Translations under genes and position numbers: made by a program | Virus record (IMG/VR): IMGVR_UViG_3300005512_005684 | Location: 167,003 to 231,002 of that record | Length of the DNA stretch: 64,000 nucleotides | Source: a virus | Taxonomy: Duplodnaviria; Heunggongvirae; Uroviricota; Caudoviricetes | Direction: 5' to 3' (one strand) | Shown: positions 1-64,000 of the stretch, in pieces | Layout: every line of letters starts with the position of its first letter | Position numbering within the stretch: position 1 is the stretch's first letter | Notes under the pieces: model-generated | Databases searched by the model: none | Told to the model about the DNA's origin: nothing | Seen by the model: the letters and a program-made list of their open reading frames with translations, nothing else

Positions 1-2
1 GA

Positions 3-299
3 GCGGCACTGGCTTTCGTCGAACACCTGATCCTGCGACTGTGGCAGGATCACAAGATTCACGACGAAGAGTATCTCCTGGAACATCGTGAGAAACGAGT
101 GAAGGCGCAGAAAGAGCGTCTCTTGAAGGCGAAGCGTCTTGCAAGGAAGGTCTGGAACAACAAGCGTAAGAAACTGACAGAGAAAGCTCGTAAAGCATTC
201 AAGAAAATCATGCCCGAAGGTTGGATGTCGGTCGATAACTTTGAGCAAACGGTGATCGACTTTTTCAAGGAACTCGAAGTTCCGATTATGAGCATTTAG
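3..299 (+). CDS. hypothetical protein (5'-partial)
   Basis: Frame is open from the window edge through ORF 99..299. Confidence 0.6.
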   Translation, partial: AALAFVEHLILRLWQDHKIHDEEYLLEHREKRVKAQKERLLKAKRLARKVWNNKRKKLTEKARKAFKKIMPEGWMSVDNFEQTVIDFFKELEVPIMSI

Positions 300-302
300 G
301 AT

Positions 303-524
303 GTGCTCGGGGTCTTGAACTTCGACATGCAGATGAATGACGAACTACGAGAGCCGCAAGGGTTCATTCGCATGGCGTTTCGTCTGGGAAATACTCAGGC
401 AATCCGGCGGGCGTCTCAGGAAGGCGGTACGTCGGTGGACGAAGCTCAGAAAGGCATTTGGATACTGATTGGTCAAGGTATCGACCAGATCGTTGAAGCG
501 GAGGCCGAGCGACATGAAGTGTAA
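303..524 (+). CDS. hypothetical protein
   Basis: 73-aa ORF packed between neighbours. Confidence 0.55.
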
Positions 525-777
525 GTTCTGCAAGACTGGTGATACCAGGGTGATCGATAGTCGAGAGTCCCCGGACGCGACGGAGATTCGACGGCGACGA
601 GAGTGCTTGTCGTGTGGAAGGCGTTTCACGACGTACGAGTCGATTTTGGCGGAGGGACATGTATCTGAAAGACAGCGAGAAAGACGGCAAGATGTGGAAA
701 GGGAGAAACGTTACCAGGAACGTTTAGCCGAGGCTCGAAGGAAGCAAGAAAGGTTTTTACGGAGGGAACGAAGATGA
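514..777 (+). CDS. NrdR-like Zn-ribbon protein lacking the ATP-cone
   Basis: [37 protein letters not shown] matches the NrdR N-terminus; followed by a charged helix instead of an ATP-cone; ATG at 514. Confidence 0.8.
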
Positions 778-1433
778 CTAGCGAAGCGACAGACATGGAG
801 ACTGAGGGTAAGTCTGCGGTTGCAAAGATGGGAAGTCTGCAATTGGACACGAAGCATGTGAGTGGTGCACACTTGATGTTTATTAGCCACGGTATGTACG
901 AGCAAGGGCTTCAATACAGGAACCAGGCGACCTTCCGAAAGGACGGAAAGAGACATGAGCGGGTTGTCATGGTTTTGACGACGAACATCTGGGGGAAGTA
1001 CCGTCACGGCAAGCTCTGGAAGGTTTGGTACCACCTGGAGGTTATCTTCCCGGAGCTAATTGGTCAAAAGGGCATGGCGGGTGTGGACACTTCTCCGGGA
1101 GCGAAGCATTTCGTCGAGTGTAACTTCGCGATTCAAGAGGACTGCAAAGCGTCAGATAGTGAGCTTACGGTTGCGAAGGCCGTGCTTGCTCACGGTCGTT
1201 TTGAGGGTACTTATTTCGACGTAGCTGAAGGTGACGACGCGCCCGACTTCCCAACAGAGTACGGCGGTGTCCCGGTCTCGATTCCTACAGAGGTGGAATC
1301 GTCTTCCGGGGAGTTCAGTTTCAAGTTCTCGGGTAGTGACGGAGAGAAAACGGTCGAGATACCCAGGTCGTTGGTATTGCGTGTGGCAGACGTGTTGGAC
1401 GAAGACGAGGACGATGAAGGTTTTGACGAGTAA
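774..1433 (+). CDS. hypothetical protein
   Basis: 219-aa ORF, ATGA overlap with upstream stop, acidic tail. Confidence 0.7.
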
Positions 1434-1469
1434 GGTCGTTCGTAGCTCCATTTAACAAGGGGCTTTCGT

Positions 1470-1706
1470 ATGGATATTCTGAACATCATTTACTTTCCGT
1501 GGAAGTGGTACTTGCTGGCCTGGTTTTTGTTCATCGTCGTTGGTCTCGTGCTTCAGTTAGTTCTTCCGACAGTGAAGGACAGCATGGGGCGACCGAGGAC
1601 TCACCCGGTAGCAGGTTTGTTCCTTGCGCCGGTAGCGGTGTGTTCCATCGTGTTGTTTGTAGATTTTTGGATCATGATCATCCGCGCCGCTGTTGGTGCT
1701 GGCTGA
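1470..1706 (+). CDS. small membrane protein (2 TM)
   Basis: Two hydrophobic segments. Confidence 0.65.
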   Translation: MDILNIIYFPWKWYLLAWFLFIVVGLVLQLVLPTVKDSMGRPRTHPVAGLFLAPVAVCSIVLFVDFWIMIIRAAVGAG

Positions 1707-1742
1707 GAGGGTCCACTGGTTTCTTAGTACTTGGAGGTCAAC

Positions 1743-2219
1743 ATGACTGTTCTGAGATCGAAGAGAGAGCTTCGGTTCGTGGTGCGTAGCGCGAAGACAG
1801 AGGAAAAACCGTCAAGGGAACGTGCGGTGAAGGTGAAGAAACTGATCAGGATGATCAGGCACAGAGACCTCATAGAGGACGTGTTCCTGGTAACGAAAGC
1901 AGGGCACTCGACCGTGGAAATCTTCGTGCAGTTTGACGAGGGTGACGCGATAGGTGCGGTGTCGCTCGTCGAGCACGATACCGGTTGCTTGCTCGCTATC
2001 GAAAGTGGGTGGGATCCGAATCTCTCCGGCCACGAGATCGAGTTCGCCGTGCCGAGCGAAGAGGATGATGCGCCAGACGACACGACAGACTTCGCTTCCC
2101 AGACCAAGGCGCAACTTCGTTCGATGTGCAAGAGCCGGGGAATCGAGGTCAAGTCGAAGACTACGAAGACGCAGATGATCGAGGTTCTGACGGCTCAGTC
2201 CGTGGGAGACAGTGAGTAA
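1743..2219 (+). CDS. hypothetical protein with C-terminal HeH/Rho-N-like helical motif
   Basis: GGAGG RBS before ATG 1743; C-terminal TKAQLRSMCKSRGIEVKSKTTKTQMIEVL. Confidence 0.6.
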   Translation: MTVLRSKRELRFVVRSAKTEEKPSRERAVKVKKLIRMIRHRDLIEDVFLVTKAGHSTVEIFVQFDEGDAIGAVSLVEHDTGCLLAIESGWDPNLSGHEIEFAVPSEEDDAPDDTTDFASQTKAQLRSMCKSRGIEVKSKTTKTQMIEVLTAQSVGDSE

Positions 2220-2764
2220 TGAAGATGGTGATCGTGATCAGAGAAAACGTGTTCATGGGGATGCGTGACGTGAAGCGTCTCGGAGACCATCCGTTGTACT
2301 TCGACGGAGAGAACCTGGTTCCGTTCACGATTGACGAGACCGAGCCGGATGATTCTGAGATACCCATTCTTGCGATAAATGGGAAGAGGCTCGTGCGCCT
2401 TGGTGTGTTCATGAGCGTCTTGGAAGGACTGGACGGCGTGTACGCCATCATGGTAGTTACGCGTGCCGGTTTCTTCGGCTTCGTGTGCTCGGGCTTCCAG
2501 GTTCGCGAATGGAAGAAAGGCGACGTAGCCATACAACTGAAAGACGCGGAACTGCTAGAGAGTGAGTGTCTGAAGTCGATGGTGTTGTCGTGTGGCAATC
2601 GCTCCGTTCGTGTCCACGGAGTTAAGGGGAATGTGGCCGAGGTCGGTTACATCTTTCCGTTGGCCGTGGGGAAGAAATCAGGAGCGAAGTCTTTCGAGGT
2701 GCCGCTTCACACGCTGCGTTGTTCGTCGCAATACGGCGTAAAAGAGATCAGGACAGGTGATTGA
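2219..2764 (+). CDS. hypothetical protein
   Basis: 181-aa ORF coupled to the upstream stop. Confidence 0.65.
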   Translation: MKMVIVIRENVFMGMRDVKRLGDHPLYFDGENLVPFTIDETEPDDSEIPILAINGKRLVRLGVFMSVLEGLDGVYAIMVVTRAGFFGFVCSGFQVREWKKGDVAIQLKDAELLESECLKSMVLSCGNRSVRVHGVKGNVAEVGYIFPLAVGKKSGAKSFEVPLHTLRCSSQYGVKEIRTGD

Positions 2765-2842
2765 CGGAGACCGGTGTAACCGTAACAATACCCTTCCTGG
2801 ACACGGGTCGCCGGGAAGGGTATTTTCGATTAAGGGACAACG

Positions 2843-3706
2843 ATGAACTTCGAGCACTTTCTTTTGACGAGGTTTAATCTGGGCAATCCAGACAGGGGTT
2901 GGATGGAGTGGCGGTTCAATCTTTTCGAGTGGTATTGTCTCCCCTCCGTGGCAAGTCAGAAATGTCGCGACTTTACGTGGCTCGTATTCTACGACAGTCG
3001 GACGGATCAAGACTTCGTGGAACGGCTGTACAGCTATGAGGCCGTGGTTCCGGTTGAAGTTGATATGACCTGGGGCTCCGGTGAAAAGACGTTCCTGGTA
3101 GACCGCGGTGTAGAGTTGAAGCGGTTGCTGGCACGCAAGGTCTCAGATCGCTTGCGAGGGAAACCGGTGGTTTTGACGACACGGTTGGACAATGACGATG
3201 CGATCCATGAAACGTATATGCAGCGGGTTCAGGAGTATTCACTTGGCATTAAACCAACCGGGGTCATTCTCAATTTCTCTGTTGGGTATCGGTATGAGCT
3301 TCGACATCGTTACCTCTACCGGATTACTGACAAGTGCAATCCGTTTCAGACGTTCGTAGAGGAGTCGGAAGGCGGAAGGATCAAGACCGTCTTTGATCAG
3401 TCGCATAGTCGAGTGTATGTAGATCAACCGGAGTTGCTAAGACAGGTATCTAAAGGGAACTTGTGGCTGGAGGTGATTCACGGTGAGAACTACTTCCATT
3501 CGGAGTACACGTGCCGTTGTGGAAAACCGAAGTGTGATTGTGAGCCGGAGACGAGACCGAAGTTGACGAGACATTTTCGCCAACGGTGTATGGGTGTGAT
3601 ACCAGATCGAGTGGTCAACGAGTTTCACTTCAACGAACCGGAGGATGTGTCCGATACCGTTTCGTTTCGGAGTGAACTGAAGGTGTTGCCGGAGAGAGTA
3701 AGGTAA
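2843..3706 (+). CDS. GT-A fold glycosyltransferase (putative rhamnosyltransferase family)
   Basis: LLTRFNL, CLPSVASQ..FTWLVFYD and TTRLDNDDAI (DxD) motifs. Confidence 0.75.
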   Translation: MNFEHFLLTRFNLGNPDRGWMEWRFNLFEWYCLPSVASQKCRDFTWLVFYDSRTDQDFVERLYSYEAVVPVEVDMTWGSGEKTFLVDRGVELKRLLARKVSDRLRGKPVVLTTRLDNDDAIHETYMQRVQEYSLGIKPTGVILNFSVGYRYELRHRYLYRITDKCNPFQTFVEESEGGRIKTVFDQSHSRVYVDQPELLRQVSKGNLWLEVIHGENYFHSEYTCRCGKPKCDCEPETRPKLTRHFRQRCMGVIPDRVVNEFHFNEPEDVSDTVSFRSELKVLPERVR

Positions 3707-3707
3707 T

Positions 3708-3932
3708 ATGGCCATGCGTTATCGGACATACGGTAAGTCGCTTCCGCCGCACGTCCAAAAGCATAGTGGTCGGAATCCTGCGACGAGGAAGTGTTTGACG
3801 TGTGACAGGGAATTTCCTTCCTGGGGACCTGGTAACCGCCGGTGCCCGAAGTGCGACGATGATCGGAAACATAGTTCGTCAAGAGACGAGCCGGTCAAGA
3901 TTAGTACCCGTAATGTGAGGAAGCCAGAATGA
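3708..3932 (+). CDS. small Zn-finger protein
   Basis: RKCLTCDREFPSWGPGNRRCPKC. Confidence 0.65.
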   Translation: MAMRYRTYGKSLPPHVQKHSGRNPATRKCLTCDREFPSWGPGNRRCPKCDDDRKHSSSRDEPVKISTRNVRKPE

Positions 3933-4336
3933 ATAGTCTATTCGGAAGACGGTGGGATCAAGCCTGGAGGCATTTCGACGAAAGCATGAGCGCTATGAGC
4001 CAGTCCATGAACGCCATGCAAGAGTGTTTCAGTAAGGTTGGCGAAGATGACGATTCGTTGCTCGTGGACGGGAGTGCTACGGTTCACCGAAGTGGACGCA
4101 AGGTCGTTATACGCGCACCGATGCCGGGATTTGAGCGAAGCCAGGTCAAGGTACGTCGATCTCCGAGCAGTATTGTTGTGACGGGGAGCAAGTCGGGGTT
4201 GGAGAACATCGTCAAAGTGTACTGCGGTGAAGGGCGTAACTTCCAGGTGAGTTCCTGCAAATTCGAGGGAGTGGCTGACGTGAAAATCGAGGCCGATATT
4301 GTGGCCGAAGCTGGAGAGGAAGTCGGGATTTCGTAA
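3929..4336 (+). CDS. small heat-shock (HSP20/alpha-crystallin)-like protein
   Basis: VVIRAPMPGFERSQVKVRRSPSSIVVTG resembles the alpha-crystallin core. Confidence 0.55.
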   Translation: MNSLFGRRWDQAWRHFDESMSAMSQSMNAMQECFSKVGEDDDSLLVDGSATVHRSGRKVVIRAPMPGFERSQVKVRRSPSSIVVTGSKSGLENIVKVYCGEGRNFQVSSCKFEGVADVKIEADIVAEAGEEVGIS

Positions 4337-4359
4337 GACAGACAAATAGGAGTAGAACG

Positions 4360-5082
4360 ATGTCTAGCGAAGAGATACCAGTCAAAAGAACGAAGATCGA
4401 TGACGAGCGCACGCGTAGTGAGCATCCGGCGTTTGGTGTGATTGCCATTCACCGTGTCACGTCCACACCGGGAATCCATTTGTTCGATAGTGCTTTTCAG
4501 CATGGTCAATACATATCGCTGAAGATCAGTCGAGCATCCGTGGATCGACACCTGAACAATCACTGGATTCACAACGAGGCGCAACTGATTGAAGTGAACC
4601 TGTCCGAAGCTCAATTCGCGACGATGATTACTTCGTTGAACCTCGGGGTCGGGAGCCCGTGCACAATCGACTGGTTCAACGGGGAGGATCAAGGGCGGTG
4701 TCCCCCGGATGATACGAAGGAAACGTTTAGCATGGAGGTGTCGGAGAGTACTACAGAGATTGGTGACCAGGCTTCACAAGTCGAGGCGGAGTTGGACAAT
4801 CTACTTGAAAAGCAAAGGATGACGAAGGCTGATAAGGAAGGGATTCGTAGGAAGATGGCGAAACTTACTCAGAACATCAAACACAATCTCCCATTTATTC
4901 AGGATCAATTCGCTGAGTCAATGGAGAGGACGACCGAGCAGGCCAAGGCAGAGGTAGCGGCACACATGCTCAGAGTCAAAGGAGCGCTCATAGGTGGTGC
5001 GAGTGACCAAGAGGTCGATCAGCTATTAGGATTCGCTGACGACTCTCCTGCGTTGCCTGAGAGCGCTTCAGAGACCGAGTGA
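4360..5082 (+). CDS. conserved phage-type hypothetical protein
   Basis: HPAFGVIAIHR..LFDS..IEVNLSEAQFATMITSLNLGVGSPCTI pattern recalled from large phages; C-terminal coiled coil. Confidence 0.7.
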   Translation: MSSEEIPVKRTKIDDERTRSEHPAFGVIAIHRVTSTPGIHLFDSAFQHGQYISLKISRASVDRHLNNHWIHNEAQLIEVNLSEAQFATMITSLNLGVGSPCTIDWFNGEDQGRCPPDDTKETFSMEVSESTTEIGDQASQVEAELDNLLEKQRMTKADKEGIRRKMAKLTQNIKHNLPFIQDQFAESMERTTEQAKAEVAAHMLRVKGALIGGASDQEVDQLLGFADDSPALPESASETE

Positions 5083-5234
5083 CGAGTCAGGTAAATAGCG
5101 ACGTTTATTTTCTAACTTGTGAGCCGGAAGGGGTACTTCCTGTCGCGCTTTGAGTGACGTGGCACAACGATGTGCCCAGTGTCGGGTCCCTGCCAGAAGT
5201 CCTTCCATATACTTCGCTCACCTGACTTTCACTC
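5077..5234 (+). ncRNA. candidate structured RNA
   Basis: Long-range pairings GAGTGA/TCACTC, AGTCAGGT/ACCTGACT and AGCGA/TCGCT enclose internal hairpins GGAAG/CTTCC and GGCACA/TGTGCC; followed by a terminator. Confidence 0.35.
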
Positions 5235-5256
5235 AAAAACAGTTGGTTTGTTATGT

Positions 5257-5293
5257 GCGCCGTCCTACGCCCATCGGGACGGCGCTTTTTTTT
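5257..5293 (+). terminator. Rho-independent terminator
   Basis: GCGCCGTCC/GGACGGCGC 9-bp stem followed by 8 T. Confidence 0.8.
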
Positions 5294-5346
5294 GGCTTGT
5301 GCTAATTCACTATGAGGTTTGAGTGTGAATTGTCGAGAGGTATTTT

Positions 5347-7359
5347 ATGGAATCTCGAAAGGTAGCCAAGAAAGCCAACCGATACTTGTACCACGTAACT
5401 CGTGCGAGACACCTGGACGATATACGTGAGTATGGACTGGTTCCGAATCGAAGTGGCAATTCTGCTTTCGGTGGTGGCTACGGCGCGCACTCGAAGGGCA
5501 AGATATTTCTGGCTGACTTCAAGACAGCGTTGAAGTGGTTTGAACATATCGACGGTGTGTCGAGTGACGACCGGCCTTCAGACGGTGGCACCCCAGTAAT
5601 GCTGAAAGTTAATTTCGGCGGACTGGAAGTGGAAGATGACGAGTTGGGAAACCGCGACCTCATTGGCAATTCGTTCTTCATTGAGGAAGAGATACCACCG
5701 ACACGAATCCGGGTCTGGTATGGTGGCAAGTGGGAAAAGATACGTGGTGTCGATTCGGAAATGTTCCTTGATGACGTGGAAGCCACCGCAGAGACAGAGG
5801 AATCGGAGGAAGAGTTCGACGAGTATGGACAACCCGCGGAACCGGAGTATCTATGGTGGGACACGGGAATCTTCAAGCCCAGGAAAGCGTCGAGAGTAAT
5901 GCGAATCGCGAGTCGAGTTCTCATAGCTGGCATGGCGGAAAAGGAAGTCGAGCGTTTGATGCGCGTCGTCCTGAAGGATTCGGACTTCCGGGGGAAAGCG
6001 TTCGCCGTGGGCGGATACAACCGAGACGAGCTACTCGGCATCGACAGTAAGGACCTGGACATCGTGGTCGAGGAAAAGGGAGGGGCGGAACGGTTTACGA
6101 AGTACCTTCAGTCACTCTTCCCAGAACAGACCTCACGACCGAGACCGCTTGGAGCCGGTTATCCGATCTGGCAGATCACCTTCAAGGAAGATGTGACCTA
6201 CGAAGGGGAAGAGTATCGTACGAAGGGAGCGGAGATCGAGGTGGCCGATACGCAAAAGGAATCGTATCCCGATCCGAACACTCGCCAACGAGTCACGGAG
6301 TATGGAACGCGCGAAGACGATGCGCGCCGGCGAGACTTTACAGTGAACATGCTCCTGAAAGACTTGACGAGTGGTGAGTTCGTGGACCTTACTGGAGAGA
6401 GCAAGGAAGACGTACGCAAGGGTGTTTTGCGAGGACACCCGGAGGTGCCACTGGACAAGATGTTCTCCGACGATTCTCTCCGAATGTTGCGACTTATTCG
6501 CTTCCAAGTGAAGTACGGGTGGGAAGTCCCACTGGAAGTGTTGCGGGGAGTGAAGCGCAACGCGGATCGGTTGAAGATTCTCTCTGCCGAGAGGATCCGT
6601 GACGAGTTGGAAAAGATCATGAATCTGGGAGAGCTTGCTCGGGCGGTGCGGATCATGAAAGCAACGGGACTCCTGAAACACGTGTTCCCCGAGATCGAGA
6701 AACTCAAAGGTGTCGAACAGGGAGGTTATCACCAGGAAGGGGACGTGTACAAGCATACGTTACTCGTGCTCCAGAACGCCAAGCCTACGGTCGAGGCTCA
6801 GATGGCAGCGTTGCTTCACGACGTGGGCAAGTCCGAGACTCAGGAGTTGATCGGAGACAAGGTGAGCTTCAAGGGACACGAGGCCGTGAGTGCCGATGTT
6901 GCGCGAGCAATTATGAAGCGGTTGAAGTTCGACAACGCGGTGACGAATCGGGTGGTTGCAATCGTGGCGAATCACATGCGCCCACACACACTCGTACGTC
7001 ATGGGAAGGTGACGCCGAAAGCGTTGCGCCGGTTCATGCGGAAGGTTGGGGAAGAGACGTGGGAAGCCGTCCTCGATCAGGCCGAAGCCGATCATCTTGG
7101 TAGGCTCCCGGAGACAGAGAATCAGGTGCCGATGATCCGTGAAGAGATTAAACGTCTCCGTGAAGAGAGTGGACCCGTGGGTGAAACTGCGGTACTGGAC
7201 GGCGGCGAAGTCATGGAGACGATGGGGATCAAGCCGGGGCCGCAGGTGGGTGAAGCGATCCGGTATCTACAGGAAGTAGAGGACGACTACGCCAACGAAG
7301 GGCGGAAACTCTCGAAAGACGAGGCGAAGGTGCTTTTGCGTGAGAAATACGCCGTTTAG
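5347..7359 (+). CDS. cca: CCA-adding enzyme (class II nucleotidyltransferase + HD domain) with N-terminal Tpt1/KptA-like ART domain
   Basis: AVGGYNRDELLG..DLDI, RRRDFTVN, DDSLRMLRLIRF, SAERIRDEL; HD domain EGDVYKHT..LLHDVGK; N-terminal LYHVT..LDDIREYGLVP..PVMLKV..IPPTRI. Confidence 0.85.
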   Translation: MESRKVAKKANRYLYHVTRARHLDDIREYGLVPNRSGNSAFGGGYGAHSKGKIFLADFKTALKWFEHIDGVSSDDRPSDGGTPVMLKVNFGGLEVEDDELGNRDLIGNSFFIEEEIPPTRIRVWYGGKWEKIRGVDSEMFLDDVEATAETEESEEEFDEYGQPAEPEYLWWDTGIFKPRKASRVMRIASRVLIAGMAEKEVERLMRVVLKDSDFRGKAFAVGGYNRDELLGIDSKDLDIVVEEKGGAERFTKYLQSLFPEQTSRPRPLGAGYPIWQITFKEDVTYEGEEYRTKGAEIEVADTQKESYPDPNTRQRVTEYGTREDDARRRDFTVNMLLKDLTSGEFVDLTGESKEDVRKGVLRGHPEVPLDKMFSDDSLRMLRLIRFQVKYGWEVPLEVLRGVKRNADRLKILSAERIRDELEKIMNLGELARAVRIMKATGLLKHVFPEIEKLKGVEQGGYHQEGDVYKHTLLVLQNAKPTVEAQMAALLHDVGKSETQELIGDKVSFKGHEAVSADVARAIMKRLKFDNAVTNRVVAIVANHMRPHTLVRHGKVTPKALRRFMRKVGEETWEAVLDQAEADHLGRLPETENQVPMIREEIKRLREESGPVGETAVLDGGEVMETMGIKPGPQVGEAIRYLQEVEDDYANEGRKLSKDEAKVLLREKYAV

Positions 7360-7400
7360 ATGTCGGTGTTAATTCGTCAATTACTGCGCGTTAAATCTGC

Positions 7401-7429
7401 TTGATCCGTCAAGCAAGGTCTGGTATCAT
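7401..7429 (+). promoter_or_regulatory. sigma70-like promoter
   Basis: TTGATC-N17-TATCAT with an extended -10 TG. Confidence 0.5.
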
Positions 7430-7459
7430 TCCACCTCTTCGTTGGTTCTTTAAGAGATT

Positions 7460-7579
7460 GGGGAAGGGACAGGAAAGCGGTAGGGAGTTTGCTCCTAGCG
7501 TGTCGTCACCGCGCCCGTCGATCCAGTGAGACTTGACGCCTCCACAACGTCGAGCAAGGCTGGCTGTCCTATACTCCCC
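7460..7579 (+). ncRNA. candidate structured leader or ncRNA (multi-way junction)
   Basis: GGGGA/TCCCC and GGACAG/CTGTCC closing stem; inner stems GCGGT/ACCGC, CCAG/CTGG, CTTGACG/CGTCGAG. Confidence 0.3.
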
Positions 7580-7596
7580 TTTGCTGGTCACTTGGT

Positions 7597-7923
7597 ATGA
7601 GCAGACAGGAAGTTACAAGCGGTGCCAAAGTCTTCGCCTTCGGGGCGGATCATGTTACTGGCTCGTTCTGCCAGTACTGGTCGGATGCTGAGAACGACGC
7701 GCCGGCCATTACCATCGACAACATGGGTGTAACCGTCAGGATTGACGAGCGAACTTTGCCGTTGGGGGTACGTTCGTTCTTGGTCGTTCTCCGTTGCCGT
7801 TTTACGTTCGCACGTGAGCAAGGAAACCCGCGACCGAACATTGACGTGCAGGCGATCAGCCAACTGGCTCGTTTGCTTGGTTTCGAGATTCCCGAAGCTG
7901 ACATCTATCGCGCTCTTGATTGA
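7597..7923 (+). CDS. hypothetical protein
   Basis: 108-aa ORF. Confidence 0.55.
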   Translation: MSRQEVTSGAKVFAFGADHVTGSFCQYWSDAENDAPAITIDNMGVTVRIDERTLPLGVRSFLVVLRCRFTFAREQGNPRPNIDVQAISQLARLLGFEIPEADIYRALD

Positions 7924-7933
7924 GGATTCAAAG

Positions 7934-8335
7934 GTGAGTAGAATCGACCCAACTTGGTATCTGATTTCTATGGCCGGTTGCCTGTTGCTCGGGTTTGCAG
8001 TGGCCATTCAGTACGCGGATACAACGCCTTGGTTGGCTCCCTTTCGTGGGTTGTCTACCAAGGCGCTTTTGATCGGTATCGGTGTCATGGCGGTTTTGTG
8101 TCTGGGTGCGTGTGTGTTGGGTGCGTGGCTTGACAACAAGAGGTTGCTCAAGGATGCGGAGTACCTTCGACGAGAATTTGACGAGAAATCACAAGTGTTT
8201 GCTGAGTCCTACGACGTGTCTCCTGAAAAAGTCAATCGAGCCATGTGGTATGCGGCGCGACTGATCGAAGCTGGCAACATTCAGAATCTCGACGCAGCGA
8301 TAACCAAAGCCCAGGGGGAAGATGACAGTGAGTAA
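7934..8335 (+). CDS. membrane protein (2 TM)
   Basis: GTG start after GAGGA; two hydrophobic helices. Confidence 0.6.
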   Translation: MSRIDPTWYLISMAGCLLLGFAVAIQYADTTPWLAPFRGLSTKALLIGIGVMAVLCLGACVLGAWLDNKRLLKDAEYLRREFDEKSQVFAESYDVSPEKVNRAMWYAARLIEAGNIQNLDAAITKAQGEDDSE

Positions 8336-9242
8336 GACCTACGTCCTCTATCATGGCGGCTGTTACGATGGTTTTGCTTCGGCCTGGATCGCGCGGAAGC
8401 ATCTGCCGGAAGACACGGAGTTCATTCCGGTTGGATTCAGTTCTCCAATGCCTGAAATCGAGGATGGTTCAGGGGTGTATATCCTGGACTTTTCGTACCC
8501 GAGGGACGAACTCATAGCTCTCCAGGAAAGAACACAAGTGCTTGTTCTCGATCACCACAAGACCGCCGAGGCGCAACTGAAAGGGTTGTCGTATGCCGTT
8601 TTCGATCTGGGTAAGTCTGGGGCGACGTTGACGTGGGAATGGTTTAACGGCTTGTGTTCAATGCCACCTGAGTTCATTCGGTACATCGAAGACAGGGACT
8701 TGTGGCGACACGCTCTGAAGAATAGCCGCGAGATCAATGCGGTGATTCGTTCGTACCCGTTTGACTTTGAGGTGTGGGATCGGTCGGTGTCGAACGTTTG
8801 TGGGGAGGCGGTCTGGGTAAGCGAAGGTCGGGCGATTCTCCGGGCGCAGCAACGTGAGATCGAGTTTATGACCTACAAGGTTCAGTACGCGTCGTTTGGC
8901 GGGTATGTGTTCCCGTGTATCAACGCGAATTGTTCCTTCCAGTCTGACATTGCCCACTACCTCTATGAAAACTTCCCGACGTACAGGCAAGATACAGAGG
9001 GGTGGCTCAGGAAGACGGATGTTCGTGGCTCTGCGGTGTACTCGGTATGGCCGCACGGGGACAATGGACAGGTGAAGTTCTTTTGGTCTCTTCGCAGCAA
9101 TGGTTCGCTTGACGTGAGCGAGCTTGCGACTGCGTTCGGTGGTGGGGGGCTTCCGCAAGCGTCTGGCTTCCGTGAAGAGAGCGCGTGTGCTCAGGAACGT
9201 TTCGTGAACCGAGACCTCATAGAGGCGATTGAGAGGGGGTAA
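8322..9242 (+). CDS. DHH/DHHA1 family phosphoesterase
   Basis: YHGGCYDG, ILDFSY, LDHHKT, KSGATL, IEDRDLW, SLRS..DVSELA..FGGGG. Confidence 0.85.
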   Translation: MTVSKTYVLYHGGCYDGFASAWIARKHLPEDTEFIPVGFSSPMPEIEDGSGVYILDFSYPRDELIALQERTQVLVLDHHKTAEAQLKGLSYAVFDLGKSGATLTWEWFNGLCSMPPEFIRYIEDRDLWRHALKNSREINAVIRSYPFDFEVWDRSVSNVCGEAVWVSEGRAILRAQQREIEFMTYKVQYASFGGYVFPCINANCSFQSDIAHYLYENFPTYRQDTEGWLRKTDVRGSAVYSVWPHGDNGQVKFFWSLRSNGSLDVSELATAFGGGGLPQASGFREESACAQERFVNRDLIEAIERG

Positions 9243-9248
9243 AGAAAG

Positions 9249-9878
9249 ATGATCACGATTGAAGCAGGCTGGAGAGAAATGGCGAAGATGCTCCCCGAGG
9301 GTGTGATCCTTTGGCGAGGTCACTCGGTCAGTGAACCGGGTTTTAGCGGTGGCTCAGCCTACGCGAGCACTCGTGCACACGAGGTGGACTTTGCGCGTAC
9401 CGAGAAACACGGGAAGACTTCGCACATGTGTCGAACAACCTTCGGCTCTGACAGTTGCAGTTGGATGCACGAGCCTACTGTTCACTTCAATGAGTCGGTA
9501 CGAAACAAGGGGACGGTGACGTTCCTTGACGAGCTTCCACCGGACGGCTGGACGTTTCTGCGGTTCAAGCGTGCGTCCAGAGAGGGGAATGCTATCTTCG
9601 CAGAGTATGGTGGGACGATCCCTGAAGACGTGGTGACGAGGATGTGGCTTTCTTCGTACCACGCGGTTAGACCGTACTTGAACGGGAGTGCGAGTGAGAA
9701 AATGGTCGGCTTCAGTACCGTGTTGAAGGCGTACCAAAACAGTGGCTACGACTTCGGTGACCACAAGTTCTTATTCGTCAGTACGGAGTGGCGCGGTGTG
9801 GATGCGCCGAGCCGGTACGTTCCGGCGATTGAAGTATTCGATGCTCAGGGCAATCCCTTACAGCTAGGAGAGGACTAG
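9249..9878 (+). CDS. hypothetical protein
   Basis: 209-aa ORF in operon. Confidence 0.65.
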   Translation: MITIEAGWREMAKMLPEGVILWRGHSVSEPGFSGGSAYASTRAHEVDFARTEKHGKTSHMCRTTFGSDSCSWMHEPTVHFNESVRNKGTVTFLDELPPDGWTFLRFKRASREGNAIFAEYGGTIPEDVVTRMWLSSYHAVRPYLNGSASEKMVGFSTVLKAYQNSGYDFGDHKFLFVSTEWRGVDAPSRYVPAIEVFDAQGNPLQLGED

Positions 9879-9880
9879 CC

Positions 9881-10630
9881 ATGCGATTCGTACCAGTGGT
9901 GTTGTTGGCAACCGTTTGTGGGTTGGCCGAGGAACCGAGAGAGTTAGTTCGGTGCCGTCAGGCGTACGGACGTAGCGTTGTCAGAGCAACGTCTCCGATT
10001 GATCGCGGGTACGTCAAGTACCTGGAAACTCTCAAGCGCAAGTACGGGAAGTCGGGAGACGCGACACATGCTCAGGTGATCCAGAACGAGATTGAAAGGA
10101 CGAAGGTCCATTCTCTACCTATTGGCCAACGAATCGTCGGAGATTGGCGACTGGTAGCCAATGGTGCGACGGAGCGCTTGTTGACGTTTGGTCGTGACGG
10201 GTCGGTAACGAGCAACTACGGGACGCATGTGAAGACGTGGAAGCACGTACGAGGTCATGTGTACGAAGCGTTGTGGAAAGGTGGAAAGACGGTGAAGGTG
10301 GAGTTGTCGCGCACGATGGACGGATTTACTTGGGTGGTGGAAGGGAGTGGTGCTAAACAGAGCTTTGTGAGACCGTGGTTGCGCGAAGTTGATTTCGAGC
10401 CGAAAGAACTCGTGGACGTGAGGGCGAAGTACCGAAGCAAGATTGATGGTGTCGCCGTCCCGATTATGAAATCCTACCAAGCAAAGCTAGAGACGATCAA
10501 GAAAGCTCTCGGCTCGAAGGGAAGGACCGTCGCGGCAATGGCCGTACAAGACGAGATCGAGTTTGTCTCATGTGAGTTGCTGGCGGCTCACGTCCGTGCT
10601 ACTCCGACCGAGGGAAAGGACAATGAGTAA
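9881..10630 (+). CDS. putative secreted protein with duplicated helical motif
   Basis: Signal-like N-terminus; YVKYLETLKRKYGKSG..AQVIQNEIE recurs as YQAKLETIKKALGSKG..AMAVQDEIE. Confidence 0.65.
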   Translation: MRFVPVVLLATVCGLAEEPRELVRCRQAYGRSVVRATSPIDRGYVKYLETLKRKYGKSGDATHAQVIQNEIERTKVHSLPIGQRIVGDWRLVANGATERLLTFGRDGSVTSNYGTHVKTWKHVRGHVYEALWKGGKTVKVELSRTMDGFTWVVEGSGAKQSFVRPWLREVDFEPKELVDVRAKYRSKIDGVAVPIMKSYQAKLETIKKALGSKGRTVAAMAVQDEIEFVSCELLAAHVRATPTEGKDNE

Positions 10631-11009
10631 AGAGAGAATCTACGGCTACGAAATTCTGCGAGAGGGTGGTAGTTGGCTCGGGGCCGCCCGTACCCGTCTC
10701 CAGTCCCACGGCAATGGTGATCGGGTGACCTGGGGGAGTGACGACGTGATTCAACCTCCGCTTACAGTGCGTCAGGTGGAAGAGATTGTGGCCGAGGCTG
10801 TAGCTGCGTTTCAGAACGATCTCCCGAAGGATCCAACTCGGTACCAGTGTGAGCTATGCGGCTATGACGAAGGTCTTGTGCGCGAAGCCAAAACAATGTC
10901 GTGGAAGGATGATAACAGACCCGTGATTGAGTGTGGGAAATGCAAGGGACTGATCGTCCTCAATACCGTGGGGGCTTTGTGGTCTCCGCCGGAACCACCG
11001 GAGTTGTGA
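10623..11009 (+). CDS. hypothetical Zn-ribbon protein
   Basis: CELCG..CGKC. Confidence 0.6.
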   Translation: MSKERIYGYEILREGGSWLGAARTRLQSHGNGDRVTWGSDDVIQPPLTVRQVEEIVAEAVAAFQNDLPKDPTRYQCELCGYDEGLVREAKTMSWKDDNRPVIECGKCKGLIVLNTVGALWSPPEPPEL

Positions 11010-11330
11010 ATGACTGGACTGCGTGAGCTAATGCTTCCGCCTGGAGTGGAAGTCGCCGACGAGGACGGTTGGAACCAATGCGTACATTGTGGATACTGCT
11101 GCAAGCAAGCTCCGTGTCCTGTGGCAAATCATTTGTACCCAGGTCATACAGGAGATTGTCCCGGACTGGTTGTGACTGAAGAGGGTGGATTCAGACTTTA
11201 CAAGTGTGCTCATGCGGTCGCATTTCAAGAGGAGCTTTCCATTGGCCAAGGGTGTTGTTCGGTTCTAAACAGTGACCGGTGGCCGTACCTGGAAGCGACC
11301 GGTGTATTACGGAGGAAGACCGATGGTTGA
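11010..11330 (+). CDS. CxxCxxCC (YkgJ-like) cysteine-cluster protein
   Basis: QCVHCGYCCKQAPC. Confidence 0.6.
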   Translation: MTGLRELMLPPGVEVADEDGWNQCVHCGYCCKQAPCPVANHLYPGHTGDCPGLVVTEEGGFRLYKCAHAVAFQEELSIGQGCCSVLNSDRWPYLEATGVLRRKTDG

Positions 11331-11670
11331 AAACTCCATGATGGTTGAAAACGATCTTGCCGTACGTGTCGGTGAAGCGGTTACCAATGAAATGCAGGAA
11401 GCCGCGAATACTGGAGCGTCTTTGTTCGCAGACATGCTTGTCGCCGAGGGTGTTTTTGACCCAGAGACAGGGGAAATACTCAAGGAACAATTCTTTGTTA
11501 CTTGTAGGTTCCGGGTCAATGATGAACCTGGTGGCGAGATACCCTCGACCTTTCAGTTTTCTGGAGAGTGTGGGGACGTGGACTATTCGGTATGGAGGAA
11601 GATGCTAAAGCGTGTTAGGAAGCATCTGAAGAGGAAGCTGAAGCAAGATGGTAAAGACGAAACGGGGTGA
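11323..11670 (+). CDS. hypothetical protein
   Basis: GGAGG RBS before ATG 11323. Confidence 0.6.
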   Translation: MVENSMMVENDLAVRVGEAVTNEMQEAANTGASLFADMLVAEGVFDPETGEILKEQFFVTCRFRVNDEPGGEIPSTFQFSGECGDVDYSVWRKMLKRVRKHLKRKLKQDGKDETG

Positions 11671-11842
11671 GTGTCCATCCTGCGGCTGCAAGACGATCAG
11701 CTTCACGCGACTCGAAGCGTACGTCGTGGCCGAGGACTCTGACGGCTCGATCAGTGCGGAGTTCGACGGGGTAGTTCGTGAGCCGAAGACAGGGACGTGT
11801 ACTGAGTGCGGTCGGACAAGGATACCGAGGGCTAATCAGTGA
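11648..11842 (+). CDS. small Zn-ribbon protein
   Basis: CPSCG..CTECG. Confidence 0.6.
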   Translation: MVKTKRGECPSCGCKTISFTRLEAYVVAEDSDGSISAEFDGVVREPKTGTCTECGRTRIPRANQ

Positions 11843-12129
11843 ACTACTTCAACATTGACATGTGTGTGGGTCAACGAGTGTGGGTAGTGGCAAACAATGC
11901 CGAGCCTGGCAAGAGTCAGGTTACGAAAGGGGTGCTTTCTGGGTTCGGTCATAGGGGACTTCCTATCGTCGATACGGGTGAAGGTGAAGTGTTGTGTATG
12001 GGAATCGTGATCCCGGAGAGTGAGGTTACGGAGCAGGCGCTTGGAGGTCTGAGCGATCAAGATAAATGGGAGTTCTTGCAATCGGTCGTGACCTTCGTGC
12101 GGAATCTTGATAGACAGAGAAAGACATGA
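11839..12129 (+). CDS. hypothetical protein
   Basis: GTGA overlap coupling. Confidence 0.6.
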   Translation: MNYFNIDMCVGQRVWVVANNAEPGKSQVTKGVLSGFGHRGLPIVDTGEGEVLCMGIVIPESEVTEQALGGLSDQDKWEFLQSVVTFVRNLDRQRKT

Positions 12130-12491
12130 AATTCAAACCCGTTGACCTTATCGTTGAAGGTCCGATCTACGGCGGAGTAGATTGGGGAAAGCCGCTCAAG
12201 GTGATTGTGAGCCGGTTACCAAAATGCGAGTTGGTCTGGATTGGCGGTCATACCGCGTACGTGGATCGTGGTACTGGAAGTGTGTACGTACCGTCGCGTC
12301 TTGCCTTTCTCGATTATGGTGGTGTTGGCCCTAAGTGGCCAGACAGGCAAGTAACGCTTTTAGAGGGAGGGCGGTTATCTTGTGCCCGGCTGGAAGAACA
12401 GGTGCCTAAGATTGCTGATTTGTTCGGTGTTCCCGAGGTCGAGATTTGCAGTCGGATCCATTCGCAGATGACGATCATTATTAAGGAGTGA
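12126..12491 (+). CDS. hypothetical protein (paralog of the C-terminal half of 32962..33642)
   Basis: ELVWIGGHTAYVDRGTGSVYVP..GGRLS versus ELIWCGPGTHWQDRMSGHVYDP..GGRFS. Confidence 0.65.
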   Translation: MKFKPVDLIVEGPIYGGVDWGKPLKVIVSRLPKCELVWIGGHTAYVDRGTGSVYVPSRLAFLDYGGVGPKWPDRQVTLLEGGRLSCARLEEQVPKIADLFGVPEVEICSRIHSQMTIIIKE

Positions 12492-12494
12492 GTC

Positions 12495-12752
12495 ATGTTC
12501 CTTCGTCGAGTAGAACGGAAGTCAGAGCAACCTTCGATGTCAATGGACGAAGCGACGGTCAGAGCTAGGGAAGCAATGAAGAACAATGAAGAGGTGTCGT
12601 GCCCGGAGTGTGGTGAACTTGTGAACCTGGGAGACGTGGAAGCGGCTATGGAGCACATGAAGAAACACCCGGAGGCACTGGCGCGAGCGCAGCTTAGGAC
12701 GGCCGTACATAGCATGACCAAGACAGGGATTTTGCGAGAGGTTCGACCGTAA
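12495..12752 (+). CDS. small Zn-finger protein
   Basis: CPECG..HMKKH. Confidence 0.6.
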   Translation: MFLRRVERKSEQPSMSMDEATVRAREAMKNNEEVSCPECGELVNLGDVEAAMEHMKKHPEALARAQLRTAVHSMTKTGILREVRP

Positions 12753-13066
12753 TGGCAGAGACCATTGGACACCATTTACAGAACTTACGAAAGTCTCTCG
12801 GTTTGACTCTTCGAGACGTTCAGCGTCAAACTGGAGTGTCGAACTCGTTTCTGAGTCAGGTAGAGAATGGTCAGGCGGTGCCGTCTCCAGATAATCTTGT
12901 TCGGTTGTCGAAGGTGTATAACACGAGTTTTGTGGAACTTATGAGGAAGTCGGGACACACAGTCTTACCTGGTGTAGAGTTGCTCGACGGGTTGAGTGAC
13001 GAAGAGGTCGAGCAGGTAAAAGATTACGTTAGGGTATTGAGGGAAGGGCGCACAGACGAGGGTTAA
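12752..13066 (+). CDS. XRE-family helix-turn-helix regulator
   Basis: LQNLRKSLGLTLRDVQRQTGVSNSFLSQVENG. Confidence 0.85.
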   Translation: MAETIGHHLQNLRKSLGLTLRDVQRQTGVSNSFLSQVENGQAVPSPDNLVRLSKVYNTSFVELMRKSGHTVLPGVELLDGLSDEEVEQVKDYVRVLREGRTDEG

Positions 13067-13094
13067 GTTTTGCGTTCCTTACGGGAGAATAACG

Positions 13095-13827
13095 ATGTCT
13101 GAACAAGCTTTACAATGGGTAGAAAGAAAGCTGGGACCTGATGGTCAGCGAGGGCCAAAGCGTAAAACGGCTGAGTATGTCGCAGTGAAGATGGTTTTTG
13201 ACAGAGGGATAACTGATCTTTACGAGTTGTCAGAAAACACTGGTTTAGAACCAGGTCGTGTAGACCGCATCTGCTATGCGTTAGGTCTCAAGAGGACGAT
13301 TCGAGAGAATAAGCCTGGTAGGATTTCTAAGAAAGAGGTAAACATTCCGAGGGCGGAAATGGTTATTTCAGGGATGGTGTTAAAGGGGTGTAGTGTTTCA
13401 GAAGTTTGTATGAAATGCCGGTCGTGTCGAAATTGGAGATTTTGTCAAAGCACACCGCGGCGGGTTGACTTTTGCGTACAATCGGCTCAAGACGCGGTTG
13501 TGGTGTCGTGCACCGGTTCGGGCAGCAGTCGCCCGAGCGTGGTACACGGTGGATCGGGTGAAACTCGAAGCGTTCTGTTGCTATCTCTGTGAGGGACGTG
13601 TACCCGATTCGTTCAAGGACACAGTGACAACGACGGTGGTACGTTTTCGCGATTGGGTGATTCAATCCGGGCCGCGACGTTATTTCCAGGACGAGTTACG
13701 TGACCGGTGTACGGTGGCACTGGAATCGTTCTTGTCGGGTGAGGAAATCCCGGAAGGTCGGGAATGCCCTGCGGGGTATATGCCCTTTCCGATTGACAAC
13801 GAAGAGAAGATTTCTCTGGTCATTTAG
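13095..13827 (+). pseudogene. hypothetical protein apparently split by a +1 frameshift near 13413
   Basis: ORF 13095 loses protein-like character after EVCM; the next frame is open from 13414 (NAGRVEIGDFVKAH..RAAVARAWY..) to 13827 with no good start. Confidence 0.45.
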
Positions 13828-13845
13828 TTGACAGAAAGGACAACG

Positions 13846-15897
13846 ATGGAAACCAGAATCGAAGAACTGGAGCGTGTCATAACTCACCTGGACTCCCTCT
13901 ACGAAGCAGGGGAGGACTGCATACACCCGGACACTGGGCTTCCAGTCTCCGATTCTGAGTACGACGTACTGAGGAAGGAACTGGCGGGTCTGTCTCCAGA
14001 CTCGCCAGTTCTCGAATCAGTCACAGCTTCGATGCTGGAGAGCGGCGTGAAGAAAGTGAAGCACGATCCGCCCATGACCTCTATCTCCAAAGCCATCGGA
14101 GACCTGGGAGAACGTCGGCGAATCCTCTTCAAGTGGCTGAAGGAAACAATGGTGGAGTTGGGCTACTCCGACAGGAAGGGTCATTTCGTCCAGTCCTACA
14201 AACGTGACGGTGTAGCACTCTCGCTCGTGTACAAAGACGGCAAGCTCGTCTCGGCTGGGCTCCGGCCACGGGACGGTGTGAACGGTGAGGACGTGACGGC
14301 GAACGCGAAGTTCGTGGAAGGGATACCGGCGCGATTGCCGGAACCGATTACGTGCACGATCCGTGGGGAACTTGAGTGTCGGATTTCCGTCTTCGAGAAA
14401 ATCAACGCGGAGCTTGAAGCTCGCGGCGATAAGACGTACGCAAATCCGAGAAATTTTACGGCGGGATCGATCAGACAGTTCAAGGATCCGAAGGTCACGA
14501 AAGAACGGCGACTGAGCTTTACCGCGTACCGGATACTTGGCTTTGACGACGCACCGTACAAGACTGAGATCGGTATGGCCAAGTACTGTGCTAAGACGCT
14601 GAAGATTCCGTTTGTTCAGACGCGTCCGTTTCGTGTGACCGATCTTGCCATGATGGAAGAGAACGTGCCGAACCTGGACTACGAGGTTGACGGCGTAGTG
14701 ATCTCCGTTGAAAACCTCGAAGACAGTGAACAACTCGGGACGGTCGGTGGGAGCGATACGGGCAATCCGAAGGGGAAACTGGCTTGGAAGTTTGCGGAAG
14801 AGATTGCGGAGCCAGATGTGGACAAGATCGATTGGCGTGTCGGTCGTACCGGCGACATAACTCCCGTCATGATGTTCGACGCGGTAAGACTGGCCGGAAC
14901 GAACGTTACTCAGTGTACCGGACATAATCTCGGTTTTTTGCAGCGGAAGCGAATCACGGTCGGTACCAAGATTCAGGTGATTAAGTCTGGCAAGATCATT
15001 CCAAAGGTGGTCGGGGTTACGTCGGATGCAGGTGATCCGTGTTACCCGGACGTGTGCCCAGTCTGCGGTGGTGACACGTCGGTCGAGAAAGGTGGTAAGG
15101 ACAAAGAGACAGGGGAACAGCTTGTGAAGCTCGTGTGCCCGAACGTCCTTTGCGGAGCACGCAAGGCAAACATGATATGCCACTATCTCACGACACTGGA
15201 CGTGAAGGGGATCGGGGAGAGTGCGGTACAAAAGCTCCTGGATGCTGGCGTGGTCACGTCGGTTGCGGACTTGTACTCGATTCGCGTCAAGAAAGCCCGT
15301 GAGGCGGGTCTCAGTAAGCGTGAGGCCATTCTCCTGGTCGCTCGCATTCAAGGGATCGATTCACCGGAGAGGACGAAAGAGAACAGTAAGCTCTTGGCGG
15401 CGATCAAAGTCGCTCGGGGGAACAAGACAGTGGTGCCCGCGGCGAAGTTCGTGCAAGCTCTAGGAGTGTCGGGAATCGGTCGTTCGACAGCCAAGGCGTT
15501 GGTCTCGCACTTCGGTGAGTTCGCCAATCTACGGGCGGCAAGCGCGGAAGCTCTGGAAGCCGTAGAAGACGTGGGAGAAAAGACGGCGCGTAGCCTACAT
15601 GATTTCTTCGCTTGCAACGGTGACGTGATAGATGGTATCCTTGAGCATGTCGAGTTAGAGAAACCGAAGACAGGAATCTTCACCGGCAAGGCATTCGTAT
15701 TCACTGGAGGCTTTCCAGGGGGCAAGAAAACCTGGGAAGGCAAGGTGGAAGAACGGGGCGGGAAGTGTTCTGGCTCGGTCTCAAGCAAGACAGATTTCGT
15801 GGTGGTGGGTACTGACGCCGGAGCTAAGGCACAGAAAGCTGCGTCACTCGGAATCAAGATGATAGACGTGACGGAACTGGAGTCGATGTTAGTGTAA
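13846..15897 (+). CDS. ligA: NAD-dependent DNA ligase
   Basis: SDSEYD, YKRDG (KxDG), RGE, NPRNFTAGS, DGVV, AWKF, VGRTGDITP, C4 Zn finger, HhH repeats, C-terminal BRCT. Confidence 0.95.
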   Translation: METRIEELERVITHLDSLYEAGEDCIHPDTGLPVSDSEYDVLRKELAGLSPDSPVLESVTASMLESGVKKVKHDPPMTSISKAIGDLGERRRILFKWLKETMVELGYSDRKGHFVQSYKRDGVALSLVYKDGKLVSAGLRPRDGVNGEDVTANAKFVEGIPARLPEPITCTIRGELECRISVFEKINAELEARGDKTYANPRNFTAGSIRQFKDPKVTKERRLSFTAYRILGFDDAPYKTEIGMAKYCAKTLKIPFVQTRPFRVTDLAMMEENVPNLDYEVDGVVISVENLEDSEQLGTVGGSDTGNPKGKLAWKFAEEIAEPDVDKIDWRVGRTGDITPVMMFDAVRLAGTNVTQCTGHNLGFLQRKRITVGTKIQVIKSGKIIPKVVGVTSDAGDPCYPDVCPVCGGDTSVEKGGKDKETGEQLVKLVCPNVLCGARKANMICHYLTTLDVKGIGESAVQKLLDAGVVTSVADLYSIRVKKAREAGLSKREAILLVARIQGIDSPERTKENSKLLAAIKVARGNKTVVPAAKFVQALGVSGIGRSTAKALVSHFGEFANLRAASAEALEAVEDVGEKTARSLHDFFACNGDVIDGILEHVELEKPKTGIFTGKAFVFTGGFPGGKKTWEGKVEERGGKCSGSVSSKTDFVVVGTDAGAKAQKAASLGIKMIDVTELESMLV

Positions 15898-15993
15898 GTC
15901 CGGAGGCGTCCCTCGTCGAGCAACAGGAGGATGCTGGCGAGGTCATTGAGAGAGTGCGAGAGATTCGTTGAAGACGAGAAAGGGAGAAAGTCA

Positions 15994-16401
15994 ATGGTGA
16001 CGATGACCAAGGAAGAAAACCGAGAACGATGGATTAAAGCCATTTCATTTTTCATGGAAGAGGTACCGGAGGACGAACACGAGAACGGTCAAAAAGGCTG
16101 TTACCGGTCTGGGAGCGGACAGTTCCTCTTGTTCCACTTGCGGGAAATGAAGCTCCCGCCACCGTCCGCGATCAGATGGACGGAGGTGATCACTGAGGGG
16201 GAGTCTGGGATTACGAACGACTTCATGATTCTGCGCGTGATGATTGAAGAGTATGGAGACGATGAACGACGCGGCAGTCGTCGTGGGGATTTCAGACCGG
16301 AACAGGGACGACAGGAGAAACGTGAACCGTTCCGTAACATTCGGACGTACTGTGTTCCGTGGGAGGACATCCTCGCAATCTCAGTTCAAGAACGGGTGTA
16401 G
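15994..16401 (+). CDS. hypothetical protein
   Basis: GGGAGA RBS before ATG 15994. Confidence 0.6.
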   Translation: MVTMTKEENRERWIKAISFFMEEVPEDEHENGQKGCYRSGSGQFLLFHLREMKLPPPSAIRWTEVITEGESGITNDFMILRVMIEEYGDDERRGSRRGDFRPEQGRQEKREPFRNIRTYCVPWEDILAISVQERV

Positions 16402-16472
16402 GAGACAAGGGGGAGTCCTCCCCTCGGGCTCCCCCTAGCGCTTTTGTATTACTCGGTTGGGAGGTACTTGGT

Positions 16473-17024
16473 ATGTGTAAGGTCGAAAAGAAAGACTTGT
16501 CCAGCGACGGACAGGTCAAGACAGGAGACGTGGTACTCGTCAACAAGGGAGGGGTATGGGCAATTGCTCAAGTCGATTACCTCTACGACGAGACGGCCCC
16601 AGAGTTCGCCGGGGAATGGGCGCATATCGTCGAAGGGAATCTGGAAGACTCCGTGTCCAGAGATTCGCTCACCGTAGTGAACGAACTCGCACAGCAGGCG
16701 ATCTTGCTTTTCACCGAGTTGGGAAGTGTAGCGGGTGGGTTTGAAGAGTCGGATGCCGGTTTGCTCTCGAATCTCCTGGAAGCCGGGCGGTACGTGGCCG
16801 AACGGAATCGTTATGACGAGTTAATGGAAGATGAGTTTTACGACGACCGGTACGATGACTGGTACGATGACTGGTACGATGACGACTGGCTCGACGATGA
16901 TTTGATGAGTGGACCTGTTCCTGCGGCGTTACAGTTGGAGTCCGTGTCCTCAATCAAAGAGAGACACGGCATTGGTAGCAGAGAGCTTTCCGATGCTGGT
17001 CAAACTCACGATCAAGAATCTTAG
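16473..17024 (+). CDS. acidic hypothetical protein with (YDDW)-type repeats
   Basis: GGAGG RBS; YDDRYDDWYDDWYDDDWLDDD encoded by 12-bp tandem repeats. Confidence 0.6.
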   Translation: MCKVEKKDLSSDGQVKTGDVVLVNKGGVWAIAQVDYLYDETAPEFAGEWAHIVEGNLEDSVSRDSLTVVNELAQQAILLFTELGSVAGGFEESDAGLLSNLLEAGRYVAERNRYDELMEDEFYDDRYDDWYDDWYDDDWLDDDLMSGPVPAALQLESVSSIKERHGIGSRELSDAGQTHDQES

Positions 17025-17556
17025 CTTCACGAAGCGTATCACAGGGAAAAAGACCTTCGAGTTTGGTCGGGTGACGATCCTGGCCGGCCCGAACGGCTCG
17101 GGTAAATCATCCGTACTCAGGTCAATGGAAGCGCGGATGCAAAAGCAATCCGGGAGCGAGAAAGATGTGTACGTTCTCGACCCGCCCGCCAGGCTCTACT
17201 TTCTGGACTCTGAAAAGACGGCTCGGAATTCAGGGAGTTTTGATGAAACCAAAGACTTTGGTGTTCAGGTTGGCATTCGTTACATGAGTCATGGCGAGTT
17301 TATGAAGATTGCGTTGCAGTCGGCAGCAGCGGCAACTGAACCATCGATCTTTGCAGTGGACGAACCGGAGAGCGGTCTCGATCTGGATGGCTTGTTCGAG
17401 TACCGTGAACTCATACAGGGAAGTAAACACCAGTTCATAGTGGCGACTCACCATCCGCTGTTCTGGACAATCCCTGAAGCCAAGATTATCGTACTCGGAA
17501 AAGACAAGGAATACGTGAGGAAATGTCAACGGCGATTTCAGGAGTTACTACCATGA
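16993..17556 (+). CDS. ABC/AAA_21-type ATPase
   Basis: Walker A GPNGSGKS, signature MSHGE, Walker B AVDEPESGLD, H-loop IVATHHP. Confidence 0.85.
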   Translation: MLVKLTIKNLSFTKRITGKKTFEFGRVTILAGPNGSGKSSVLRSMEARMQKQSGSEKDVYVLDPPARLYFLDSEKTARNSGSFDETKDFGVQVGIRYMSHGEFMKIALQSAAAATEPSIFAVDEPESGLDLDGLFEYRELIQGSKHQFIVATHHPLFWTIPEAKIIVLGKDKEYVRKCQRRFQELLP

Positions 17557-18071
17557 ATGAACTCGTGATCAAGGGACTGCGGAATGAGGATGGTGCGAGG
17601 TGTCGGATCCGACTTTCAGTGTCGGGTAGCGCCGGTTTTCAGATGTGTTGGCTCACGTGCGTGAAGCTGAAGAAAGGTAAGCGGGGGAATGGGAAGATCA
17701 AGTGGGTCCCCGTGTCCAAAGATGTGCTTCACCTCACGCCAATGGAGACGGCGCGAATCTCGGCCTTCGCGTCGGGTTTCCTCGGGTGGGCGTACGGGAG
17801 AGTCAACAACGTGAAACGCGGTAACCCGAAGCCGAGACGGACGGAGGTCACCGGCGTGTGTGACGAGACAGGAAACAACGTCATGCAATTCGTTTTGTCC
17901 GTGGACGAACGGAAGAAAACAGGCAAGGATGTTCAGCGATTGATTCCGCTCTTTTGTCTTGCCCCAGGGCAAGGTGGATTCGTTCCGAGTCGCATCTTCC
18001 TGGAAGCCAGACACGTCGTGAAAGTACTGACTTGGTTGACCATGTACTCCGCGACGATTTGGGAGTCTTGA
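17553..18071 (+). CDS. hypothetical protein
   Basis: ATGA overlap with upstream stop. Confidence 0.6.
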   Translation: MNELVIKGLRNEDGARCRIRLSVSGSAGFQMCWLTCVKLKKGKRGNGKIKWVPVSKDVLHLTPMETARISAFASGFLGWAYGRVNNVKRGNPKPRRTEVTGVCDETGNNVMQFVLSVDERKKTGKDVQRLIPLFCLAPGQGGFVPSRIFLEARHVVKVLTWLTMYSATIWES

Positions 18072-18073
18072 CG

Positions 18074-18733
18074 ATGATCCAAGTTCACCGGGGGTGGCTC
18101 GACAACATGTCGCAAAGTCCCTCGGAATGTACCTTCCATTTCGACTACCACGGCGAGCCATTTTCTCTGTATATGAGGTGGCGGTGGACCGACCCGTGGG
18201 AGGGGCGATTGATCCAAGGTCACGACATCCTTCGAGGCCGGTGGACTCAAGACCTTTTTCGCCAGCCAATGCGACACCATTTCTTTACCCACGATCAGGA
18301 CGGGGAAGCGAAAGCGAAACTCCAGGAATTGGCGAGTGAGTGGTTACAGAGAAATTGCGACCCAGTATTGGAACTGGTGGGAGTGGAACGTCCGGGTTTT
18401 CTCCCTGAGTTTCCATCGGAACGTGACCGGGTGATAGACGCCGTGAGAGCGAGCCGTGCGAGTTACCAAGTGCTCGGGGGAGTGGTCGGGTATGAGCTTG
18501 CTCGCCAGGCCAACGGAATACTCGACTTGGAGATTCTCCTGGAAAGGCGGTACGAGGAAGAGGACGAAATTGTGTGGGATTATCACACCGGCGAGGGTGG
18601 TCTCGACCAGTACTGGGAATACCGGATTGCGACCCTCCAGATTGAGTTTGTGTACCAGTTGCTCTTGGTCGTGTTCGCACCGGAGCGAGCGACTACTCAA
18701 GCGGCAATTATTCATCGGCAATTGACGGATTGA
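18074..18733 (+). CDS. hypothetical protein
   Basis: ATG at 18074; YMRWRWTDPW motif. Confidence 0.6.
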   Translation: MIQVHRGWLDNMSQSPSECTFHFDYHGEPFSLYMRWRWTDPWEGRLIQGHDILRGRWTQDLFRQPMRHHFFTHDQDGEAKAKLQELASEWLQRNCDPVLELVGVERPGFLPEFPSERDRVIDAVRASRASYQVLGGVVGYELARQANGILDLEILLERRYEEEDEIVWDYHTGEGGLDQYWEYRIATLQIEFVYQLLLVVFAPERATTQAAIIHRQLTD

Positions 18734-18783
18734 GAAAAGGCGTAGAAATGCCGTCTAGCGGCTTCCTAGACCGTTTTGACGTA

Positions 18784-18821
18784 ACGGCCAATTCCTTGTT
18801 TCGGACAGGGAATTGGTCGTG
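18784..18821 (+). terminator. strong UUCG-capped hairpin (terminator or processing site) at a module boundary
   Basis: ACGGCCAATTCCTTGT-TTCG-GACAGGGAATTGGTCGT. Confidence 0.5.
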
Positions 18822-18954
18822 TCTATTTCGACGTAATTATCGGCGGAAAATTGCGAATTAAACGTTGCTAATTCTCGGTTTCTATGAGAGAATTAACTCC
18901 GTCAGTTTTGACAACGAGGAAGTGGTGGAAATGAGGCGTCGCAATTTTTCCAAA

Positions 18955-18998
18955 TTTTTCATGATAAACCGGAGGGTGTTGAACTGAGTCTACAGGTG
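18955..18998 (+). promoter_or_regulatory. conserved phage promoter-like motif, copy 1
   Basis: T-tracts then TGATAA-N17-TGAGTCTACAGGTG; four copies, all intergenic and upstream of gene runs. Confidence 0.7.
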
Positions 18999-19087
18999 GA
19001 AGGGGAGAATCCTCTCCCTTTCCACGGACTCCGGCGTTCGGTGTCCGTCTTCCACTTGAGTGATAATTGAGTGAAACGGAGGAAACG

Positions 19088-19423
19088 ATGACGACGACGC
19101 AAGAGAAACGAATCGAGGAACTGCGCCAGGCGATTCTGCTTAGCGACGGACTCGGCGAGGCGCATGTGGACGGACACGAGTACAAACGTTTCGAGGTGAC
19201 AGACCACGAGTGTGGTCTCGTGTTCGTTCTTGCGGAAGTTGGGCGGAAGGATGACGAGGGAACGATGGCTTCGATCTACGCTCGTACTCGTCGTCACATT
19301 TGCATCGGGAGACGCGGCGGACTGAAGCTCTTGAATGCGAGGAAAGGTGAGCGTGGCGGACGCCGCGAGCCGTGTGGTTTCTGGAAGGTTGTTCATTCAC
19401 GAACCGACAGCTTTGGAGGGTAA
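19088..19423 (+). CDS. hypothetical (putative early) protein
   Basis: GGAGG RBS; first gene after motif copy 1. Confidence 0.65.
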   Translation: MTTTQEKRIEELRQAILLSDGLGEAHVDGHEYKRFEVTDHECGLVFVLAEVGRKDDEGTMASIYARTRRHICIGRRGGLKLLNARKGERGGRREPCGFWKVVHSRTDSFGG

Positions 19424-19424
19424 C

Positions 19425-19733
19425 ATGGCAAGGCGAGAACCGTTGACGATTGCGGAGGTACGATTGCTGCTCGACAAGGCTTCGGCCGCGTCGAAACTTG
19501 GTGAGCAAACGTATCTCTACCTGAGTGAGTCTGGACAAGAACATCGATCAGTCATCGACATCGTTTCAGGTGAAGATCAGTTTGGGTCAACGTGTCTTGT
19601 TCTGGTGGATCGGTTTCGTGAGGAAGAGGACTGGTCACTGCAACAGGACGAAACCGCGGAAGCGGCCCTTCGGCAAGGTCGGCCACACCGTGGGTGCGAC
19701 TCTGGAGAGCGTTTCAGTTTCTTCGATCAGTGA
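19425..19733 (+). CDS. hypothetical protein
   Basis: GGAGG RBS before ATG 19425. Confidence 0.6.
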   Translation: MARREPLTIAEVRLLLDKASAASKLGEQTYLYLSESGQEHRSVIDIVSGEDQFGSTCLVLVDRFREEEDWSLQQDETAEAALRQGRPHRGCDSGERFSFFDQ

Positions 19734-19803
19734 CACCGGCCCCGACCGGCTTTTGGGGGAGCCGGGAGGGAGTGAGGTCCAATAATCACAACAGGAGTAA
19801 ACA

Positions 19804-20391
19804 ATGACTGATTTTCAACTTTGCGAGAGGATGACAGAAATGAACGTGTACATCTACCAAGCTGACGTGTGGTGTGAAGACTGTGCCGAAGCGATCAAGT
19901 CGAGACTTGCGTCCGAAGGAAATGTGCCGGAAGACCCGAGTGACGAAACGACGTTCGACTCGGACGAGTACCCGAAGGGTCCGTATGACGACGGGGGAGG
20001 GGAAGCGGACTCGCCGCAGCATTGCGGTGCCGGGTCTGAGTGCCTGAACGCCGTCGAGTTCGCGGACGGCCACAAAGTCGGGTGCTTCCTTGAGAACCCA
20101 CTCACGTCGGACGGAGTGGACTACCTGGTGGAACAATACAGGGAAGACCACGAGAGTGACGTGGTAGCTCTTTGGGTGGACTACTACGACGACGTGCTTC
20201 CGAAGGTCGAGTGTCCGACGTGTCTGGAACCGTCCGTGTGTCTGGTCGAGTACGAAGGTGAGCAAATGTGTCCACCGTGTGCCAGCCACTTCCAGATCGA
20301 GGCGGAGTATGACGCGGCGGAATACGAAGAGTTTCTGAAGTCAAGTGAAATGAAGGGTGCGGAAGATCAAGAATCTTGCTGCGAGACTTGA
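19804..20391 (+). CDS. acidic Cys-rich hypothetical protein
   Basis: YIYQADVWCEDC..FDSDEYPKGP..EADSPQHC; CAGGAG RBS. Confidence 0.7.
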   Translation: MTDFQLCERMTEMNVYIYQADVWCEDCAEAIKSRLASEGNVPEDPSDETTFDSDEYPKGPYDDGGGEADSPQHCGAGSECLNAVEFADGHKVGCFLENPLTSDGVDYLVEQYREDHESDVVALWVDYYDDVLPKVECPTCLEPSVCLVEYEGEQMCPPCASHFQIEAEYDAAEYEEFLKSSEMKGAEDQESCCET

Positions 20392-20418
20392 CGAACCTTT
20401 AACCGACTGAGAGAGGGG

Positions 20419-20760
20419 GTGATTTTTCTGAGTGCTCTAAGCACAGTTACCGACTCGATTCGTGCGAAGCAACAGGAGCGCGACCACTTGCTTACCGTTC
20501 TGGAAATGTGGGAACAGGTGGAAGCGCAGGGGATCGACCCGGAAGCGGTGAAGTCGTTTACCTTCGATCCTTCGTTGCTGACGCCGGAGCAGAAACGGTT
20601 TCGCAGCCGTGAGATTGCAGAGCGTCGTGGTGACCCATTCGTGGGCGAGATCACGATGACGGATGACGGTCGTCGAGTGGCGTCCGTGAAGATGTTCAAC
20701 GTGGTACGGATGCGCGACGGTCGTCGAGTGGTGTTGGAACCGATGATCGACCGCGTGTGA
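20419..20760 (+). CDS. hypothetical protein
   Basis: 113-aa ORF. Confidence 0.6.
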   Translation: MIFLSALSTVTDSIRAKQQERDHLLTVLEMWEQVEAQGIDPEAVKSFTFDPSLLTPEQKRFRSREIAERRGDPFVGEITMTDDGRRVASVKMFNVVRMRDGRRVVLEPMIDRV

Positions 20761-20833
20761 CTTTCGACTCCGCTCGCCAGGTTCAGTCGGGTGTACGATT
20801 GACCTGGCGAGCGACTTCCAACAGGAGCAAACA

Positions 20834-20977
20834 ATGAAGGAAGTTGGAACAACGACGTTCAAAGTGAAAGTCAAGGTTACGCCGGCCCCGCCTCGTCAGG
20901 TTCCGGTCGAGGTGCGACGGGTTGTCCGGGCGAACTGGAAGGAACTCCTCCAGTACGGGCGTCCGAACGGAAAATGA
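20834..20977 (+). CDS. 47-aa hypothetical protein (below ORF-track cutoff)
   Basis: CAGGAG RBS; MKEVGTTTFKVKVKVTPAPPRQVPVEVRRVVRANWKELLQYGRPNGK. Confidence 0.55.
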   Translation: MKEVGTTTFKVKVKVTPAPPRQVPVEVRRVVRANWKELLQYGRPNGK

Positions 20978-21021
20978 TTTTCCATGATAAGCGGAAGGGT
21001 ATCGGATTGAGTCTACAGGTG
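20978..21021 (+). promoter_or_regulatory. conserved phage promoter-like motif, copy 2
   Basis: TTTTCCATGATAAGCGGAAGGGTATCGGATTGAGTCTACAGGTG. Confidence 0.75.
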
Positions 21022-21061
21022 AAACGTGTTTTTCAGGTACTTCCTTCAGACGAGGTGAACC

Positions 21062-21427
21062 ATGCAGCTTTTCGTTATCTTCGAGGAACAGGTTGGGAAG
21101 AACAAGTTCGTGGACCGCGAATATGCCAAGCTCAAGACGCAACAGGAAAGTGAACGCAAGCGCCGGGAGGCCGAAGAGAATCAGGCAAGGCGCGAGGCCG
21201 AGCAACAGATCGCGTTGGAGTTGCGGATCGAAGAGGCGCAGCGTGAGTTGCGCGCAGGCAACGCTCGCATCCGTTCACTGGACCATAGCACGTCCACCAT
21301 GTTGTCGGGGGACGGAAAGATGTCCGGTGACGAGTTGGAACGGTTCCAGCGTGAGCGTCGGGAGATCATGCGACTGCGACGGACGTGCGGTCGATTGCGT
21401 GGCGAGTTGGACAGACTCACTGCGTAG
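21062..21427 (+). CDS. coiled-coil hypothetical protein
   Basis: GAGG RBS; charged helical composition. Confidence 0.65.
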   Translation: MQLFVIFEEQVGKNKFVDREYAKLKTQQESERKRREAEENQARREAEQQIALELRIEEAQRELRAGNARIRSLDHSTSTMLSGDGKMSGDELERFQRERREIMRLRRTCGRLRGELDRLTA

Positions 21428-21469
21428 GTGTCACATTTTTCAGAGTTACTTCTACAAAAAGGGAGAACA

Positions 21470-21604
21470 GTGAAAGGGAAACACGATTGTCAAAAGCCGA
21501 AGTCAGACCCGACGTACAACGCCGAGTGGTCTGGCGTTAGCTCTGCGCCGCATTGCGAGAACAAGTGCGGTGAGTGTGGTTCGGTGGTGGTCGCGAGTCA
21601 ATGA
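21470..21604 (+). CDS. small Cys-rich ORF
   Basis: GGGAG RBS + GTG; HCENKCGECG. Confidence 0.4.
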   Translation: MKGKHDCQKPKSDPTYNAEWSGVSSAPHCENKCGECGSVVVASQ

Positions 21605-21627
21605 GTTCACTGTTGTAAAAGGAGAAA

Positions 21628-22008
21628 ATGATCATGATGTCAACGGCTACTCTCTCCCGGTTGAATAACGACGTGTGTGCCAAAGCTGCGTCGAAGGGAC
21701 TCAAACCTTATGTCCCGTTCGACCAGGCCGAGATTGACGCATTTCCGCCGTTTCCCTTCCCGAACCTTGGCGGCTTCGAGCCGGAGGGTTGGGAAGAGGT
21801 TGGTCGGTATTTCTTGGACAAGACCGGAACCGATGACAGTGGTCCGGCCATGAGTCTCGATCATTTCAAGAGTATGCTCACACCTGGTGTCGGGTACGCT
21901 ATCGTTGAGGAAGGTGAGTACCAGGTGTACATTGGCGAATTCGCCAGAAAGGGGAAGAACGATGGGTTACCTCGGGTTGAAGAGAATGGCGAAGCAGGCT
22001 CACGATAA
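21628..22008 (+). CDS. hypothetical protein
   Basis: AGGAG RBS. Confidence 0.65.
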   Translation: MIMMSTATLSRLNNDVCAKAASKGLKPYVPFDQAEIDAFPPFPFPNLGGFEPEGWEEVGRYFLDKTGTDDSGPAMSLDHFKSMLTPGVGYAIVEEGEYQVYIGEFARKGKNDGLPRVEENGEAGSR

Positions 22009-22312
22009 AAAGACTCGTGAAGAACGGGATCGCTTCCAACGAGCGTTGGTGAGTGTTTTCGGGATCACGGAGGCAAAGGCGGATGAATTGGCGGAGGATT
22101 TCTTTCGCCACGAGCCAACCGGGTATCTCGGCTTACAGGACGATGACATGACCTTGCTTCACGACGGCAGCAATATGAAGAGGCTTCGTCTGGTGAGGGT
22201 GTGTCGGTGTGGTAAGCCGTACGCTGACGAGGTGACCTCGGCGGAGCAATTGGGAGCGATTCTCAGCCAGGAAAGCCCTGTATGTCACTCGTGTGCCAGG
22301 GGGACTGCATGA
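21962..22312 (+). CDS. hypothetical Zn-finger protein
   Basis: CRCG..CHSC. Confidence 0.55.
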   Translation: MGYLGLKRMAKQAHDKKTREERDRFQRALVSVFGITEAKADELAEDFFRHEPTGYLGLQDDDMTLLHDGSNMKRLRLVRVCRCGKPYADEVTSAEQLGAILSQESPVCHSCARGTA

Positions 22313-22569
22313 ACGTCTATACCAAAGACGGCAAGGAACGTAAGAACCTTACGACGTACCAACGGACTCACCGTCCCGTTCGGTCTCGTGAGGCTCGTTG
22401 TACCGGTGGACTGAAGGATGGGCAATGTGTGGATTGCGGTCGCTTCCTTCGACGGAAGGGTCCACACAAGCCCAACGTCACCGGTTCTCTCGGATGGATT
22501 CACCAGTACGCAGACGGCTCCTGGGTTGTGGCTGGACCTGGGGAGTCAATACAAAGGAGTACCACGTGA
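22309..22569 (+). CDS. small Zn-finger protein
   Basis: ATGA coupling; CTGG..CVDCG. Confidence 0.55.
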   Translation: MNVYTKDGKERKNLTTYQRTHRPVRSREARCTGGLKDGQCVDCGRFLRRKGPHKPNVTGSLGWIHQYADGSWVVAGPGESIQRSTT

Positions 22570-22859
22570 TCAATGCTGGAAAGATGATCGTGAGGACCCA
22601 CCGGGCCGCTGAGTTACACGGTAACCCGGAGAATCCTTTTTACAAACCGGCACACTGGCCGAAGCACTACACGTTCGCCAGGAGTCGGTACTCGACCGAA
22701 CAGGCGAAGCTATTGATGAAGGAAGCTATCCTCCAAGCGCAGGAGGATGGCTACGAGGTCGAGGACCTTCGTTCGGTCGAGGATCAGTGTGACTGCAAGG
22801 TCATGCGAAGGATTAAACTCGGTTGGGTGTGTCTCGTTCACGGAAGACAGGGGGAGTAA
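22566..22859 (+). CDS. hypothetical protein
   Basis: GTGA coupling; CDC..CLVH. Confidence 0.55.
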   Translation: MINAGKMIVRTHRAAELHGNPENPFYKPAHWPKHYTFARSRYSTEQAKLLMKEAILQAQEDGYEVEDLRSVEDQCDCKVMRRIKLGWVCLVHGRQGE

Positions 22860-22862
22860 CCC

Positions 22863-23069
22863 ATGCTACCTGAGTTGTGCGAAGTCGGAATGAAGTTGAA
22901 GGCCCGGCTGTTCGGTCAAACCGAGTACGTTGATGTCGTAGTCGAGGTTGTCAAGACCTACGACGAAATGTGTCGGGAGAACCTTCGTGGACGCATCGGT
23001 GTTCGAGTCCTTTCAACAAGCGCACTGGAGTTCATTCCCGGTGCGGACGTTTTGGGGGAAACTGAATGA
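22863..23069 (+). CDS. hypothetical protein
   Basis: 68-aa ORF with RBS. Confidence 0.55.
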   Translation: MLPELCEVGMKLKARLFGQTEYVDVVVEVVKTYDEMCRENLRGRIGVRVLSTSALEFIPGADVLGETE

Positions 23070-23404
23070 GTGGATTGAACCGTATCAGCAAGCGGGAAGC
23101 TCAGAAACGATTCGCTAACCGTGAGCCGGTGATCTTTTGCCCGTGTTTGCTTTGGCCAGGTGGACCGTGGAACGTCGAGTGTGAGATCGATCCGAAGCCG
23201 TGGATTGAGCGCGCCGATACTTACAGGGGTCATCCTGATCTCTGGAAGGGAGACGCGGAATCTACGGCGTGGTGTCTCGCCTATGCCAACTGGGCGTACT
23301 ACAACACTGGCCCCGGGCAAGGTCGCTATGCTCACTACTACGTGAGGAACGACCAATGTACGACTGGAGAGAACGCGTGTGCGAACTCTGCGACGATATC
23401 TTAG
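23066..23404 (+). CDS. hypothetical protein
   Basis: ATGA coupling. Confidence 0.6.
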   Translation: MSGLNRISKREAQKRFANREPVIFCPCLLWPGGPWNVECEIDPKPWIERADTYRGHPDLWKGDAESTAWCLAYANWAYYNTGPGQGRYAHYYVRNDQCTTGENACANSATIS

Positions 23405-23646
23405 GGTGCGACGTGTTCGTGGACGCGACCAGCATACGGGTGTTTTCCAATGATGCGTTGGTACTCTACCTGGAGGCTGGCTCCGAGTCGCAACGTGCGG
23501 TCGTTGTCGCGAACACAATGGCAGTCCAAGGTGACGTTTCGATTGCTTCATGGTCTTCCGGGTCTCGACTATCGGCTCGACAGGTGTTGGATGCTTTCGT
23601 GGAGCTTCGGGACTCGTGTGAGGCCGTAGGGAATGGAATCAGATAG
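23356..23646 (+). CDS. hypothetical protein
   Basis: GAGGA RBS before ATG 23356. Confidence 0.55.
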   Translation: MYDWRERVCELCDDILGCDVFVDATSIRVFSNDALVLYLEAGSESQRAVVVANTMAVQGDVSIASWSSGSRLSARQVLDAFVELRDSCEAVGNGIR

Positions 23647-23655
23647 GAGCAAAAC

Positions 23656-24177
23656 ATGAAGATGACTAAAGTCGCAATGTTCGCGATTGTTCGCGAAGCC
23701 ATAGAGTTCACCGGAATCGACCAGGAGATCGTTGAGTATCACCTGAGCGAGATCAAGAACTCCAGGATGACTATCAAGGCTCTGACGGACATCGTGCGGC
23801 TGCTTGCCGCTGTGGCCGGGACACCCCGTGGTGACAAGTACTACGGCTTCGAGGTACGTCGGTCAGTACCGGTGGACGTAGTGGCCGATCAATCGTCAGT
23901 CAATCCACCTGAGTTTCGGGATCGTCGAGGTGCGCTCGCACGGCTTATGGAAGTGATCAAGTTCACTGGAATCGATCCTGAGATCGTGAGGCAGAGTTAC
24001 TATCATTTCTACAACGAAGGTCTGACGGTTAAGGACCTGCAAACAGTGGAGAGTCTCCTGGCCGCGGTGGCCGGGTCTCCGTACGGTTCGACTTACTATG
24101 GTCACCCGGTTCGCCGGTCGGTGGCCGTCAGCCAGGCCGAAGACCGGCGAACCGGATCGGACAGGCTGGATCCGTAG
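23656..24177 (+). CDS. hypothetical protein with internal domain duplication
   Basis: I(E/K)FTGID..LLAAVAG(T/S)P.G..YYG..VRRSV occurs twice. Confidence 0.7.
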   Translation: MKMTKVAMFAIVREAIEFTGIDQEIVEYHLSEIKNSRMTIKALTDIVRLLAAVAGTPRGDKYYGFEVRRSVPVDVVADQSSVNPPEFRDRRGALARLMEVIKFTGIDPEIVRQSYYHFYNEGLTVKDLQTVESLLAAVAGSPYGSTYYGHPVRRSVAVSQAEDRRTGSDRLDP

Positions 24178-24193
24178 AAAGGGGTAACGAATC

Positions 24194-24550
24194 ATGAAAC
24201 AAGTGTTCATGGATCAGATCGGTTTTACGGACTGGAAGCAACTCCGCCCGGAGGACGTACTGGAACTGACGGGTCGCTCGGACATCGGCAAGGTGTTCTT
24301 GAGTCCCGACGTTCACAGCCTCCATATCGTCTGGGAAGAGGACGAACATGTTCGTCATGAGGTTGCGGACTATGACGAAGACCAGGCCATCGGAGAGTTT
24401 CTGGGCGAACATATCGGTGACGACTCGTGGGACGACCACGAGGGCGCGGACATCTACGAACTGATCTCTGACTTCGGTAACGAGAGTGCGGAAACCACGG
24501 CGGTGATCTCTCTCGCCGAACTGACACAAGGGGAAACAGTCAATGCTTAA
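24194..24550 (+). CDS. small highly acidic protein
   Basis: D/E-rich 118 aa. Confidence 0.65.
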   Translation: MKQVFMDQIGFTDWKQLRPEDVLELTGRSDIGKVFLSPDVHSLHIVWEEDEHVRHEVADYDEDQAIGEFLGEHIGDDSWDDHEGADIYELISDFGNESAETTAVISLAELTQGETVNA

Positions 24551-24815
24551 CCGTGAAGCGAACGAAGCGGTGTGCAAAACTGCGACCAGCATCCGGTGGC
24601 TGGATGTTCATGCTGCTATCTCGCAGGCGGAGTACATCCGGTCGTGTTCCCGTGTCCTCATGGAGCAGATTGACATTCTCTCCTATCGACGTGGGGGAAC
24701 CTTCGAGTGGAACACTGCTCTGGAGACCGTGAGGTCGCTGGAGCAAGAGGTCAATGACAGGACAGCTAAAGTCATCGAATCACGGAGGAAAGATCATGTC
24801 AAAACCGGAAGGTAA
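24543..24815 (+). CDS. hypothetical protein
   Basis: 90-aa ORF. Confidence 0.55.
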   Translation: MLNREANEAVCKTATSIRWLDVHAAISQAEYIRSCSRVLMEQIDILSYRRGGTFEWNTALETVRSLEQEVNDRTAKVIESRRKDHVKTGR

Positions 24816-25026
24816 GATCGTTCAGTTCGACGAACTCAACGAGCATGGTCTCGTTCTGAAGCTGGACAATGGAACGACCGTGAGGGTGTCTGCGAATCCG
24901 AGAGGACTGTACCTTCATGTGAGTGGTATCGAGGGAGGGCTTCGGGTGGCTGAGTTACCTGATGCTAGTCTCTCGAATTTCGTCAACCTTCAATTCGATC
25001 CTTTTGACAGCGGGGGGTGCGAATGA
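24796..25026 (+). CDS. hypothetical protein
   Basis: GGAGG RBS before ATG 24796. Confidence 0.6.
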   Translation: MSKPEGKIVQFDELNEHGLVLKLDNGTTVRVSANPRGLYLHVSGIEGGLRVAELPDASLSNFVNLQFDPFDSGGCE

Positions 25027-25469
25027 ACTCAAACGATCACCAGTACGTCGATGGTCTGCCGCAGGAAAGGATCGACGAGATCATTTCCATCGTACACGAG
25101 CGGTGTATCGTCGAGGTACTACCTCCCAATGCTGAGTTCGACCACCGCGTGGTGGAAGACGAGGACGAAGACCCGGTTCTCGAAATCTGGCCATGTTCGA
25201 TCCAGATGTTCGGGGGCGAGGACGATGGGCAAGTGTCTCCCGCGGACTACGCTCTTGACGTGAACGCCGTGGTCGAGCATGTCTTCGACGGCGAGTGTTC
25301 AATGAGGTGGGAGTCAACAGGGGACATTATGTTCTTTCACGAGGACGGAGAGTTCACGTTGCGGTTTTTGGTCGGAGACCCGGAAGAGGACGACGACACG
25401 AAGCCGCGCTTTCGCTTCAACCTTTTCGCAGGAGAACTGCAAAGCAATGAACTTGATGAACCAGAGTAA
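25023..25469 (+). CDS. small highly acidic protein
   Basis: ATGA coupling; D/E-rich. Confidence 0.65.
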   Translation: MNSNDHQYVDGLPQERIDEIISIVHERCIVEVLPPNAEFDHRVVEDEDEDPVLEIWPCSIQMFGGEDDGQVSPADYALDVNAVVEHVFDGECSMRWESTGDIMFFHEDGEFTLRFLVGDPEEDDDTKPRFRFNLFAGELQSNELDEPE

Positions 25470-25656
25470 GCCGTGTCCGAAGTGCGGGAAGCCGAACTCG
25501 TCTCCTGACGGTGAGCAGTACTGCGGCTCTTGCGAGTCCGCGTACCAGTGTGACCGAGCGAAGCACGAGGGACGTGAAAGGCAACGAGTCCGCAGTAAGT
25601 TCGGGATTCCTTCGCACGTCCCTGAGTCGAATTGGGCATCGTGGATCAATGCCTGA
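25447..25656 (+). CDS. small Zn-finger protein
   Basis: CPKCG..YCGSC. Confidence 0.55.
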   Translation: MNLMNQSKPCPKCGKPNSSPDGEQYCGSCESAYQCDRAKHEGRERQRVRSKFGIPSHVPESNWASWINA

Positions 25657-25670
25657 AACTTTTTTCCGAC

Positions 25671-25713
25671 TTTTCATGATAAGCGGAAGGGTATCGGATT
25701 GAGTCTACAGGTG
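25671..25713 (+). promoter_or_regulatory. conserved phage promoter-like motif, copy 3
   Basis: TTTTCATGATAAGCGGAAGGGTATCGGATTGAGTCTACAGGTG; core identical to copy 2. Confidence 0.75.
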
Positions 25714-25771
25714 AGGGAAGGAAGTTCCTTCCATGTTGGTTTTTGGTATTTCGCGACGAGGAAGATGAATC

Positions 25772-28096
25772 ATGGGTGTTTTGACTTACAATAGCCGCGC
25801 TAACCTCTACGTCTGGCAGGGCGGGTACGAGGAACGGCACGTGCCGAAGCAGGCCGGTTTCCGGTGGTGCTCCGGGCGTTGTAGTTCTAAGTACAACTGC
25901 AAGGCGTGTTCGTCTGGACTGAGGAAGGTGTGGTGGACAGACGACGGAAGCGTGGCTGCAAAACTTGGGCAGTACGCTGACGACTCGGCTAAGGCCGTGT
26001 TCGGCGGCGAACCGCCTGCGGCTGCGAGTGCTCCCGAACCTGCGCCTGAGCCGCCCCGTGATACCAGTAAACTGATCCGTAACGAGGAAGCTGGCATCTA
26101 CGTTTGGCAAGGCGAGTACGAGGAAAAGCACATTCCGAAAGAGGCTGGCTTCCGGTGGTGCTCCGGCAATTGCGATCCGAAGTACAAGTGCGGAGCCTGT
26201 CCGGCTGGCTTGTCCAAGGTTTGGTGGACGTACAAGGACGACGTTGCCGCCAAGCTCGCAAACTTTGCGAACGCCGAGTTGAAGCATCGGTTGCTTTCGG
26301 TTGGTCGTCGTAAACAGGAGCGACTCGACGCAAGTCGTGCCGCGTCTGCGGACGTGGAACTGCCGAAGCCGGAAGGGTTGGAATACCTCCCGTTCCAGAA
26401 AGCCGGTGTCGCGTACGCTCTTGACCGACACAGTACGCTGATCGGTGACGAAATGGGATTGGGGAAAACGATCCAGGCCATCGGGATCATGAACGCCGAT
26501 CCGAGTGTCGAACAGGTGTTGGTTATCTGTCCGGCGTCACTCAAGATCAACTGGAAACGTGAGGTTGAGAAATGGTCGGTGCGTCCGGTGAAGGTTGGAA
26601 TCGCTTCGGGCGATTACTTCCCGGATTCGACACACAACGTGTTCGTGATCAACTACGACATTCTCAAGCGTCACGAATCCAAGATGAAGGGTTTTCAGTG
26701 GGATATGTTGGTGGTGGACGAATGCCACTTGCTGAAAAACCCAAAGGTCCAGCGAACGAAGATCGTGCTCGGTCACTACGACCGCGAGAAAAAGTGTCGG
26801 ACGGTCGAGCCGATTGATGCGCGTCGGCTGGTCTTCATGACCGGGACACCTATCGTCAATAGGCCGGTTGAGCTTCACCCGATTGCGGCTCGGCTTGCGC
26901 CGCAGGTGTTTGGCAATTTCTGGAGGTACGCCCAGAGATACTGCGACGCACAGGAGACCAAGTACGGTTGGGATTTCACCGGTGCGTCGAATCTGGAGGA
27001 ACTCCAGGAGAAACTCCGGTTGTCGATCATGGTGCGACGCCTGAAGTCGGAAGTTATGAAAGAGCTTCCGCCGAAGGTGCGGCAAGTGATCGAAATGCCA
27101 GCTAACGGTTGTGCCAACGCCGTGGCACGTGAGGTCGAATGGTTCAACGAGTACGAAGATCAGATGGAAGAACTCGAAGCCAACGTCGAACTCGCGAAGA
27201 TCGGTGGGACGGAGGAAGAGTACCGGGAAGCGGTTCGTCAGCTTCACGAGGGCATACAGGTGGCCTTCACCGAAATGTCTCAGGTGAGGCACGCGACCGC
27301 GTTGGAAAAGGTCCCGATGGTCGTCGAGCACTTGGAGAACGCTATCGAGTCCTCGGGCAAAGTGATTTGTTTCGCTCACCACCGCGACGTGATTGCGAAA
27401 ATCCTGGAAGCGTTTCCGGATGCCGTGTCTATCACGGGCGATACGCCGATGGTGAAGCGTGACGAAGCGGTAGCAAAGTTCCAGAACGATCCTGAGTGCA
27501 AACTCTTCGTTGGGAACATTCAGGCCGCGGGAGTGGGGCTTACGCTTAATGCGTCGAGCCATGTTGTGTTTGCCGAGTTGGATTGGGTACCTGGTAACGT
27601 GAGCCAGGCCGAAGATCGGGCGCACCGGTTCGGACAGAAGTACTCCGTGCTCGTTCAACATCTTGTTCTTGAGGGTTCACTTGACGCGAGGATGGCCAAC
27701 ATCATCGTGGTCAAGCAAGAGGTGATCGACAAGGCACTGAATGACGAGATCAGGATGGAGATCATGGAGGTGCCGGTGACCCCGATCAAACGTGACCGTT
27801 CCGAGATTCAACGTGACCTGCTTGCGGAGGAAGCGGAAAAGATCACGGTGGAACAGACGGAAGCAATCCACGAGGGTCTCCGTGTGATCGCTGGTATGTG
27901 TGACGGTGCCGAGCAACTTGACGGCATGGGCTTCAACAAGTTCGACACGAAGGTGGGCAAGCGGCTTGCCGGAAGTATCGTGTTGGAACCGATGCAAGCT
28001 GCGTACGGTCGTCGGCTTGTAAGGAAGTACCGTCGGCAGTTGCCGTCGGACCTGGTGACGCTCGCCGTCGAAGGTACGAACGGAAAGGCTGCGTAA
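25772..28096 (+). CDS. SNF2/SWI2-family (SMARCAL1/HARP-like) helicase with tandem N-terminal Cys-containing domains
   Basis: IGDEMGLGKT, VICPASL, VVDECH, MTGTPIVN, RRLK, FAHH, GVGLTL, QAEDRAHR; duplicated YVWQG.YEE.H.PK.AGFRWCSG.C..KY.C.AC..GL.KVWWT. Confidence 0.9.
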   Translation: MGVLTYNSRANLYVWQGGYEERHVPKQAGFRWCSGRCSSKYNCKACSSGLRKVWWTDDGSVAAKLGQYADDSAKAVFGGEPPAAASAPEPAPEPPRDTSKLIRNEEAGIYVWQGEYEEKHIPKEAGFRWCSGNCDPKYKCGACPAGLSKVWWTYKDDVAAKLANFANAELKHRLLSVGRRKQERLDASRAASADVELPKPEGLEYLPFQKAGVAYALDRHSTLIGDEMGLGKTIQAIGIMNADPSVEQVLVICPASLKINWKREVEKWSVRPVKVGIASGDYFPDSTHNVFVINYDILKRHESKMKGFQWDMLVVDECHLLKNPKVQRTKIVLGHYDREKKCRTVEPIDARRLVFMTGTPIVNRPVELHPIAARLAPQVFGNFWRYAQRYCDAQETKYGWDFTGASNLEELQEKLRLSIMVRRLKSEVMKELPPKVRQVIEMPANGCANAVAREVEWFNEYEDQMEELEANVELAKIGGTEEEYREAVRQLHEGIQVAFTEMSQVRHATALEKVPMVVEHLENAIESSGKVICFAHHRDVIAKILEAFPDAVSITGDTPMVKRDEAVAKFQNDPECKLFVGNIQAAGVGLTLNASSHVVFAELDWVPGNVSQAEDRAHRFGQKYSVLVQHLVLEGSLDARMANIIVVKQEVIDKALNDEIRMEIMEVPVTPIKRDRSEIQRDLLAEEAEKITVEQTEAIHEGLRVIAGMCDGAEQLDGMGFNKFDTKVGKRLAGSIVLEPMQAAYGRRLVRKYRRQLPSDLVTLAVEGTNGKAA

Positions 28097-28176
28097 CGAG
28101 GATCGTCGTGAGGGGGAGTAGGAGGCTTCCCCTCACGGCATTTCAACAGGAATCCTTTACTACAGGAGCGAGAAAC

Positions 28177-28461
28177 ATGGGAGCATTGCAAGCTGCTGGA
28201 ATGAGGGAAATATTGAGTCGCAGGCAAGCCGTCGAGTGGCACCTGCAATACAACATGTGTCCTCCTGTGCCGCTCGTCTGCGCCGACCTGGCGGAGACGT
28301 TGTTGGAGGAACTGGATTCGGGCGATCTCCCGGATGACTGGTGGAACGAAGAGGTCGATCATCCGTTCAAGGATACGATGGTCACGAAGCGCGGAGTCGT
28401 CGAGGGGCTTCGCCTGGAAGCGTTGGTTTCTCACGGTGACGACGAGGAAGGGGGTGAGTAA
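28177..28461 (+). CDS. hypothetical protein
   Basis: CAGGAG RBS before ATG 28177. Confidence 0.6.
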   Translation: MGALQAAGMREILSRRQAVEWHLQYNMCPPVPLVCADLAETLLEELDSGDLPDDWWNEEVDHPFKDTMVTKRGVVEGLRLEALVSHGDDEEGGE

Positions 28462-29955
28462 ATGAAGTCGTCTCAGATGTTCGATGTTGACAGAGAGGGT
28501 TTGCGGAAGCTCCTGGAGCGTCGTGGCAAGGGAGCAATCGTAGCTGAGTTGATCTCCAACGCGTGGGACGAGCCTGGTGTCACGCGAGTGACGGTCAAGT
28601 TGGCTAAGCTCTCTGGGCGTCCGCTGGCAAAGCTCATAGTCGAGGACGATAGTCCGAACGGTTTCGTAGACCTGAGCCATGCCTGGACGCTTTTCGCTGA
28701 GTCCGTCAAAAAGGGCAACCCGGATCAGCGTGGTCGGTTCAACCTTGGCGAGAAACTCGTACTGGCGTTCTGTCAGGACGCGTCAATTGCGACGACCACG
28801 GGGACGGTCACGTTCAATGGGAATGGGCGTCAACACTTTCCGCGTCGGAAGCGGACGCGTGGGTCTGTCTTTGAGGCTCACATCCGCATGAACCAGGAAG
28901 AGTACTACGAGGTCGAGGACTTCGTGGGGCGTCTCATTGTCCCGGACGAGATCAAGACCATCTTCAACGGCCAGACCTTGGTTCGCAAGATGCTGGTCGA
29001 TACGTTTGATGCCACTCTCCAGACGGAGGTAGCTGACGACGAGGGTGTCCTGCGCCGGACGACGCGTGCGACGACAGTGAGGTTGTTCGTGCCTGGGGAA
29101 AACGAGACACCGCACTTGTACGAACTCGGTGTCCCGGTTGTTGAGTTTGACGGGAAGTACCACGTGGACGTGGGACAGAAAGTACCGTTGAACATGGAAC
29201 GCGATAACGTGACTCCGGCCTACGCTCGGAAGTTGCACACGTACACGTTCAACAGAGTCTTCGACGAACTCGACGGAGAGGACATGAACGAAGCGTGGGT
29301 GGCTGAAGCGACCGCTGACCCGGAAGTCGCTGACGAAGCAATCACGGCCTATGCCGATAAGAGATTCGGAGAGGAACGTGTGAGCTATGATCCGAGTGAT
29401 CCTGAAGCGAATCAGAATGCTTATGCACACGGCTCGACGGTCGTGACTGGTTCGCAGTTGGGAAAGAGTCAGTGGGACAACCTCAAGCGTGCCGGGGGAA
29501 TCGAGTCGGCGGGAACGAAGTTTCCGACTCCCAAGCCGTACTCGGATGACCCGAACGCGAAGCCTGCGAACATACTCACGGAAGCGCAGATGACGGACGG
29601 CATGAAGTTGATCCGTGATTACGCGAAGTGGGTAGCAGAGGAAGCCATTGGAATCGAGGTAGAGGTCGCGTTCGTTAAGACCAAGAACGACTTTGCTGCT
29701 TGTTGCGGTAGAACGTTCGAGGGTTGTGCGTCACTTGACTTCAACGTCCAGCGGCTTGGACAGAAGTGGTTCCAACAGGGGATCACGGCAATAGACGACT
29801 TGCTCATTCACGAGTTGGGTCACTACTTCACGAAGAGTCACCTCGACCCGGCCTACCACAAAGCGCTCACCAGGATCGGTGCAGCGTTGAAGCGGTTGGC
29901 TGTGGACGAGTCGAGGAAGATGCGCCGGTTCATTCAACGAGGGGAGGAACTCTAG
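28462..29955 (+). CDS. GHKL (Hsp90/MORC-like) ATPase with C-terminal HExxH motif
   Basis: ELISNAWDE (N box), VEDDSPNG, GRFNLGEK, GSVF; LLIHELGH. Confidence 0.75.
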   Translation: MKSSQMFDVDREGLRKLLERRGKGAIVAELISNAWDEPGVTRVTVKLAKLSGRPLAKLIVEDDSPNGFVDLSHAWTLFAESVKKGNPDQRGRFNLGEKLVLAFCQDASIATTTGTVTFNGNGRQHFPRRKRTRGSVFEAHIRMNQEEYYEVEDFVGRLIVPDEIKTIFNGQTLVRKMLVDTFDATLQTEVADDEGVLRRTTRATTVRLFVPGENETPHLYELGVPVVEFDGKYHVDVGQKVPLNMERDNVTPAYARKLHTYTFNRVFDELDGEDMNEAWVAEATADPEVADEAITAYADKRFGEERVSYDPSDPEANQNAYAHGSTVVTGSQLGKSQWDNLKRAGGIESAGTKFPTPKPYSDDPNAKPANILTEAQMTDGMKLIRDYAKWVAEEAIGIEVEVAFVKTKNDFAACCGRTFEGCASLDFNVQRLGQKWFQQGITAIDDLLIHELGHYFTKSHLDPAYHKALTRIGAALKRLAVDESRKMRRFIQRGEEL

Positions 29956-30015
29956 GGTGTGGCGGGGAGACGGCTGTCACACCGTCTCCCCTCATATTCT
30001 TTTGAGGACAATGTA

Positions 30016-30171
30016 ATGGCACAACAAAAGAGGCCACCGAAGCAAGAGACGAAGTGGTGCCCTGACTGCAACAAGAAAAGTATGTACCCGGAGCTTGGTA
30101 GCGTCGGTCGTCTGACGACCCAACAGGGCATTGTGTACTTGTGTCGGTTCTGCAATCGTCGAAGTCAATAG
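30016..30171 (+). CDS. small Zn-ribbon protein
   Basis: CPDC..CRFC. Confidence 0.5.
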   Translation: MAQQKRPPKQETKWCPDCNKKSMYPELGSVGRLTTQQGIVYLCRFCNRRSQ

Positions 30172-30182
30172 GAGCAAAGACA

Positions 30183-30401
30183 ATGGTTGACGAAGTTATG
30201 GACGCTCACTTTTTGCTTTTCAATCTTCACGTCAACGACGCGCAGGCGAAGGCCGACGCGGCTTTCATTAAGCGTTTTGGTCAGCAAGCGTACGACGAGT
30301 TGATTGCTCCGCTTCACGAGTCGGGGATCATGGAGATTACGACGGGCCGCTGGAAGACGTGCATCGTCTCTGGTACCTCGAAGCCGTTTGCATCTACGTG
30401 A
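30183..30401 (+). CDS. hypothetical protein
   Basis: AGGAG RBS. Confidence 0.55.
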   Translation: MVDEVMDAHFLLFNLHVNDAQAKADAAFIKRFGQQAYDELIAPLHESGIMEITTGRWKTCIVSGTSKPFAST

Positions 30402-30452
30402 ACGAAGTAGCGGAACTGAGCGAAGAGGAAGGTCGGAGGTTGGACGAATGGT

Positions 30453-30815
30453 ATGAGCGAACTAAGCCGGAACAGGAAGGGGGTAGTGAAGACGATGAAG
30501 AGAAAGACTAGGAAGATTGACACGCTCTCCAATCCCCAGTACCGAAAACTACTCGCGGACGTTCAGCGATATTGCTGGCGTTATCAAAAGCGGTGTGAGG
30601 AACAGGGGAAGGGGACTCAATACCGGACGTTCCGAATGATCGCCAAGCGGTTTGGTCTCCCACACGCGGAGATTGAGTTGTTGGCGGACGATAGCGAGAA
30701 CCTCGATTGTCTCAGTGCGGTTGGTATCTCAGGTGTCGGTTACGCTGACATCGAACAGCGTGGTGACTGGATGATCGAATGTATCAATGAACCTGAACAA
30801 TGGAGCAAGCCGTGA
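30453..30815 (+). CDS. hypothetical protein
   Basis: 120-aa ORF. Confidence 0.55.
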   Translation: MSELSRNRKGVVKTMKRKTRKIDTLSNPQYRKLLADVQRYCWRYQKRCEEQGKGTQYRTFRMIAKRFGLPHAEIELLADDSENLDCLSAVGISGVGYADIEQRGDWMIECINEPEQWSKP

Positions 30816-31003
30816 ACGACGACAAGAAAGACTTCAAAGCCAAGTTGACTCTGGCGTCGATGACAGGTTTGGCTTTTGCTCTGACTCCCTCTACTCCGGT
30901 TCGCCAGGTGGGGGGAGCGACCAAGAAACGAGCGAACAAAGGCAAGCGCAAGGAACGTCGGCGTCAACGACAGGCACGAGCCAGAAACAGGAAGAAAAAA
31001 TGA
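30812..31003 (+). CDS. small basic protein
   Basis: GTGA coupling; K/R-rich tail. Confidence 0.5.
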   Translation: MNDDKKDFKAKLTLASMTGLAFALTPSTPVRQVGGATKKRANKGKRKERRRQRQARARNRKKK

Positions 31004-31401
31004 GATCAAGATCAATGAGAACCAATCGACCTGGAATTGGAAAGCCACCGAAACTGCGATTCCAGGCCGGTTCGTTTGTGAGGAACAAAGCGTCTGGGGA
31101 ATTGTTCTGTGTGCGGATCATTTACCGCGACTCAGGCAATCCAACTGAGTGGCTTTTCGTGTTGGAAGAACGGGAGGGTCTTGAACCATCTGGGAAAACC
31201 AGAGAGTTGGACCGGTTGCTCATTGCTCACGAGGCGGCGAAAGGTGAAGACGTGACGCGTTCGGTGGTGTTGTGGGAGCCGCAGCGTCAAAGCCCGTTCT
31301 TGAACCCGGAGTTAAATCTGCTTATGAACTCGTCTGTAACAGTGTCGAACAAGCAGATGCTCAACGAGTATGAGGTGGTGTCGAGTGGGGAGGTGGAATG
31401 A
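31000..31401 (+). CDS. hypothetical protein
   Basis: ATGA coupling. Confidence 0.6.
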   Translation: MRSRSMRTNRPGIGKPPKLRFQAGSFVRNKASGELFCVRIIYRDSGNPTEWLFVLEEREGLEPSGKTRELDRLLIAHEAAKGEDVTRSVVLWEPQRQSPFLNPELNLLMNSSVTVSNKQMLNEYEVVSSGEVE

Positions 31402-31643
31402 TGACGTTGAACAATTCTCAGAGGAAAGCGTTGGAAACGTTGGAACGTTGCTATTTGTCTGGTACTGATTTCGGATGGGTGTGGCCGTCACGATATTGCC
31501 AGCCGTGGCAATCCTTTAAGGCACTTCACACTCGTGGTCTTGCGGACAAGCGCGTGTGTCTTTACGTTGGCTACTACCACGACGAGTACCGGATCACCGA
31601 GACCGGACGGGAACAACTCCGTTCGGAGGAAGGAGAGAGTTAA
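31398..31643 (+). CDS. hypothetical (possible winged-helix) protein
   Basis: ALHTRGLA..YRITETGREQL. Confidence 0.55.
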   Translation: MMTLNNSQRKALETLERCYLSGTDFGWVWPSRYCQPWQSFKALHTRGLADKRVCLYVGYYHDEYRITETGREQLRSEEGES

Positions 31644-31725
31644 TCGTTTTTAATTTTCGTTTTGTATCACTCCTGCGTATTGCGTGGCTTTGGTTTTGTC
31701 TTTCAATACGCAGGAGTGATACAAA

Positions 31726-32406
31726 ATGGATGAAGCCGAGAAACTCTTGAATTTAATTGTAGGTTTTGGGTGCTTGAATTGTGGTGAGGAACTGAGACGT
31801 GGCCAGCGTAAATTTTGTTCCAGACGTTGCCGAGATAAACATTGGGTTAGAGAGAACAGAAAGAGGTTCAAGTTTACATGCGAGAGGTGTAGAAAGAACT
31901 TCTACAGGAACAGGAGAACGGATGGTCGTTCGACGTTTAAGTATTGCTCGCGCAAATGCGCCAATGTTCGCAATGGAGAGCGGGTTAGGTCAGAACGGAT
32001 ATTCAATACAGGTGGGTATGTCAGAGTGTGGAATCCAGAACATCCGAAAGCGTATGGCGGAAGGGTTAGCGAACATGTGCTTGTTGTTGAGAGTGTGCTT
32101 GGGCGTTTGTTAAATGATGGTGAAGTTGTTCACCACAAGAATTTCATACGTGATGACAACAAGGCAGAAAACTTGTTTCTCTGTAATGGGAACTTGGAGC
32201 ATAAGTTTATAGAAAGGATGACGCGGTGGCTTGTTTTTGAGTTTATTTGTGAAAGAGGGTTACAAGATGATTTTGAGAGCTATGTGTCTAATAAGTTTTT
32301 CAGCCGTTATTCGCCAGGAGATTATGATCGGTATGATGGTCTTAGTAACACTCGACTGTTCCGTAAGTTTTTCGGAAGAAGAAATCGTTCGAGTCAAGGT
32401 TGTTAA
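31726..32406 (+). mobile_element. free-standing HNH homing endonuclease
   Basis: GYVRVW..EHVLVVESVLGRLL..EVVHHKNFIRDDNKAENL; N-terminal C..C/CSRRC fingers; locally AT-rich. Confidence 0.85.
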
Positions 32407-32728
32407 GACGGTTAAGGCAATCGTGACAGCTTATTGTCCTAGAAAATGTTGTTGCGGAAAACATGCGGATGGACAAACGGCTCTTGGGCGTGACGCAAGG
32501 AAGCGTGGGGCGGCGGTCGATCCAAAAGCGATTCCGTACCGGAGCTACCTGAAGATCGAAGGTGCTTCGGGCTACGTGTACGTCGATGATACTGGCGGGG
32601 CCATGCGACAGTCGTGGAAGCGAGGGCGGTATCACGTTGACCTCCGCTTTCGCGATCACAAGTCGGCGCTTGAGTGGGGACGACGGGAGAATGTTCAAGT
32701 CACCATCTACAGGAGAGTGCGACCATGA
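32324..32728 (+). CDS. 3D-domain (MltA-like) cell-wall protein
   Basis: TAYCP..TALG..AAVDPKAIP..VDDTGGA..VDL; AGGAG RBS lies inside the HNH 3' end; hydrophobic N-terminus. Confidence 0.8.
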   Translation: MIGMMVLVTLDCSVSFSEEEIVRVKVVKTVKAIVTAYCPRKCCCGKHADGQTALGRDARKRGAAVDPKAIPYRSYLKIEGASGYVYVDDTGGAMRQSWKRGRYHVDLRFRDHKSALEWGRRENVQVTIYRRVRP

Positions 32729-32949
32729 GCGGAGGGAGTGTGACCGAACAACATGGGTTGGATTTTGGAGCAAGGTGTAAGGAAGTCATGGAAAGCAATC
32801 CGGTGCGAGATTTTGCGAGACAACTGGTTGAAGCGGGATTTGACGAAGCCCGTCTTGTCAGTGAGTTCAGCAATCGTCCTGAGTTGCCGAGTGACTTTAC
32901 CACCCGGCTTCATAATGAGTTTCGCAGTTTGAAGTTGGGGCTTTTGTAA
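32725..32949 (+). CDS. hypothetical protein
   Basis: ATGA coupling. Confidence 0.5.
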   Translation: MSGGSVTEQHGLDFGARCKEVMESNPVRDFARQLVEAGFDEARLVSEFSNRPELPSDFTTRLHNEFRSLKLGLL

Positions 32950-32961
32950 ACGGAGGAAGCT

Positions 32962-33642
32962 ATGTACGGAGCAATGATTCTCAGAGCAGGAAGAACTCAG
33001 TTGCTCGTGAAGGTGGAGCGGAACGTCAAGAACCCTTTGGAAGCACTTCGACAGTGCATCTGTGATTATCTGGCTAGTCGTCCGGGTAAGCTCCACATGG
33101 CGGGTAAGGACACACCTGATTTCAACTGGGAGGACGCGTACGGGATACCGGCTGAGTACCGTGACCCACATGGGATCGTCAGTATCGAGCCGGTTGATCC
33201 GACGTTCACCTACTGTGTGGAGCCGGAGAATCATTTCACCGGCAACGTGAACGATGTCCGGGAGGAACTCGGTTATGGTCGGCAACAGATCAGCATTGAG
33301 CCGTTGATCGAGCGTCCACGTCACCAGTGTGGTGTCGAGTACGGGTGCGACAGGTTCGTGCTCGTGCGGAAGGGAAAGCGGGAGTTGATCTGGTGTGGTC
33401 CGGGCACACACTGGCAAGACCGGATGTCGGGTCATGTTTACGATCCCACGGAGTTGAATCTCGTGGACTGGACTGATAGTCCCGGAATAGGAAGAGAGAC
33501 TAGACTCCAGACCGGAGGGCGTTTCAGTCGAAAGTCAATCCAGGAGAACGCCGAAGCCATCATGGAGTTCTTCGGAATGGACGAAGGGTGGCTTGGGAAG
33601 ATCAGTCGTTCGCACACCATCGTTATGGAGGAAGAGTCGTGA
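32962..33642 (+). CDS. hypothetical protein (C-terminal half paralogous to 12126..12491)
   Basis: GGAGG RBS; shared motifs with 12126..12491. Confidence 0.7.
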   Translation: MYGAMILRAGRTQLLVKVERNVKNPLEALRQCICDYLASRPGKLHMAGKDTPDFNWEDAYGIPAEYRDPHGIVSIEPVDPTFTYCVEPENHFTGNVNDVREELGYGRQQISIEPLIERPRHQCGVEYGCDRFVLVRKGKRELIWCGPGTHWQDRMSGHVYDPTELNLVDWTDSPGIGRETRLQTGGRFSRKSIQENAEAIMEFFGMDEGWLGKISRSHTIVMEEES

Positions 33643-33839
33643 AACAGAAAGTGATTGCCGCGGATTCTCTCACCGCGCTCAATGAGCAGATCGCACACGA
33701 GAACGAGGTCGGGTGGAAACTCGTACCGGATTCCGTGCGATATTTCTGCGGAAGCTATCAGATGTCGAACGTTGGAGAACAGCCGGACTACTGGATGCGG
33801 TACTCCAAGTACATCGCCGTCATGGAGATGTCGGTATGA
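33639..33839 (+). CDS. small hypothetical protein
   Basis: GTGA coupling. Confidence 0.5.
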   Translation: MKQKVIAADSLTALNEQIAHENEVGWKLVPDSVRYFCGSYQMSNVGEQPDYWMRYSKYIAVMEMSV

Positions 33840-33961
33840 TACCTTTCGAGGTGATAGCCTGGGGCATACAGGGTTGCTTGTTGACTCTGAAGTTGACGGC
33901 GATCCTGTACCCCTTTTGGCTACCTCCGCTGATTGTCTTTGTGGTTTGGAAAAGATCGTGA
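33836..33961 (+). CDS. small hydrophobic peptide
   Basis: ATGA coupling; single TM. Confidence 0.45.
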   Translation: MIPFEVIAWGIQGCLLTLKLTAILYPFWLPPLIVFVVWKRS

Positions 33962-33973
33962 AGATTTTCTGAG

Positions 33974-34016
33974 ATTTTTTGATAAGCGGAGTGGTATCGA
34001 GTTGAGTCTACAGGTG
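33974..34016 (+). promoter_or_regulatory. conserved phage promoter-like motif, copy 4
   Basis: ATTTTTTGATAAGCGGAGTGGTATCGAGTTGAGTCTACAGGTG. Confidence 0.7.
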
Positions 34017-34080
34017 AGGGAAAGTCGTGTTGGTTTCTTTGGTATGGATTTGGTACTTTTATTACACGGAGGACAGGAAT

Positions 34081-34821
34081 ATGAGCGGTAGCTCACTCAT
34101 TCTTCATTGCGGTGGGGAGCCGGTTACGCGGGACGACCTGAGCACCATCGTTGCGCCGGAGCCCACGAGGACCTGGCACCCGGTGCCTCACTCGCTCTTG
34201 CTCGAAACCGTCGAACAGTCGTTCGGTCGCGCCGGTTTCGAGATCGCCAAGCAGCAGTACGGTGTCTCACACGAGGGCAACAGGTTCTTCGGTGTCATGG
34301 ACCTCGTGTCGGAGATCACCGAGGGTGTCAACGTCGCGGTCGGACTCCGTAACTCGACGGACAAGTCCATGCCCGCCGCCGCATGTTTGGGCGAGCACGT
34401 GTTTGTGTGTGACAACCTGGCGTTCTCCGCCGAGGTTTCGTTCACGCGTCGGCACACGGCTCGAATCCTCGCCGACCTTCCGGGTCTCGTGGACGGGGCG
34501 GTGGCGCAAGTGGGCGCATACCGGGACACCGCAGTTCAGCGTGTCGAGGGTATGCAGCAGCGTCGAATTACTGACCAGCGTGCACATGACCTGGTGGTGC
34601 GTGCGGCGGACGCACGGGCAGTCAGTTGGCAAGACGTTCCGAAGGTCTTGCAGGAGTGGCGTGAGCCGCAGCATGACGAGTTCAAGCCGCGGAACGCGTG
34701 GAGTCTGTACAACGCCTTTACGGAGGTGTACAAGTCTCGTTTCGGTCGCAACCCGGCAGACACCGCGTCACGGACGGTGCGGTTGAACGCGTTGCTCACG
34801 GAGACCGTCCTGGGCAACTAA
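34081..34821 (+). CDS. DUF932-family protein
   Basis: LILHCGG..TWHPVPH..RFFG..GLRNSTDKS..VFVCDNLAF. Confidence 0.85.
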   Translation: MSGSSLILHCGGEPVTRDDLSTIVAPEPTRTWHPVPHSLLLETVEQSFGRAGFEIAKQQYGVSHEGNRFFGVMDLVSEITEGVNVAVGLRNSTDKSMPAAACLGEHVFVCDNLAFSAEVSFTRRHTARILADLPGLVDGAVAQVGAYRDTAVQRVEGMQQRRITDQRAHDLVVRAADARAVSWQDVPKVLQEWREPQHDEFKPRNAWSLYNAFTEVYKSRFGRNPADTASRTVRLNALLTETVLGN

Positions 34822-34921
34822 AGTTTCTCTCGCTCGTCTCCTTCGCCTGCGGAGCGGGGTACATGATGTACTCCGCTCCGCGCGGACGAGGTTCAATCTT
34901 CGTGTTACAGGAGCAAACACA

Positions 34922-35248
34922 ATGACGCTTGAAGAACGACGTGCCAGTTGGGAATACGGCCTGAAGCCGCTCAGCGTGATCGAGAGGGGCCGTCAGGCTC
35001 TCGTGATCCTGGAGCGTCGCGGTACTACGGACGATCCAGATACGTGCCATGACGTGTACCACTGCCATCGGTACTTCGAGGCCGGCCCGGATAACTACGA
35101 GGTGAGCGTGGATGGACAGGACGTTCCGCTCGCCGCCGTGTTCAGTTGGCTGAATGATCCGTCAGCTATGACGACCCAGGAACCGTACGTCGAGCCGGAG
35201 CCGGTGGAAGTGTCGGAAGATGAACTGGAGCCTGAGTCGGTCAGGTAA
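34922..35248 (+). CDS. hypothetical protein
   Basis: CAGGAG RBS. Confidence 0.6.
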   Translation: MTLEERRASWEYGLKPLSVIERGRQALVILERRGTTDDPDTCHDVYHCHRYFEAGPDNYEVSVDGQDVPLAAVFSWLNDPSAMTTQEPYVEPEPVEVSEDELEPESVR

Positions 35249-35318
35249 GAACTTTTCGTCTTGTCTCGTTTCTTGTCTCGCGAAGATGTAAACTTAGATA
35301 CAACAGGAGTCAGTGAGA

Positions 35319-36203
35319 ATGAATGAGAAGTCGCAGACCGCAGCAATGATCGAAACGTACATGCAGTCGCGGCTGGAAGGCGGCGATCCGGTGATTGCGA
35401 ACTACATGTTGGAGAGTGACGGTCGTCGTCTTCGTCGCGTGTTGCGTGAACTCCGGGAAGCCGGGTACATTACGGAGGCACCGGACAACAATCAGTCACT
35501 CGTCACGAGCAAAGCGTACGACGAACTGGAGGCAGAGCCGTGCGACCTTTGTGTCGCGTGGAACGAGTCTACGGAGCGAAAGGACAGTGGCGCACTCGGG
35601 AAGTTCGACGCGGTGCGCTTCGACTCACTTCCCATCGGGCAGAGGAAGTGCCTCACGGAACTGGCTCTGAACCAGGGAGACGTAGAGGTGCGGATGGTGT
35701 GTGTTCGGTGTTTCGGTGCCACGTCTCCGAGTTATGAGGTGGTGGTACCAGGGGTGAGAGACAGTTTTGTTGCCGCGTGGAACTCGGTGGGCTTCAACTC
35801 GGTTTTCGTGTACTTCACGAACGGAGAACTGAAGGCTCACGCTACCGATTCGCTGAGAGGTAGTCGGGTCAACACACTTGTCGCCAACAATCTTTCTTGG
35901 GGTGTCCAAGAAATCGTTGGCGTCTCCAAGGAAGATGCCAAGCTCGTCGAAGGGCGCGACGGAATGCAACTCGTTGGTGGTCCTCGCTTCAGCAAAGACC
36001 CAGAAAAATGGGAGGAAGAGTTGGCGACGGCGAAGCGCAGTGTTGCCGAGCGTATCAAGAGTCTCCAGGAAGATGCCGAGGCTCTGGAGAGGATCGATCA
36101 GGCGTTTAAGCAGTACGGTGGCTGGACGAAGTTCCATTCCGAGTACCGCGAGCGTTTGGTCGAGTGGTCGGACGAAAACCCGGACGAAAACTCGGAAGAC
36201 TAA
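35319..36203 (+). CDS. hypothetical protein (Zn-binding motifs, coiled-coil C-terminus)
   Basis: CDLC, CVRC. Confidence 0.7.
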   Translation: MNEKSQTAAMIETYMQSRLEGGDPVIANYMLESDGRRLRRVLRELREAGYITEAPDNNQSLVTSKAYDELEAEPCDLCVAWNESTERKDSGALGKFDAVRFDSLPIGQRKCLTELALNQGDVEVRMVCVRCFGATSPSYEVVVPGVRDSFVAAWNSVGFNSVFVYFTNGELKAHATDSLRGSRVNTLVANNLSWGVQEIVGVSKEDAKLVEGRDGMQLVGGPRFSKDPEKWEEELATAKRSVAERIKSLQEDAEALERIDQAFKQYGGWTKFHSEYRERLVEWSDENPDENSED

Positions 36204-36220
36204 CAGGGAGGAACAATTCA

Positions 36221-36757
36221 ATGGCGTTGGAAGTTTGTGCTTATCGCTACGGCTTCATTGCCGAAGGCTCGGTTGGTGAGAACGAGTGTGTGATTCGTGT
36301 CCAACGTACTCACGGTGAGTTTGAAGACGAAACCTCTCCGCAGTTTTGGATACACACCGAGGCTATGGACGAGATTTCTCTCGAAACCGCACGAGTGTTC
36401 GGCGAGCTACTCGCGGAAGCGTGTCAGTTTGTGTCCGTCGAGACCAAACTGTACGAAAGTCTCGTGCGTGTCTGGGAGGAGCGTGGCGAGCACGAGCGCT
36501 TCAAGGTCGGTTGTCGGTTGTACGACCAAGGTTACATGATCTTCCACCTCATGGAAGGTTCGACGGCGGTTGCTGTTGACAGTGATCAACTCGTGTGTGA
36601 TCTCTTGGGGTTACTCTCCGTCCGTGAGCGTGACACGGATGACGAGTACTTCAGTGATTACTCTGCGGAGCAACTGACGTGGCGTGACGAGCGTGCCGAA
36701 GAGTTGCAGTTGTGTATGGTAGCTCTCGAAGACCAACTGAGTGGGAGGGAAGGATGA
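36221..36757 (+). CDS. hypothetical protein
   Basis: GGAGG RBS. Confidence 0.65.
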   Translation: MALEVCAYRYGFIAEGSVGENECVIRVQRTHGEFEDETSPQFWIHTEAMDEISLETARVFGELLAEACQFVSVETKLYESLVRVWEERGEHERFKVGCRLYDQGYMIFHLMEGSTAVAVDSDQLVCDLLGLLSVRERDTDDEYFSDYSAEQLTWRDERAEELQLCMVALEDQLSGREG

Positions 36758-37170
36758 TTATCCGACTCGATAACGGATGGACGATGGTCGTGGAGGTACC
36801 GACGGTTCTACAGGTGCGCTCCCCCGGTGTCTCCGGGGAAGTGTTCACCTGCAAGTCGGTGGAATCGATCACGTGCGGCGCGAGAGACGGCGTGGTGAAG
36901 GCCACAAGCCTGGATGGTGAGGAAGTCACTATCGACCTGGAGTGTTGCCATGTCGAGTGTGAGGAAGCCAACGGACTCGTTGTGTGCGCTCAGTGCAACT
37001 TCGTGTTCGGTCCGGTGTGTGACAAGTCGCCGGATCGTATGTGTCACTATTCCCACGAGCTTCGTGGCTCTCAGGTTCTCTTGGCAACAGGGAACATGGC
37101 TGCGGTTAAGATCGTCGGGGAGGGTGACGAGTGTTTGTTCTGCGGAAAACAACCGGAGGAAGTGATCTAA
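36754..37170 (+). CDS. Cys-rich hypothetical protein
   Basis: ATGA coupling. Confidence 0.6.
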   Translation: MIIRLDNGWTMVVEVPTVLQVRSPGVSGEVFTCKSVESITCGARDGVVKATSLDGEEVTIDLECCHVECEEANGLVVCAQCNFVFGPVCDKSPDRMCHYSHELRGSQVLLATGNMAAVKIVGEGDECLFCGKQPEEVI

Positions 37171-37472
37171 TGTCTGGAACGAACATTAACATGCCGTTCT
37201 GCGGCACTGTCAATGGGTGGGTGTCGCTTGACCGCCTGGCTCGTGATCAGGAAGCTGAAGATTCAAATGTTCAACGATTACAAGAGCAGTTCGCCAAGGA
37301 TGTCGAAGCCATGCTTTGCGACTTCGGTGTGTCTACCGTCGTGGCAATTGTGAGCGACCAGATCAAGGAAGCCGGTAAAGCGCTCAAGGGAGCTAACGAA
37401 CATCGACGGGGCGACGAGCACCTGCGGATCGCAGAGCGTGTGAGACGGTCAATGCAGGAAGGGGGTTTCTAA
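37170..37472 (+). CDS. hypothetical protein
   Basis: TAATG coupling. Confidence 0.55.
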   Translation: MSGTNINMPFCGTVNGWVSLDRLARDQEAEDSNVQRLQEQFAKDVEAMLCDFGVSTVVAIVSDQIKEAGKALKGANEHRRGDEHLRIAERVRRSMQEGGF

Positions 37473-37909
37473 TGGGTTGGCAGATCATTCAGCAACCGAA
37501 TGGGAAGTTCTGTGTTCACTCGACCGTTGTCGATAACTTCATGATCCTTAATCTCGGCAAGCGCGCGATGATCGGTTGGTACGGTCGAAACGCTGATAGT
37601 CGTTTGGACCAAGCGCGAAAGGAAGCTGCGGAGACCATCGAACAACTGGAGAAAGGTGGGAAGCCGTACTACCAATTCACCATGAGCTTCGAGGAGGCTC
37701 TCGTGCGCTTGTTCGTGGTACATGGCTATCGTTCCCGTTTCAAGATGTTCGACCGCCTAGAGAATCTGGGTATCATGCGTAAGATGTCACGGGAGACGAC
37801 CAAGGCTCTTTATCGAGAGTGTTGGGAAGCTCAGGAGGATGACGTTGATGATAGCCGGATTCGTCAGTACGTTCGTCGTATGCTGATCAAACCAAAGAGG
37901 GTCAAATGA
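37472..37909 (+). CDS. hypothetical protein
   Basis: TAATG coupling. Confidence 0.65.
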   Translation: MGWQIIQQPNGKFCVHSTVVDNFMILNLGKRAMIGWYGRNADSRLDQARKEAAETIEQLEKGGKPYYQFTMSFEEALVRLFVVHGYRSRFKMFDRLENLGIMRKMSRETTKALYRECWEAQEDDVDDSRIRQYVRRMLIKPKRVK

Positions 37910-38437
37910 AGGTTCTGGTAGTCCTACAGAATCCGTACAACAAGGGGCCGCTCCAAGAGTGGCATCCGGGTCGGTGGAAGCGTGAGTACGAGACGAGCCG
38001 TAGCGGCAAACGTCTCTCGATTGCGCTTCCTACTTCGCCAGACGTGAGGGTTCACTACACGAACGCGAATCCGAAAGTTGGTGACGACCCCAAGGCAAAG
38101 TTTGACGGACAGGTGAAGCACGTCGAGAGGGCGTTGAAACGTGTCCAACCAGACATTGTTCTGGCGTGTGGGAAGAACGCCGAAGAGGTGGTGTTGAAGG
38201 TCTGGACGGGGCCACTTGTGTGTCCCACATCCGGCCTATCGCGTACTCACTGACGAGCTACTGGACGGTGCGTGCAAGTGTTTGACTTCGTTCGGAATCT
38301 TTTGCAAGCAACCGTCGTTCAGGCAACGGACCTGGGGTCGTTACCCCGAAGCCGTTAAGTCGGAGAACCCCCGCGTTGCCCTTCGACAGGGGCGTGGTGA
38401 AGTGGTCATTGAGAATCTTGGAGGGATTCATGCTTAG
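37906..38437 (+). pseudogene. uracil-DNA glycosylase-superfamily-like protein split by a frameshift at a (GT)3 repeat
   Basis: VLVVLQNP..YTNA..PDIVLACGKNA in one frame and VPHPA in the next; one extra GT at 38218-38223 restores LVCVPHPA. Confidence 0.55.
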
Positions 38438-39299
38438 ATACTCTGGTAAGACTCAGATGGTGTTGGAGAATCTTGCCGTCCGTGTGACGGGCGAGCGACG
38501 GGCGAACTTCGTCAGCGGCGACAACGTGTACTATCTGGGTGGTGGCTACTGGCGTGCTTTGCAGGTGTTGCTCCCGGTGTCGAAGTTATTTGGTAGTACT
38601 TTCAACCTGGAGGAAGCTGGTATGGTCATGGAGCAGTCAGCCGAGAATGTACGGTTCGTTTGGGGCATTTGTTGCCAGTGTCAGTCAACGGTGCCAGTTG
38701 TGCCGAAGGGAGTCTCACACGTGTTTACCAGCGAGGACCCCGAGGGGAACTTCGTGTGTATCCCTCACTCGTTCTTTGATAAGTTTTGTGACGGGTCCGG
38801 TACTGAGCCGCAGGCGTTGTTGAGACAGGAGGGTGGGTCGTTCGATCACTCGGTGAATGAGGTGTATGAGTCTGACGATGACGAAGAGGACGAGTCGATC
38901 ACGTGTCTCTACACGAGGCGTCAGTGCATGACCTACCGGTTCATGTTCTCCGAATTGATCCAGGTCCTATTCGAGAACCTGGTCGGGAGAAACAACAAGG
39001 GGAGTGCGCTTCGGTTGTACTTCGAGACCAATAATCACGAGACCACAGTGTCCCTGATCGTCTGGGCTCCGGCGAACTACGTGGCCGTGATCTCGGTCAA
39101 GGATGAAGGTCGGGAAGGGGAGTCGTGGAAGGTGTGGTCGTATCACGATTCATGCTGGCGTTCGGACGGTGTTGGACGGTTCGTTAGAGAGCTTGAAGAC
39201 AACCTTTCCGGCTTCGATAGGGTATGCAGGACGTACGCGGTCGTGGCCGTGAGCGAGACCGAACAGGAGCAATACAGGGCGTTGGCTCGGCGCTACTAG
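38430..39299 (+). CDS. hypothetical protein
   Basis: GGAGG RBS before ATG 38430. Confidence 0.65.
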   Translation: MLRYSGKTQMVLENLAVRVTGERRANFVSGDNVYYLGGGYWRALQVLLPVSKLFGSTFNLEEAGMVMEQSAENVRFVWGICCQCQSTVPVVPKGVSHVFTSEDPEGNFVCIPHSFFDKFCDGSGTEPQALLRQEGGSFDHSVNEVYESDDDEEDESITCLYTRRQCMTYRFMFSELIQVLFENLVGRNNKGSALRLYFETNNHETTVSLIVWAPANYVAVISVKDEGREGESWKVWSYHDSCWRSDGVGRFVRELEDNLSGFDRVCRTYAVVAVSETEQEQYRALARRY

Positions 39300-39332
39300 A
39301 TTGGATGTTAGGTTCAATGTTCAATGAGAGTG

Positions 39333-39360
39333 TTGACAAGCCGAACTGATTGAGTATTAT
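39333..39360 (+). promoter_or_regulatory. sigma70-like promoter
   Basis: TTGACA-N16-TATTAT. Confidence 0.55.
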
Positions 39361-39498
39361 ATTAGCTCTTTGAGGTGGGTTTGGGACAGGAAACTTTCAG
39401 ACCATTTTACGACCGGGAGGGAAGTTCATGAAGTGAGCCGTTTGTGTTGTGTGACAGGGGGATATTTCAGAATTCGATACCAGTAGGAGAGAAACCAG

Positions 39499-40443
39499 AT
39501 GAAGACCGCAAACCTTAACGAACTTGCCACCTCGCTTTCGGTCGGAGACCTTGAGCGTCTCCTGGCCTTGAAGCAGAAAGCGGCAGAAAAGAATGCGGGA
39601 AGGATCGCGAGGCTCAACGAGCGGCGCGATAAACTCAGTGGACAGATCAATGAGATCGACACGAAGATCGCTGCGTTGGAAGGGGCAGATGCTCCCGCTC
39701 CCAAGGCGCGGAAGGAAGGGAAGGGGAAGCCGAAGGCCAAAACCGGACCCAAGCCCAAGGTTGAACCCAAAGCCGCTGGCCGGAAGTCCGGTGCGCCGAC
39801 GATTGCCGATCTCGCCAAGTCGTTTCTGGCCGGACAGGACGAACAGCAAGCGGGTCTCAGCGAGATTGCCGCACATGTCGTGCAGACTCGGACGGGCAAA
39901 GCCGAGTATGGTGGCAGTGAATACACGGCGATTTCGACCGCGTGTCGCAACTGCCCGGACATCGTGAAGGTTGTACGTGGTGTGTACCGTCTCAAGGCAG
40001 GTGCCACGGTTGATGCCACGGAGGTCGGTGACGCGTCTGCGGCTGAGGACACGGCACCCAAGGCCGATAAACCGTCCAGGCCGAAGCGTCGGAAGACCGC
40101 AAGCCGGAAGACCAAGACCAAGGCCGAAGCCACTGAGGGCGGTTCTGAGGCGTCTGAGGGCGGTTCTGAGGCGTCTGAGGGCGACTCGGCGAAGCCCAAG
40201 CGTAAGAAACGCAAGAAAGGCAAGGTTGCGAAGGCCGGTCCTGTCGCAGGGAACGGCAAGGTCACTGATCAGGCGTTCGAGTACCTCACGGGTCGTAAGA
40301 GCAAGTCCGCGACCGTCGATTCTCTGGTCGCGAAGGTGCTCGGTGCGGATGTGGAGGCACGGAAAGTCGCCGGATTCAAGATGGCACTTGGCCGTGATTC
40401 GCGGTTCGCTCGTGAGGGCGACAAGGTGTCGCTCGCCGGATAG
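39499..40443 (+). CDS. basic nucleoid-associated/histone-like protein (coiled coil + two winged-helix-like modules)
   Basis: LSVGDLERLL..KLSGQINEIDTKIAALEG coiled coil; K/A/P-rich linkers; IADLAKSFL..VVRGVYRL and VTDQAFEYL..RFAREG modules. Confidence 0.7.
   Translation: MKTANLNELATSLSVGDLERLLALKQKAAEKNAGRIARLNERRDKLSGQINEIDTKIAALEGADAPAPKARKEGKGKPKAKTGPKPKVEPKAAGRKSGAPTIADLAKSFLAGQDEQQAGLSEIAAHVVQTRTGKAEYGGSEYTAISTACRNCPDIVKVVRGVYRLKAGATVDATEVGDASAAEDTAPKADKPSRPKRRKTASRKTKTKAEATEGGSEASEGGSEASEGDSAKPKRKKRKKGKVAKAGPVAGNGKVTDQAFEYLTGRKSKSATVDSLVAKVLGADVEARKVAGFKMALGRDSRFAREGDKVSLAG
40133..40183 (+). repeat. 21-bp tandem repeat (EGGSEAS), ~2.4 copies
   Basis: CTGAGGGCGGTTCTGAGGCGT repeated. Confidence 0.85.
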
Positions 40444-40453
40444 TCGGAAACGT

Positions 40454-40492
40454 AAGGGCAAGCGCGCCTTGGTCGGTGCGCTTGCCCTTTTT
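40454..40492 (+). terminator. Rho-independent terminator
   Basis: AAGGGCAAGCGC/GCGCTTGCCCTT stem followed by T run. Confidence 0.8.
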
Positions 40493-40532
40493 ATGTCGGT
40501 TCATATACGTGTATTACGACAGGAGTAGAGTC

Positions 40533-41252
40533 ATGCCCAGGAGTCCAGAAAGCAAAGAACGCCGCCAGCGTGTTGGTTCGGCACTGAAGGCGGCGGAAGC
40601 GGATACCGAAAAAGTGCCGGAAGCAGACGACAGTAAGATTCGCGTCCGGGTGCCGAAGAAACATCGTGAGACGGCGAAGAAACTGATCGCTGCGACCAGG
40701 GAGAACAAACGTGGTGAGCGTGATCGCAAGGAAGCTCTGGCTACGTTGCTTCCCTTCGCTCGCGTGAAGTACGTCGGTGGTGCGACCGAAGGTCCATATC
40801 GAGATCACGTTGTCCTGGACGTGGGTGACGATGACGAGTCTCCGCCCATTAACGTGATCTTTTCCCACAAGTACTCGGAGATTCCACTCGACCAGGCCAA
40901 GGTGCTCAGGGAGATCGTTGGTCGGAAGTTCGCCGCGTGCTTCGAGACAGTGAAGAAAGTGACACTCAAAGACGCGGTTGCGAAGTCGGAAAAGAAACTC
41001 GACTCGCTAATTCGGGCGCTCGGCGGAGAGCAGCGTCCTGGTAAGGAAGAGGAGATCGCTGAAGTTGGCAAGAAACTCTTTGCCGAAAACTTCGACGTGA
41101 AGCGCTTCCTTGCCCCGACCAGGCACTTCACGGAGGAACGCTGGCAAGAGTTCACGGCGGAAGAGAACGCCGCGCTCGACGAGATCATTACTCAGTCGGC
41201 ACCTCAGGTCAGGATTGACGTGTCGCTTGACGACGGCGACGACGAGAGTTGA
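40533..41252 (+). CDS. hypothetical protein
   Basis: CAGGAG RBS before ATG 40533. Confidence 0.7.
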   Translation: MPRSPESKERRQRVGSALKAAEADTEKVPEADDSKIRVRVPKKHRETAKKLIAATRENKRGERDRKEALATLLPFARVKYVGGATEGPYRDHVVLDVGDDDESPPINVIFSHKYSEIPLDQAKVLREIVGRKFAACFETVKKVTLKDAVAKSEKKLDSLIRALGGEQRPGKEEEIAEVGKKLFAENFDVKRFLAPTRHFTEERWQEFTAEENAALDEIITQSAPQVRIDVSLDDGDDES

Positions 41253-41263
41253 GATAGTTCCCA

Positions 41264-41299
41264 GGGCAGACCCGCCTCGGTGTGGCGGGTCTGTCTTTC
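41264..41299 (+). terminator. Rho-independent terminator
   Basis: GGCAGACCCGCC/GGCGGGTCTGTC stem followed by TTTCT. Confidence 0.65.
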
Positions 41300-41374
41300 T
41301 GGAGGTCATTGATGCTACGAGAGCGGTCTCACGAATTATTTGCGGTTAATTCGAGTTGCCGTGGTTTTGGGCGA

Positions 41375-41403
41375 TTGACAGGGAATAGCCGGATTCTTAG
41401 AAT
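41375..41403 (+). promoter_or_regulatory. near-consensus sigma70 promoter
   Basis: TTGACA-N17-TAGAAT upstream of the poly-acidic protein gene. Confidence 0.75.
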
Positions 41404-41532
41404 TAGCGCCCAGTAATTGATTTTTCGATTTACTGGACACTACCTTGGGCGTCCGCAGTGGGCGTCCAGATTGGAAATGCGAACTCGTGTTTCCGGCTTT
41501 TGTCACCGCCACACAGTTACGGAGGTAGCACA

Positions 41533-42618
41533 ATGGCGAAGCGTAGCAGGAAGTCGTCGAAGGGTAAGGGCAAGGTGAAGGGCAAGGACATCGAACAGGA
41601 AGTTGAGGAACAGGAGGAACAGGAGGAAGAGGTCGAAGACGAAGAGGAACAGGAAGAGGTCGAAGACGAAGAGGAACAGGAAGAGGACGACGAAGACGAC
41701 GAAGACGAAGACGACGAGGACGAAGACGAAGACGAAGACGAAGACGATGACGAAGACGATGACGACGACGAAGACGAGGACGACGACGAAGACGAGGACG
41801 ACGACGAAGACGAGGACGACGACGAAGACGAGGACGACGACGAGGACGACGAAGACGACGAAGACGAAGACGACGAAGACGACGAAGACGACGAAGACGA
41901 CGAAGACGACGAAGACGACGAAGACGACGAAGACGAAGACGACGAAGACGACGAAGATGACGAAGATGACGAAGACGAAGACGACGACGATGACGAAGAC
42001 GAAGACGATGACGACGACGATGACGACGACGAAGACGAGGACGACGACGAAGACGAGGACGACGACGAGGACGACGACGAAGACGAGGACGACGACGAGG
42101 ACGACGAAGACGACGACGGAGACGATGACGAAGACGACGACGATGACGAGGACGACGAAGACGAAGACAGTGACGACGAAGACGAAGACAGTGACGACGA
42201 AGACGAAGACAGTGACGACGAAGACGAAGACAGTGACGACGAAGACGAAGACAGTGACGACGAAGACGAAGACAGTGACGACGAAGAGGAAGACGAGGAT
42301 GAAGACGAGGAACCTCCTGCAAAGCCCAAGAAAGGCAAGACCAAGCCCAAAGCCGCGGCCAAGCCTGCGAAGGGAAGCAGTCGGCGTGGACCACGACCGG
42401 CGATTGAGGACGAACCCCTTGTCCGACGATGGCTCGACGGTGTTGACCTCTCCAAGGTCAAAGAGAATGTCGCCGCACTTGACGACGAGAACATCCGTCG
42501 AAAGAAAGAGCAGTTGGAAAAGGAAGCCATCTTGCTCAAACTTTGCGAGGAACAGTCGAAGGGGAAGCTCAAGGGGAAGACCAAGGGGAAGACCAAGGGT
42601 CGCAAGACCAAGAAATAG
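41533..42618 (+). CDS. poly-Asp/Glu tract protein with basic termini
   Basis: GGAGG RBS; ~240 consecutive residues almost entirely D/E, flanked by K-rich ends. Confidence 0.8.
   Translation: MAKRSRKSSKGKGKVKGKDIEQEVEEQEEQEEEVEDEEEQEEVEDEEEQEEDDEDDEDEDDEDEDEDEDEDDDEDDDDDEDEDDDEDEDDDEDEDDDEDEDDDEDDEDDEDEDDEDDEDDEDDEDDEDDEDDEDEDDEDDEDDEDDEDEDDDDDEDEDDDDDDDDDEDEDDDEDEDDDEDDDEDEDDDEDDEDDDGDDDEDDDDDEDDEDEDSDDEDEDSDDEDEDSDDEDEDSDDEDEDSDDEDEDSDDEEEDEDEDEEPPAKPKKGKTKPKAAAKPAKGSSRRGPRPAIEDEPLVRRWLDGVDLSKVKENVAALDDENIRRKKEQLEKEAILLKLCEEQSKGKLKGKTKGKTKGRKTKK
41593..42312 (+). repeat. low-complexity GAC/GAA/GAG tract with 9-, 18- and 21-bp units
   Basis: GACGAAGAC and GACGAAGACGAGGACGAC units plus six copies of GACGAAGACGAAGACAGTGAC. 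Confidence 0.9.
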
Positions 42619-42647
42619 TTCGCTGGTAGCGGACAATCGGTATGATC

Positions 42648-42698
42648 GATCAAGGGCGGGAGTCATGGCGTTGACAGCGTTGTGCCCCGCCCTTGATC
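42648..42698 (+). terminator. long hairpin (terminator or processing site)
   Basis: GATCAAGGGCGGG/CCCGCCCTTGATC 13-bp stem. Confidence 0.55.
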
Positions 42699-42756
42699 TT
42701 TACTTGGACAGTTGAGTACGTTACGGATCGGTTGGTCACTTAGTGGAGGAAGTGTC

Positions 42757-44115
42757 ATGGTGAACGTGGTGCGTAGGAAGAAATACATCCAGACCAATGT
42801 GGACGAAAGCCACAACAAGTTTTGGTACATAACCGAGTATGACGACGCGACCGTAGTGCGTGAGTGGGGAGCAGTTGGTACGAGGGGACAGAAAGACAGT
42901 CCAAAGAAGTCTTTCCCCTCTCAAGATGCAGCCAGCAAATTCTTCGACAAGGAATGCAAGGGGAAAGAGAAAGGGAAGAAAGACAAGAAAACCGGCCTGC
43001 GGAAGGTCTATACCGAACTCCAGGTCCTCGACGACGATGGACAGGGGGCAGTGGCACAAGGCACGGTGGCCAATGATTCGTTGTCGGATGTGGCGCATCG
43101 GGACATAAGTGGTGGTGACCCGATTGTCGGCGAACTCGTGGCCATGTTGGTTCGTCAGAACCAACACAATATCCTTACGAACACGACCATGAAGTACAGT
43201 GCGGCGACGGGCTTGTTCTCGACGGCGTGCGGAATTGTGACTCAGGCGTCGATTAACGAGGCTCGTAGTCTCCTGAATCAGTTGGTGCCATACGTGTCCA
43301 GTCAGCAATTCGAGGACACGCAGTACGCGCCGTTGCTGAATCAGTACTTGATGCTCATTCCGCAAAAGGTGAAACGTCAGCGGGGGAAGCTCGTGGCGTC
43401 ATTGATCTTCCCGGACGCCGAGGCGTTGCGAAAGCAAGACGAGATTCTGACTTCGCTACAAGCGTCTCTGGATACGTTACAGACGAGAACGAACGGGGGG
43501 AGTGACGCGGAGGTTGCCAAGGTCTTCGACGTGCGTGTGGCGCTTATCGAAGACGAGGAAGAGATCGAGCGGATCACTCGGAAATACATGGAAACTCGTA
43601 CGTCTATGCACACGTGCGCCCACCTGCGAGTGTCCCGAGTGTTCTCCATGAGGATTGGGAGCATGGTCGAACGCTTTGAGCGTGAGGGTGTGCCTCGCGG
43701 CAACATCTTTGAGTACTGGCACGGGTCTCGTACCAGTAATCTCCTGAGTATTCTTCACAAGGGTCTCATGGTGCCGCCGAAGTCTTCCGATCATGTTACA
43801 GGGAGACTGGTGGGAGACGGTCTGTACTTCAGTGACATTTCCACGAAGGCGTTGGGATACTCATACGGTTTCTGGAGTGGTGGAAACCAGAAAGACAATA
43901 ACCCATTCATGTTCCTCGCGGACGTGGCAATGGGTAAGGTCTTCGAGCCGACGAGTCTGGCCAACGATGGACCTTTCCCAGTGAGAGGATATGATTCGAC
44001 GCTCGCCCGAGCCGGAACAACGATTCGCGGACATCGGACGCTGAAGAACAACGAAATGATCGTGTACACGGTCGGACAGGTAAATCTCAAGCGCATGGTG
44101 GAGTTCACGTCTTAG
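42757..44115 (+). CDS. PARP1-like poly(ADP-ribose) polymerase (WGR + regulatory + catalytic domains)
   Basis: WGR: NKFW..EWGAVGTRGQ; regulatory: GIVTQASINEARSLL..NQYLMLIP; catalytic: WHGSRTSNLLSILHKGL..GDGLYFSD..KALGY..NNEMIVY. Confidence 0.92.
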   Translation: MVNVVRRKKYIQTNVDESHNKFWYITEYDDATVVREWGAVGTRGQKDSPKKSFPSQDAASKFFDKECKGKEKGKKDKKTGLRKVYTELQVLDDDGQGAVAQGTVANDSLSDVAHRDISGGDPIVGELVAMLVRQNQHNILTNTTMKYSAATGLFSTACGIVTQASINEARSLLNQLVPYVSSQQFEDTQYAPLLNQYLMLIPQKVKRQRGKLVASLIFPDAEALRKQDEILTSLQASLDTLQTRTNGGSDAEVAKVFDVRVALIEDEEEIERITRKYMETRTSMHTCAHLRVSRVFSMRIGSMVERFEREGVPRGNIFEYWHGSRTSNLLSILHKGLMVPPKSSDHVTGRLVGDGLYFSDISTKALGYSYGFWSGGNQKDNNPFMFLADVAMGKVFEPTSLANDGPFPVRGYDSTLARAGTTIRGHRTLKNNEMIVYTVGQVNLKRMVEFTS

Positions 44116-44148
44116 TCGGTTACTTGGTATCACACGGAGGAAAGTGTT

Positions 44149-44832
44149 ATGAGTCTGCAAGCATCTGAGATCGAAGCAGTCGAAAAGATTGTGTCGGTGA
44201 AAATGGACGCCGAGGAAATGTTCACGGCGTTCAACGTGACCCTTGAGGCGCAGATGCAGGGCGTCCATAGGAAGAACGTCGAGTTACGGGACATCATTCA
44301 CATGATGTATGAGCGTGGTAACATGCCAGACTATACCCGGACGTTAAAGGACATTCCGGGAGCGCCGGCCCCGGCCTGGGTCTATCACCCGGAGCACATG
44401 TCTGCGGATGATTTCATGCCGTTGGATCGAACTGGGCAACGGAGACAGAAACAGGCGACGGCGATTCAGGTCGCGCAAGCGGCAATGGGAGCTTCGCCGA
44501 AAGCTCCGGTTGCAACGGCTCCGCAACCGACGGCTCCGGTTCCGGCAGTTGGGGCGCATGTGCCGGACGGTCGTGGTCGGGTGTGTGTCCCGGTCGAAAT
44601 GGTGAAGTCTCTCGGGTTGGTCAAAGGTGACGACGTGTACGTGGCCGTGAATACGGAACGGCTGGAGGTGACGAAGGGTTACCCAACGGCGGACGTTGCG
44701 GTGATCGGTTACGTGGTCGATCCGCGAGGTAACATTCGCGTGTCGAAGCAGACTCTCGACAGGGCACAGTTCAAGTGCTCCGAGTTCAACATCGTGGCGG
44801 AGAACGGTACCGTTGTGATCACACCAAAGTAG
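44149..44832 (+). CDS. protein with C-terminal tandem AbrB/SpoVT/MraZ-like domains
   Basis: PDGRGRVCVPVEMVKSLGLVKGDDVYV and VDPRGNIRVSK. Confidence 0.6.
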   Translation: MSLQASEIEAVEKIVSVKMDAEEMFTAFNVTLEAQMQGVHRKNVELRDIIHMMYERGNMPDYTRTLKDIPGAPAPAWVYHPEHMSADDFMPLDRTGQRRQKQATAIQVAQAAMGASPKAPVATAPQPTAPVPAVGAHVPDGRGRVCVPVEMVKSLGLVKGDDVYVAVNTERLEVTKGYPTADVAVIGYVVDPRGNIRVSKQTLDRAQFKCSEFNIVAENGTVVITPK

Positions 44833-44843
44833 GAGAGTGAACG

Positions 44844-45020
44844 ATACCTAGAGAGTTTGCGTTGATCAAGCTCAATGACCTAAGTGTGTTTCGATTTGAT
44901 TTCAAGGAAGACCTGAAGAACGCGGTTCAGGACTGCGAGCGTCTTGGCGTTCGATGTATCGCACTTCGGTGGAACGAGCAGGCTGAGCAGTACGCGGAAA
45001 TGGAACAAGTCCCGTGGTAG
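44844..45020 (+). CDS. 58-aa ORF with apparent ATA start
   Basis: AGGAG RBS 8 nt upstream; AACGATA context matches the AACGATG starts seen elsewhere in the window. Confidence 0.35.
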   Translation: MPREFALIKLNDLSVFRFDFKEDLKNAVQDCERLGVRCIALRWNEQAEQYAEMEQVPW

Positions 45021-45168
45021 GGTGACTTGTTCGTACGCCAGACTTCAACACGGAGCATGACGAGGAGCGTGAGGACAAGACGGCGGCGGCGATTGAATAC
45101 TTCAGGACAGGTCACCAGTTGGTTGAATCTGTCGGCTATTGCATGTACCGCTTGGGAGGGACTTTAGT

Positions 45169-45417
45169 ATGACGTGTCGAAAGCGACTACTCCGGTGGTG
45201 TCAAGATCACGTGGTGGGGATCGTCGCGGTGGTGTCACTCCTACTTCTATGCGGCGGTGTCTTTTGCTGGAATGTGTTCACTCCAGGGACGCCTTGGATT
45301 GACCGAGTGGGGTGGAGACACCGGACAGTGGTGGACATGACGATCCGTGAGTTTGCCGTTATTATCTTTGTGACGGCCATGTTCCATGCGGTGATTTCCA
45401 GAGTCGTGAAGAAATGA
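45169..45417 (+). CDS. membrane protein
   Basis: Two hydrophobic segments; GGAGG RBS. Confidence 0.55.
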   Translation: MTCRKRLLRWCQDHVVGIVAVVSLLLLCGGVFCWNVFTPGTPWIDRVGWRHRTVVDMTIREFAVIIFVTAMFHAVISRVVKK

Positions 45418-45593
45418 GGTTGGCGATACTGGTCATACAGTGCAAGAAATGTTACATTGAGGGTGTTTCGGCGGTGTTGAATTAACCGTCAATAATTGCT
45501 GAAATAGAGTGGAATAATTCAATTGAGACGATACAATTCCGGGGTGTGTTTTTGGTAGTGGGATTGACAACGAGGAACACGGAGGACTTTGGT

Positions 45594-46118
45594 ATGCGTG
45601 AGGTGCATGACCGACAGACCTTTTCCCTCTCCCTGGGCAAGGTCGCGTACACAAGTCAACGTCGGATTAACTCCGTTGACTTGACCCTGGAACTGCGAGT
45701 CGGTGTCCCGACAGAACCCGCCCTTGACATCGACCTAAACCCCGTCGAACAACTCACTGAGGTCAGTATCGTTGGCAACGTCTGGAACGGTAGTCACACG
45801 GACATCGTACACGGTGGTCAGTGTGTGGACACGATCCGGGAGTTGTTCCCACGAGGCAAGCGCGTCCAGCGAATCTGCGAACTCTGGGATCGCTGGCACC
45901 TGAATGGCATGGAGGCCGGGACTCGCCGACAGCGTGAGTGTCTCAATGGTCAGTCGTTCACTGACTATGCGGAGCAGTGTGCCTTCCTGGAGAGTCGTGG
46001 CTTGATCGATGACGAGAACTACCGGTACGGTTCGGCGTGGCTCTGCGAGCCGTTGCCGGAGGAAGTCCGAGCGGAGTTGGTCGAACTCTTCGGCGGCAAT
46101 GAGGAAGGAGGTGAATGA
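45594..46118 (+). CDS. conserved phage-type hypothetical protein
   Basis: GQCVDTI..WDRWHLNGMEAGT..YRYGSAWL; GGAGG RBS. Confidence 0.7.
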   Translation: MREVHDRQTFSLSLGKVAYTSQRRINSVDLTLELRVGVPTEPALDIDLNPVEQLTEVSIVGNVWNGSHTDIVHGGQCVDTIRELFPRGKRVQRICELWDRWHLNGMEAGTRRQRECLNGQSFTDYAEQCAFLESRGLIDDENYRYGSAWLCEPLPEEVRAELVELFGGNEEGGE

Positions 46119-46555
46119 TGTCGAAACCTTCCTGGTTCAGAGAGTATGGTGAGTGTCTGGAGCTACAGAAGACCGAGGGGAGGATTGAACTCTCCTGCGA
46201 GTTCGGAGCGGTTCACGTAGGCTTGCTGAGAGCCTCTCTGAGCGTTTACTTCGACCGGAAAGGCTCGTGGGTCATTGAGTGGGAGATCGCCGAGTCTGAG
46301 GGCGTACAGAGCGTCAGAGGTGCACGTGTCGTGGACACTGAGACGTTCCTCTCGCTACTCGGCACGAATCGAAGCTCCTACCAGCGGATGGGTCTGGGAA
46401 TCCGGGTCGGTCTCTGGGCTTCCTTTCCCGGCCCTGGAATGAATCACGTCCTCGATCCGAACATCTGCGTACACGTCCGTGACGAGATTGCCGTGGCCGT
46501 GACGAGTCTGGTCGCGGACGAAATCGAGATCGTGGACGGGGAGCCGGCGGAATGA
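46115..46555 (+). CDS. hypothetical protein
   Basis: ATGA coupling. Confidence 0.6.
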   Translation: MMSKPSWFREYGECLELQKTEGRIELSCEFGAVHVGLLRASLSVYFDRKGSWVIEWEIAESEGVQSVRGARVVDTETFLSLLGTNRSSYQRMGLGIRVGLWASFPGPGMNHVLDPNICVHVRDEIAVAVTSLVADEIEIVDGEPAE

Positions 46556-46830
46556 ACAGAGAAGTAATCGAGCTTTGCTTCGAGCCGGACACCCCTCGAA
46601 TCGAGGTGTCGAGAGAGGTGGCTCAGATGATCACTCAGCTTCGTGACGACCTGGACATTACTGACCATGACCTGGCGGAGCGTGCGGGTGTTGCGTATGG
46701 TCTCGTGTGGAACTGGTCGCATCCGAAGGGTAGTCGTGGATTGTCGGTTCATACCTTGCTCCATATCGCACGAGCTTTTGACAAGCGTCTCGTGATTCGT
46801 TTCGAGGACATCGAACAGAAAGGTCAATGA
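46552..46830 (+). CDS. XRE-like HTH protein
   Basis: DLAERAGV..SVHTLLHIARAFDKRLVIRF. Confidence 0.7.
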   Translation: MNREVIELCFEPDTPRIEVSREVAQMITQLRDDLDITDHDLAERAGVAYGLVWNWSHPKGSRGLSVHTLLHIARAFDKRLVIRFEDIEQKGQ

Positions 46831-48941
46831 TGGGACGCCGAATCAAGTACCTGGACAAGGACTTTCGCGCCGATGCTCTGGCCATTATTGAGCAAGCGAA
46901 TACGATCATTGACGACTATCGGTCACAGGGCTTCGACTTGACTTTGAGACAGTTGTATTATCAGTTTGTCGCCCGTGGTCTCATGGAGAACGAAGACCGG
47001 AACTACAAGCGCCTTGGGAAGATTATATCGGACGGGCGCATTGCGGGACTGGTGGACTGGGACGCTATACAGGATCGAACCCGCAACCTTCGGGCGAATG
47101 AGAGTTGGGCTTCCCCTGCGGACATCATGCGGGATACTGCCGGATGGTATCACCGGGACATGTGGGCGAATCAGAGCGTGCGTGTTGAGTGTTTTCCTTC
47201 CGATACTTTGGTGAGACTTCGGGATAGGATGGAATTGATAGAGAGTGTCAGGGTCGGAGACGAAGTTCTTTCGGATGATGGTAGTTTTAGGAAGGTCACG
47301 AAGACGTTTGTTCGTGATTACGTTGGCAGGTTAATCGAGATTGACGCGGTTGGTTTACTTTCGTTTGCGTGTACGCCAGAACACCCTATCTTGATACGAC
47401 CGTATGACGATTCCAGACCTGGTTACAAAGGCGCTCGTCGCAAGTACGGCAAGAGATGTTTTGCTCATACCGATGTTCTAAAGAAGTATGATTTTCTGTG
47501 TGTGCCGAGGATACGTTCTGTGAGAGACGTGTCGTGTGTCACGATGCCCGGAGGAACAGTCAGAGCCAAAGCCTATTCGGCAATACTGGACGAGGACATG
47601 TGTGCCTTGATCGGAACGTATCTGGCAGAGGGGAGAGTGAGAGAGGATGGACGTACCTTACAGTTTACGTTGAATGCAAACGAGACCGAGGCACGAAAGA
47701 GAATACAAAAGTGGGCGGAGCGCGTTGGATTGAGACATCATTGTGTGGTGAGTGGAAGTGTGGCTCAGGTCTATGTTTATAGCAAAAGCGTAGCGGATTG
47801 GTTTGAGCAAAACTTTGGTAATGGTGCGTACGAGAAGCGAATTCCTGAGTGGATGATTTTCCTACCTATTCCAAAGCAGATGGCTTTGTTGAAGACGTAC
47901 TTTGAGGGAGACGGTTCGTTGTGGGACGAAACACGGTCGTCAATACGAGCAAGTACTCGTAGTTATCAACTTGCCTCTGTGATTCAGTTAATCTTTGCTA
48001 GGGTTGGTCTGGGTGCGTGTCTCAATACTCAGATGGATTCTGGGGATATGAGGTACGAGATCGGAGTGAATGGTGCGTTTGCTGAGACATTGGCTAGAGA
48101 GTGGGGTATCGAGTTACCCAAGATGTCCAGTAGATATAATTGGATCCGTGTGGATAGTGAGTTTGTGTACTATCCTGTGAGAGAGATAGGAAATCGTTTT
48201 TACCGCGGTCCAGTGCATAATCTTGAAGTGGAAAAACGACATACCTATTGTCTTCCATGCGTTGTACATAATTGTTGGATCGAGAAAGACGCGCTAATCG
48301 GTGTGATTATGCCTGTGTGTCGTGAGTTGGACGTGCCGCACTTTTCGTGTCGTGGGTACGTGAGTCAATCTGAAATGTGGATCGCAGGCCGGCGCGCCGT
48401 CCAGCGTTGGGCGAAGGAACGTAAGCGTACGATCATCCTTCACCTGGGAGATCATGACCCCTCCGGTGTCCAGATGACAGAGGACATGGAGAAACGACTG
48501 GACATGTTCTCGACTCCGACCGAGCGTGACGGTTTCAATCCAGAGGACATAATCGAAGTCAAGCGCATTGCGTTGACGATGGAGCAAGTCAATCAGTACA
48601 ACCCTCCGCCTAATTCGGCCAAGCTCACGGACACGAGGTCGAAGGCATACGTGGCTCGGTACGGTAATAGTTCCTGGGAACTTGACGCGTTAGAACCAAC
48701 TGTACTCGATGCTCTGATTCGCACTCACGTTGAGTCATACCGAGACCTGAGTCAGTGGACTGAGGACTTGGAGAAGATCGAGCGTGAGCGAAAAGTGTTG
48801 ACAACGATCTCTCAGAATTGGGTTGAGGTCGATGAATTCGTCAACGAGAACTTTGAGCCGGAGCCAGAGCTACCGGAGCCGGTCGAGGATGACGACGAAG
48901 ACCTGGAAGACGAAGACCTGGGAGAGGGAAATGAGGATTGA
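46827..48941 (+). CDS. Toprim-domain (TopoVI-A/Spo11-like) protein containing an intein
   Basis: TLRQLYYQ..RVE|CWIEKDAL..RGY..LHLGDHDPSG..RIALT..WELDAL. Confidence 0.8.
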   Translation: MMGRRIKYLDKDFRADALAIIEQANTIIDDYRSQGFDLTLRQLYYQFVARGLMENEDRNYKRLGKIISDGRIAGLVDWDAIQDRTRNLRANESWASPADIMRDTAGWYHRDMWANQSVRVECFPSDTLVRLRDRMELIESVRVGDEVLSDDGSFRKVTKTFVRDYVGRLIEIDAVGLLSFACTPEHPILIRPYDDSRPGYKGARRKYGKRCFAHTDVLKKYDFLCVPRIRSVRDVSCVTMPGGTVRAKAYSAILDEDMCALIGTYLAEGRVREDGRTLQFTLNANETEARKRIQKWAERVGLRHHCVVSGSVAQVYVYSKSVADWFEQNFGNGAYEKRIPEWMIFLPIPKQMALLKTYFEGDGSLWDETRSSIRASTRSYQLASVIQLIFARVGLGACLNTQMDSGDMRYEIGVNGAFAETLAREWGIELPKMSSRYNWIRVDSEFVYYPVREIGNRFYRGPVHNLEVEKRHTYCLPCVVHNCWIEKDALIGVIMPVCRELDVPHFSCRGYVSQSEMWIAGRRAVQRWAKERKRTIILHLGDHDPSGVQMTEDMEKRLDMFSTPTERDGFNPEDIIEVKRIALTMEQVNQYNPPPNSAKLTDTRSKAYVARYGNSSWELDALEPTVLDALIRTHVESYRDLSQWTEDLEKIERERKVLTTISQNWVEVDEFVNENFEPEPELPEPVEDDDEDLEDEDLGEGNED
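47190..48272 (+). mobile_element. intein with LAGLIDADG homing endonuclease (361 aa)
   Basis: Starts CFPSDTLV; block B HPIL; LAGLIDADG-like LIGTYLAEG and YFEGDGS; ends VHNLEV..VVHN followed by Cys(+1). Confidence 0.92.
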
Positions 48942-49275
48942 AGTTGTCGGAATGACGGTAGCTCAGTATAGAGCAGCCATGTGTATGCCGATGTCGTTAG
49001 GTGAGTGGGGGCACCTTCACCATAATTGTCGTGCCGCAATGGAGCGCCACGGATATGTTGAACGACAAACCGGCGACATGATCGCTCTTACGGACGTTGG
49101 CTTAGAGGCTATGAAGACCAACATCCAGTATAAGATTGTCAAGGATGATACAGACCGAAAGATAGGGTCGACACCTATGTCTAAAGCGAGGTGGCTGGAT
49201 ATTGTGTTTCGAGGACTGGCAAAGAAAGCCGCAAGTGAAGGGGCTAAGCCTCTCCCGATGTCATTTCATGAATGA
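48931..49275 (+). CDS. hypothetical protein
   Basis: GAGGG RBS before ATG 48931. Confidence 0.55.
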   Translation: MRIEVVGMTVAQYRAAMCMPMSLGEWGHLHHNCRAAMERHGYVERQTGDMIALTDVGLEAMKTNIQYKIVKDDTDRKIGSTPMSKARWLDIVFRGLAKKAASEGAKPLPMSFHE

Positions 49276-49300
49276 GGTGTTCAACGAGAAAGGATCAATA

Positions 49301-49657
49301 ATGGAGTTCACACTCTACTGGCAATTTGGGAAGTGTGAGGTCGTGACAGGTGATAGTATTCACGATGCCATGACACATGCCGGTTACGGTGGGGGTGCAG
49401 TGAACGCTTTGGACTTTTGGAGTCATGGTGACGTACCCACACATGCCTGGGACTCGACGAAAAAGTCCTGGGTCAAAACCACTGCCAACAGGGTCGTGCT
49501 CACAAACGGGGAACTGGAAGCCTTGGTAAGTCTGGTGGACAAGGCTATGAATTGCGGGGAGATCACCGGTGGTTTTGCCGGGGAGACTTTGGAGAGTCTT
49601 CGACAGGCTCAAGGGAAACTGGAACACATGTTCGATCAAATTGAAGTGGAGGTGTAG
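49301..49657 (+). CDS. hypothetical protein
   Basis: AAGGA RBS. Confidence 0.6.
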   Translation: MEFTLYWQFGKCEVVTGDSIHDAMTHAGYGGGAVNALDFWSHGDVPTHAWDSTKKSWVKTTANRVVLTNGELEALVSLVDKAMNCGEITGGFAGETLESLRQAQGKLEHMFDQIEVEV

Positions 49658-49660
49658 CCG

Positions 49661-50143
49661 ATGATCGTCAGCTTGGAAGATGACTTTCTTTTGATCACAC
49701 CGGACGGGGATCGCGACATGCAACTCCTTACCAGCATGGTCGGGGTCCGGTTCATGCCCGGAATGAAGGTCGAGGACGTGGGGCCTCTCGGTGACTATCG
49801 GGACGTGCACGTGATCGATAAGGGCACCATTGCCGTCGAACTTCGACGCAAGGATGACGGTGACAGTGTGGCTGAGGACGGCCACAAGAAACTTCGTCCA
49901 GTCCAGGTCGCAGAGCTTACGCGCCTAATCGAGCGGGCCATTCGGCGAAATCCGGATACACCACGCGTGGGTGTGGACGAAATGGAAGGGTGGGAATGTG
50001 AACTGAGAGAGTCGGTGAAGCAGTCGCGGATTCTCCCTCCGTACGAGGAACTCGACCGGGAGTTGGTAGAGACGTTGATCGAGTACTTCGGCGACAATGA
50101 AGGGGCACACAGAACCATTCGTGGTTCGATGGGAAACCTATGA
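49661..50143 (+). CDS. hypothetical protein
   Basis: GGAGG RBS. Confidence 0.65.
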   Translation: MIVSLEDDFLLITPDGDRDMQLLTSMVGVRFMPGMKVEDVGPLGDYRDVHVIDKGTIAVELRRKDDGDSVAEDGHKKLRPVQVAELTRLIERAIRRNPDTPRVGVDEMEGWECELRESVKQSRILPPYEELDRELVETLIEYFGDNEGAHRTIRGSMGNL

Positions 50144-50397
50144 CAGACCCGAACCGGATTAAGAAAGCGTGGAAACGGGGGTACTCCTCTGGGCGCTATT
50201 GGCGTCTGTACCACACGAAGCTCTGGCCGGAGTACTCGAAGATGTCACCGTATTCGACTTTCTGGCCTGGGGTCCAGTGTCACGTGGCGTGGAAGGTTGG
50301 TTTCCGCATGGCGTTCAACGTTTCGGTTGAAAACTTGAACTTGAGCTACCTTGGTGTTGGGAGGGAGAGATATGAACGCGTCGGTTGTTCACCTTAA
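50140..50397 (+). CDS. hypothetical protein
   Basis: ATGA coupling. Confidence 0.5.
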   Translation: MTDPNRIKKAWKRGYSSGRYWRLYHTKLWPEYSKMSPYSTFWPGVQCHVAWKVGFRMAFNVSVENLNLSYLGVGRERYERVGCSP

Positions 50398-50797
50398 TCA
50401 ACCTCGGTCAGAGACGTGGAGGAAGTCCCTGTATAAGCAGGCCGCGGCCGATACGGGATTCTCCGTGAACTTTGGCAAGGCTTTCGGGAAGGGAAGCGAC
50501 ACGTCTGACACACTCGACCAGACGTACTTTGGTGTGTCGATTACGAGACCACCGAGTGAAGAGTGTCATAGTCCGTTTTGGAGACGGATGGAAGAACTGG
50601 AGAGAAAATACGCCTCTCGTCTGAAAGAAAACCCTCACGCGGAGAGACCATGCCCGGAGTGCCAGGCCGATCATGCTCCGGTGTCGTTCTGCGAGAAATG
50701 CCACTCGTGTCTCTACAAGAACTCGGAACAGATACCAGACGAACAATTTCCGTTGCACAAGTGCACGAAGTGCGGTCACGTCAACTTTTGGGACTAG
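50372..50797 (+). CDS. Zn-finger hypothetical protein
   Basis: CPEC..CEKC..CTKCGH. Confidence 0.6.
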   Translation: MNASVVHLNQPRSETWRKSLYKQAAADTGFSVNFGKAFGKGSDTSDTLDQTYFGVSITRPPSEECHSPFWRRMEELERKYASRLKENPHAERPCPECQADHAPVSFCEKCHSCLYKNSEQIPDEQFPLHKCTKCGHVNFWD

Positions 50798-50803
50798 GAG
50801 CGA

Positions 50804-50986
50804 ATGATGGCTAGAGGTGGAGGGAAGACTTTCGAGGTTTGCCCGAAGTGCGGGAAGAAAGGTCTGTATGAAGTGCGAGCCTATCCGTACGATGGATCGA
50901 AGGAATGTCGGTACTGCTACCACAAGGTGCCAGGGAAGCCGCGTGGATTTGATCGACAAGCCTGTGTGTCAGTCAAACCGGAGTAG
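50804..50986 (+). CDS. small Zn-ribbon protein
   Basis: CPKCG..CRYC. Confidence 0.55.
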   Translation: MMARGGGKTFEVCPKCGKKGLYEVRAYPYDGSKECRYCYHKVPGKPRGFDRQACVSVKPE

Positions 50987-50991
50987 ATGTA

Positions 50992-51408
50992 ATGAGCAAG
51001 AGGGTGAGATTTCAGTGTGAGTTTATTATAACGGCTTTACTGAGAGAGTCGGATGTTGTACCGAAAGCCGTGGTGAACCACATGAAAGATGTAGCGCGAC
51101 AACTTGATCGAAAGTATGTCGAAACTTCTGTCTGTCTTGAGGAACTAACCGAGGGTCGTGTTGTTGCCTTTCACCTTCATGTGTCAGGTAGGTCAACTAG
51201 GACAGAAAGACACACGTATCCAAGAGTTTCTATTATGGATGACTTCCGCTATTGGTTGCTGCTAGAAATTGGTCTTTTGGGTACTGACAAATGTAGTAGT
51301 GATTCACCATCTATCGACGGTGTGCATTACGTTATGGTGGAGAGCTACGAAGGTGTCGAGGAAGACAGCTTGAGACTGCACAAATTGTTCTATCCTGCTC
51401 TTGGATAA
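50992..51408 (+). CDS. hypothetical protein
   Basis: 138-aa ORF. Confidence 0.55.
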   Translation: MSKRVRFQCEFIITALLRESDVVPKAVVNHMKDVARQLDRKYVETSVCLEELTEGRVVAFHLHVSGRSTRTERHTYPRVSIMDDFRYWLLLEIGLLGTDKCSSDSPSIDGVHYVMVESYEGVEEDSLRLHKLFYPALG

Positions 51409-51436
51409 GGGAGGGGCTTAATCATGTCAGGAATGT

Positions 51437-51748
51437 ATGGCTTGCTTGTTTCGGCAGCGGAAAACGCGAAGAGTCCGACACACCTTTTACCTGAGCGGCG
51501 ACCTTAGTCAGATGTCTGCTCAGGGACGCTTCCTGAGAGGTCGTGGCTTCAGTGTCGAGCAGAACAACGTGTACCCGTGTGTGACGCCGGAGGACAAGCA
51601 AGCGGCGCTCCAGGCAATCTGGGACGCACGGTGCGACGGGTGGTGGCACTACCAGCGGGAGTACGTCGAGTTGGGTATCTGCACCGCGGAAGAGTTCAAG
51701 GAAGCTCTGGATATTCGGTGTGCACGCTCCAGGTCAGGGAGGGAGTAA
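51437..51748 (+). CDS. hypothetical protein
   Basis: 103-aa ORF. Confidence 0.55.
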   Translation: MACLFRQRKTRRVRHTFYLSGDLSQMSAQGRFLRGRGFSVEQNNVYPCVTPEDKQAALQAIWDARCDGWWHYQREYVELGICTAEEFKEALDIRCARSRSGRE

Positions 51749-51999
51749 TGGACAGATACGCCGCCAGTGTTATCGTTCGTGGCCCTGCTCCGGTTCATGT
51801 TGGCTGGAGACACACGTGCGTGGTCTTTGAGGCGTTCAATGAAGACGAGGCCATTGGTAAGGCTATGCGGTTTGCCTTACGGGTCTATCCTATCTCACGA
51901 GGTTTCAGGCAACACGATGTGTCGGTGTGTAGTGTCGAGAACGTTGTCGATGTGGACACTGCTAGTCCGAATGGAATAATACCTGTCGGTCGATTTTAG
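51748..51999 (+). CDS. hypothetical protein
   Basis: TAATG coupling. Confidence 0.55.
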   Translation: MDRYAASVIVRGPAPVHVGWRHTCVVFEAFNEDEAIGKAMRFALRVYPISRGFRQHDVSVCSVENVVDVDTASPNGIIPVGRF

Positions 52000-52011
52000 G
52001 AGGATAATTCG

Positions 52012-52455
52012 ATGTTTGAACTTGCATGTGTTTTCACAGGTGTGGTCGTGGTTGGTCTGGGACTCGTGATTCATGGAGCGTTTTGGTCGAAGAATGGTGG
52101 TGAAACGTTTTTTGGGTTGAACCTGGTTGTCGTTGGTTTGTTTGTCGCAGTTGGTCTCTTCAACACTCCCGGCGCGAAGCTCACCATGCAACGGATCGGA
52201 GCCGCTGGCACGGGACATAACTGGCTTGTGGTGGACAACAGCGGAGGACAAACCATGCGACACTGGGTCCTTATTGAACGCTACGTCACGGCTGCGGAGC
52301 AGAGCGACGGTTGGCAGTTTACGGATGAACATGGTAACGTGTGCTACGTCGGAGGTGACGCCTTCGTACAGCAGATCAAGCAACCGATGGATGAATGGCA
52401 CGAAGGTTACAGGGAGCGTTACAGCATTCCCGCCGATCAGACTGCCCTTCAATAG
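52012..52455 (+). CDS. membrane protein
   Basis: Two N-terminal TM segments; AGGAGG RBS. Confidence 0.65.
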   Translation: MFELACVFTGVVVVGLGLVIHGAFWSKNGGETFFGLNLVVVGLFVAVGLFNTPGAKLTMQRIGAAGTGHNWLVVDNSGGQTMRHWVLIERYVTAAEQSDGWQFTDEHGNVCYVGGDAFVQQIKQPMDEWHEGYRERYSIPADQTALQ

Positions 52456-52464
52456 GAGCACCGA

Positions 52465-53157
52465 ATGAGCCGACCGACTTTGCTGGAAATCTTTCCGACG
52501 ATCCGCGGTGACACTCAGTCCGTCAAGGAAAGCCATTTTCTCCAGGTGTATGAAGAAATCTTTAGCCAGTTCCGTGACGACACTTTCACCTTGGTCGAAT
52601 TCGGGGTCCAGGCCGGTGGATCGGCCAAGCTCTGGATCGAGTACTTTCCCAACGTGGGGGTAGTCGGGGTGGACATTAACGTGAATCAATGCACATTCGA
52701 GCACGAACGTTTCCAGTTAGTCCAGGGAGATCAGTCGGATGTCGGGTTTCTTCGAGACTTGGGAAAGAGTCTCAGGAACGTGAAAGTGGTGATCGATGAT
52801 GCAAGTCATATCTCGGCTCACCAGATCGCGTGTCTCCAAACGTTTTTCCAGTTGGTCGAGACAGGTGGCTTTTACATTGTCGAAGATTTGCAGATGTCCT
52901 ACCGCGACGATGGTGAGTTCTGGGGCGGGGGTCGAGCGCACTGGGGAACGTGTGTCGAGTTTACCAAGTGGTTGATCGATGTGATCCACCTCCGTCATGT
53001 TGAAGGGAAGGGACAGTATTTGTCCAAGCGCGAGAGACTTTTCGAGGGACTCACCGGTATGCGAGTGTATCCTGGTTTGACGATCCTGGAGAAAGGGAAT
53101 CCAGAGGAACACATGCTGACAGGTGGTTTCTTGTCATGGAAGCAACCGTTACCTTAG
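52465..53157 (+). CDS. class I SAM-dependent (sugar-type) O-methyltransferase, paralog A
   Basis: LVEFGVQAGGS..GVDI..GDQSD..VIDDASH..YIVEDL..SY. Confidence 0.8.
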   Translation: MSRPTLLEIFPTIRGDTQSVKESHFLQVYEEIFSQFRDDTFTLVEFGVQAGGSAKLWIEYFPNVGVVGVDINVNQCTFEHERFQLVQGDQSDVGFLRDLGKSLRNVKVVIDDASHISAHQIACLQTFFQLVETGGFYIVEDLQMSYRDDGEFWGGGRAHWGTCVEFTKWLIDVIHLRHVEGKGQYLSKRERLFEGLTGMRVYPGLTILEKGNPEEHMLTGGFLSWKQPLP

Positions 53158-53169
53158 TGAGGACCCAAA

Positions 53170-53865
53170 ATGAGCAGACCGACTTTGAGAGACATCTACC
53201 CAACGATCCGCGGAAAGAGAGGCGATCATAACTTCAAGGCGGGCAAGGTACTCTACTACCTTGATGTGTATGATCGGTTGTTCGCACCATTTCGAGATCA
53301 GGAGTTCAACCTACTGGAGATCGGCGTACTTTTTGGCGGGTCTATCCAATTGTGGCTGGAGTACTTTCCGAAGGCAAGGATTTTCGGAGTTGATGTCAAG
53401 AACAACTGCTTGGTTAGTCATGAGCGATTCGAGTTCGTTCAGGGTGATCAGTCTGAAATGGCTTTTCTTCAAGAGTTGGGGGAACGAGCGGGGCCTTTCC
53501 AGGTGGTGATTGATGACGGTGGTCACCAGTACAAACAACAGATCGGTTCATTGATCCACCTCTTCCCTTTTGTGACGGAGCCCGGTATCTATGTCGTGGA
53601 AGACCTGATTACTTCCTACTGGGACACGGGACCTTTCTTCGGTGGTGTGGGAGAGGGGTGGACGACCGTGGAGTTCCTGAAGTCTCTCGTTGATCACGTG
53701 AATTGTGATAAGAGGAACCGAAGGGCGAAGACGTTTTCAAAGTTGGTCTCCATGCAGTTCTATCCGTGTATGGCAGTTTTGTTCAAGGATGATCCTGATA
53801 AGTTCAAGATCGAGTCGGTCAATTCAGACCGGTTGCCGTTGCCAACGCGAGCGCCCCATGAGTAA
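53170..53865 (+). CDS. class I SAM-dependent (sugar-type) O-methyltransferase, paralog B
   Basis: LLEIGVLFGGS..GVDV..GDQSE..VIDDGGH..YVVEDL..SY; both paralogs begin MSRPTL. Confidence 0.8.
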   Translation: MSRPTLRDIYPTIRGKRGDHNFKAGKVLYYLDVYDRLFAPFRDQEFNLLEIGVLFGGSIQLWLEYFPKARIFGVDVKNNCLVSHERFEFVQGDQSEMAFLQELGERAGPFQVVIDDGGHQYKQQIGSLIHLFPFVTEPGIYVVEDLITSYWDTGPFFGGVGEGWTTVEFLKSLVDHVNCDKRNRRAKTFSKLVSMQFYPCMAVLFKDDPDKFKIESVNSDRLPLPTRAPHE

Positions 53866-54043
53866 GTTTCCGACCGGAGATCAAGGTCAACGTTACGAGA
53901 TTCGGGCGATTCAGTCTGGGGAGGAAGTTGTGATCGGATGGTGTGAACGGAGGCCGGAAAAGTTGGTCGAGGCTGCGAAGGCTCACCCGGCGTGTTCGGA
54001 TGCTTGGCATGTTGACAGGAAACCAAAGGGGAAGAAAACATGA
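53858..54043 (+). CDS. small hypothetical protein
   Basis: Overlaps the upstream stop. Confidence 0.55.
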   Translation: MSKFPTGDQGQRYEIRAIQSGEEVVIGWCERRPEKLVEAAKAHPACSDAWHVDRKPKGKKT

Positions 54044-54162
54044 ACACATACCTGTATGATGCAATCGACTCGACAGGTGAAGAGATCAAGGGTGAGATCA
54101 AAGCCGAGAGTGTGTTGTATTTGGTTGGTCGTTGTATTTCTCTCAAGCCTATCTACGCATAG
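54040..54162 (+). CDS. 40-aa peptide resembling the PilC/GspF N-terminal cytoplasmic motif
   Basis: MNTYLYDAIDSTGEEIKGEIKAESVLYLVGRCISLKPIYA; ATGA overlap with upstream stop. Confidence 0.55.
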   Translation: MNTYLYDAIDSTGEEIKGEIKAESVLYLVGRCISLKPIYA

Positions 54163-54285
54163 TTCCCTGGAGGTGGACTCCGGTTTCGAGCGCACGCGGA
54201 AACCAATGGTGGACTTAGGGCGTGCAACCTCGGCCAGCCTTTCCAGTCGGTTCTTTTGGCATGTTCATTACGGAGGACGTGACAG

Positions 54286-54843
54286 GTGAAATTCCCAAAG
54301 ACATTCAATGAGCTTCCAGCGGAGTCTGCCAGCGTTGCGGCTGAACTGGGTGCAGCGGTGGGGAGGATCATGGGTGTGCTTGAGCAAATGGGTGTCGAGC
54401 ACAATTCGGTGGAAGTGGTGATCTGTGAAGAACAGGTCATGGTGCACCGAGACCGTGATACCGAGTCTCAGAGACGGGTACCAGGCTTCCAGTGCGATGT
54501 GGTGTGGATGGTGCCGTTGAACGACCGAGCGGAATACGGCTTCAACGAGTACTCCGGTGGCTACGGTTGTGCGACCCTATACTTTGCCGCGTCATGGACG
54601 GACTGCGAGGACGAGATCACTTCCCCGTACGTCGCCGTCCAGATGAACTCGTATGTGGGGGTGGACGATAACACGAAGCGGGAACGAATATGGTACGCAA
54701 ACGCAGTCCCGGAGTTTGTTCTGACTCCTTGCGTGCTCGCTACAATCGTGCAGGGCTATGAGGAAATGCAGGCTTGGTACTCGGTCTTGGATCGTGCGTT
54801 GGAGGTCCTCGACGGTGTGCCGACAGTGGGGAACGAGCAATGA
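54286..54843 (+). CDS. hypothetical protein
   Basis: GGAGG RBS + GTG. Confidence 0.65.
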   Translation: MKFPKTFNELPAESASVAAELGAAVGRIMGVLEQMGVEHNSVEVVICEEQVMVHRDRDTESQRRVPGFQCDVVWMVPLNDRAEYGFNEYSGGYGCATLYFAASWTDCEDEITSPYVAVQMNSYVGVDDNTKRERIWYANAVPEFVLTPCVLATIVQGYEEMQAWYSVLDRALEVLDGVPTVGNEQ

Positions 54844-55124
54844 GAAACCTGATCGAGTCGGTGACGGTCATGCTCGGAGTACTTGCGTCGTTCGTTGTTT
54901 ACCACCATGTGATTCGTACGGAGTACAAGTTTTGGATGTGGCTTTGGGCAGTCTTGGCGTTGGGGACAATGATGTTTGTGAGTTGGATTCTGACCGATAA
55001 GAAAAAGGGAACGAAGCCGGGTCGTTCGTTTTGTCTCTGGACGGGGATCGTATTTCCGTTGACCTGGCTTGTCATTCTCGGAGCCACTTTGTCAACACTC
55101 AGTAAATCCAAGAATCACTCTTGA
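54840..55124 (+). CDS. membrane protein (3 TM)
   Basis: ATGA coupling; hydrophobic segments. Confidence 0.6.
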   Translation: MRNLIESVTVMLGVLASFVVYHHVIRTEYKFWMWLWAVLALGTMMFVSWILTDKKKGTKPGRSFCLWTGIVFPLTWLVILGATLSTLSKSKNHS

Positions 55125-55217
55125 TATAGGAGGCGCTTAATACAGGACAATTCGTAGGGAACTTTCGTGTTGGTTTTTGCTACGTGTTTTGTGAACCCTC
55201 AGACGGAGGAGGTTGGT

Positions 55218-56078
55218 ATGCCATACCAAGGCAAAGAGCTTCATTGGCTCATTATCGATCCGCAGAACGACTTCTGCCCCGGTGGGGCGCTCGGAGTCCC
55301 CAACGCTGACGGTGACATGGCGCGGCTGGCCGCTGCTATGGAGCGGACGCGCGATGTTACGGATGACATTCACGTGACGATGGACAGTCACGCACAGTAC
55401 GACATCGGCCATCCGATGTTCTGGCGAATGAAGAACGGCAAGCATCCGGTGCCGTTCCAGGACCTGCTCGGTGCGGTTCCCGTCTCCACGATCACGGTCG
55501 AACACCTGGAGTCGGGCGAGGTCTTCCCGACCACTGACCCCAACCCGAAGCACGCCGGAGACCTGGACACGGTGTGGGGGTGGTGTCAACACTACCTGAC
55601 CGCGCTTCGCGACAACCAGCGGTACGAGTGCCAGGTCTGGCCGTATCACTGTATCAAGGGAACGCCGGGGTGGTGCATCCATCCTGCGTTGCTTGAATCG
55701 ATCCTGGCCTGGGAACAACGTCATGTGGGCATGGCCCCGATTATCACGAAGGGAAGTAATCCGATGACGGAGCACTACTCTGCCGTGAAGGCTGATGTTC
55801 CGACAGATGACCCGAGCACGCATCTGAACGAAGAGTTCATTGCTCTGATCGACAAGCCGAACGTACTCGTCCTCGTTGGCGGGATCGCCGGAAGCCATTG
55901 CGTGCGCTTCACCGTCGAGGACGTGGTGAACAACTTCGGCCCGGATCACCTCAAGAACCTCGTGTTGCTGACGGACGCCATGAGTCCGGTGCCGGGGTGC
56001 GAGGGGCTCCAGGAAGAGTTCGTTCGGAAGATGGTGGATGACCACGGTCTCCAGACGGCAGTGACGACGGATTTCTAG
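55218..56078 (+). CDS. pncA: nicotinamidase (isochorismatase/cysteine hydrolase family)
   Basis: IIDPQNDFCPGGAL, DSH, WPYHCIKGT.G, TKGSN, GIAGSHCV (D-K-C triad). Confidence 0.85.
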   Translation: MPYQGKELHWLIIDPQNDFCPGGALGVPNADGDMARLAAAMERTRDVTDDIHVTMDSHAQYDIGHPMFWRMKNGKHPVPFQDLLGAVPVSTITVEHLESGEVFPTTDPNPKHAGDLDTVWGWCQHYLTALRDNQRYECQVWPYHCIKGTPGWCIHPALLESILAWEQRHVGMAPIITKGSNPMTEHYSAVKADVPTDDPSTHLNEEFIALIDKPNVLVLVGGIAGSHCVRFTVEDVVNNFGPDHLKNLVLLTDAMSPVPGCEGLQEEFVRKMVDDHGLQTAVTTDF

Positions 56079-56138
56079 TTTGTCACGACTACGCGTACTT
56101 TTCACACGTTTCTACAAGTTCAAGACAGGAGAAATGTC

Positions 56139-56888
56139 ATGCCAATAATGGGCGCAGACATGGAACAGAAAACTGCCGGGAATTTCCAGTTCTCCGCAGT
56201 GAGGCCGGAAAAGCTCGGAGCGACGGAGTACACGGTTGCGTGTTTGGTCGTGGACAAGACGGGAAGTGTCCAGGAGTTTCGCGACCTGATCGCCAAGATG
56301 ATCGGCGAGATCGTTATGTCGTTGCAGCAATCGCCGCGGGCGAACAACCTGCTCCTGCGCGTGATTCTCTTCGACACCGACATCGAGGAAGTTCACGGCT
56401 TCACGCTGCTTGGCGATCTCGACATCGACAAGTACGACAAGGTGTACCCGCAGCGGCCTTGGGGGCGGACTGCTCTGTATGAGGCTTGCTGCAACGCCAT
56501 CGAGTCCATCGTCGCGTACTCCGAGGAACTCTTCGAGAACGGCTTCGAGGTCAATGGGTACCTGGGTGTGATCACCGACGGCATGGACAACGAGTCCGAG
56601 CGGAAGGGGATCACTACGGTTTCCGTGAAGGAAGCGACGACCAAGGCCATGCAGAGCGAAATGCTCGAATCACTCATGTCGATCCTGGTCGGTGTCAACC
56701 TGACGGAGCCGATGGCCGCGGATTACCTCGACAAGTTCCAGAAAGAGGCTGAACTCACGCAGTTCACGGACGCGGGAAGCGCGGACGCAAAGACGTTCTC
56801 GAAGATCGCCGGATTCATTTCGTCTTCGGCGGTCTCCCAGAGCCAGTCCATCGGAAGTGGCGCGGCTTCGCAGCCGTTGTCCATCTAG
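56139..56888 (+). CDS. vWA domain protein (TerY-like)
   Basis: MIDAS-like VVDKTGSV, GRTALYEA, VITDGMDNES. Confidence 0.85.
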   Translation: MPIMGADMEQKTAGNFQFSAVRPEKLGATEYTVACLVVDKTGSVQEFRDLIAKMIGEIVMSLQQSPRANNLLLRVILFDTDIEEVHGFTLLGDLDIDKYDKVYPQRPWGRTALYEACCNAIESIVAYSEELFENGFEVNGYLGVITDGMDNESERKGITTVSVKEATTKAMQSEMLESLMSILVGVNLTEPMAADYLDKFQKEAELTQFTDAGSADAKTFSKIAGFISSSAVSQSQSIGSGAASQPLSI

Positions 56889-56908
56889 TTTCAGTTCTCC
56901 GTGTTCGG

Positions 56909-56953
56909 CGGTGCGGGGTTTGCTTCACACCTCACGTTGGCGGCCCCGCACCG
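56909..56953 (+). other. intergenic hairpin
   Basis: CGGTGCGGGG/CCCCGCACCG 10-bp stem. Confidence 0.5.
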
Positions 56954-56981
56954 TCGTCATTTATCGCAAAGGAATTTCCGT

Positions 56982-57887
56982 ATGAATGCCGACGCACATT
57001 TTGAGATCGGTAGCACTCACACGGTATGTGAGGACTACGGGGTGGCTATGAACTGGAATGATGGTGAGCGATTGAGGATGGGAGAGGTCGGGGAGGCGGA
57101 TGACAGTGAAGTGGTTATCGCAGACGGTTGCTCAGACGAGCGGTCGGAATGTACTGACTTCGGTTCTCGTTTGCTTTGTCGGTCGTACATCGATCATGGT
57201 CGAGACACACAACAGTTTGTCCAGCGGGCGTATGCGATAGCCATTCAGCTTGGTTTGACTGAGCGGTGTTTGGATGCCACGTTCCTTCACCTGGACGCGA
57301 AAGGGAAGGTGTTGGTGTTCGGAGACGGATACGTTGTCCAGTGGACTCAGTTGGTTCCCTTCAGCTTCCGGTACGTTGAGATCGATCACCACGACTCACC
57401 GTGCTATCTCAGCTACGCGTTGAATGAACGTCGGTGGAAGCGTTACTTAGAGGGAAGGAAAGACATCGGTTCGTTTCTTGTTCAAGATGCCAACTGGACA
57501 AGGGGAGAGGATGGTGTGGTAGTGTTCAAGATCGCAAGGAATCGGTTTGGTATTCAGATCGAAGGTCTTGGTGACAGTGTGTGGACTCCTACAACACCCT
57601 TCGAGTTCCAGACACCACATGAGCCTGGGTACTTTACCTTCGTCATGACGGACGGGATCGGGACGTTTACGCGTGTGACGGAGACGGGGCAGAAAGAGAT
57701 CATGGAACCCGAGTTAGCCATTGCCCGGTTCTTGGAGAACGCACACAAGTTCAAAGTGTTCCAGGGGCGGTTCGTCCAGCGTCTTATGAGGCGCTTTCTC
57801 AAAGGTATGAAGGACGATGGTTGGCAACATGAGGACGACCTGACTATCGGCGGTATCTACTACGGCAAGCGCGATACAGGAGAATAA
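56982..57887 (+). CDS. PP2C-family protein phosphatase
   Basis: GSTH..CEDY, IADGCS, LDAT, FGDG, MTDG, EDDLT. Confidence 0.85.
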   Translation: MNADAHFEIGSTHTVCEDYGVAMNWNDGERLRMGEVGEADDSEVVIADGCSDERSECTDFGSRLLCRSYIDHGRDTQQFVQRAYAIAIQLGLTERCLDATFLHLDAKGKVLVFGDGYVVQWTQLVPFSFRYVEIDHHDSPCYLSYALNERRWKRYLEGRKDIGSFLVQDANWTRGEDGVVVFKIARNRFGIQIEGLGDSVWTPTTPFEFQTPHEPGYFTFVMTDGIGTFTRVTETGQKEIMEPELAIARFLENAHKFKVFQGRFVQRLMRRFLKGMKDDGWQHEDDLTIGGIYYGKRDTGE

Positions 57888-57891
57888 CTCA

Positions 57892-59625
57892 ATGGCCAAT
57901 CCACCAACGGCAATTCCGCAAGCGCCTGATCGAATCACGGTCTTCGTGAGGGGGAAAGGGAAGAAAGGGGTCACGCTCACGGAGAAAGAGTATGTGGTGA
58001 GTGGTGGTGAAGGACATATCTGGACTAAGAATGGTGTAGCGTTCAAGGTATGTCACAAGAACCGGATGATACCGCTCGGCAAGCTGGACGAACTCAGAGT
58101 CTTGAACGCTCCCTTTCTGGTCGTGCCCAAAGATATCCTTGAAGACAAGCGCGGCAAGCCTATCGGGTACACGATGCCGTTCGTGGATCATACTCACGCA
58201 ATGGCGGAACTATTCCCGACTGCGTTCTGGAATGACAACGGGCTTACACCGCCAATTGTTGCGGATGTCGTTCGGGAGTTTCAGGCTGGAGTCCAGTACG
58301 TGCATGGGAAGGGGATCAAGCTCGTGGACATTAACGAGTGGAACTTCCTTGTGACAGAGAAAGACTTCAGTCCGATTCACTTCATTGACACGAACTCGTA
58401 TGCAACTCCGAACTTCCCGGCGCAGGCAATCTCTCCGACCGTGCGGGACTATCACACCCAAGGTTTCAGTGAAGAGACCGATTGGTACTCCTGGGCGGTG
58501 GTGACGTTCTTCCTCTGGATCGGAATCCATCCGTTTCGAGGCCGGCACCCGGACTGTGGTGGGGATATTGTCGAGCGCATGAAGAAATCCGCGTCGGTGT
58601 TGGATCCCGGTGTCAAGATACCGGGAAACTGCCGGGGCTTTGATACGATCCCCGAGGGACTACGGAGGTGGTATATGGACTTGTTCCAGCAAGGCAAGCG
58701 TGGTGCCCCTCCGACCGATTACGAAGCCGTCAAGGCCGTTGCGACAGTAATGAGGAAGGTGGCTAGTACGGCACAGTTCAGCATCGAGGACATTCAGGAG
58801 TATCCCGAGGCTATCGTGCGCTTCCTGAGTGAGTCTCGACTCCCCACGGTCGTGACCCGGAGCGGAATTCACGTCGGCCCCCGAGTGGCTCACGCGTTTG
58901 TGCCCAAGTCGGTGATCGGTGTCGGGAACAAGGGGACGCCGGTTTTGTGTTCGATTAAGAACGAAACCATTCGATTAACCGACTTGAACACAGGTAACGA
59001 GCTAACGACTTCGGGTCTCCGTGGTGAGCGTTTGATGTCGTACTACGGACGTGTCTTCGTCAAGTGCGGAACGATGGTCAATGAACTTTCGCTTCGTGAA
59101 ATGGGAAGCACGTTCGTGGCCACGGCTCGACAGGTTGGTTCGGTCATGGAGAAATCGACTCGCATGTGCGACGGCGTGATCGTGACGAATATCCTGGGGG
59201 TGTGCTACGCATTGCTTCCGGGTGAGAGTCAAGGGTGTTACCAGGTGCGGCTCGACGAGATTGAGCCGGGTACGAAGATTCTCGATGCGAAGTACGACCG
59301 TGGTGTGCTCATGGTGATCGTCTCAAAGGGTGGTGTGTACTCGAAGCTGATCTACCGGTTCAATACAGCGTTCACGGATCGGTCGCTTCGGGTCGAGGAA
59401 GACGTGTCCGCCGACGCGCCGGTCTTCACCGTCCTGGAAAAAGGTGTGTGCGCGCACGTGCCCGAGGACGGCAAGGTCGAGTTGTTCGCGGTCGATCCGA
59501 AGTCCGGGACGATCAACGTGATCGAAGACCCGGTGATCAGTCTCGATATGAGGCTATTCAATGATGGAACGTCGGTGGTGTTCTCGACAGGGAACAAGTT
59601 GATGCGACTCCGAATGAAGTCGTGA
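57892..59625 (+). CDS. Ser/Thr protein kinase-like protein with C-terminal beta-rich domain
   Basis: SGGEGHIW, AFKV, LVDINEWNFLV, FIDTNSY, TDWYSWAV..GIHPFRG. Confidence 0.85.
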   Translation: MANPPTAIPQAPDRITVFVRGKGKKGVTLTEKEYVVSGGEGHIWTKNGVAFKVCHKNRMIPLGKLDELRVLNAPFLVVPKDILEDKRGKPIGYTMPFVDHTHAMAELFPTAFWNDNGLTPPIVADVVREFQAGVQYVHGKGIKLVDINEWNFLVTEKDFSPIHFIDTNSYATPNFPAQAISPTVRDYHTQGFSEETDWYSWAVVTFFLWIGIHPFRGRHPDCGGDIVERMKKSASVLDPGVKIPGNCRGFDTIPEGLRRWYMDLFQQGKRGAPPTDYEAVKAVATVMRKVASTAQFSIEDIQEYPEAIVRFLSESRLPTVVTRSGIHVGPRVAHAFVPKSVIGVGNKGTPVLCSIKNETIRLTDLNTGNELTTSGLRGERLMSYYGRVFVKCGTMVNELSLREMGSTFVATARQVGSVMEKSTRMCDGVIVTNILGVCYALLPGESQGCYQVRLDEIEPGTKILDAKYDRGVLMVIVSKGGVYSKLIYRFNTAFTDRSLRVEEDVSADAPVFTVLEKGVCAHVPEDGKVELFAVDPKSGTINVIEDPVISLDMRLFNDGTSVVFSTGNKLMRLRMKS

Positions 59626-59645
59626 CCTTTTACATGGAGGTCGAA

Positions 59646-59801
59646 ATGCACTACAACGAATGGAACCGTAGTAGACAGGAACAGGAAAGTCGAGGCCGGA
59701 AGGCTTTGGACGAACATGCCCAAAGCTGCTCGAAGTGTCGGAACTCCAAAACTAAGTTTTGTGAGGAGTGGAGGAAGCTCAAACGTCAGACGGTGTTTTA
59801 G
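59646..59801 (+). CDS. small Cys/His protein
   Basis: GGAGG RBS; H..SCSKC..FC. Confidence 0.45.
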   Translation: MHYNEWNRSRQEQESRGRKALDEHAQSCSKCRNSKTKFCEEWRKLKRQTVF

Positions 59802-59851
59802 ACTACCGTCTGTTCTGACGTGGCTAGAACTTTTACTTGGAGGATTAAACG

Positions 59852-60148
59852 ATGTCATGGATTTTCTATGCGGTCAATGCGTTCTGTTTTGGTACGTTGT
59901 TCTCGGCGTTTGGAGATTCTGCCCCGACTATTAAGAACAGTATCGGCGTTGCTTTTGTCGTCTCGTTGACTCTGACGGCAATTCCGTTGTTTGGGGCGAG
60001 CTATTGGATTGGGTGCGCCGTTCTGGTGTTTACTTTCTTCGCCTTCATGGGGACACAGGCAACACTGCGTATCAACATCCTAATGGTGTTGACTCTGATT
60101 TACGATGCCGTTGCGTTGTTCCCTCTTCAAGAACTCTTTTGGAAGTGA
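59852..60148 (+). CDS. membrane protein (multi-TM)
   Basis: Hydrophobic throughout; GGAGG RBS. Confidence 0.6.
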   Translation: MSWIFYAVNAFCFGTLFSAFGDSAPTIKNSIGVAFVVSLTLTAIPLFGASYWIGCAVLVFTFFAFMGTQATLRINILMVLTLIYDAVALFPLQELFWK

Positions 60149-60155
60149 TACCCCG

Positions 60156-60308
60156 ATGCACAACGTGACCTGGACATGTCCAAAGTGTGGTCGTGAGACC
60201 GTCTTTCGTCGTTTCTACACGAAGAGATCGGCGGAGCGTTGGGAGCAAACCGTTCGTGACCAAGTGTGTGAGTGGTACTATGGAGAACCATGCAATGGAG
60301 ACAGATGA
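60156..60308 (+). CDS. small Zn-ribbon protein
   Basis: WTCPKCG. Confidence 0.45.
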   Translation: MHNVTWTCPKCGRETVFRRFYTKRSAERWEQTVRDQVCEWYYGEPCNGDR

Positions 60309-60477
60309 AAAACCCCGTCGTGTTAGAGCCAGGATACGACGTACGGTAACGGAAGTTGCCATAGTCTTGCTAGACAAGGAAGGCAATGTAGAGGAACTTG
60401 GGGAAGTTCTTGAAGAACTTCAGATGGATGATGTTTTCGTTGAAGACATTCAAGCGGTACATTCAGTGCATTCATAA
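60295..60477 (+). CDS. small hypothetical protein
   Basis: Packed ORF. Confidence 0.45.
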   Translation: METDEKPRRVRARIRRTVTEVAIVLLDKEGNVEELGEVLEELQMDDVFVEDIQAVHSVHS

Positions 60478-60490
60478 CAGGGAGAAAGCA

Positions 60491-60889
60491 ATGTCTGATC
60501 CAGCCAAAGAACGAGAGGTAGTCCGTGGAATACATGAAGGTGAGTTGGGTATGCACCTTCACACGAACCTGCGAAAGTTCTGCGACTCCAGACCGACTAG
60601 CCTGGCGTACAACTTGGTTCACTTAGACTCGTGCAACGAAGCGTGGTACGGGTACCTGGATGCCGTGTGGGCGAAGCTCAAAGAGAGTGACAAGCCAGCG
60701 TGTGAAATCCTCAAGGAATGTGCTCATGACGAGGATGGGTCTCTCCAGTGGGGAGACAGTGCTCGGAACGCTTTGCGGATCGCTTTCGATTGCTTTGACG
60801 ATGGAGATTGGGTTGGCATGGCCGCGTACATTGATCCGAAAGACTGCGAGGTCGATGAACCTTTTCCAGCGGAAGACACGGAGGAGTAA
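60491..60889 (+). CDS. hypothetical protein
   Basis: GGGAG RBS. Confidence 0.6.
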   Translation: MSDPAKEREVVRGIHEGELGMHLHTNLRKFCDSRPTSLAYNLVHLDSCNEAWYGYLDAVWAKLKESDKPACEILKECAHDEDGSLQWGDSARNALRIAFDCFDDGDWVGMAAYIDPKDCEVDEPFPAEDTEE

Positions 60890-60893
60890 GACG

Positions 60894-62045
60894 ATGGATA
60901 GACTGATCGGTGACGAGTTACTCCTGGATAACGATCTCTACAAGTTCTCCATGATGAATGCGGTCTTGTGCCACTACGAAGGGACGCCGGTTCGGTACAA
61001 GTTGTTCAATCGAGGTGACACACTATTCAGTGCCTCTACGGCTTCCATGCTGCGCGAGCATGTGGACGCGATGGGTGGATACAGTCTCTCCGAGGGTGCC
61101 TTGGACTGGCTGCGTGCGACGTGTCCATACTTCACCGACGAGTTATTCCAGTACTTGTCAACGTATACACTCGACCCTTCAGAGGTCCGACTGACGTACG
61201 ACGACAACCTGGGGATCGAGGTCGAAGGTGCGTGGGAGAGTGCGATCATGTGGGAGGTGCCTTTGATGGCGGTGCTCAGTGAGCTTCACTTCCGGGATAC
61301 GCAAGTGGACTACTCGGAGTTTCGAGCCAATACAGTGTTGAAGAGAGAGTTGCTTCAGCGTCATGGTTGTATGCACGCGGATTTCTCGACGCGTCGTCGG
61401 TTCGCTCGGAGGTCGCAGGACGAGGCCGTGGACGCGCTCCGACACTCTGAGTGCTTCCTGGGTACGAGCAACGTGAGGCTGGCACGTAGCCGTAACTTGA
61501 ATCCTATTGGCACGATGGCACATGAATGGGTAATGGGTCTCTCGGCGATCCTGGGTCTCCGTCATGTGAATACGAAAGCTCTTGAAGCGTGGCAAGACGT
61601 GTTCGGGAGTTCATTGGGAATCGCGTTGACGGATACGTATACGACGGACGCATTTCTGCGAGAGTTCAACAAGGAACTGGCGGAATCGCGTGATGGTGTG
61701 CGACAGGACAGTGGTGATCCACATGCGTATCTCGCAAAGCTCGTCGCTCACTATCAAAGTCTCGGGATCGATCCGAATACGAAGACGATCATCTTCAGTG
61801 ACGGGTTGTCCGTGAGTAAAGCGGTGGCGATCAAGCTGGCGTGCGACTCGGCGGGTATCAAGTGTGGTTTCGGAATAGGAACTCATTTCTCAAATGACTT
61901 CGAGGACGTGACGCCGTTGAACATCGTGATCAAACTTGTCATGTGCGATGGTAAACCGGTCGCCAAGCTCAGCGACGATCCAGGGAAGGTTACAGGGGAT
62001 AACGCTCAAGCAATCCAGGACGCTCAAGATAGCATCCGTGTTTGA
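60894..62045 (+). CDS. pncB: nicotinate phosphoribosyltransferase
   Basis: DNDLYKFSM, WEVPLMA, DFSTRRR, GTSNV, GTMAHEW, LTDTY, VRQDSGDP, IFSDGL, FGIGT, LNIVIKL, KLSDDPGK. Confidence 0.93.
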   Translation: MDRLIGDELLLDNDLYKFSMMNAVLCHYEGTPVRYKLFNRGDTLFSASTASMLREHVDAMGGYSLSEGALDWLRATCPYFTDELFQYLSTYTLDPSEVRLTYDDNLGIEVEGAWESAIMWEVPLMAVLSELHFRDTQVDYSEFRANTVLKRELLQRHGCMHADFSTRRRFARRSQDEAVDALRHSECFLGTSNVRLARSRNLNPIGTMAHEWVMGLSAILGLRHVNTKALEAWQDVFGSSLGIALTDTYTTDAFLREFNKELAESRDGVRQDSGDPHAYLAKLVAHYQSLGIDPNTKTIIFSDGLSVSKAVAIKLACDSAGIKCGFGIGTHFSNDFEDVTPLNIVIKLVMCDGKPVAKLSDDPGKVTGDNAQAIQDAQDSIRV

Positions 62046-62058
62046 AAGGGGAACTACA

Positions 62059-63039
62059 ATGAAGCGACTACGATTCAAGTTCGGTATTGAATATGCGATT
62101 CGTGAGTTGACGAGCCAGGCGATCAACTTGGTAACGGAGGCCGGGAAGAAAGGGGTAGCACTAGGAGTCAGTGGTGGTGTGGATTCCGCAACGGCGTTGA
62201 GCGTATGGCATGAAGCGTTTGCTCGGTACAATGCTCATGAGTCGGAGGAAGACTGTCTTCGGGTGATCTGCTTACTGATCCCTTCGGATGCAAATGATCC
62301 ATCGGACTATGAAGATGGTGTCAGGGTCGTTGAGGGTGTTAGAGAGAAAGGTGGTGTGGTGGTTGAGCAACACGTGATTGATGTGGAACCGTTTGTTGCA
62401 CCGTTTCGCACGAAGGCTTTCAGCAAGTTGATGCCTGACAAGTTGCAGAAAACGTTTTGGGAGAACCTCTACTCCGAAATGCGAGCGGTGATTCTCAGTC
62501 GGGTGGCTGAGGCCCATAATTGCCTCTTGGCCGGGACAGGAAACTATGACGAGGATTACGTCCTCGGATATTACACGAAGCGTGGTGACGGTGCGGTTGA
62601 TAACAACCTCCTGGCCATGCTTCCGAAATCTCTTGTGCGAGTGTTGGCGGCGAACCTGGGTGTTGATTCTGAGATTGTGAACCGGGAGCCGACGGCGGGT
62701 CTCAGTGAAGGGCAGACCGACCGTGGTGACCTGGGGTACGATTACGAGGTGGCAAATGAAGTGTGGCTCGAAGCGTTGACTCACTCGGCGTACATGAGAA
62801 AGCATGACAGGGAGGGAGTGGCTCACAGCATCTTCGGTGCGCTCAAAGGCCATGTTGCGTCTGAGAGTGTCCTGGACGTTCTCCGGCGCAATGAGACCAC
62901 GGAGCACAAGCGCAAGCCGCCAACAATCGGTATGGTCTCCCTGGAACTGGAGGAAAATGGGAAGTTCTCTACCTGGAGTGGGGCCGGTGAAGACGGTATC
63001 TTCCGTTGTCCGGCAATTGGCTTTGAGGAAGAGGTCTGA
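62059..63039 (+). CDS. nadE: NH3-dependent NAD+ synthetase
   Basis: LGVSGGVDS, RAVIL, GTGNYDE..GYYTKRGDG, PTAGLSEGQTD..DLG, EHKR; no glutaminase domain. Confidence 0.9.
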   Translation: MKRLRFKFGIEYAIRELTSQAINLVTEAGKKGVALGVSGGVDSATALSVWHEAFARYNAHESEEDCLRVICLLIPSDANDPSDYEDGVRVVEGVREKGGVVVEQHVIDVEPFVAPFRTKAFSKLMPDKLQKTFWENLYSEMRAVILSRVAEAHNCLLAGTGNYDEDYVLGYYTKRGDGAVDNNLLAMLPKSLVRVLAANLGVDSEIVNREPTAGLSEGQTDRGDLGYDYEVANEVWLEALTHSAYMRKHDREGVAHSIFGALKGHVASESVLDVLRRNETTEHKRKPPTIGMVSLELEENGKFSTWSGAGEDGIFRCPAIGFEEEV

Positions 63040-63114
63040 ATTACTCACAGTTAATTTTCTTTTTCTCCGTGCAAATAGACAGAGGTATTTCTGACTGGAC
63101 TTGGAGAAAAAGAG

Positions 63115-63678
63115 ATGACTGAGACGTTACATTCCTGCGAGCTTGTCTTTGATCCGCAGACCAGAACCTTTGAGGAAGTGTCCACAAGGGAAATGAGGAT
63201 TGCCTCGAAGATGTTGAATTTCGGGGAAGGTCAAGGGTCAGAGGTAGTGCCGCAGTTCAAGCGTCAGATGGAACCGGGAGGCATGATCATTATGTCCACC
63301 GATGTCAATGCAATGGCCGGTGGTGGTCTTACGGGGAAACTCAAGGCTCTTGTGAAGACGACGCTTAACAGACTCTTTCGCAGCGACAAGGCCAAGAAAG
63401 TGATCAAGGATTTCTTCAAGTCTTGGGGAATGAGTGCCGGAATGAGTATTGGTAGGAGTTTCAACGGCGTGTTCTATGATGCTGACGAAGACGTGACCTA
63501 TGACGAGAACAGCTTCACCGTGGACTTGAAGGGTGTACCCTTCCCGTTGGTCTCGGCTATTGGTGCTTCGTTGGCGAAGGCGTTTGATCAAAAGTCGGTC
63601 TTGGTAGAGGATAATCGTTCGGGTACGGTCTTTGAGATCGGCCCGGCAGTTAGACCGCGACGGGTCGCGGTAGCTTAG
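63115..63678 (+). CDS. hypothetical protein
   Basis: 187-aa ORF with GGAG RBS. Confidence 0.65.
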   Translation: MTETLHSCELVFDPQTRTFEEVSTREMRIASKMLNFGEGQGSEVVPQFKRQMEPGGMIIMSTDVNAMAGGGLTGKLKALVKTTLNRLFRSDKAKKVIKDFFKSWGMSAGMSIGRSFNGVFYDADEDVTYDENSFTVDLKGVPFPLVSAIGASLAKAFDQKSVLVEDNRSGTVFEIGPAVRPRRVAVA

Positions 63679-63698
63679 TATGAAGTTGGTGGGACAAA

Positions 63699-64000
63699 AT
63701 GGACAGGAAGCAACAAGAGAGAATCCTGGAGTTGATCCAGAGTGACGAATGGCCAAAGGCTGTTCCTGATCACTTGCTCGTGGACGAACGTTCGGAGCGA
63801 GCCAAACGTGAGCGTGCACGCGCGACGATTGACCTTGCGGGTCTGAATGTCACTGAGCAAAAGGTTCTGGACTTCGGGTGTGGTCAAGGTCATGTTACGT
63901 TGGAAGCGGCGGGGACTGCGGCACTCAGTGTTGGCTTCGACATCGAAGGGCAGTGGGACGACAGCGGGAATGGATACGTGTTGACAACAGATTTCAGTGA
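63699..64000 (+). CDS. class I SAM-dependent methyltransferase (3'-partial)
   Basis: MDRKQQERILE..KVLDFGCGQG..VGFDI; runs off the window end. Confidence 0.7.
   Translation, partial: MDRKQQERILELIQSDEWPKAVPDHLLVDERSERAKRERARATIDLAGLNVTEQKVLDFGCGQGHVTLEAAGTAALSVGFDIEGQWDDSGNGYVLTTDFS

Follow-up and report, generated by a model that had tools for sequence, protein, structure and literature searches.

What use a phage might have for a protein of which about two-thirds is aspartate and glutamate is the question raised by a stretch of DNA of 64,000 nucleotides (the window, to which all coordinates refer unless given as genome positions), taken from a jumbo phage whose 331,348-bp IMG/VR record is 99% complete. 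A simple gene caller places 517 genes in this genome, all on one strand, and among the 517 encoded proteins the acidic one has the lowest net charge (-199), the runner-up standing at -65. The record carries a provirus label, nine tRNAs lie at 234-239 kb of the genome, and neither of the two terminase models run on the genome gave a match. By its capsid protein, the phage is closest to the uncultured huge phage LR745208 (60%), followed by Tunturi_5 (44%) and Bacillus phage G (36%). None of these three relatives contains a long acidic tract, which argues that the tract is not a core function. Two further acidic proteins, both basic at the ends and carrying blocks of D/E, are encoded at genome positions 298409-300045, between the head protease and capsid genes, and are probably scaffold or internal head proteins.

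The initial annotation, made from the sequence alone, had described a 361-residue open reading frame with a nearly pure D/E tract of about 240 residues, six DEDEDSD units and lysine-rich ends, equipped with its own near-consensus promoter, a strong ribosome-binding site and a downstream hairpin. Recalculation agreed with this description: the tract amounts to 242 residues, 226 of them D or E (139 D and 87 E, as assembled), the remainder being 6 S, 5 Q, 3 V, 1 I and 1 G, with no K or R; the longest uninterrupted D/E run covers residues 50-195; the six DEDEDSD units start at residues 208, 215, 222, 229, 236 and 243; and three basic blocks and all the expression signals could be located (Table 1). 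Two elements were added, namely a predicted two-helix domain (residues 294-345) and a structured 5' leader. A single-sequence AlphaFold2 model places a short helix at residues 294-302 and a long one at 306-345 (pTM 0.35), the Atlas model of the protein has a pLDDT of 0.34, and the protein is probably mostly disordered. Charge is distributed along the chain in a blocky pattern.

Table 1. Features of the acidic gene and its surroundings (window coordinates)
Feature	Coordinates	Strand	Remarks
Sigma70-type promoter of the Rok-like gene	39333..39360	+	11/12 match
Rok-like nucleoid protein (putative), 314 aa, net charge +24	39499..40443	+	proposed partner (inferred)
Intrinsic-terminator-like hairpin at the end of the Rok-like gene	40454..40495	+	hairpin
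239-aa protein between the two promoter-led genes	40533..41252	+	no Pfam or PHROG match
14-bp hairpin followed by UUUCU	41263..41297	+	z -4.91; would insulate the acidic gene from upstream transcription
Sigma70-type promoter of the acidic gene, TTGACA-17-TAGAAT	41375..41403	+	11/12 match
Structured 5' leader, three hairpins	41410..41532	+	z -4.44
Shine-Dalgarno sequence GGAGG	41521..41525	+	7 nt before the ATG
CDS of the 361-aa acidic protein	41533..42618	+	pI 4.05, net charge -199
Basic N-terminal tip, residues 1-18	41533..41586	+	9 K/R (+9)
Acidic tract, residues 19-260	41587..42312	+	E-rich start, then 146-residue pure run, then serine-containing heptads
Perfect 21-nt tandem array, DDEDEDS x6.5	42151..42287	+	longest exact repeat
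PAKK-type lysine-rich linker, residues 261-290	42313..42402	+	11 K/R (+11)
Orphan helical domain (predicted), residues 291-345	42403..42567	+	single-sequence model
Basic C-terminal tail, residues 346-361	42568..42615	+	12-nt repeat, KGKT units, 9 K/R (+9)
Hairpin between the acidic gene and the PARP gene	42648..42698	+	z -6.19, then imperfect U tract UUUACUU
WGR-PARP_reg-PARP enzyme	42757..44115	+	complete; H, Y and E motifs

A tract of this kind could be an assembly expansion, or could lie in a frame that is not translated. Some observations point that way. A public protein collection lacks the acidic protein and splits its neighbourhood over two contigs, with the upstream genes on one of 15,691 bp and the PARP side on one of 6,580 bp, which indicates that this other assembly broke in or near the acidic gene; moreover, three other frames are also open across the tract. 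However, the same assembly is fragmented elsewhere as well (4,692 bp), and the open frames are a consequence of the GAN repeat. Exact repeats within the tract do not exceed 116 nt, all of its 127-mers are distinct (600/600; for 77-mers, 610/650), and this leaves little for an assembler to multiply. The same phage is present in ENA entry ERZ27252100 with one difference in 2,359 nt. Only the D/E frame possesses an ATG with a well-spaced Shine-Dalgarno sequence and a promoter, and it is this reading alone that is framed by the unique basic ends and the terminal hairpin. In addition, the first codon position of the tract is G in 230 of 242 codons and the second is A in 231, while the third takes all four bases, as expected if the charge of the protein is what is kept. 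An assembly expansion thus appears unlikely from the sequence, and the chance that either form of artefact explains the gene is considered very small indeed. The existence of a real orphan gene at 41533-42618 is secure, whereas its exact length is not, the copy number of the 21-nt array being the least certain part of the tract.

The growth of the tract has left its own record, since it is built of tandem duplications with units of 9, 18, 21, 27 and 30 nt, and collapsing the perfect duplications of at least 7 codons leaves 153 codons (101 when those of at least 3 codons are collapsed). This is what would be seen if replication slippage had run away with a modest acidic linker that retains some role, its extreme length being nearly neutral, and both the wide variation in tract length among analogous proteins and the absence of the tract from the closest capsid relatives agree with it. 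However, 242 residues without any K, R, aromatic residue or stop codon, and base variation confined almost wholly to third positions, speak against free drift, and with one of the two strongest host-type promoters driving it, such a product would come at a high cost. This explanation is therefore held to be distinctly improbable.

The part of the protein that might have revealed a family, residues 262-361, found no homologue among proteins of near or shorter length or in 301 Planctomycetota genomes, nor any match in the PDB, PHROGs, Pfam, BFVD folds or the Atlas, and for this domain or its neighbours none was found in viral or metagenome contigs. Four hits from the homologue search were discarded as spurious, each being summed from matches of 5-10 bits across repeat proteins. 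The design, in turn, could be looked for directly. A pattern spanning 120 D/E codons, run over 2.9 million viral contigs, was matched in 24 of them, and under a single scoring scheme this protein scores 197, against 171 for the best of the 24. Its tract is the longest stand-alone viral D/E tract among those found here. At least 119 viral contigs have a pure run of 45 D/E codons; in 42 of these 119 proteins a basic block follows the run, and in 15 there is one on both sides. Three proteins of IMG/VR phages (L146, L147 and L152), whose tracts measure 131-147 aa between basic ends, are close parallels in design, and they adjoin polymerase, primase and helicase genes. Together with a fourth (L032), they form a set with basic ends and D/E tracts of 100-147 aa, some members of which bear small helical domains that look like nucleic-acid-binding modules; the C-terminal domain of the acidic protein has no match in the tract-bearing analogues. 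In another group of phage proteins (L078, L133, L135 and L140), a folded domain at the N-terminus, which bears cysteines and looks SSB-like by eye, precedes D/E blocks that alternate with lysine blocks.

In prokaryotes, the same 120-codon pattern returned 108 stretches from 185,579 genomes, and 17 of the 80 that were read (one microsatellite-ridden bin being left out) score at least as high as this protein, including Bacillus cereus-group proteins with tails of 206-239 aa. Members of that group (L224, L185, L176 and L165) combine a conserved short domain with a C-terminal D/E tail of 128-239 residues. A GTDB bin labelled Metamycoplasmataceae (L153, L158, L181, L192, L194, L197 and others) is rich in GAC/GAT microsatellites that extend over hundreds of codons, which suggests eukaryotic contamination. 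The initial annotation had called so long a tract very unusual in prokaryotes or their viruses. This is correct as to the length, which is at the extreme for viruses, but not as to the design, which is rare yet recurrent: basic-acidic-basic proteins are met repeatedly in phages, and bacteria have tracts of equal length.

The surroundings of the gene were considered next to its anatomy. As judged from sequence, the promoter, the leader and the flanking hairpins make up a self-contained acidic-gene unit. The three leader hairpins lie at about 41410-41436, 41445-41469 and 41471-41496, the leader (41410-41532) having no Rfam match; the third, followed by CUUUUG, is terminator-like and stands ahead of the start codon, so that it may attenuate expression. 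A direct repeat, GGGCGTCC, is found in the leader at 41447 and 41460. The hairpin after the coding sequence is likely a terminator or attenuator. Sites matching 11 of 12 positions of the sigma70 consensus number two in the 331-kb genome, heading the acidic gene and the gene at 39499; both are intergenic, on the coding strand and 2 kb apart, and the minus strand has none. With 0.63 such sites expected genome-wide, the count of two is by itself unremarkable; the striking part is the placement, since the chance of such a site within a given 200 nt is about 4e-4. One further gene and two terminators separate the two promoter-led genes; this further gene (40533-41252) has a terminator-like hairpin on either side, and no promoter was found for it. 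A different motif, TGATAA-N17-GAGTCTACAGGTG, occurs in four intergenic copies between 18955 and 34016 of the window and is absent upstream of the acidic and PARP genes; its copies are perhaps promoters for the phage sigma factor encoded at genome position 93636. Downstream, the gene that directly follows the PARP (44149-44832) encodes an AbrB/MazE-like domain with an E value of 3e-4 (below the cut-off), and a 704-aa gene with an intein (Hint + LAGLIDADG) and a short acidic tail at its end is found at 46827-48941.

The first candidate partner is the PARP, which lies directly downstream as had been noted, its start being 138 nt after the acidic coding sequence. Glutamate and aspartate are acceptor residues of PARPs, and a PARylation scaffold had been among the roles initially suggested. 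One could imagine the acidic protein as a dedicated acceptor, activator or PAR mimic for an adjacent enzyme that is complete in its catalytic motifs and for which no promoter of its own was found, so that read-through from the acidic-gene promoter is possible. However, a strong hairpin sits between the two genes, and the pairing is not seen in the other phages examined. The phage PARP is about 30% identical to the PARPs of phages XacN1, Xoo-sp13, CM1 and FBKp34, this kind of enzyme having already been noted in jumbo phages (BBA65562.1; PMC7824862), and the genomes of these four phages, all with a full-length PARP, lack any D/E run of 15 codons or more. At seven PARP loci, no long acidic neighbour was seen, and the jumbo phage PaBG has a D/E tract while no PARP was found in it. 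Near all the PARPs examined, just one acidic patch stands out, a 24-aa stretch about 1.4 kb downstream of the PARP of Stenotrophomonas phage CM1 (L303:8619). With PARP and long D/E tracts failing to co-occur in the other phages examined, the scaffold suggestion lost its footing: the link looks incidental, the PARP is probably a neighbour and not a partner, and a dedicated role of the acidic protein in its service is deemed very unlikely.

A second candidate is the lysine-rich protein encoded at 39499, made of an N-terminal coiled coil (with a long helix at residues 15-62), K-rich linkers and two winged-helix-like modules. The Atlas shows a resemblance to Planctomycetota clusters (0.85-0.87, a lead only), and a full-length chromosomal homologue was found in a Planctomycetota genome (31% identity, E 2e-22); one host homologue likewise has two winged-helix-like modules. 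In a search confined to that phylum, the family appeared in 27 of 301 genomes, with up to seven copies each. Its profile matches the solved DNA-binding domain of Rok (5zuz, E 0.0013), and of 27 members, 5 match HARE-HTH and one matches WH_Rok. Rok, known only from Bacillus in a 2020 review, uses its N-terminus to oligomerise and a winged helix to contact DNA (PMC7074111), and the 39499 protein likewise has an N-terminal oligomerisation-type coil and a C-terminal winged helix. It is thus most likely a phage copy of a host Rok-like nucleoid protein, and its family may be regarded as candidate xenogeneic silencers of Planctomycetota. Given these chromosomal homologues, the phage most likely infects a planctomycete, and the host is probably a member of that phylum.

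These data can be integrated in a model, held tentatively and with a little less than even confidence, in which the acidic protein, disordered and made early, serves as a polyanion that would buffer basic nucleoid or silencer proteins or strip them away, much as prothymosin-alpha does with H1; by analogy, it is probably a negatively charged sponge for DNA-binding proteins. The acidic and Rok-like genes would be transcribed together by the host RNA polymerase as infection starts, giving an abundant early protein that acts through charge rather than shape. Its 226 carboxylates far exceed its own 41 basic residues, and it should therefore not stay on DNA. It would instead form a fuzzy complex with lysine-rich DNA-binding proteins, chiefly Rok-like ones, both the host paralogues and the phage's own copy; at +24 each, about eight of them could be neutralised by one acidic chain. 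Silencers would thereby be stripped off the phage DNA, or the host nucleoid loosened, and the phage's own nucleoid protein would be buffered or handed over, as in the prothymosin-alpha and histone H1 case. The basic tips probably fold back onto the tract and tune the protein, D/E repeats being able to mask basic DNA-binding blocks intramolecularly (PMC10250230), and the C-terminal helix probably oligomerises or docks it. A more specific version, in which a captured Rok-like silencer and a dedicated, co-expressed polyanion that controls it and its host paralogues would be a prokaryotic counterpart of H1 and prothymosin, is possible but doubtful.

Several observations favour a nucleoid target. 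The shared ownership of the only two 11/12 sigma70 sites makes the Rok-like gene a better link for the acidic gene than the PARP; the Rok-like nature of the 39499 protein, resting on homologue, profile and domain matches, supports such a target; and the cultured jumbo phage PaBG likewise has an acidic gene next to genes for lysine-rich coiled-coil proteins. The genome yielded no match to the RNA-polymerase motif DFDGD, so that early genes should depend on the host polymerase, as the model supposes. There are precedents as well: prothymosin-alpha is a disordered polyanion that acts on histone H1 (PMC7661507), and Gp46 (PMC8892312) and DMP12 (PMC3643605), from phage or bacteria, neutralise nucleoid proteins. 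The nucleic-acid mimic and the chaperone for the neighbouring basic protein, both raised in the initial annotation, have thus gained ground where the PARylation scaffold has not. Other observations count against the pairing. No homologue was found by which it could be seen to be conserved; the host family genes have no acidic neighbour at any of 30 loci; and a third gene and two terminators separate the two phage genes. Co-occurrence in other phages was checked on five records, and no Rok-like match was found in two IMG/VR phages with analogous acidic proteins, both genomes being incomplete. Descent of the C-terminal helix from a duplicated coiled coil of the 39499 protein was considered and discarded, as a profile of 33 family N-termini gave this helix -0.2 bits (E 29). 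A complex prediction with residues 286-348 of the acidic protein and an alignment of residues 1-170 of the neighbour scored 0.01, which carries no weight either way.

A polyanion is promiscuous, and the true target could thus be RNA polymerase or ribosomal proteins. The first of these can be framed as a host-takeover DNA mimic comparable to SPO1 Gp44 or to the acidic tail of delta: tethered by its helical domain or its basic arms, the protein would insert its tract into the main channel, and host sigma70 transcription would be shut off in favour of the phage's own sigma factor. Gp44, with a DNA-binding domain and a disordered middle of 57% D/E, binds beta and beta' (PMC8208478), and the C-terminal region of delta displaces nucleic acids from RNA polymerase (PMC7749165). 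The stand-alone unit behind a strong host-type promoter would suit this role, as would a phage that has one sigma70-family gene and no polymerase motif found. Nevertheless, the protein resembles neither Gp44 nor delta in sequence or fold, its tract is three to four times longer than theirs (67 aa, and 83 aa with a net charge of -47), and a non-specific inhibitor would also hit phage transcription. Inhibition of the polymerase is therefore judged unlikely, although it rests on the same physical principle as the nucleoid-protein model and differs from it in the target.

A further alternative looks for the function within the chain: a self-associating polyampholyte that would, together with basic partners and cations, scaffold a condensate or phage DNA compartment, or an autoinhibited DNA binder of the HMGB1 type. 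The blocky charge pattern fits either form, three of the analogues (L152, L147 and L146) adjoin replication-type genes as described above, and D/E repeats are known to autoinhibit DNA-binding proteins and to speed their target search (PMC10250230). However, a net charge of -199 disfavours self-coacervation and DNA binding alike, the C-terminal domain has no recognisable DNA-binding fold, and the acidic gene does not lie within a replication block, so that this alternative appears rather improbable.

If the more specific version, with a captured silencer and a dedicated polyanion, is true, it would represent counter-silencing by polyelectrolyte competition, without a folded mimic, and would expose the proteins behind the planctomycete nucleoid, which is highly condensed (PMC3440768) and an obvious place to search. 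The inhibitors of nucleoid proteins known from phages are folded mimics, each with a single target; a disordered polyanion of 240 residues directed at a silencer family would carry a principle of eukaryotic chromatin over to the conflict between phage and host. The finding points, in any event, to an unstudied Rok-like family in Planctomycetota. If the tract were only a drifted linker, it would be a curiosity of length.

Comparison with known systems places the protein between several of them. Prothymosin-alpha has short basic segments of its own. It resembles the phage protein, as pictured in the model, in being a disordered polyanion that engages a DNA-binding protein rich in lysine through charge alone (PMC7661507), and a large net negative charge in a predicted-disordered chain is indeed what is found here; it differs in being eukaryotic and not homologous, the phage tract being much longer and accompanied by a helical C-terminal domain. 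SPO1 Gp44 is alike as a flexible mimic of nucleic acids whose disordered middle is rich in D/E and devoid of basic residues (PMC8208478), the corresponding region here being residues 19-260. However, the folded domain of Gp44 is N-terminal, Xis-like and DNA-binding, and its acidic region has 67 aa at 57% D/E, whereas the phage protein studied here has 242 aa at 93% D/E and an unrelated folded part at its C-terminus, without a folded N-terminal domain and without any PHROG, Pfam or PDB match. The delta subunit RpoE is comparable in its polyanionic region beside a basic stretch, its tail competing with nucleic acids (PMC7749165); it consists of a folded N-terminal domain and an 83-aa tail, while the phage tract is central, so that the long disordered acidic region and the adjoining lysine stretch are both present in a different order. 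The N-terminal HARE-HTH of delta (PF05066) is missing, with no Pfam match at E 0.1, and HARE-HTH-like modules occur in the family of the 39499 neighbour, not in the acidic protein.

PaBG_00125, from the jumbo Pseudomonas phage, shares the basic N-terminal tip and the long D/E tract and is flanked by the lysine-rich products of PaBG_00124 and PaBG_00126 (coiled-coil genes). It differs in its total length of 150 aa, with a tract of about 86-90 residues at the C-terminus and no basic C-terminal part, and no homology between the two proteins was found. T7 Ocr and T4 Arn are structured DNA mimics. With these, and with DMP12 (PMC3643605) and Gp46 (PMC8892312), the likeness lies in the proposed outcome, host DNA-binding proteins being occupied; all four are folded and have defined targets, whereas the phage protein is disordered and without a fold match. 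Neither the core of nucleoplasmin nor the RRM expected of a nucleolin was seen in Pfam or PDB searches or in the two-helix model, and the coil homologous to a silencer that would mark an H-NST-type truncated form is lacking (-0.2 bits, E 29, as above). A gp32-like SSB would have a folded ssDNA-binding domain before the tract and would lie in a replication block; here, only 18 aa precede the tract and the neighbours are not replication genes. The acidic protein thus falls outside the delta, Gp44, nucleoplasmin, SSB and truncated-silencer families, and, by analogy, it plausibly works like their acidic regions.

Follow-up and report, generated by a model that had tools for sequence, protein, structure and literature searches.

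A PARP1/2-like ADP-ribosyltransferase with an altered WGR motif in an uncultured jumbo phage, and a neighbouring gene for a predicted DNA-binding partner

A gene for a PARP1/2-like ADP-ribosyltransferase was found in the 331-kb genome of an uncultured phage. Judged by its sequence, the enzyme belongs to a prokaryotic and phage family that combines a WGR domain, a helical domain and an ADP-ribosyltransferase (ART) domain in one chain. PARP1/2-like enzymes are already known from large phages, and this locus leaves that catalogue unchanged. What looks new in this jumbo-phage sequence is the loss of the WGR arginine, and the conserved gene for a putative DNA-binding partner beside the PARP gene likewise looks like a new detail. 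The explanation that we favor, to which as a whole we give a probability of about 0.5, is that the gene encodes a genuine and probably active ADP-ribosyltransferase that pairs with this partner on DNA-bound targets. Positions refer to the window, the 64,000-nucleotide stretch that was analysed (167,003 to 231,002 of IMG/VR record IMGVR_UViG_3300005512_005684), unless they are given for the genome.

The ADP-ribosyltransferase gene and its WGR motif

The gene and its domains are located in the window as follows.

42745..42749, + strand: GGAGG ribosome-binding site, 7 nt ahead of the ATG at 42757
42757..44115, + strand: PARP gene (P0001), an intact open reading frame of 452 aa from the ATG at 42757 to the TAG at 44113-44115
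42757..43026, + strand: WGR domain, about residues 1-90 (Pfam, alignment with the PARP3 WGR, AF2 model)
42871..42873, + strand: GCA codon for Ala39, which replaces the WGR arginine (family and PARP3 alignments)
43081..43491, + strand: helical domain (HD, PARP_reg-like), about residues 109-245 (sub-threshold Pfam match, AF2 helices, fold match)
43522..44112, + strand: ART catalytic domain, about residues 256-452 (Pfam PARP match, invariant triad)
43720-43722, 43825-43827 and 44053-44055, + strand: codons of the triad residues H322, Y357 and E433

The spacing of the GGAGG favours the ATG at 42757 as the start. A TTG at 42712 was ruled out because the N-termini of the homologs align from the ATG methionine and the GGAGG fits the ATG. 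The N-terminus carries no extension that could act as a packaging tag.

An earlier note, made from the letters of the window, had described the product as a complete PARP of the WGR, helical and catalytic type in a phage, and both the domain matches and the predicted fold bear this out; the three peptide segments that it quoted are all present in the translation. The genome has PHROG matches to terminase and portal, and the record is therefore that of a phage. In Pfam, the catalytic domain (PF00644) scores 80 bits against a cut-off of 26.7 (E 2.1e-22) and the WGR domain (PF05406) scores 33 bits over residues 12-72 against a cut-off of 22. The latter aligns with the PARP3 WGR structure 2EOC and is modelled as strands at residues 4-39 followed by a helix at residues 56-72. 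In phmmer searches of the PDB, human PARP1 is matched at E 4.5e-19 over residues 152-408, a span that takes in the helical domain from residue 152 on, and human PARP2 aligns across residues 11-397. The AF2 model (pLDDT 82.3) resembles the WGR-CAT chain of PARP1 in complex with a DNA break (TM 0.66 for 4dqy_C; E 5e-26 for 8g0h_D). The helical domain itself falls below the Pfam threshold (PARP_reg, 16.7 bits; cut-off 26.8). Its retention, also claimed in the earlier note, nevertheless stands, since the AF2 model superposes on the whole WGR-HD-ART chain of PARP1 and the domain is thus real at the level of fold; in addition, L173, L231 and L234 are invariant in the family and align with core leucines of PARP1 in the phmmer alignment.

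The H-Y-E triad is intact, as had been reported. H322, G323, Y357, K364, Y368 and E433 are invariant in all 218 family members and correspond in position to H862, G863, Y896, K903, Y907 and E988 of PARP1, and the catalytic motifs align with WHGS, GIYFAD and NEYIVY of the human enzyme. Two positions of the NAD site or acceptor site differ from the majority of the family. At the position of PARP1 S904 the phage copy has Ala where most of the family has Ser, and at that of M890 it has Leu where most have Met; both are recurrent variants (45 and 34 of the 218, respectively). The position of Y986 is occupied by Asn in 216 of the 218. The terminal branch of the phage enzyme in the family tree is long (0.72 against a median of 0.34), which could mean relaxed constraint. 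The earlier argument that retention of the polymerising Glu makes the enzyme a polymerase is not supported, because the triad is required for polymer synthesis without being sufficient: human PARP3 and PARP4 carry H-Y-E and yet make mono-ADP-ribose. Kinship with the bacterial PARPs of Herpetosiphon aurantiacus (HaPARP) and Clostridioides difficile CD160 (CdPARP), which make poly(ADP-ribose) (PAR), would be the better argument (PMC5966428, PMC8120803).

The claim that a WGR sensor is retained is correct for the domain, and fails for the residue that completes its name. The motif reads WGAVG where PARP3 has WGRVG; W37 is kept, and the arginine, present in 217 of the 218 family members, is Ala39 solely in the phage copy. 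The GCA codon lies two base changes from CGA or AGA, and two uncommon arginines, Arg35 and Arg43, flank the site. Ala39 is equivalent to R591 of PARP1, R140 of PARP2 and R103 of PARP3. Both the Trp and the Arg of the W-G-R motif are needed for DNA-dependent activation of these human enzymes, and R591A, R140A and R103A each abolish their DNA-dependent activity (PMC4081085). In bacterial PARPs, G58 and R59, the latter being the WGR arginine, are among the top coevolving positions (PMC5966428). The description of the enzyme as DNA-end-activated is therefore insecure for this copy. It is also doubtful that the canonical switch operates here, by which recognition of a break in the WGR domain leads the helical domain to unfold. 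Arg35 and Arg43 might restore the lost contact, so that the canonical DNA switch still holds.

The downstream gene and its linkage to the PARP

44149..44832, + strand: partner gene (P0121), 227 aa, directly after the PARP gene; N-terminal winged helix (residues 1-85), disordered linker (about 90-135) and C-terminal tandem AbrB/MraZ-like part (about 135-227)

The gap between the two genes is 33 nt, in which no terminator was found, and the partner has its own GGAGG at 44136-44140 that matches that of the PARP gene. The two are most likely co-transcribed, as far as this arrangement can be read.

The partner matches no Pfam or PHROG family or model; MazE_antitoxin reaches 21.1 bits, under the Pfam cut-off of 24.7. 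Its AF2 model has a pLDDT of 87.7 overall and above 92 over residues 140-227. The C-terminal half resembles MraZ (1n0e; Z 8.2, rmsd 3.1 over 95 residues; Foldseek E 8.9e-4) and contains two AbrB-like beta-beta-alpha-beta-beta repeats that form one barrel. Further structural matches are Atlas clusters with PF04014 and PF02381, and the winged helix has structural matches at Z 6-8. The model thus predicts a DNA-binding fold in both halves. A word-based search retrieves 8 homologs, and the family becomes visible in an exhaustive profile search, where it comprises about 2,490 clusters at 50% identity. Some members are longer, with an HNH fusion or a weak SH3-like match; bacterial forms are often the winged helix alone, with the AbrB part lost; and one relative carries a JGI annotation as a PrlF-type antitoxin.

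The partner lies near the PARP gene on the same strand in 47 of 113 PARP loci, mostly 0-800 nt past the PARP stop. Viewed from the partner side, a PARP gene is directly upstream in four of the eight sampled relatives that could be evaluated, and two further sampled relatives adjoin an NMNAT-like gene or an ADP-ribosylglycohydrolase. The two-gene unit is spread across phages, chromosomes and megaplasmids, and the 595-kb phage record LR756511 has the pair as well. On the PARP tree the partner is found on both deep sides, and its distribution requires 14 changes, as against 32 with shuffled labels. This link between the PARP and its partner is one of gene adjacency, which is not the same as binding. 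The partner also occurs without a PARP, and it is missing from more than half of the PARP loci, including those of the cultured phages XacN1 and FBKp34, where the genes after the PARP do not match the partner HMM; the PARP family is therefore not dependent on it. In phage loci that lack the partner, the genes downstream of the PARP (clusters c8 and c21, and locus L031) were considered as diverged partners and rejected at an hhalign probability below 1%; one of them has a PP-binding domain.

Genome context, proposed mechanism and alternatives

13828..15897, + strand: NAD-dependent DNA ligase (LigA with BRCT; Pfam), an NAD consumer in the same genome arm as the PARP gene
42648..42697, + strand: long G+C-rich hairpin between a gene for an acidic protein and the PARP gene (RNA fold)
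60660..62045, + strand: NAPRTase of NAD salvage (Pfam, 218.9 bits)
61936..63039, + strand: NAD synthase of NAD salvage (Pfam, 132.8 bits)

Given the fold predicted for the intergenic stretch as a whole (42619-42760; -54.6 kcal/mol, z -2.9), the hairpin may serve as a terminator or in regulation. The salvage genes lie 17 kb downstream of the PARP gene, outside the cassette, and are supporting context. A PARG or a macrodomain elsewhere in the genome had been named as something to look for, and a macrodomain was found. It is DarG/TARG1-like, lies in an HTH-macrodomain protein encoded at genome positions 63360-63974 (DarG match, E 1.6e-12) and keeps the PTK and GGLD motifs. The PARG model PF10021 and the ARH model PF03747 had no match genome-wide, with positive controls (in Deinococcus for the former); the PARG model PF05028 also had none, yet its control matched nowhere either. 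NMNAT/NadD, SIR2 and Terminase_6N were likewise without a match in the genome-wide search.

In the mechanism that we favor, the PARP would be made inside the infected cell, co-transcribed with a protein that bears two predicted DNA-binding modules, and the pair would act on DNA-bound targets. The enzyme would spend NAD+ to modify itself, the partner or further proteins associated with DNA by adding ADP-ribose, probably as chains; the nicotinate-route salvage genes of the phage would help to sustain NAD+, and the macrodomain could remove the mark. Because the arginine required by the switch is Ala, activation may differ from the canonical scheme, it may be weak, or the partner may provide it. 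The analysis itself shows the order of the domains, the catalytic residues, the WGR substitution, the linkage of the two genes and which accessory genes the genome has or lacks; the enzyme activity, polymer synthesis, co-transcription, the targets and the role of the partner are what we infer here. A bolder form of this reading, which we hold only tentatively and think doubtful, takes the PARP and its partner as the two components of an ADP-ribosylation module that is widespread in phages and bacteria and so far undescribed. The partner would provide the DNA-targeting or activating signal, replacing or complementing the WGR domain in a role comparable to that of the zinc fingers or HPF1 for PARP1, and the phage enzyme could then do without the WGR arginine, since the partner would have taken over its control.

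A DNA-break-sensor role has been proposed for jumbo-phage PARPs (PMC11662467) and, in the earlier note, for this enzyme. Applied to this copy, the canonical scheme would have the WGR domain read ends or nicks of the phage DNA and the helical domain unfold, so that PAR organises repair, replication or recombination of the genome, with the R-to-A change offset, for example, by Arg35 or Arg43. The architecture and the helical-domain core are fully conserved, the WGR Trp is kept, HaPARP and CdPARP are DNA-dependent, and the two uncommon arginines sit beside the lost one. Ligase genes also occur near the PARP genes of other phages, within 4 kb in 12 of 60 loci, including that of the nearest relative (L017); the ligases are ATP-dependent DNA ligases or RNA ligases of the T4 type. 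A further case is L135, and LigA is in the window. This copy nevertheless has, uniquely among the 218, the very change by which human PARP1-3 lose their DNA-dependent activity, and compensation by the flanking arginines is conjecture; we consider this scheme possible and not probable. The recurrent RNA and DNA ligases would also suit an enzyme that is not a protein PAR polymerase but transfers single ADP-ribose units or modifies nucleic acids, marking or capping phosphorylated DNA or RNA ends alongside the phage ligases. PARP1-3 are listed among the enzymes reported to modify DNA and RNA (PMC8053099), and PARP3, whose architecture is the same, has the triad and makes mono-ADP-ribose (preprint). 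The sole candidate eraser belongs to the DarG/TARG1 class, whose substrates are mono-ADP-ribose and ADP-ribosylated DNA, no PARG was found, and the family has Asn at the Y986 position. Enzymes of equal architecture, HaPARP and CdPARP, make polymers, however, and this reading appears unlikely. The equivalents of K364, Y368 and E433 contribute to chain elongation in PARP1, and the invariance of these residues in the family also speaks against it.

The AbrB/MazE-type fold of the partner, the PrlF-type annotation of its relative and the tight, mobile two-gene unit raise another alternative, in which the PARP is a toxin that drains NAD+ or modifies proteins and the partner restrains it, for plasmid-like addiction, superinfection exclusion or abortive infection in bacteria. 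Many PARPs of the family stand alone and the partner occurs without a PARP; the AbrB part is often gone in bacteria; and the phage invests in NAD+ salvage and not in depletion. We judge such a module very unlikely. The unique loss of an otherwise invariant arginine, the minority residues at two more positions in the active site and a terminal branch of roughly double the median length would also fit functional decay, with an intact reading frame under relaxed selection that has lost its regulated activity. This is the least probable of the explanations, as the 452-codon frame is intact, all family-invariant catalytic and NAD-binding residues are kept, the ribosome-binding site is good and the partner gene is retained.

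For the prokaryotic and phage PARPs already catalogued, this locus gives experiments two points of entry. One is a naturally occurring R-to-A change at the position that in human PARPs links DNA sensing with catalysis, set against 217 relatives that bear Arg. The other is the unannotated and conserved family of putative DNA-binding partners, whose genes are linked to PARP and, in some of the sampled relatives, to NMNAT or ARH genes. Should the partner prove to be the target or activator of the enzyme, PARP signalling outside eukaryotes would gain a first footing in physiology, and the presence of PARP in large phages with their own NAD+ supply would be explained.

Distribution and comparison with known systems

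The view that such enzymes are rare in phages is not supported. More than 900 homologs share the length and architecture of the phage enzyme, and a pattern-limited scan of IMG/VR gave 60 PARP loci, many of them on contigs above 300 kb. Full-length copies are present in seven cultured phages, four of them already annotated as PARP, and in jumbo phages, the 'NAD-jumbo phages', PARP, NAD-dependent ligase and NAD synthesis genes occur together (PMC11662467). The cultured large phages with a PARP are Xanthomonas XacN1 and Xoo-sp13 and Stenotrophomonas CM1 and RAS14, together with Klebsiella FBKp34, KP13-16 and 05F01. Their PARPs align with the present one over the full length at about 30% identity and have the same domains. 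The PARP gene is followed in XacN1 by a gene for a vWA protein and in FBKp34 by one for a hypothetical protein of 155 aa, both unrelated to the partner. A megablast search with 10 kb around the PARP gene returned no close phage relative.

Among prokaryotic PARPs, the literature examined reports assays of two bacterial enzymes, HaPARP and CdPARP, and of no phage enzyme. Both have the WGR, PARP_reg and PARP_cat arrangement of the phage PARP in about 430-450 aa and share with it the H-Y-E triad and the helical-domain leucines. They carry out DNA-dependent PAR synthesis in vitro and are the sole prokaryotic members for which this has been shown (PMC5966428, PMC8120803), and their PARylation is reversible (PMC8120803). 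The phage enzyme is 32% identical to the PARP of Leifsonia sp. Leaf264, which is on the tree in PMC5966428. Eleven bacterial species have been credited with a complete PAR metabolism in which PARG is present (PMC4245714), whereas neither PARG nor ARH was found in the phage genome.

Human PARP2 and PARP3, which are activated by 5'-phosphorylated breaks, have the same domain order and fold as the phage enzyme and share its WGR Trp, its helical-domain core and its H-Y-E triad. The phage enzyme differs from them in having no N-terminal tail, in its identity of about 20% and in the Ala at the position of R140 and R103. The partner is most like MraZ and other swapped-hairpin DNA-binding proteins of the SpoVT/AbrB type; its C-terminal half has, as MraZ does, a tandem AbrB-like repeat in one chain. 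In the partner, a long disordered linker joins this barrel to a winged helix, which is the conserved core of the family, and, unlike MraZ, the partner is linked in genomes to genes of PARP and of ADP-ribose metabolism.

An enzyme of the PARP family and its active site

On the safest reading of the sequence, the window encodes a genuine member of the PARP family whose active site is complete, carried by a jumbo phage. The features of the gene in the window are as follows.

42757-44115, + strand: PARP gene (P0001), a single open frame of 452 codons
42871-42873, + strand: GCA codon of Ala39 of P0001, two substitutions from CGA or AGA

The ATG at 42757 is preceded by GGAGG at 7 nt and the alignment of homologs begins at the same Met, so initiation at the TTG further upstream (42712) is unlikely. 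A 50-nt G+C-rich hairpin (42648-42697) lies in the 138-nt gap between a hyper-acidic protein gene and the PARP gene and might act as a terminator or operator; the predicted fold of the full gap (42619-42760) has -54.6 kcal/mol (z -2.9). Upstream of the acidic gene, 41375-41403 resembles a sigma-70 promoter and is close to consensus (TTGACA, 17 nt spacer, TAGAAT).

The three-domain reading of P0001 (WGR, helical, catalytic) made in the earlier note is correct, and all the motifs quoted there are found in the translation. The Pfam models for the PARP catalytic domain (80 bits, E 2.1e-22) and WGR (33 bits) score over their cut-offs, whereas PARP_reg is sub-threshold (16.7 bits vs a cut-off of 26.8), a miss shared by many bacterial PARPs (PMC5966428). 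By sequence, the top solved-structure matches are human PARP1 (residues 152-408, E 4.5e-19) and PARP2 (residues 11-397). An AlphaFold model with 32 homologs as input (pLDDT 82.3) superposes as a whole on the DNA-break-bound WGR-helical-catalytic chain of PARP1 (4dqy_C, TM 0.66; 8g0h_D, E 5e-26) and also on PARP2, so that the predicted fold supports the helical domain despite the Pfam miss. Its L173, L231 and L234 are invariant and stand opposite the core leucines of "AYSIL" and "MLDNLL" in the PARP1 alignment.

Residue equivalence to PARP1 was taken from HMMER alignments and ungapped motif matches, and residues were counted in an alignment of 218 family members, comprising 119 metagenomic homologs plus the PARPs encoded at the retrieved loci.

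Table. Residues of P0001, their PARP1 equivalents and their state among 218 family members
H322, G323, Y357, K364, Y368, E433; PARP1 H862, G863, Y896, K903, Y907, E988; same residues in P0001; invariant (218/218)
Position 365; PARP1 S904; Ala in P0001; Ala in 45/218
Position 351; PARP1 M890; Leu in P0001; Leu in 34/218
Position 431; PARP1 Y986; Asn in P0001; Asn in 216/218
Position 39; PARP1 R591 (Arg of W-G-R); Ala in P0001; Arg in 217/218, Ala solely in P0001

The intact H-Y-E triad (H322, Y357, E433) described earlier is thus present and invariant. The claim that the WGR sensor is retained holds for the domain but not for its arginine, which is Ala39 in P0001 alone among the 218; a second, independent alignment places "WGAVG" opposite "WGRVG" of the PARP3 WGR structure. 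Each of the mutations R591A (PARP1), R140A (PARP2) and R103A (PARP3) abolishes DNA-dependent activity, while the PARP2 and PARP3 mutants keep their DNA-independent activity unchanged (PMC4081085). Activation by DNA ends is plausible for the PARP family but is weakened for P0001 because of this unique substitution. P0001 also has Arg35 and Arg43, at positions where Arg is rare among relatives; these might compensate.

Distribution of the family and the phage that carries this copy

A word-based protein search with P0001 retrieves 934 proteins at E <= 1e-5 with top identities of 45-47%; among the matches listed, all are 417-465 aa with a PARP catalytic domain and nearly all contain WGR too. The rarity in phages asserted earlier is not borne out: full-length copies occur in seven cultured phages (~30% identity; four annotated as PARP), and a motif-limited scan picked up 60 IMG/VR loci, many on 300-550 kb contigs. 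The same scan yielded 52 bacterial loci, mainly from Armatimonadota, Blastocatellia and one Gemmataceae MAG. Since the scans were motif-seeded and used a naive ORF caller, the locus counts here and below are lower bounds biased to closer relatives. Also among the 52 are loci of mycobacteria, of Leifsonia sp. Leaf264 and of megaplasmids from Pseudomonas and Paracoccus; the family members L088, L092 and L112, on megaplasmids of 0.5-1 Mb, are without the partner gene described below.

In a FastTree phylogeny without bootstraps, phage and bacterial copies are interleaved (12 label changes), and P0001 is sister to the PARP of a phage locus, L017 (FastTree support 94), on a branch of 0.72 vs a median of 0.34. 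The PARP of L103, on a contig binned as an Altiarchaeales MAG, groups with an IMG/VR locus, L055 (100% local support). PMC4245714 lists none from archaea, and the L103 contig may belong to a virus infecting that archaeon or may have been wrongly binned.

The IMG/VR record is 331,348 bp long with an estimated completeness of 99%, and its PHROG matches to terminase large subunit and portal protein identify it as a jumbo phage with a tail. Megablast of 10 kb around the PARP gene turned up no close relative in the phage collection. Its last 100 bases are tandem copies of a ~27-nt unit (GGGCGTGACAGGGAGTTCGGGCGTAAC). In the window, a 704-aa gene at 46827-48941 (+) is split by an intein whose domains are Hint and a LAGLIDADG homing endonuclease (LAGLIDADG_3). 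The same one-strand gene array includes an HD-domain enzyme resembling CCA-adding enzymes or poly(A) polymerases (5347-7359), a SNF2-family helicase (25772-28096) and a weak protein-kinase-like protein (57892-59625).

The gene that follows the PARP

Clustering of the ORFs of all PARP loci revealed only one widely recurrent non-PARP family, the gene following the PARP.

44149-44832, + strand: partner gene (P0121), 227 aa, recurring family directly after the PARP

The two genes are separated by 33 nt that hold no terminator, and their GGAGG sites are nearly identical. Of the 113 loci, 47 have the partner by HMM (the locus in the window plus 33 viral and 13 bacterial ones), on the same strand as the PARP in every case and mostly 0-800 nt past its stop. 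It is found in 20 of the 23 best-ranked viral loci (L007-L029) of the motif-limited scan and beside the PARP of a 595-kb phage record, LR756511, but was not found in the PARP loci of XacN1 and FBKp34. On the PARP tree the trait occurs to either side of the midpoint root, with 14 changes vs 32 with shuffled labels, so the pairing appears to be ancient, with repeated losses.

P0121 has no Pfam or PHROG family. Its model (pLDDT 87.7) starts with a winged helix, which matches Fur, Zur, PadR and Z-alpha domains at Z 6-8; a disordered linker joins this to a C-terminal tandem AbrB-like barrel as in MraZ (Z 8.2). Conservation across the family centres on the winged helix, and the AbrB half is absent from many bacterial versions. 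An exhaustive profile search retrieves 2,490 representatives at E <= 1e-3, from which nine were sampled down the ranking. Among the eight evaluable, a PARP lies directly upstream in four, an NMNAT-like gene (CTP_transf_like) directly upstream in one (PARP-less, L137:2386-3594) and an ADP-ribosylglycohydrolase 0.4 kb downstream in one (PARP-less, L138:1639-3864); two have nothing related within 3 kb. The family may be linked to NAD and ADP-ribose genes generally, beyond PARP. This conserved partner, DNA-binding by its predicted fold, offers the strongest clue to function. It could serve as a target, as a subunit for targeting or activation, or as a regulator of ADP-ribose genes; an antitoxin role is less likely.

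Erasers, NAD genes and the product of the enzyme

The search for a PARG or a macrodomain, proposed in the earlier note, was run on the phage's own genome. Neither PARG (microbial model) nor ARH was found; the eukaryotic PARG model matched neither this genome nor its control. One macrodomain is present, outside the window.

C1:63360-63974 of the own genome (L003:1105-1719): HTH-macrodomain protein, 204 aa, TARG1-like (DarG macrodomain 5m3i, E 1.6e-12)

It keeps the PTK and GGLD motifs and has an N-terminal HTH of excisionase/MerR type. It may erase ADP-ribose from protein or DNA, or may serve as an anti-DarT device. The genes for NAPRTase and NAD synthase, together with a weak isochorismatase-like gene, are found 17 kb downstream of the PARP, and LigA 27 kb upstream; NMNAT was not found in the own genome. 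In 12 of 60 loci of other phages, the PARP has a ligase gene no more than about 4 kb away, either an ATP-dependent DNA ligase (L015, L017, L022, L023, L046, L053) or a T4-type RNA ligase 1, Rnl1 (L026, L035, L037, L040, L044, L057); the same is true of L135. On these large-phage contigs the two genes share a strand and are 0.3-4 kb apart, and genes for topoisomerase II and dNMP kinase often lie close by.

P0001, a polymerase in the earlier note, may make a polymer, a product favoured by its kinship with the PARPs of Herpetosiphon aurantiacus (HaPARP) and Clostridioides difficile CD160 (CdPARP). The PARP3-like architecture and the lack of PARG in the own genome leave room for mono-ADP-ribosylation, or modification of nucleic-acid ends, instead. 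Phage PARPs, including those of jumbo phages, are ground already covered in the literature: viral PARPs with H-Y-E have been listed (PMC4245714), and in jumbo phages PARP alongside NAD synthesis genes and NAD-dependent ligase has been described, with a proposed role in repair (PMC11662467). HaPARP and CdPARP are the sole prokaryotic members assayed in the literature consulted, and both make poly(ADP-ribose) with DNA (PMC5966428, PMC8120803).

Follow-up and report, generated by a model that had tools for sequence, protein, structure and literature searches.

Nucleotides 55,218 to 63,039 of the window, the 64,000-nucleotide stretch of the viral record IMGVR_UViG_3300005512_005684 analysed here, most likely encode a nicotinamide-to-NAD+ salvage set that lacks NadD, relies on the host for it and bears a putative phospho-switch. 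We put a probability of roughly 0.6 on the reading in which this set recycles nicotinamide and replenishes NAD+ by the deamidated (Preiss–Handler type) route, in linkage with a four-gene cassette and dependent on host NadD. In the proposed pathway, a long-form nicotinamidase-like enzyme would convert nicotinamide to nicotinate and NH3, PncB would join nicotinate to PRPP in an ATP-coupled reaction that gives NaMN, the host NadD would turn NaMN into NaAD, and the phage NadE would form NAD+ from NaAD with free ammonia. Host NadD would be required for the third step, for which the record has no gene. The three enzyme families fit the route from nicotinamide through nicotinate, NaMN and NaAD to NAD+ that the first-pass annotation had drawn; its further suggestion that NadE could reuse the NH3 released by PncA is correct as stoichiometry and goes no further.

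The record is 331 kb long, and its large terminase (TerL) and portal genes, which lie 30–35 kb downstream of the NAD genes on the same strand, bear out the earlier claim that the element is viral. It carries the IMG/VR label 'provirus', and homologs of the cassette, of PncB and of NadE occur in cellular genomes with similar identities of 41–47%, as would be expected if the stretch were cellular DNA, either a host flank or a mis-binned contig, with ordinary bacterial salvage genes. This is very improbable given the terminase and portal, GC and strand bias that are uniform over the full 331 kb, a window without tRNA genes, phage-type neighbours around the NAD set (LigA, helicases, PARP and PHROG families) and apparent origins that differ between PncB and NadE. 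CheckV estimates the completeness of the record at 99%, and one record end falls inside a repeat-rich gene.

The nicotinamidase-like, PncB and NadE genes had been described as one co-oriented block; profile and structure comparison confirm the three families and their positions, all on the plus strand. The description holds for the strand but not for contiguity, as the nicotinamidase-like gene is 4.8 kb away from pncB, an interval with about five small ORFs besides three conserved genes, and since the whole record codes on one strand, co-orientation carries no information. PncB (60894..62045, plus strand, 383 aa) is a class-I nicotinate phosphoribosyltransferase of the ATP-coupled type, which scores 390.9 bits with TIGR01514 (cut-off 269.55) and 415.1 with NF003704 (cut-off 379), matches both Pfam NAPRTase domains (PF04095 and PF17767) and contains the AHEW, TDTY and RQDSG strings. 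It is the sole NAPRTase-family gene of the record and, as had been claimed, is of the nicotinate type, a PncB equivalog by profile and not a Nampt. The nadE gene (62059..63039, plus strand, 326 aa) starts 13 nt downstream of pncB and encodes a single-domain, ammonia-type NAD synthetase (TIGR00552, 129.2 bits, cut-off 63.65; PF02540, 132.8 bits) with an SGGVDS P-loop, no glutaminase domain and about 45 additional aa at the C-terminus.

The first enzyme of the proposed pathway (55218..56078, plus strand, 286 aa) is a long-form, metal-dependent, nicotinamidase-like cysteine hydrolase. An alignment with 18 homologs shows no variation at its residues D14, K178 and C228 or at its metal ligands D56, H58 and H144; these align to those of Mycobacterium tuberculosis PncA (3pl1), and the top ten PDB matches of its AF2 model in Foldseek are all nicotinamidases. 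The protein scores below both curated cut-offs (PF00857, 20.1 versus 27; NF008623, 52.5 versus 174) and is lengthened by an insert of about 70 residues; it could therefore act on a different pyridine amide, for example NMN or NR.

The first-pass annotation had found no NadD, NadM or NadR in the window, and this absence extends to the whole record, which has no match to PF01467, a profile that detected the family in 14 of 14 control genomes. When the record was searched at maximum sensitivity with a profile made from NadD-like genes of phages, the best hit had an E-value of 1.9. The record also contains no Nampt, Namat, PRPS-like gene or PnuC. A NadD gene may still lie beyond the cut ends of the record, despite the completeness estimate. 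The same gap is found in a complete 405-kb phage with terminal repeats, which encodes PncB, a PncA-like protein and NadE yet has no PF01467 match. Such a match does occur in five further large phages that combine the cassette with PncB and NadE; in one it falls short of the family cut-off, and in four of the five it shares the cassette locus. As these related phages cluster the same genes with a NadD-like adenylyltransferase, the proposed pathway appears, from gene content, to be complete there. Keeping a NadE of its own while drawing NadD from the host is not obviously economical for the phage.

It had also been suggested that NadE amidates NaMN directly, as the Francisella NMN synthetase does, after which a host NadR or NadM adenylyltransferase would act on the resulting NMN. 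The lack of a phage-encoded NaMN adenylyltransferase would agree with this, and the Francisella enzyme 3fiu, which together with 2e18 is the top PDB match of NadE by sequence, scores 76.6 bits against 77 for the best canonical match; such equal similarity to 3fiu and 2e18 cannot tell the two activities apart. The suggestion is nevertheless improbable and finds no support in the type of the enzyme. The best NCBIfam model for NadE is PRK13980, of the archaeal-type single-domain branch, and its closest homologs are found in DPANN archaeal MAGs (41–45% identity). The Methanocaldococcus jannaschii member of this branch uses NaAD and not NaMN, with no detectable NMN synthetase activity (PMC3376133). 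Moreover, an adenylyltransferase would still be required, which leaves the missing gene unexplained, and related phages that possess the cluster also encode a NadD-like protein.

The closest partners of the nicotinamidase-like gene are the next three genes, rather than pncB and nadE; together they form a four-gene cassette headed by the hydrolase. The first-pass annotation had overlooked this membership. The second gene (56139..56888, plus strand, 249 aa) encodes a vWA/MIDAS protein, placed among vWA clusters by its Atlas neighbours in both feature and structure (TM 0.90); its MIDAS residues D39, S43, T111 and D147 show conservation of at least 90% in 142 homologs. The third (56901..57887, plus strand, 328 aa from a GTG at 56901, with an alternative ATG start at 56982) encodes a PP2C-type phosphatase that keeps the metal-binding motifs D45, D75-G76, D142-G143, D251-G252 and D312-D313; its Atlas neighbours are PP2C_2 clusters (TM 0.77), and a chromosomal homolog (in locus L046) scores above the PF13672 cut-off. 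The fourth (57892..59625, plus strand) is a fusion of a Ser/Thr-kinase-like domain (residues ~1–285) to a C-terminal beta-propeller (~290–577). The kinase domain has a weak Pkinase match (22.2 bits), Atlas neighbours in kinase clusters that are viral for the most part, and conserved residues G38-G39, K52, D146, N151 and D166, while the all-beta domain is modelled with a pLDDT of 80–93 and matches WD40-type propellers. The triad would most likely act as a phosphorylation switch or scaffold on the nicotinamide salvage step.

The constancy of the cassette was measured at loci with full flanks, 66 viral (at least 7 kb on each side) and 29 cellular, anchored on the nicotinamidase-like gene. The vWA gene follows it in 63 of the 66 viral and 28 of the 29 cellular loci; PP2C is present in 61 and 17, the kinase in 59 and 24, and all three in 57 and 17, respectively. 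Anchoring on the kinase instead recovers the nicotinamidase-like gene in 66 of 70 viral loci. PncB accompanies the viral cassette in 24/66 loci and NadE in 15/66, and neither lies within 8 kb in 42/66 viral and 24/29 cellular loci, so that the cassette need not serve NAD+ synthesis as such.

This much greater constancy of the cassette than of its link to PncB and NadE is an argument for two unrelated units: a module for signalling or conflict, similar to TerY-P, in which the hydrolase would be an effector or sensor with a target other than free nicotinamide, and next to it PncB and NadE as a separate auxiliary pair that would boost nicotinate salvage by the host. The TerY-P triad, as summarized in PMC11090510 (after Anantharaman et al. 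2012 and Gao et al. 2020), consists of a TerY-like vWA protein, a PP2C phosphatase and a Ser/Thr kinase, and includes stand-alone anti-phage versions. The cassette shares these three domain types in adjacent same-strand genes, with MIDAS, PP2C and kinase residues intact; it differs from the triad as described there in a kinase fused to a beta-propeller and not to a zinc ribbon or OB fold, in a nicotinamidase-like gene as obligate fourth member and in its context of NAD metabolism, and PADLOC models match none of the proteins. Two units would also agree with viral contigs that carry the closest PncB relatives, which have a short canonical PncA and no triad, and with the interval 59622..60889 (plus strand), where about five small ORFs lie between the kinase gene and pncB. 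These encode a Cys-rich protein of 51–59 aa, a membrane protein of 98 aa, a CxxC protein of 50–67 aa, a protein of about 62 aa matching phrog_25313 (3.4e-16) and a 132-aa protein ending 4 nt before pncB; they have no homologs in 160 related loci and thus fall outside the conserved unit. Given these unrelated ORFs, and as no promoter or terminator signal rises above chance, co-transcription of the cassette with pncB-nadE is hypothetical.

A link between the cassette and NAD metabolism is nevertheless seen elsewhere, which makes two unrelated units rather unlikely. In 36% of viral and 17% of cellular loci, PncB is no more than 8 kb away from the cassette, where chance would give far less than 1% for one gene per genome, and a NadD-like gene is found at 16 of 80 cassette loci. 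These NAD genes recur adjoining the cassette or within it and are interleaved in several phages, one of which (L111) has the order nicotinamidase, vWA, PncB, NadE, PP2C, NadD-like and kinase; on a complete chromosome from Capsulimonadaceae, the gene immediately after that for the kinase is pncB. NrtR, an ADP-ribose-responsive NAD regulator (PMC2330246) that is not present in this phage, is encoded upstream of the cassette at 10 of the 10 bacterial loci tested, in most of them directly, and occurs at 19 of 80 loci overall. In the hydrolase itself, the metal site by which nicotinamidases typically bind pyridine is retained, and the protein is closer to these than to other isochorismatase-fold enzymes.

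Why the phage would need a nicotinamide-recycling set may be explained in several ways. The window encodes two NAD+ consumers, LigA and a WGR-PARP, and the rest of the record contains three more weak PARP-like places, so the set may refill NAD+ spent by the phage's own ligase, PARP and ADP-ribosyltransferases; it may also remove inhibitory nicotinamide, or help the phage to survive host NADase defences. A counter-defence role is plausible by analogy with NARP1 (Adps and Namat), NARP2 (Nampt and NMNAT) and NARP3 (PnuC and NadR, named in 2026), which show that phages benefit from NAD+ rebuilding (10.1101/2024.02.11.579819; PMC13464706). That the set serves mainly to rebuild NAD+ from nicotinamide freed by Thoeris, DSR, SIR2-HerA and similar effectors, as a fourth, deamidated pathway, is a tentative proposal. 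The recurrence of the same genes across many large phages is consistent with it, as is the position of bacterial cassettes behind NrtR, a regulator responsive to ADP-ribose, a product of NAD+ cleavage; in addition, NARP1, NARP2 and NARP3 genes are absent from the record, which leaves the set as its only NAD-rebuilding equipment. Against it, the PARP, PARP-like and LigA genes explain both the need for NAD+ and the removal of nicotinamide without any defence, and the cassette with PncB also occurs in an ordinary bacterial chromosomal setting. The route, with its four steps, its use of PRPP and its three ATP-dependent reactions, one of which the host supplies, looks slower than NARP1 or NARP2, and a literature search found no experiment on it in phages. 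Like the three NARP systems, the phage enzymes would raise NAD+ from breakdown products or precursors; those pathways are amidated and experimentally proven, whereas the predicted route runs through nicotinate, is one step short and shares none of their genes.

The label of 'candidate third pathway' given to the locus is outdated, not only by NARP3 but also by 'NAD-jumbo phages' with Preiss–Handler gene clusters, such as pncB-nadD-nadE of Kuafu_71 (Microbiome 2024, PMC11662467). NAD gene sets of this kind in jumbo phages are thus already known; the point for which no published account was found is the genetic linkage of a nicotinamidase to vWA, phosphatase and kinase genes in one cassette, and the consulted part of PMC11662467 makes no mention of it. 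As far as described there, those phages, and the cultured Sinorhizobium phage Phosso and Agrobacterium phage Atu_ph07, both annotated with PncB and NadE, resemble the record in being very large and in combining clustered PncB and NadE with NAD+-consuming enzymes; unlike the NAD-jumbo phages, the record has no NadD/NMNAT anywhere, a DPANN-like archaeal type of NadE and a long-form nicotinamidase locked in the cassette. Bacterial salvage pathway I operons, for example pncA-pncB1-nadE of Pseudomonas (PMC7318152), and NrtR-regulated NAD operons (PMC2330246) likewise cluster the three enzymes with nadD elsewhere, and the latter share the upstream NrtR with the bacterial relatives of the cassette. 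The present set differs from both in being phage-borne and without NrtR, and in having a signalling triad after the nicotinamidase and an insert of about 70 residues within it.

The nicotinamidase-like gene (55218-56078, + strand, 286 aa) starts at the position given by the first-pass annotation, and a 4.8-kb gap separates it from pncB. This gap holds three genes, all on the + strand, followed by about five small ORFs that lack conserved relatives. The first encodes a vWA protein whose MIDAS motif is intact (56139-56888), the second a PP2C phosphatase in which all metal-binding motifs are present (56901-57887), and the third a kinase-beta-propeller protein (57892-59625) that conserves the Gly loop, K52, D146, N151 and D166. 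These three genes, the triad, form with the nicotinamidase-like gene what is called here the cassette. In the predicted structure, the C-terminal 290 residues of the kinase make up a confidently modelled all-beta domain that matches WD40-type propellers. The adjacency of vWA, PP2C and Ser/Thr kinase genes is shared with the TerY-P triad; however, the TerY-P kinase ends in a zinc ribbon (replaced by an OB fold in versions acting in defence), whereas the phage kinase ends in the WD40-like beta-propeller instead. No PADLOC defence-system model matched any of the four cassette proteins at E <= 0.01. A scan of 54000-64000 for promoters and terminators gave counts at or below the shuffled expectation, so that operon boundaries could not be set.

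The gene order of the cassette was first seen in a 529-kb metagenome contig, from the context of nicotinamidase homologs. Its conservation was assessed in the best 80 cellular and the best 80 viral loci with a nicotinamidase homolog, using six-frame ORFs and profiles from the window proteins. Among these nearest relatives, to which the cassette counts are confined, the 66 viral loci flanked by 7 kb or more on both sides carry the vWA gene in 63 cases, PP2C in 61, the kinase in 59 and the whole triad in 57; in the 29 cellular loci with the same flanks, the figures are 28, 17, 24 and 17, respectively. With few exceptions, the four genes share a strand and follow the order nicotinamidase, vWA, PP2C, kinase. 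When the sample was anchored on the kinase, a nicotinamidase-like gene was present in 66 of 70 viral loci, some viral contigs being common to both samples. The linkage counts from both anchors therefore define the four genes as one unit, in which the nicotinamidase is as tightly tied to the triad as the triad members are to one another.

The genes for PncB and NadE recur near this unit. In the nicotinamidase-anchored sample, 24 of the 66 viral loci and 5 of the 29 cellular ones have PncB no more than 8 kb from the cassette, and 15 of the 66 viral loci have NadE at such a distance, the chance expectation for a single-copy gene within 8 kb being well under 1%. Several phages place the NAD genes inside the cassette: two related loci (L111 and L112) have the order nicotinamidase, vWA, PncB, NadE, PP2C, NadD-like, kinase, and another (L183) has nicotinamidase, vWA, PP2C, PncB, NadE, kinase. 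In complete Capsulimonadaceae chromosomes, PncB lies directly 3' of the kinase gene, where the surroundings are those of an ordinary chromosome. NrtR, an ADP-ribose-responsive repressor of NAD genes (PMC2330246) with NUDIX and NrtR_WHD domains, is encoded upstream of the cassette in 10/10 tested bacterial loci, immediately so in most. Profile searches detected full-length NrtR in 19/80 cellular and 5/80 viral loci; this phage gave no match. The proximity of PncB and NadE, their interleaving with the cassette and the presence of NrtR together connect the cassette as a unit with NAD metabolism.

Because of this connection, gene context supports the assignment of the 286-aa protein as a nicotinamidase, which is the weakest of the three enzyme calls by HMM. 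The protein stays below the curated cut-offs (PF00857, 20.1 bits vs 27; NF008623, 52.5 vs 174), so the HMM part of its identification failed, while the D-K-C triad, the metal ligands and the fold match held. D14, K178 and C228 are invariant in an alignment of 18 homologs; their counterparts in Mtb PncA are D8, K96 and C138. The metal site of nicotinamidases, built from Asp and His residues, binds the pyridine nitrogen; the corresponding D56, H58, H65 and H144 are invariant in the 18 homologs, and H144, located within a WPxHC motif, aligns to H71 of 3pl1 (Mtb PncA). When the AlphaFold model (mean pLDDT 78.8) was compared with the PDB by Foldseek, ranks 1-10 were all nicotinamidases, with a target TM of 0.71-0.75 for nine of them and 0.49 for a longer Drosophila chain; biuret hydrolases, RutB and similar isochorismatase-fold amidases ranked below. 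The long-form subfamily of which the protein is a member is large (3943 matches); its proteins are about 265 aa long and have an insert of about 70 residues. Alignment and model thus support describing it as nicotinamidase-like, its substrate assignment being predicted.

PncB and NadE, both identified from the outset, could be assigned with more detail, their gene starts being trimmed to conserved cores before coordinates were given. PncB (60894-62045, +) passes the curated models TIGR01514 (390.9 vs a cut-off of 269.55) and NF003704 (415.1 vs 379), and matches PF04095 (218.9) and PF17767 (97.9), so that the PRTase is predicted to be the nicotinate enzyme and not Nampt. NadE (62059-63039, +), starting 13 nt after pncB, passes TIGR00552 (129.2 vs 63.65) and matches PF02540 (132.8). 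It is a single-domain protein of 326 aa, with no other Pfam match and no fused glutaminase (nitrilase-like) domain, and its SGGVDS loop, the SGGxDS loop of ATP-pyrophosphatases, aligns to 2e18 and 3fiu, in agreement with the glutaminase-less NAD synthetase first recognized. It had also been suggested that this NadE could amidate NaMN directly, like the NMN synthetase of Francisella. The data lend this alternative no support: NadE of P. horikoshii (2e18) and the enzyme of Francisella (3fiu) have equal similarity scores to the phage protein, its closest homologs are DPANN archaeal NadE genes (41-45% identity) in PRTase-isochorismatase-NadE operons, and the characterised archaeal NadE uses NaAD, not NaMN, as substrate (PMC3376133). 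Compared with other cassette-bearing phages, NadE reaches only about 30% identity and PncB 42-46%, a difference that suggests that NadE may have been placed beside PncB as an independent addition. A single-sequence scan of IMG/VR with NadE gave no matches. The nearest NadE homologs are found in an archaeal-looking operon of a 262-kb metagenome contig (L011, 8187-10861 and 12000-15583), which consists of a PRTase (QRPTase_N), a short isochorismatase and NadE, and is followed by MoxR-type AAA_5 and vWA genes; a second, weak isochorismatase-like gene (295 aa) also lies after this operon.

The 331,348-bp record is labelled 'provirus' in IMG/VR, and CheckV estimates it to be 99% complete. Its GC skew is strong, uniform and positive and its coding lies almost all on one strand, so that co-orientation of genes is uninformative here. 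A cellular origin of the contig, which would have undermined a viral reading of the trio, is rejected on the basis of this uniform one-strand coding, the lack of tRNA genes in the 64-kb window, phage-type neighbours (NAD-dependent ligase, helicases, CCA-adding enzyme and PARP), and a large terminase (record positions 259890-261782; phrog_2, 1.6e-18) and a portal protein (263225-265147; phrog_16240, 6.5e-13) encoded about 30-35 kb downstream of 55218-63039. The terminase model PF03237 had no match in the record, and it was the PHROGs search that gave terminase and portal instead. The contig is accepted as that of a jumbo phage. A megablast search of the region against GenBank phages gave no match.

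The Preiss-Handler route also requires NadD, and the first-pass annotation had left it to another part of the genome, to the host or to NadE itself. The first option is contradicted by searches of the whole record: PF01467 had no match (the control finds it in 14/14 genomes), two phage adenylyltransferase (NadD/NMNAT) queries at maximum sensitivity returned nothing credible, and the best match to a profile from 13 phage NadD-like genes had an E-value of 1.9. The genes that separate pncA from pncB are rejected as candidates for the missing adenylyltransferase, since they encode vWA, PP2C and kinase-propeller proteins. A 497-aa ORF (28462-29955, +), located just after an SNF2-like helicase (25772-28096) and with no Pfam or PHROG match, was hit by the Phosso NMNAT in phmmer (E 0.017), and was rejected because the aligned part lies outside the nucleotide-binding motifs. 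Relatives differ in this respect. A NadD-like gene is found within 8 kb of the cassette in 16/80 viral loci, and all five other large phage records with cassette, PncB and NadE have a PF01467 match (one below the family cut-off), which in 4/5 is inside the same locus. A complete 405-kb phage with terminal repeats carries PncB, a short PncA-like gene and NadE, also without a PF01467 match. The full four-enzyme pathway thus exists in relatives, and this phage, with no match in its record, is a NadD-less variant, differing from the complete phage set of PncB, NadD and NadE in the NaMN adenylyltransferase. Adenylylation of NaMN most likely falls to the essential NadD of the host.

No known phage NAD+ reconstitution pathway is encoded in the record. 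It has neither the PRPS-like Adps of NARP1 (PF13793, no match) nor Namat, its sole PF04095 gene being PncB; it has neither the Nampt nor the NMNAT of NARP2; and it lacks the PnuC of NARP3 (PF04973, no match), in addition to PF01467. A search for NMN deamidase (CinA/PncC) found none either, and the pncA-like, PncB and NadE set is therefore the only NAD-rebuilding equipment of the phage. At the same time, its predicted gene content marks the phage as a heavy NAD+ user. It encodes a full-length NAD-dependent DNA ligase (13828-15897, +; phrog_3869, 4.5e-130), a type of enzyme that uses up NAD+ and yields NMN, and a WGR-PARP protein (42712-44115, +; PF00644, 79.9 bits; WGR, 33 bits), with further weak PARP-like matches at record positions 106991, 110146 and 152069; a PARP match occurs in 0/14 control prokaryote genomes. 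Two Nudix genes are also present in the record. ADP-ribosyltransferases release nicotinamide and are inhibited by it, so that clearing and recycling it would serve the enzymes of the phage and would also offset host NADases. Counter-defence is thus a plausible rival or additional role, as the data fit supply of the phage's own enzymes and NADase offset alike.

NARP1 and NARP2 are amidated routes, and the paper describing them makes no mention of PncA, PncB, NadE or nicotinic acid (10.1101/2024.02.11.579819); NARP3 combines PnuC with a NadR-like enzyme (PMC13464706), and a 2022 survey of viral NAD systems covers the nicotinamide/NMN route only (PMC9503650). Jumbo phages with Preiss-Handler clusters (pncB-nadD-nadE) are reported in a 2024 metagenomic study, which also mentions phage pncA (PMC11662467). 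GenBank annotations record PncB in Atu_ph07 and PncB beside NadE in a 735-kb phage; for the cultured jumbo phage Phosso, they show a single cluster of NadE, PncB, an NMNAT and a hydrolase without a name. Given these clusters and annotations, the PncA/PncB/NadE trio is itself one more case of gene sets already reported. In Phosso, a Sinorhizobium phage of 469 kb (PV764938.1, 263783-280973; locus L024), the same-strand run comprises NadE, PncB, a MutT-like Nudix protein, NMN adenylyltransferase, a 215-aa 'hydrolase' and a nucleoside deoxyribosyltransferase; this phage could serve as a culturable model for the nicotinate route. The papers searched apparently describe neither the nicotinamidase-vWA-PP2C-kinase unit and its association with NAD genes nor the NadD-less variant.

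A tentative model, to which a probability of roughly one in five is given, proposes that the cassette is a sensor-coupled switch captured by large phages without its NrtR repressor, providing a fourth, deamidated means of NAD+ reconstitution against NADase defences. The propeller or the vWA protein would sense NAD+ cleavage by binding nicotinamide or a ligand derived from ADP-ribose, and phosphorylation would then turn on nicotinamide recycling; the cassette would function whether or not the phage encodes NadD. Depleting NAD+ is one of the chief means by which bacteria resist phages, and the phage countermeasures proven so far are all amidated routes. A widespread phage nicotinate route would be a new branch, especially in a NadD-less version linked with kinase, phosphatase and vWA genes, and it would for the first time place a TerY-P-like triad in a metabolic context. 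The gene set is small and its catalytic residues are clear, making it amenable to tests in E. coli.

Other genes of the record were also observed. Its 3' end (331150-331348) is inside a collagen-like GVTG repeat tract, and the record may be cut within a gene or trimmed at its ends; upstream of this tract, a 2156-aa ORF (record positions 318061-324531) has a weak tape-measure match. The CCA-adding-enzyme-like protein of 670 aa (5347-7359, +) has a PolyA_pol head, RNA-binding and HD domains, and about 200 extra N-terminal residues without a family match. Two adjacent methyltransferase-like genes, CmcI-like (52465-53157, +) and FtsJ-like (53170-53865, +), lie about 1.4-2.8 kb upstream of the cassette. 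Directly 3' of nadE, a 187-aa ORF (63115-63678, +) weakly matches PF23780, a family of S-adenosylmethionine lyases (E 9e-4), as well as a PHROG that bears the name SAM-dependent methyltransferase, and could be a candidate anti-restriction SAM-degrading enzyme.
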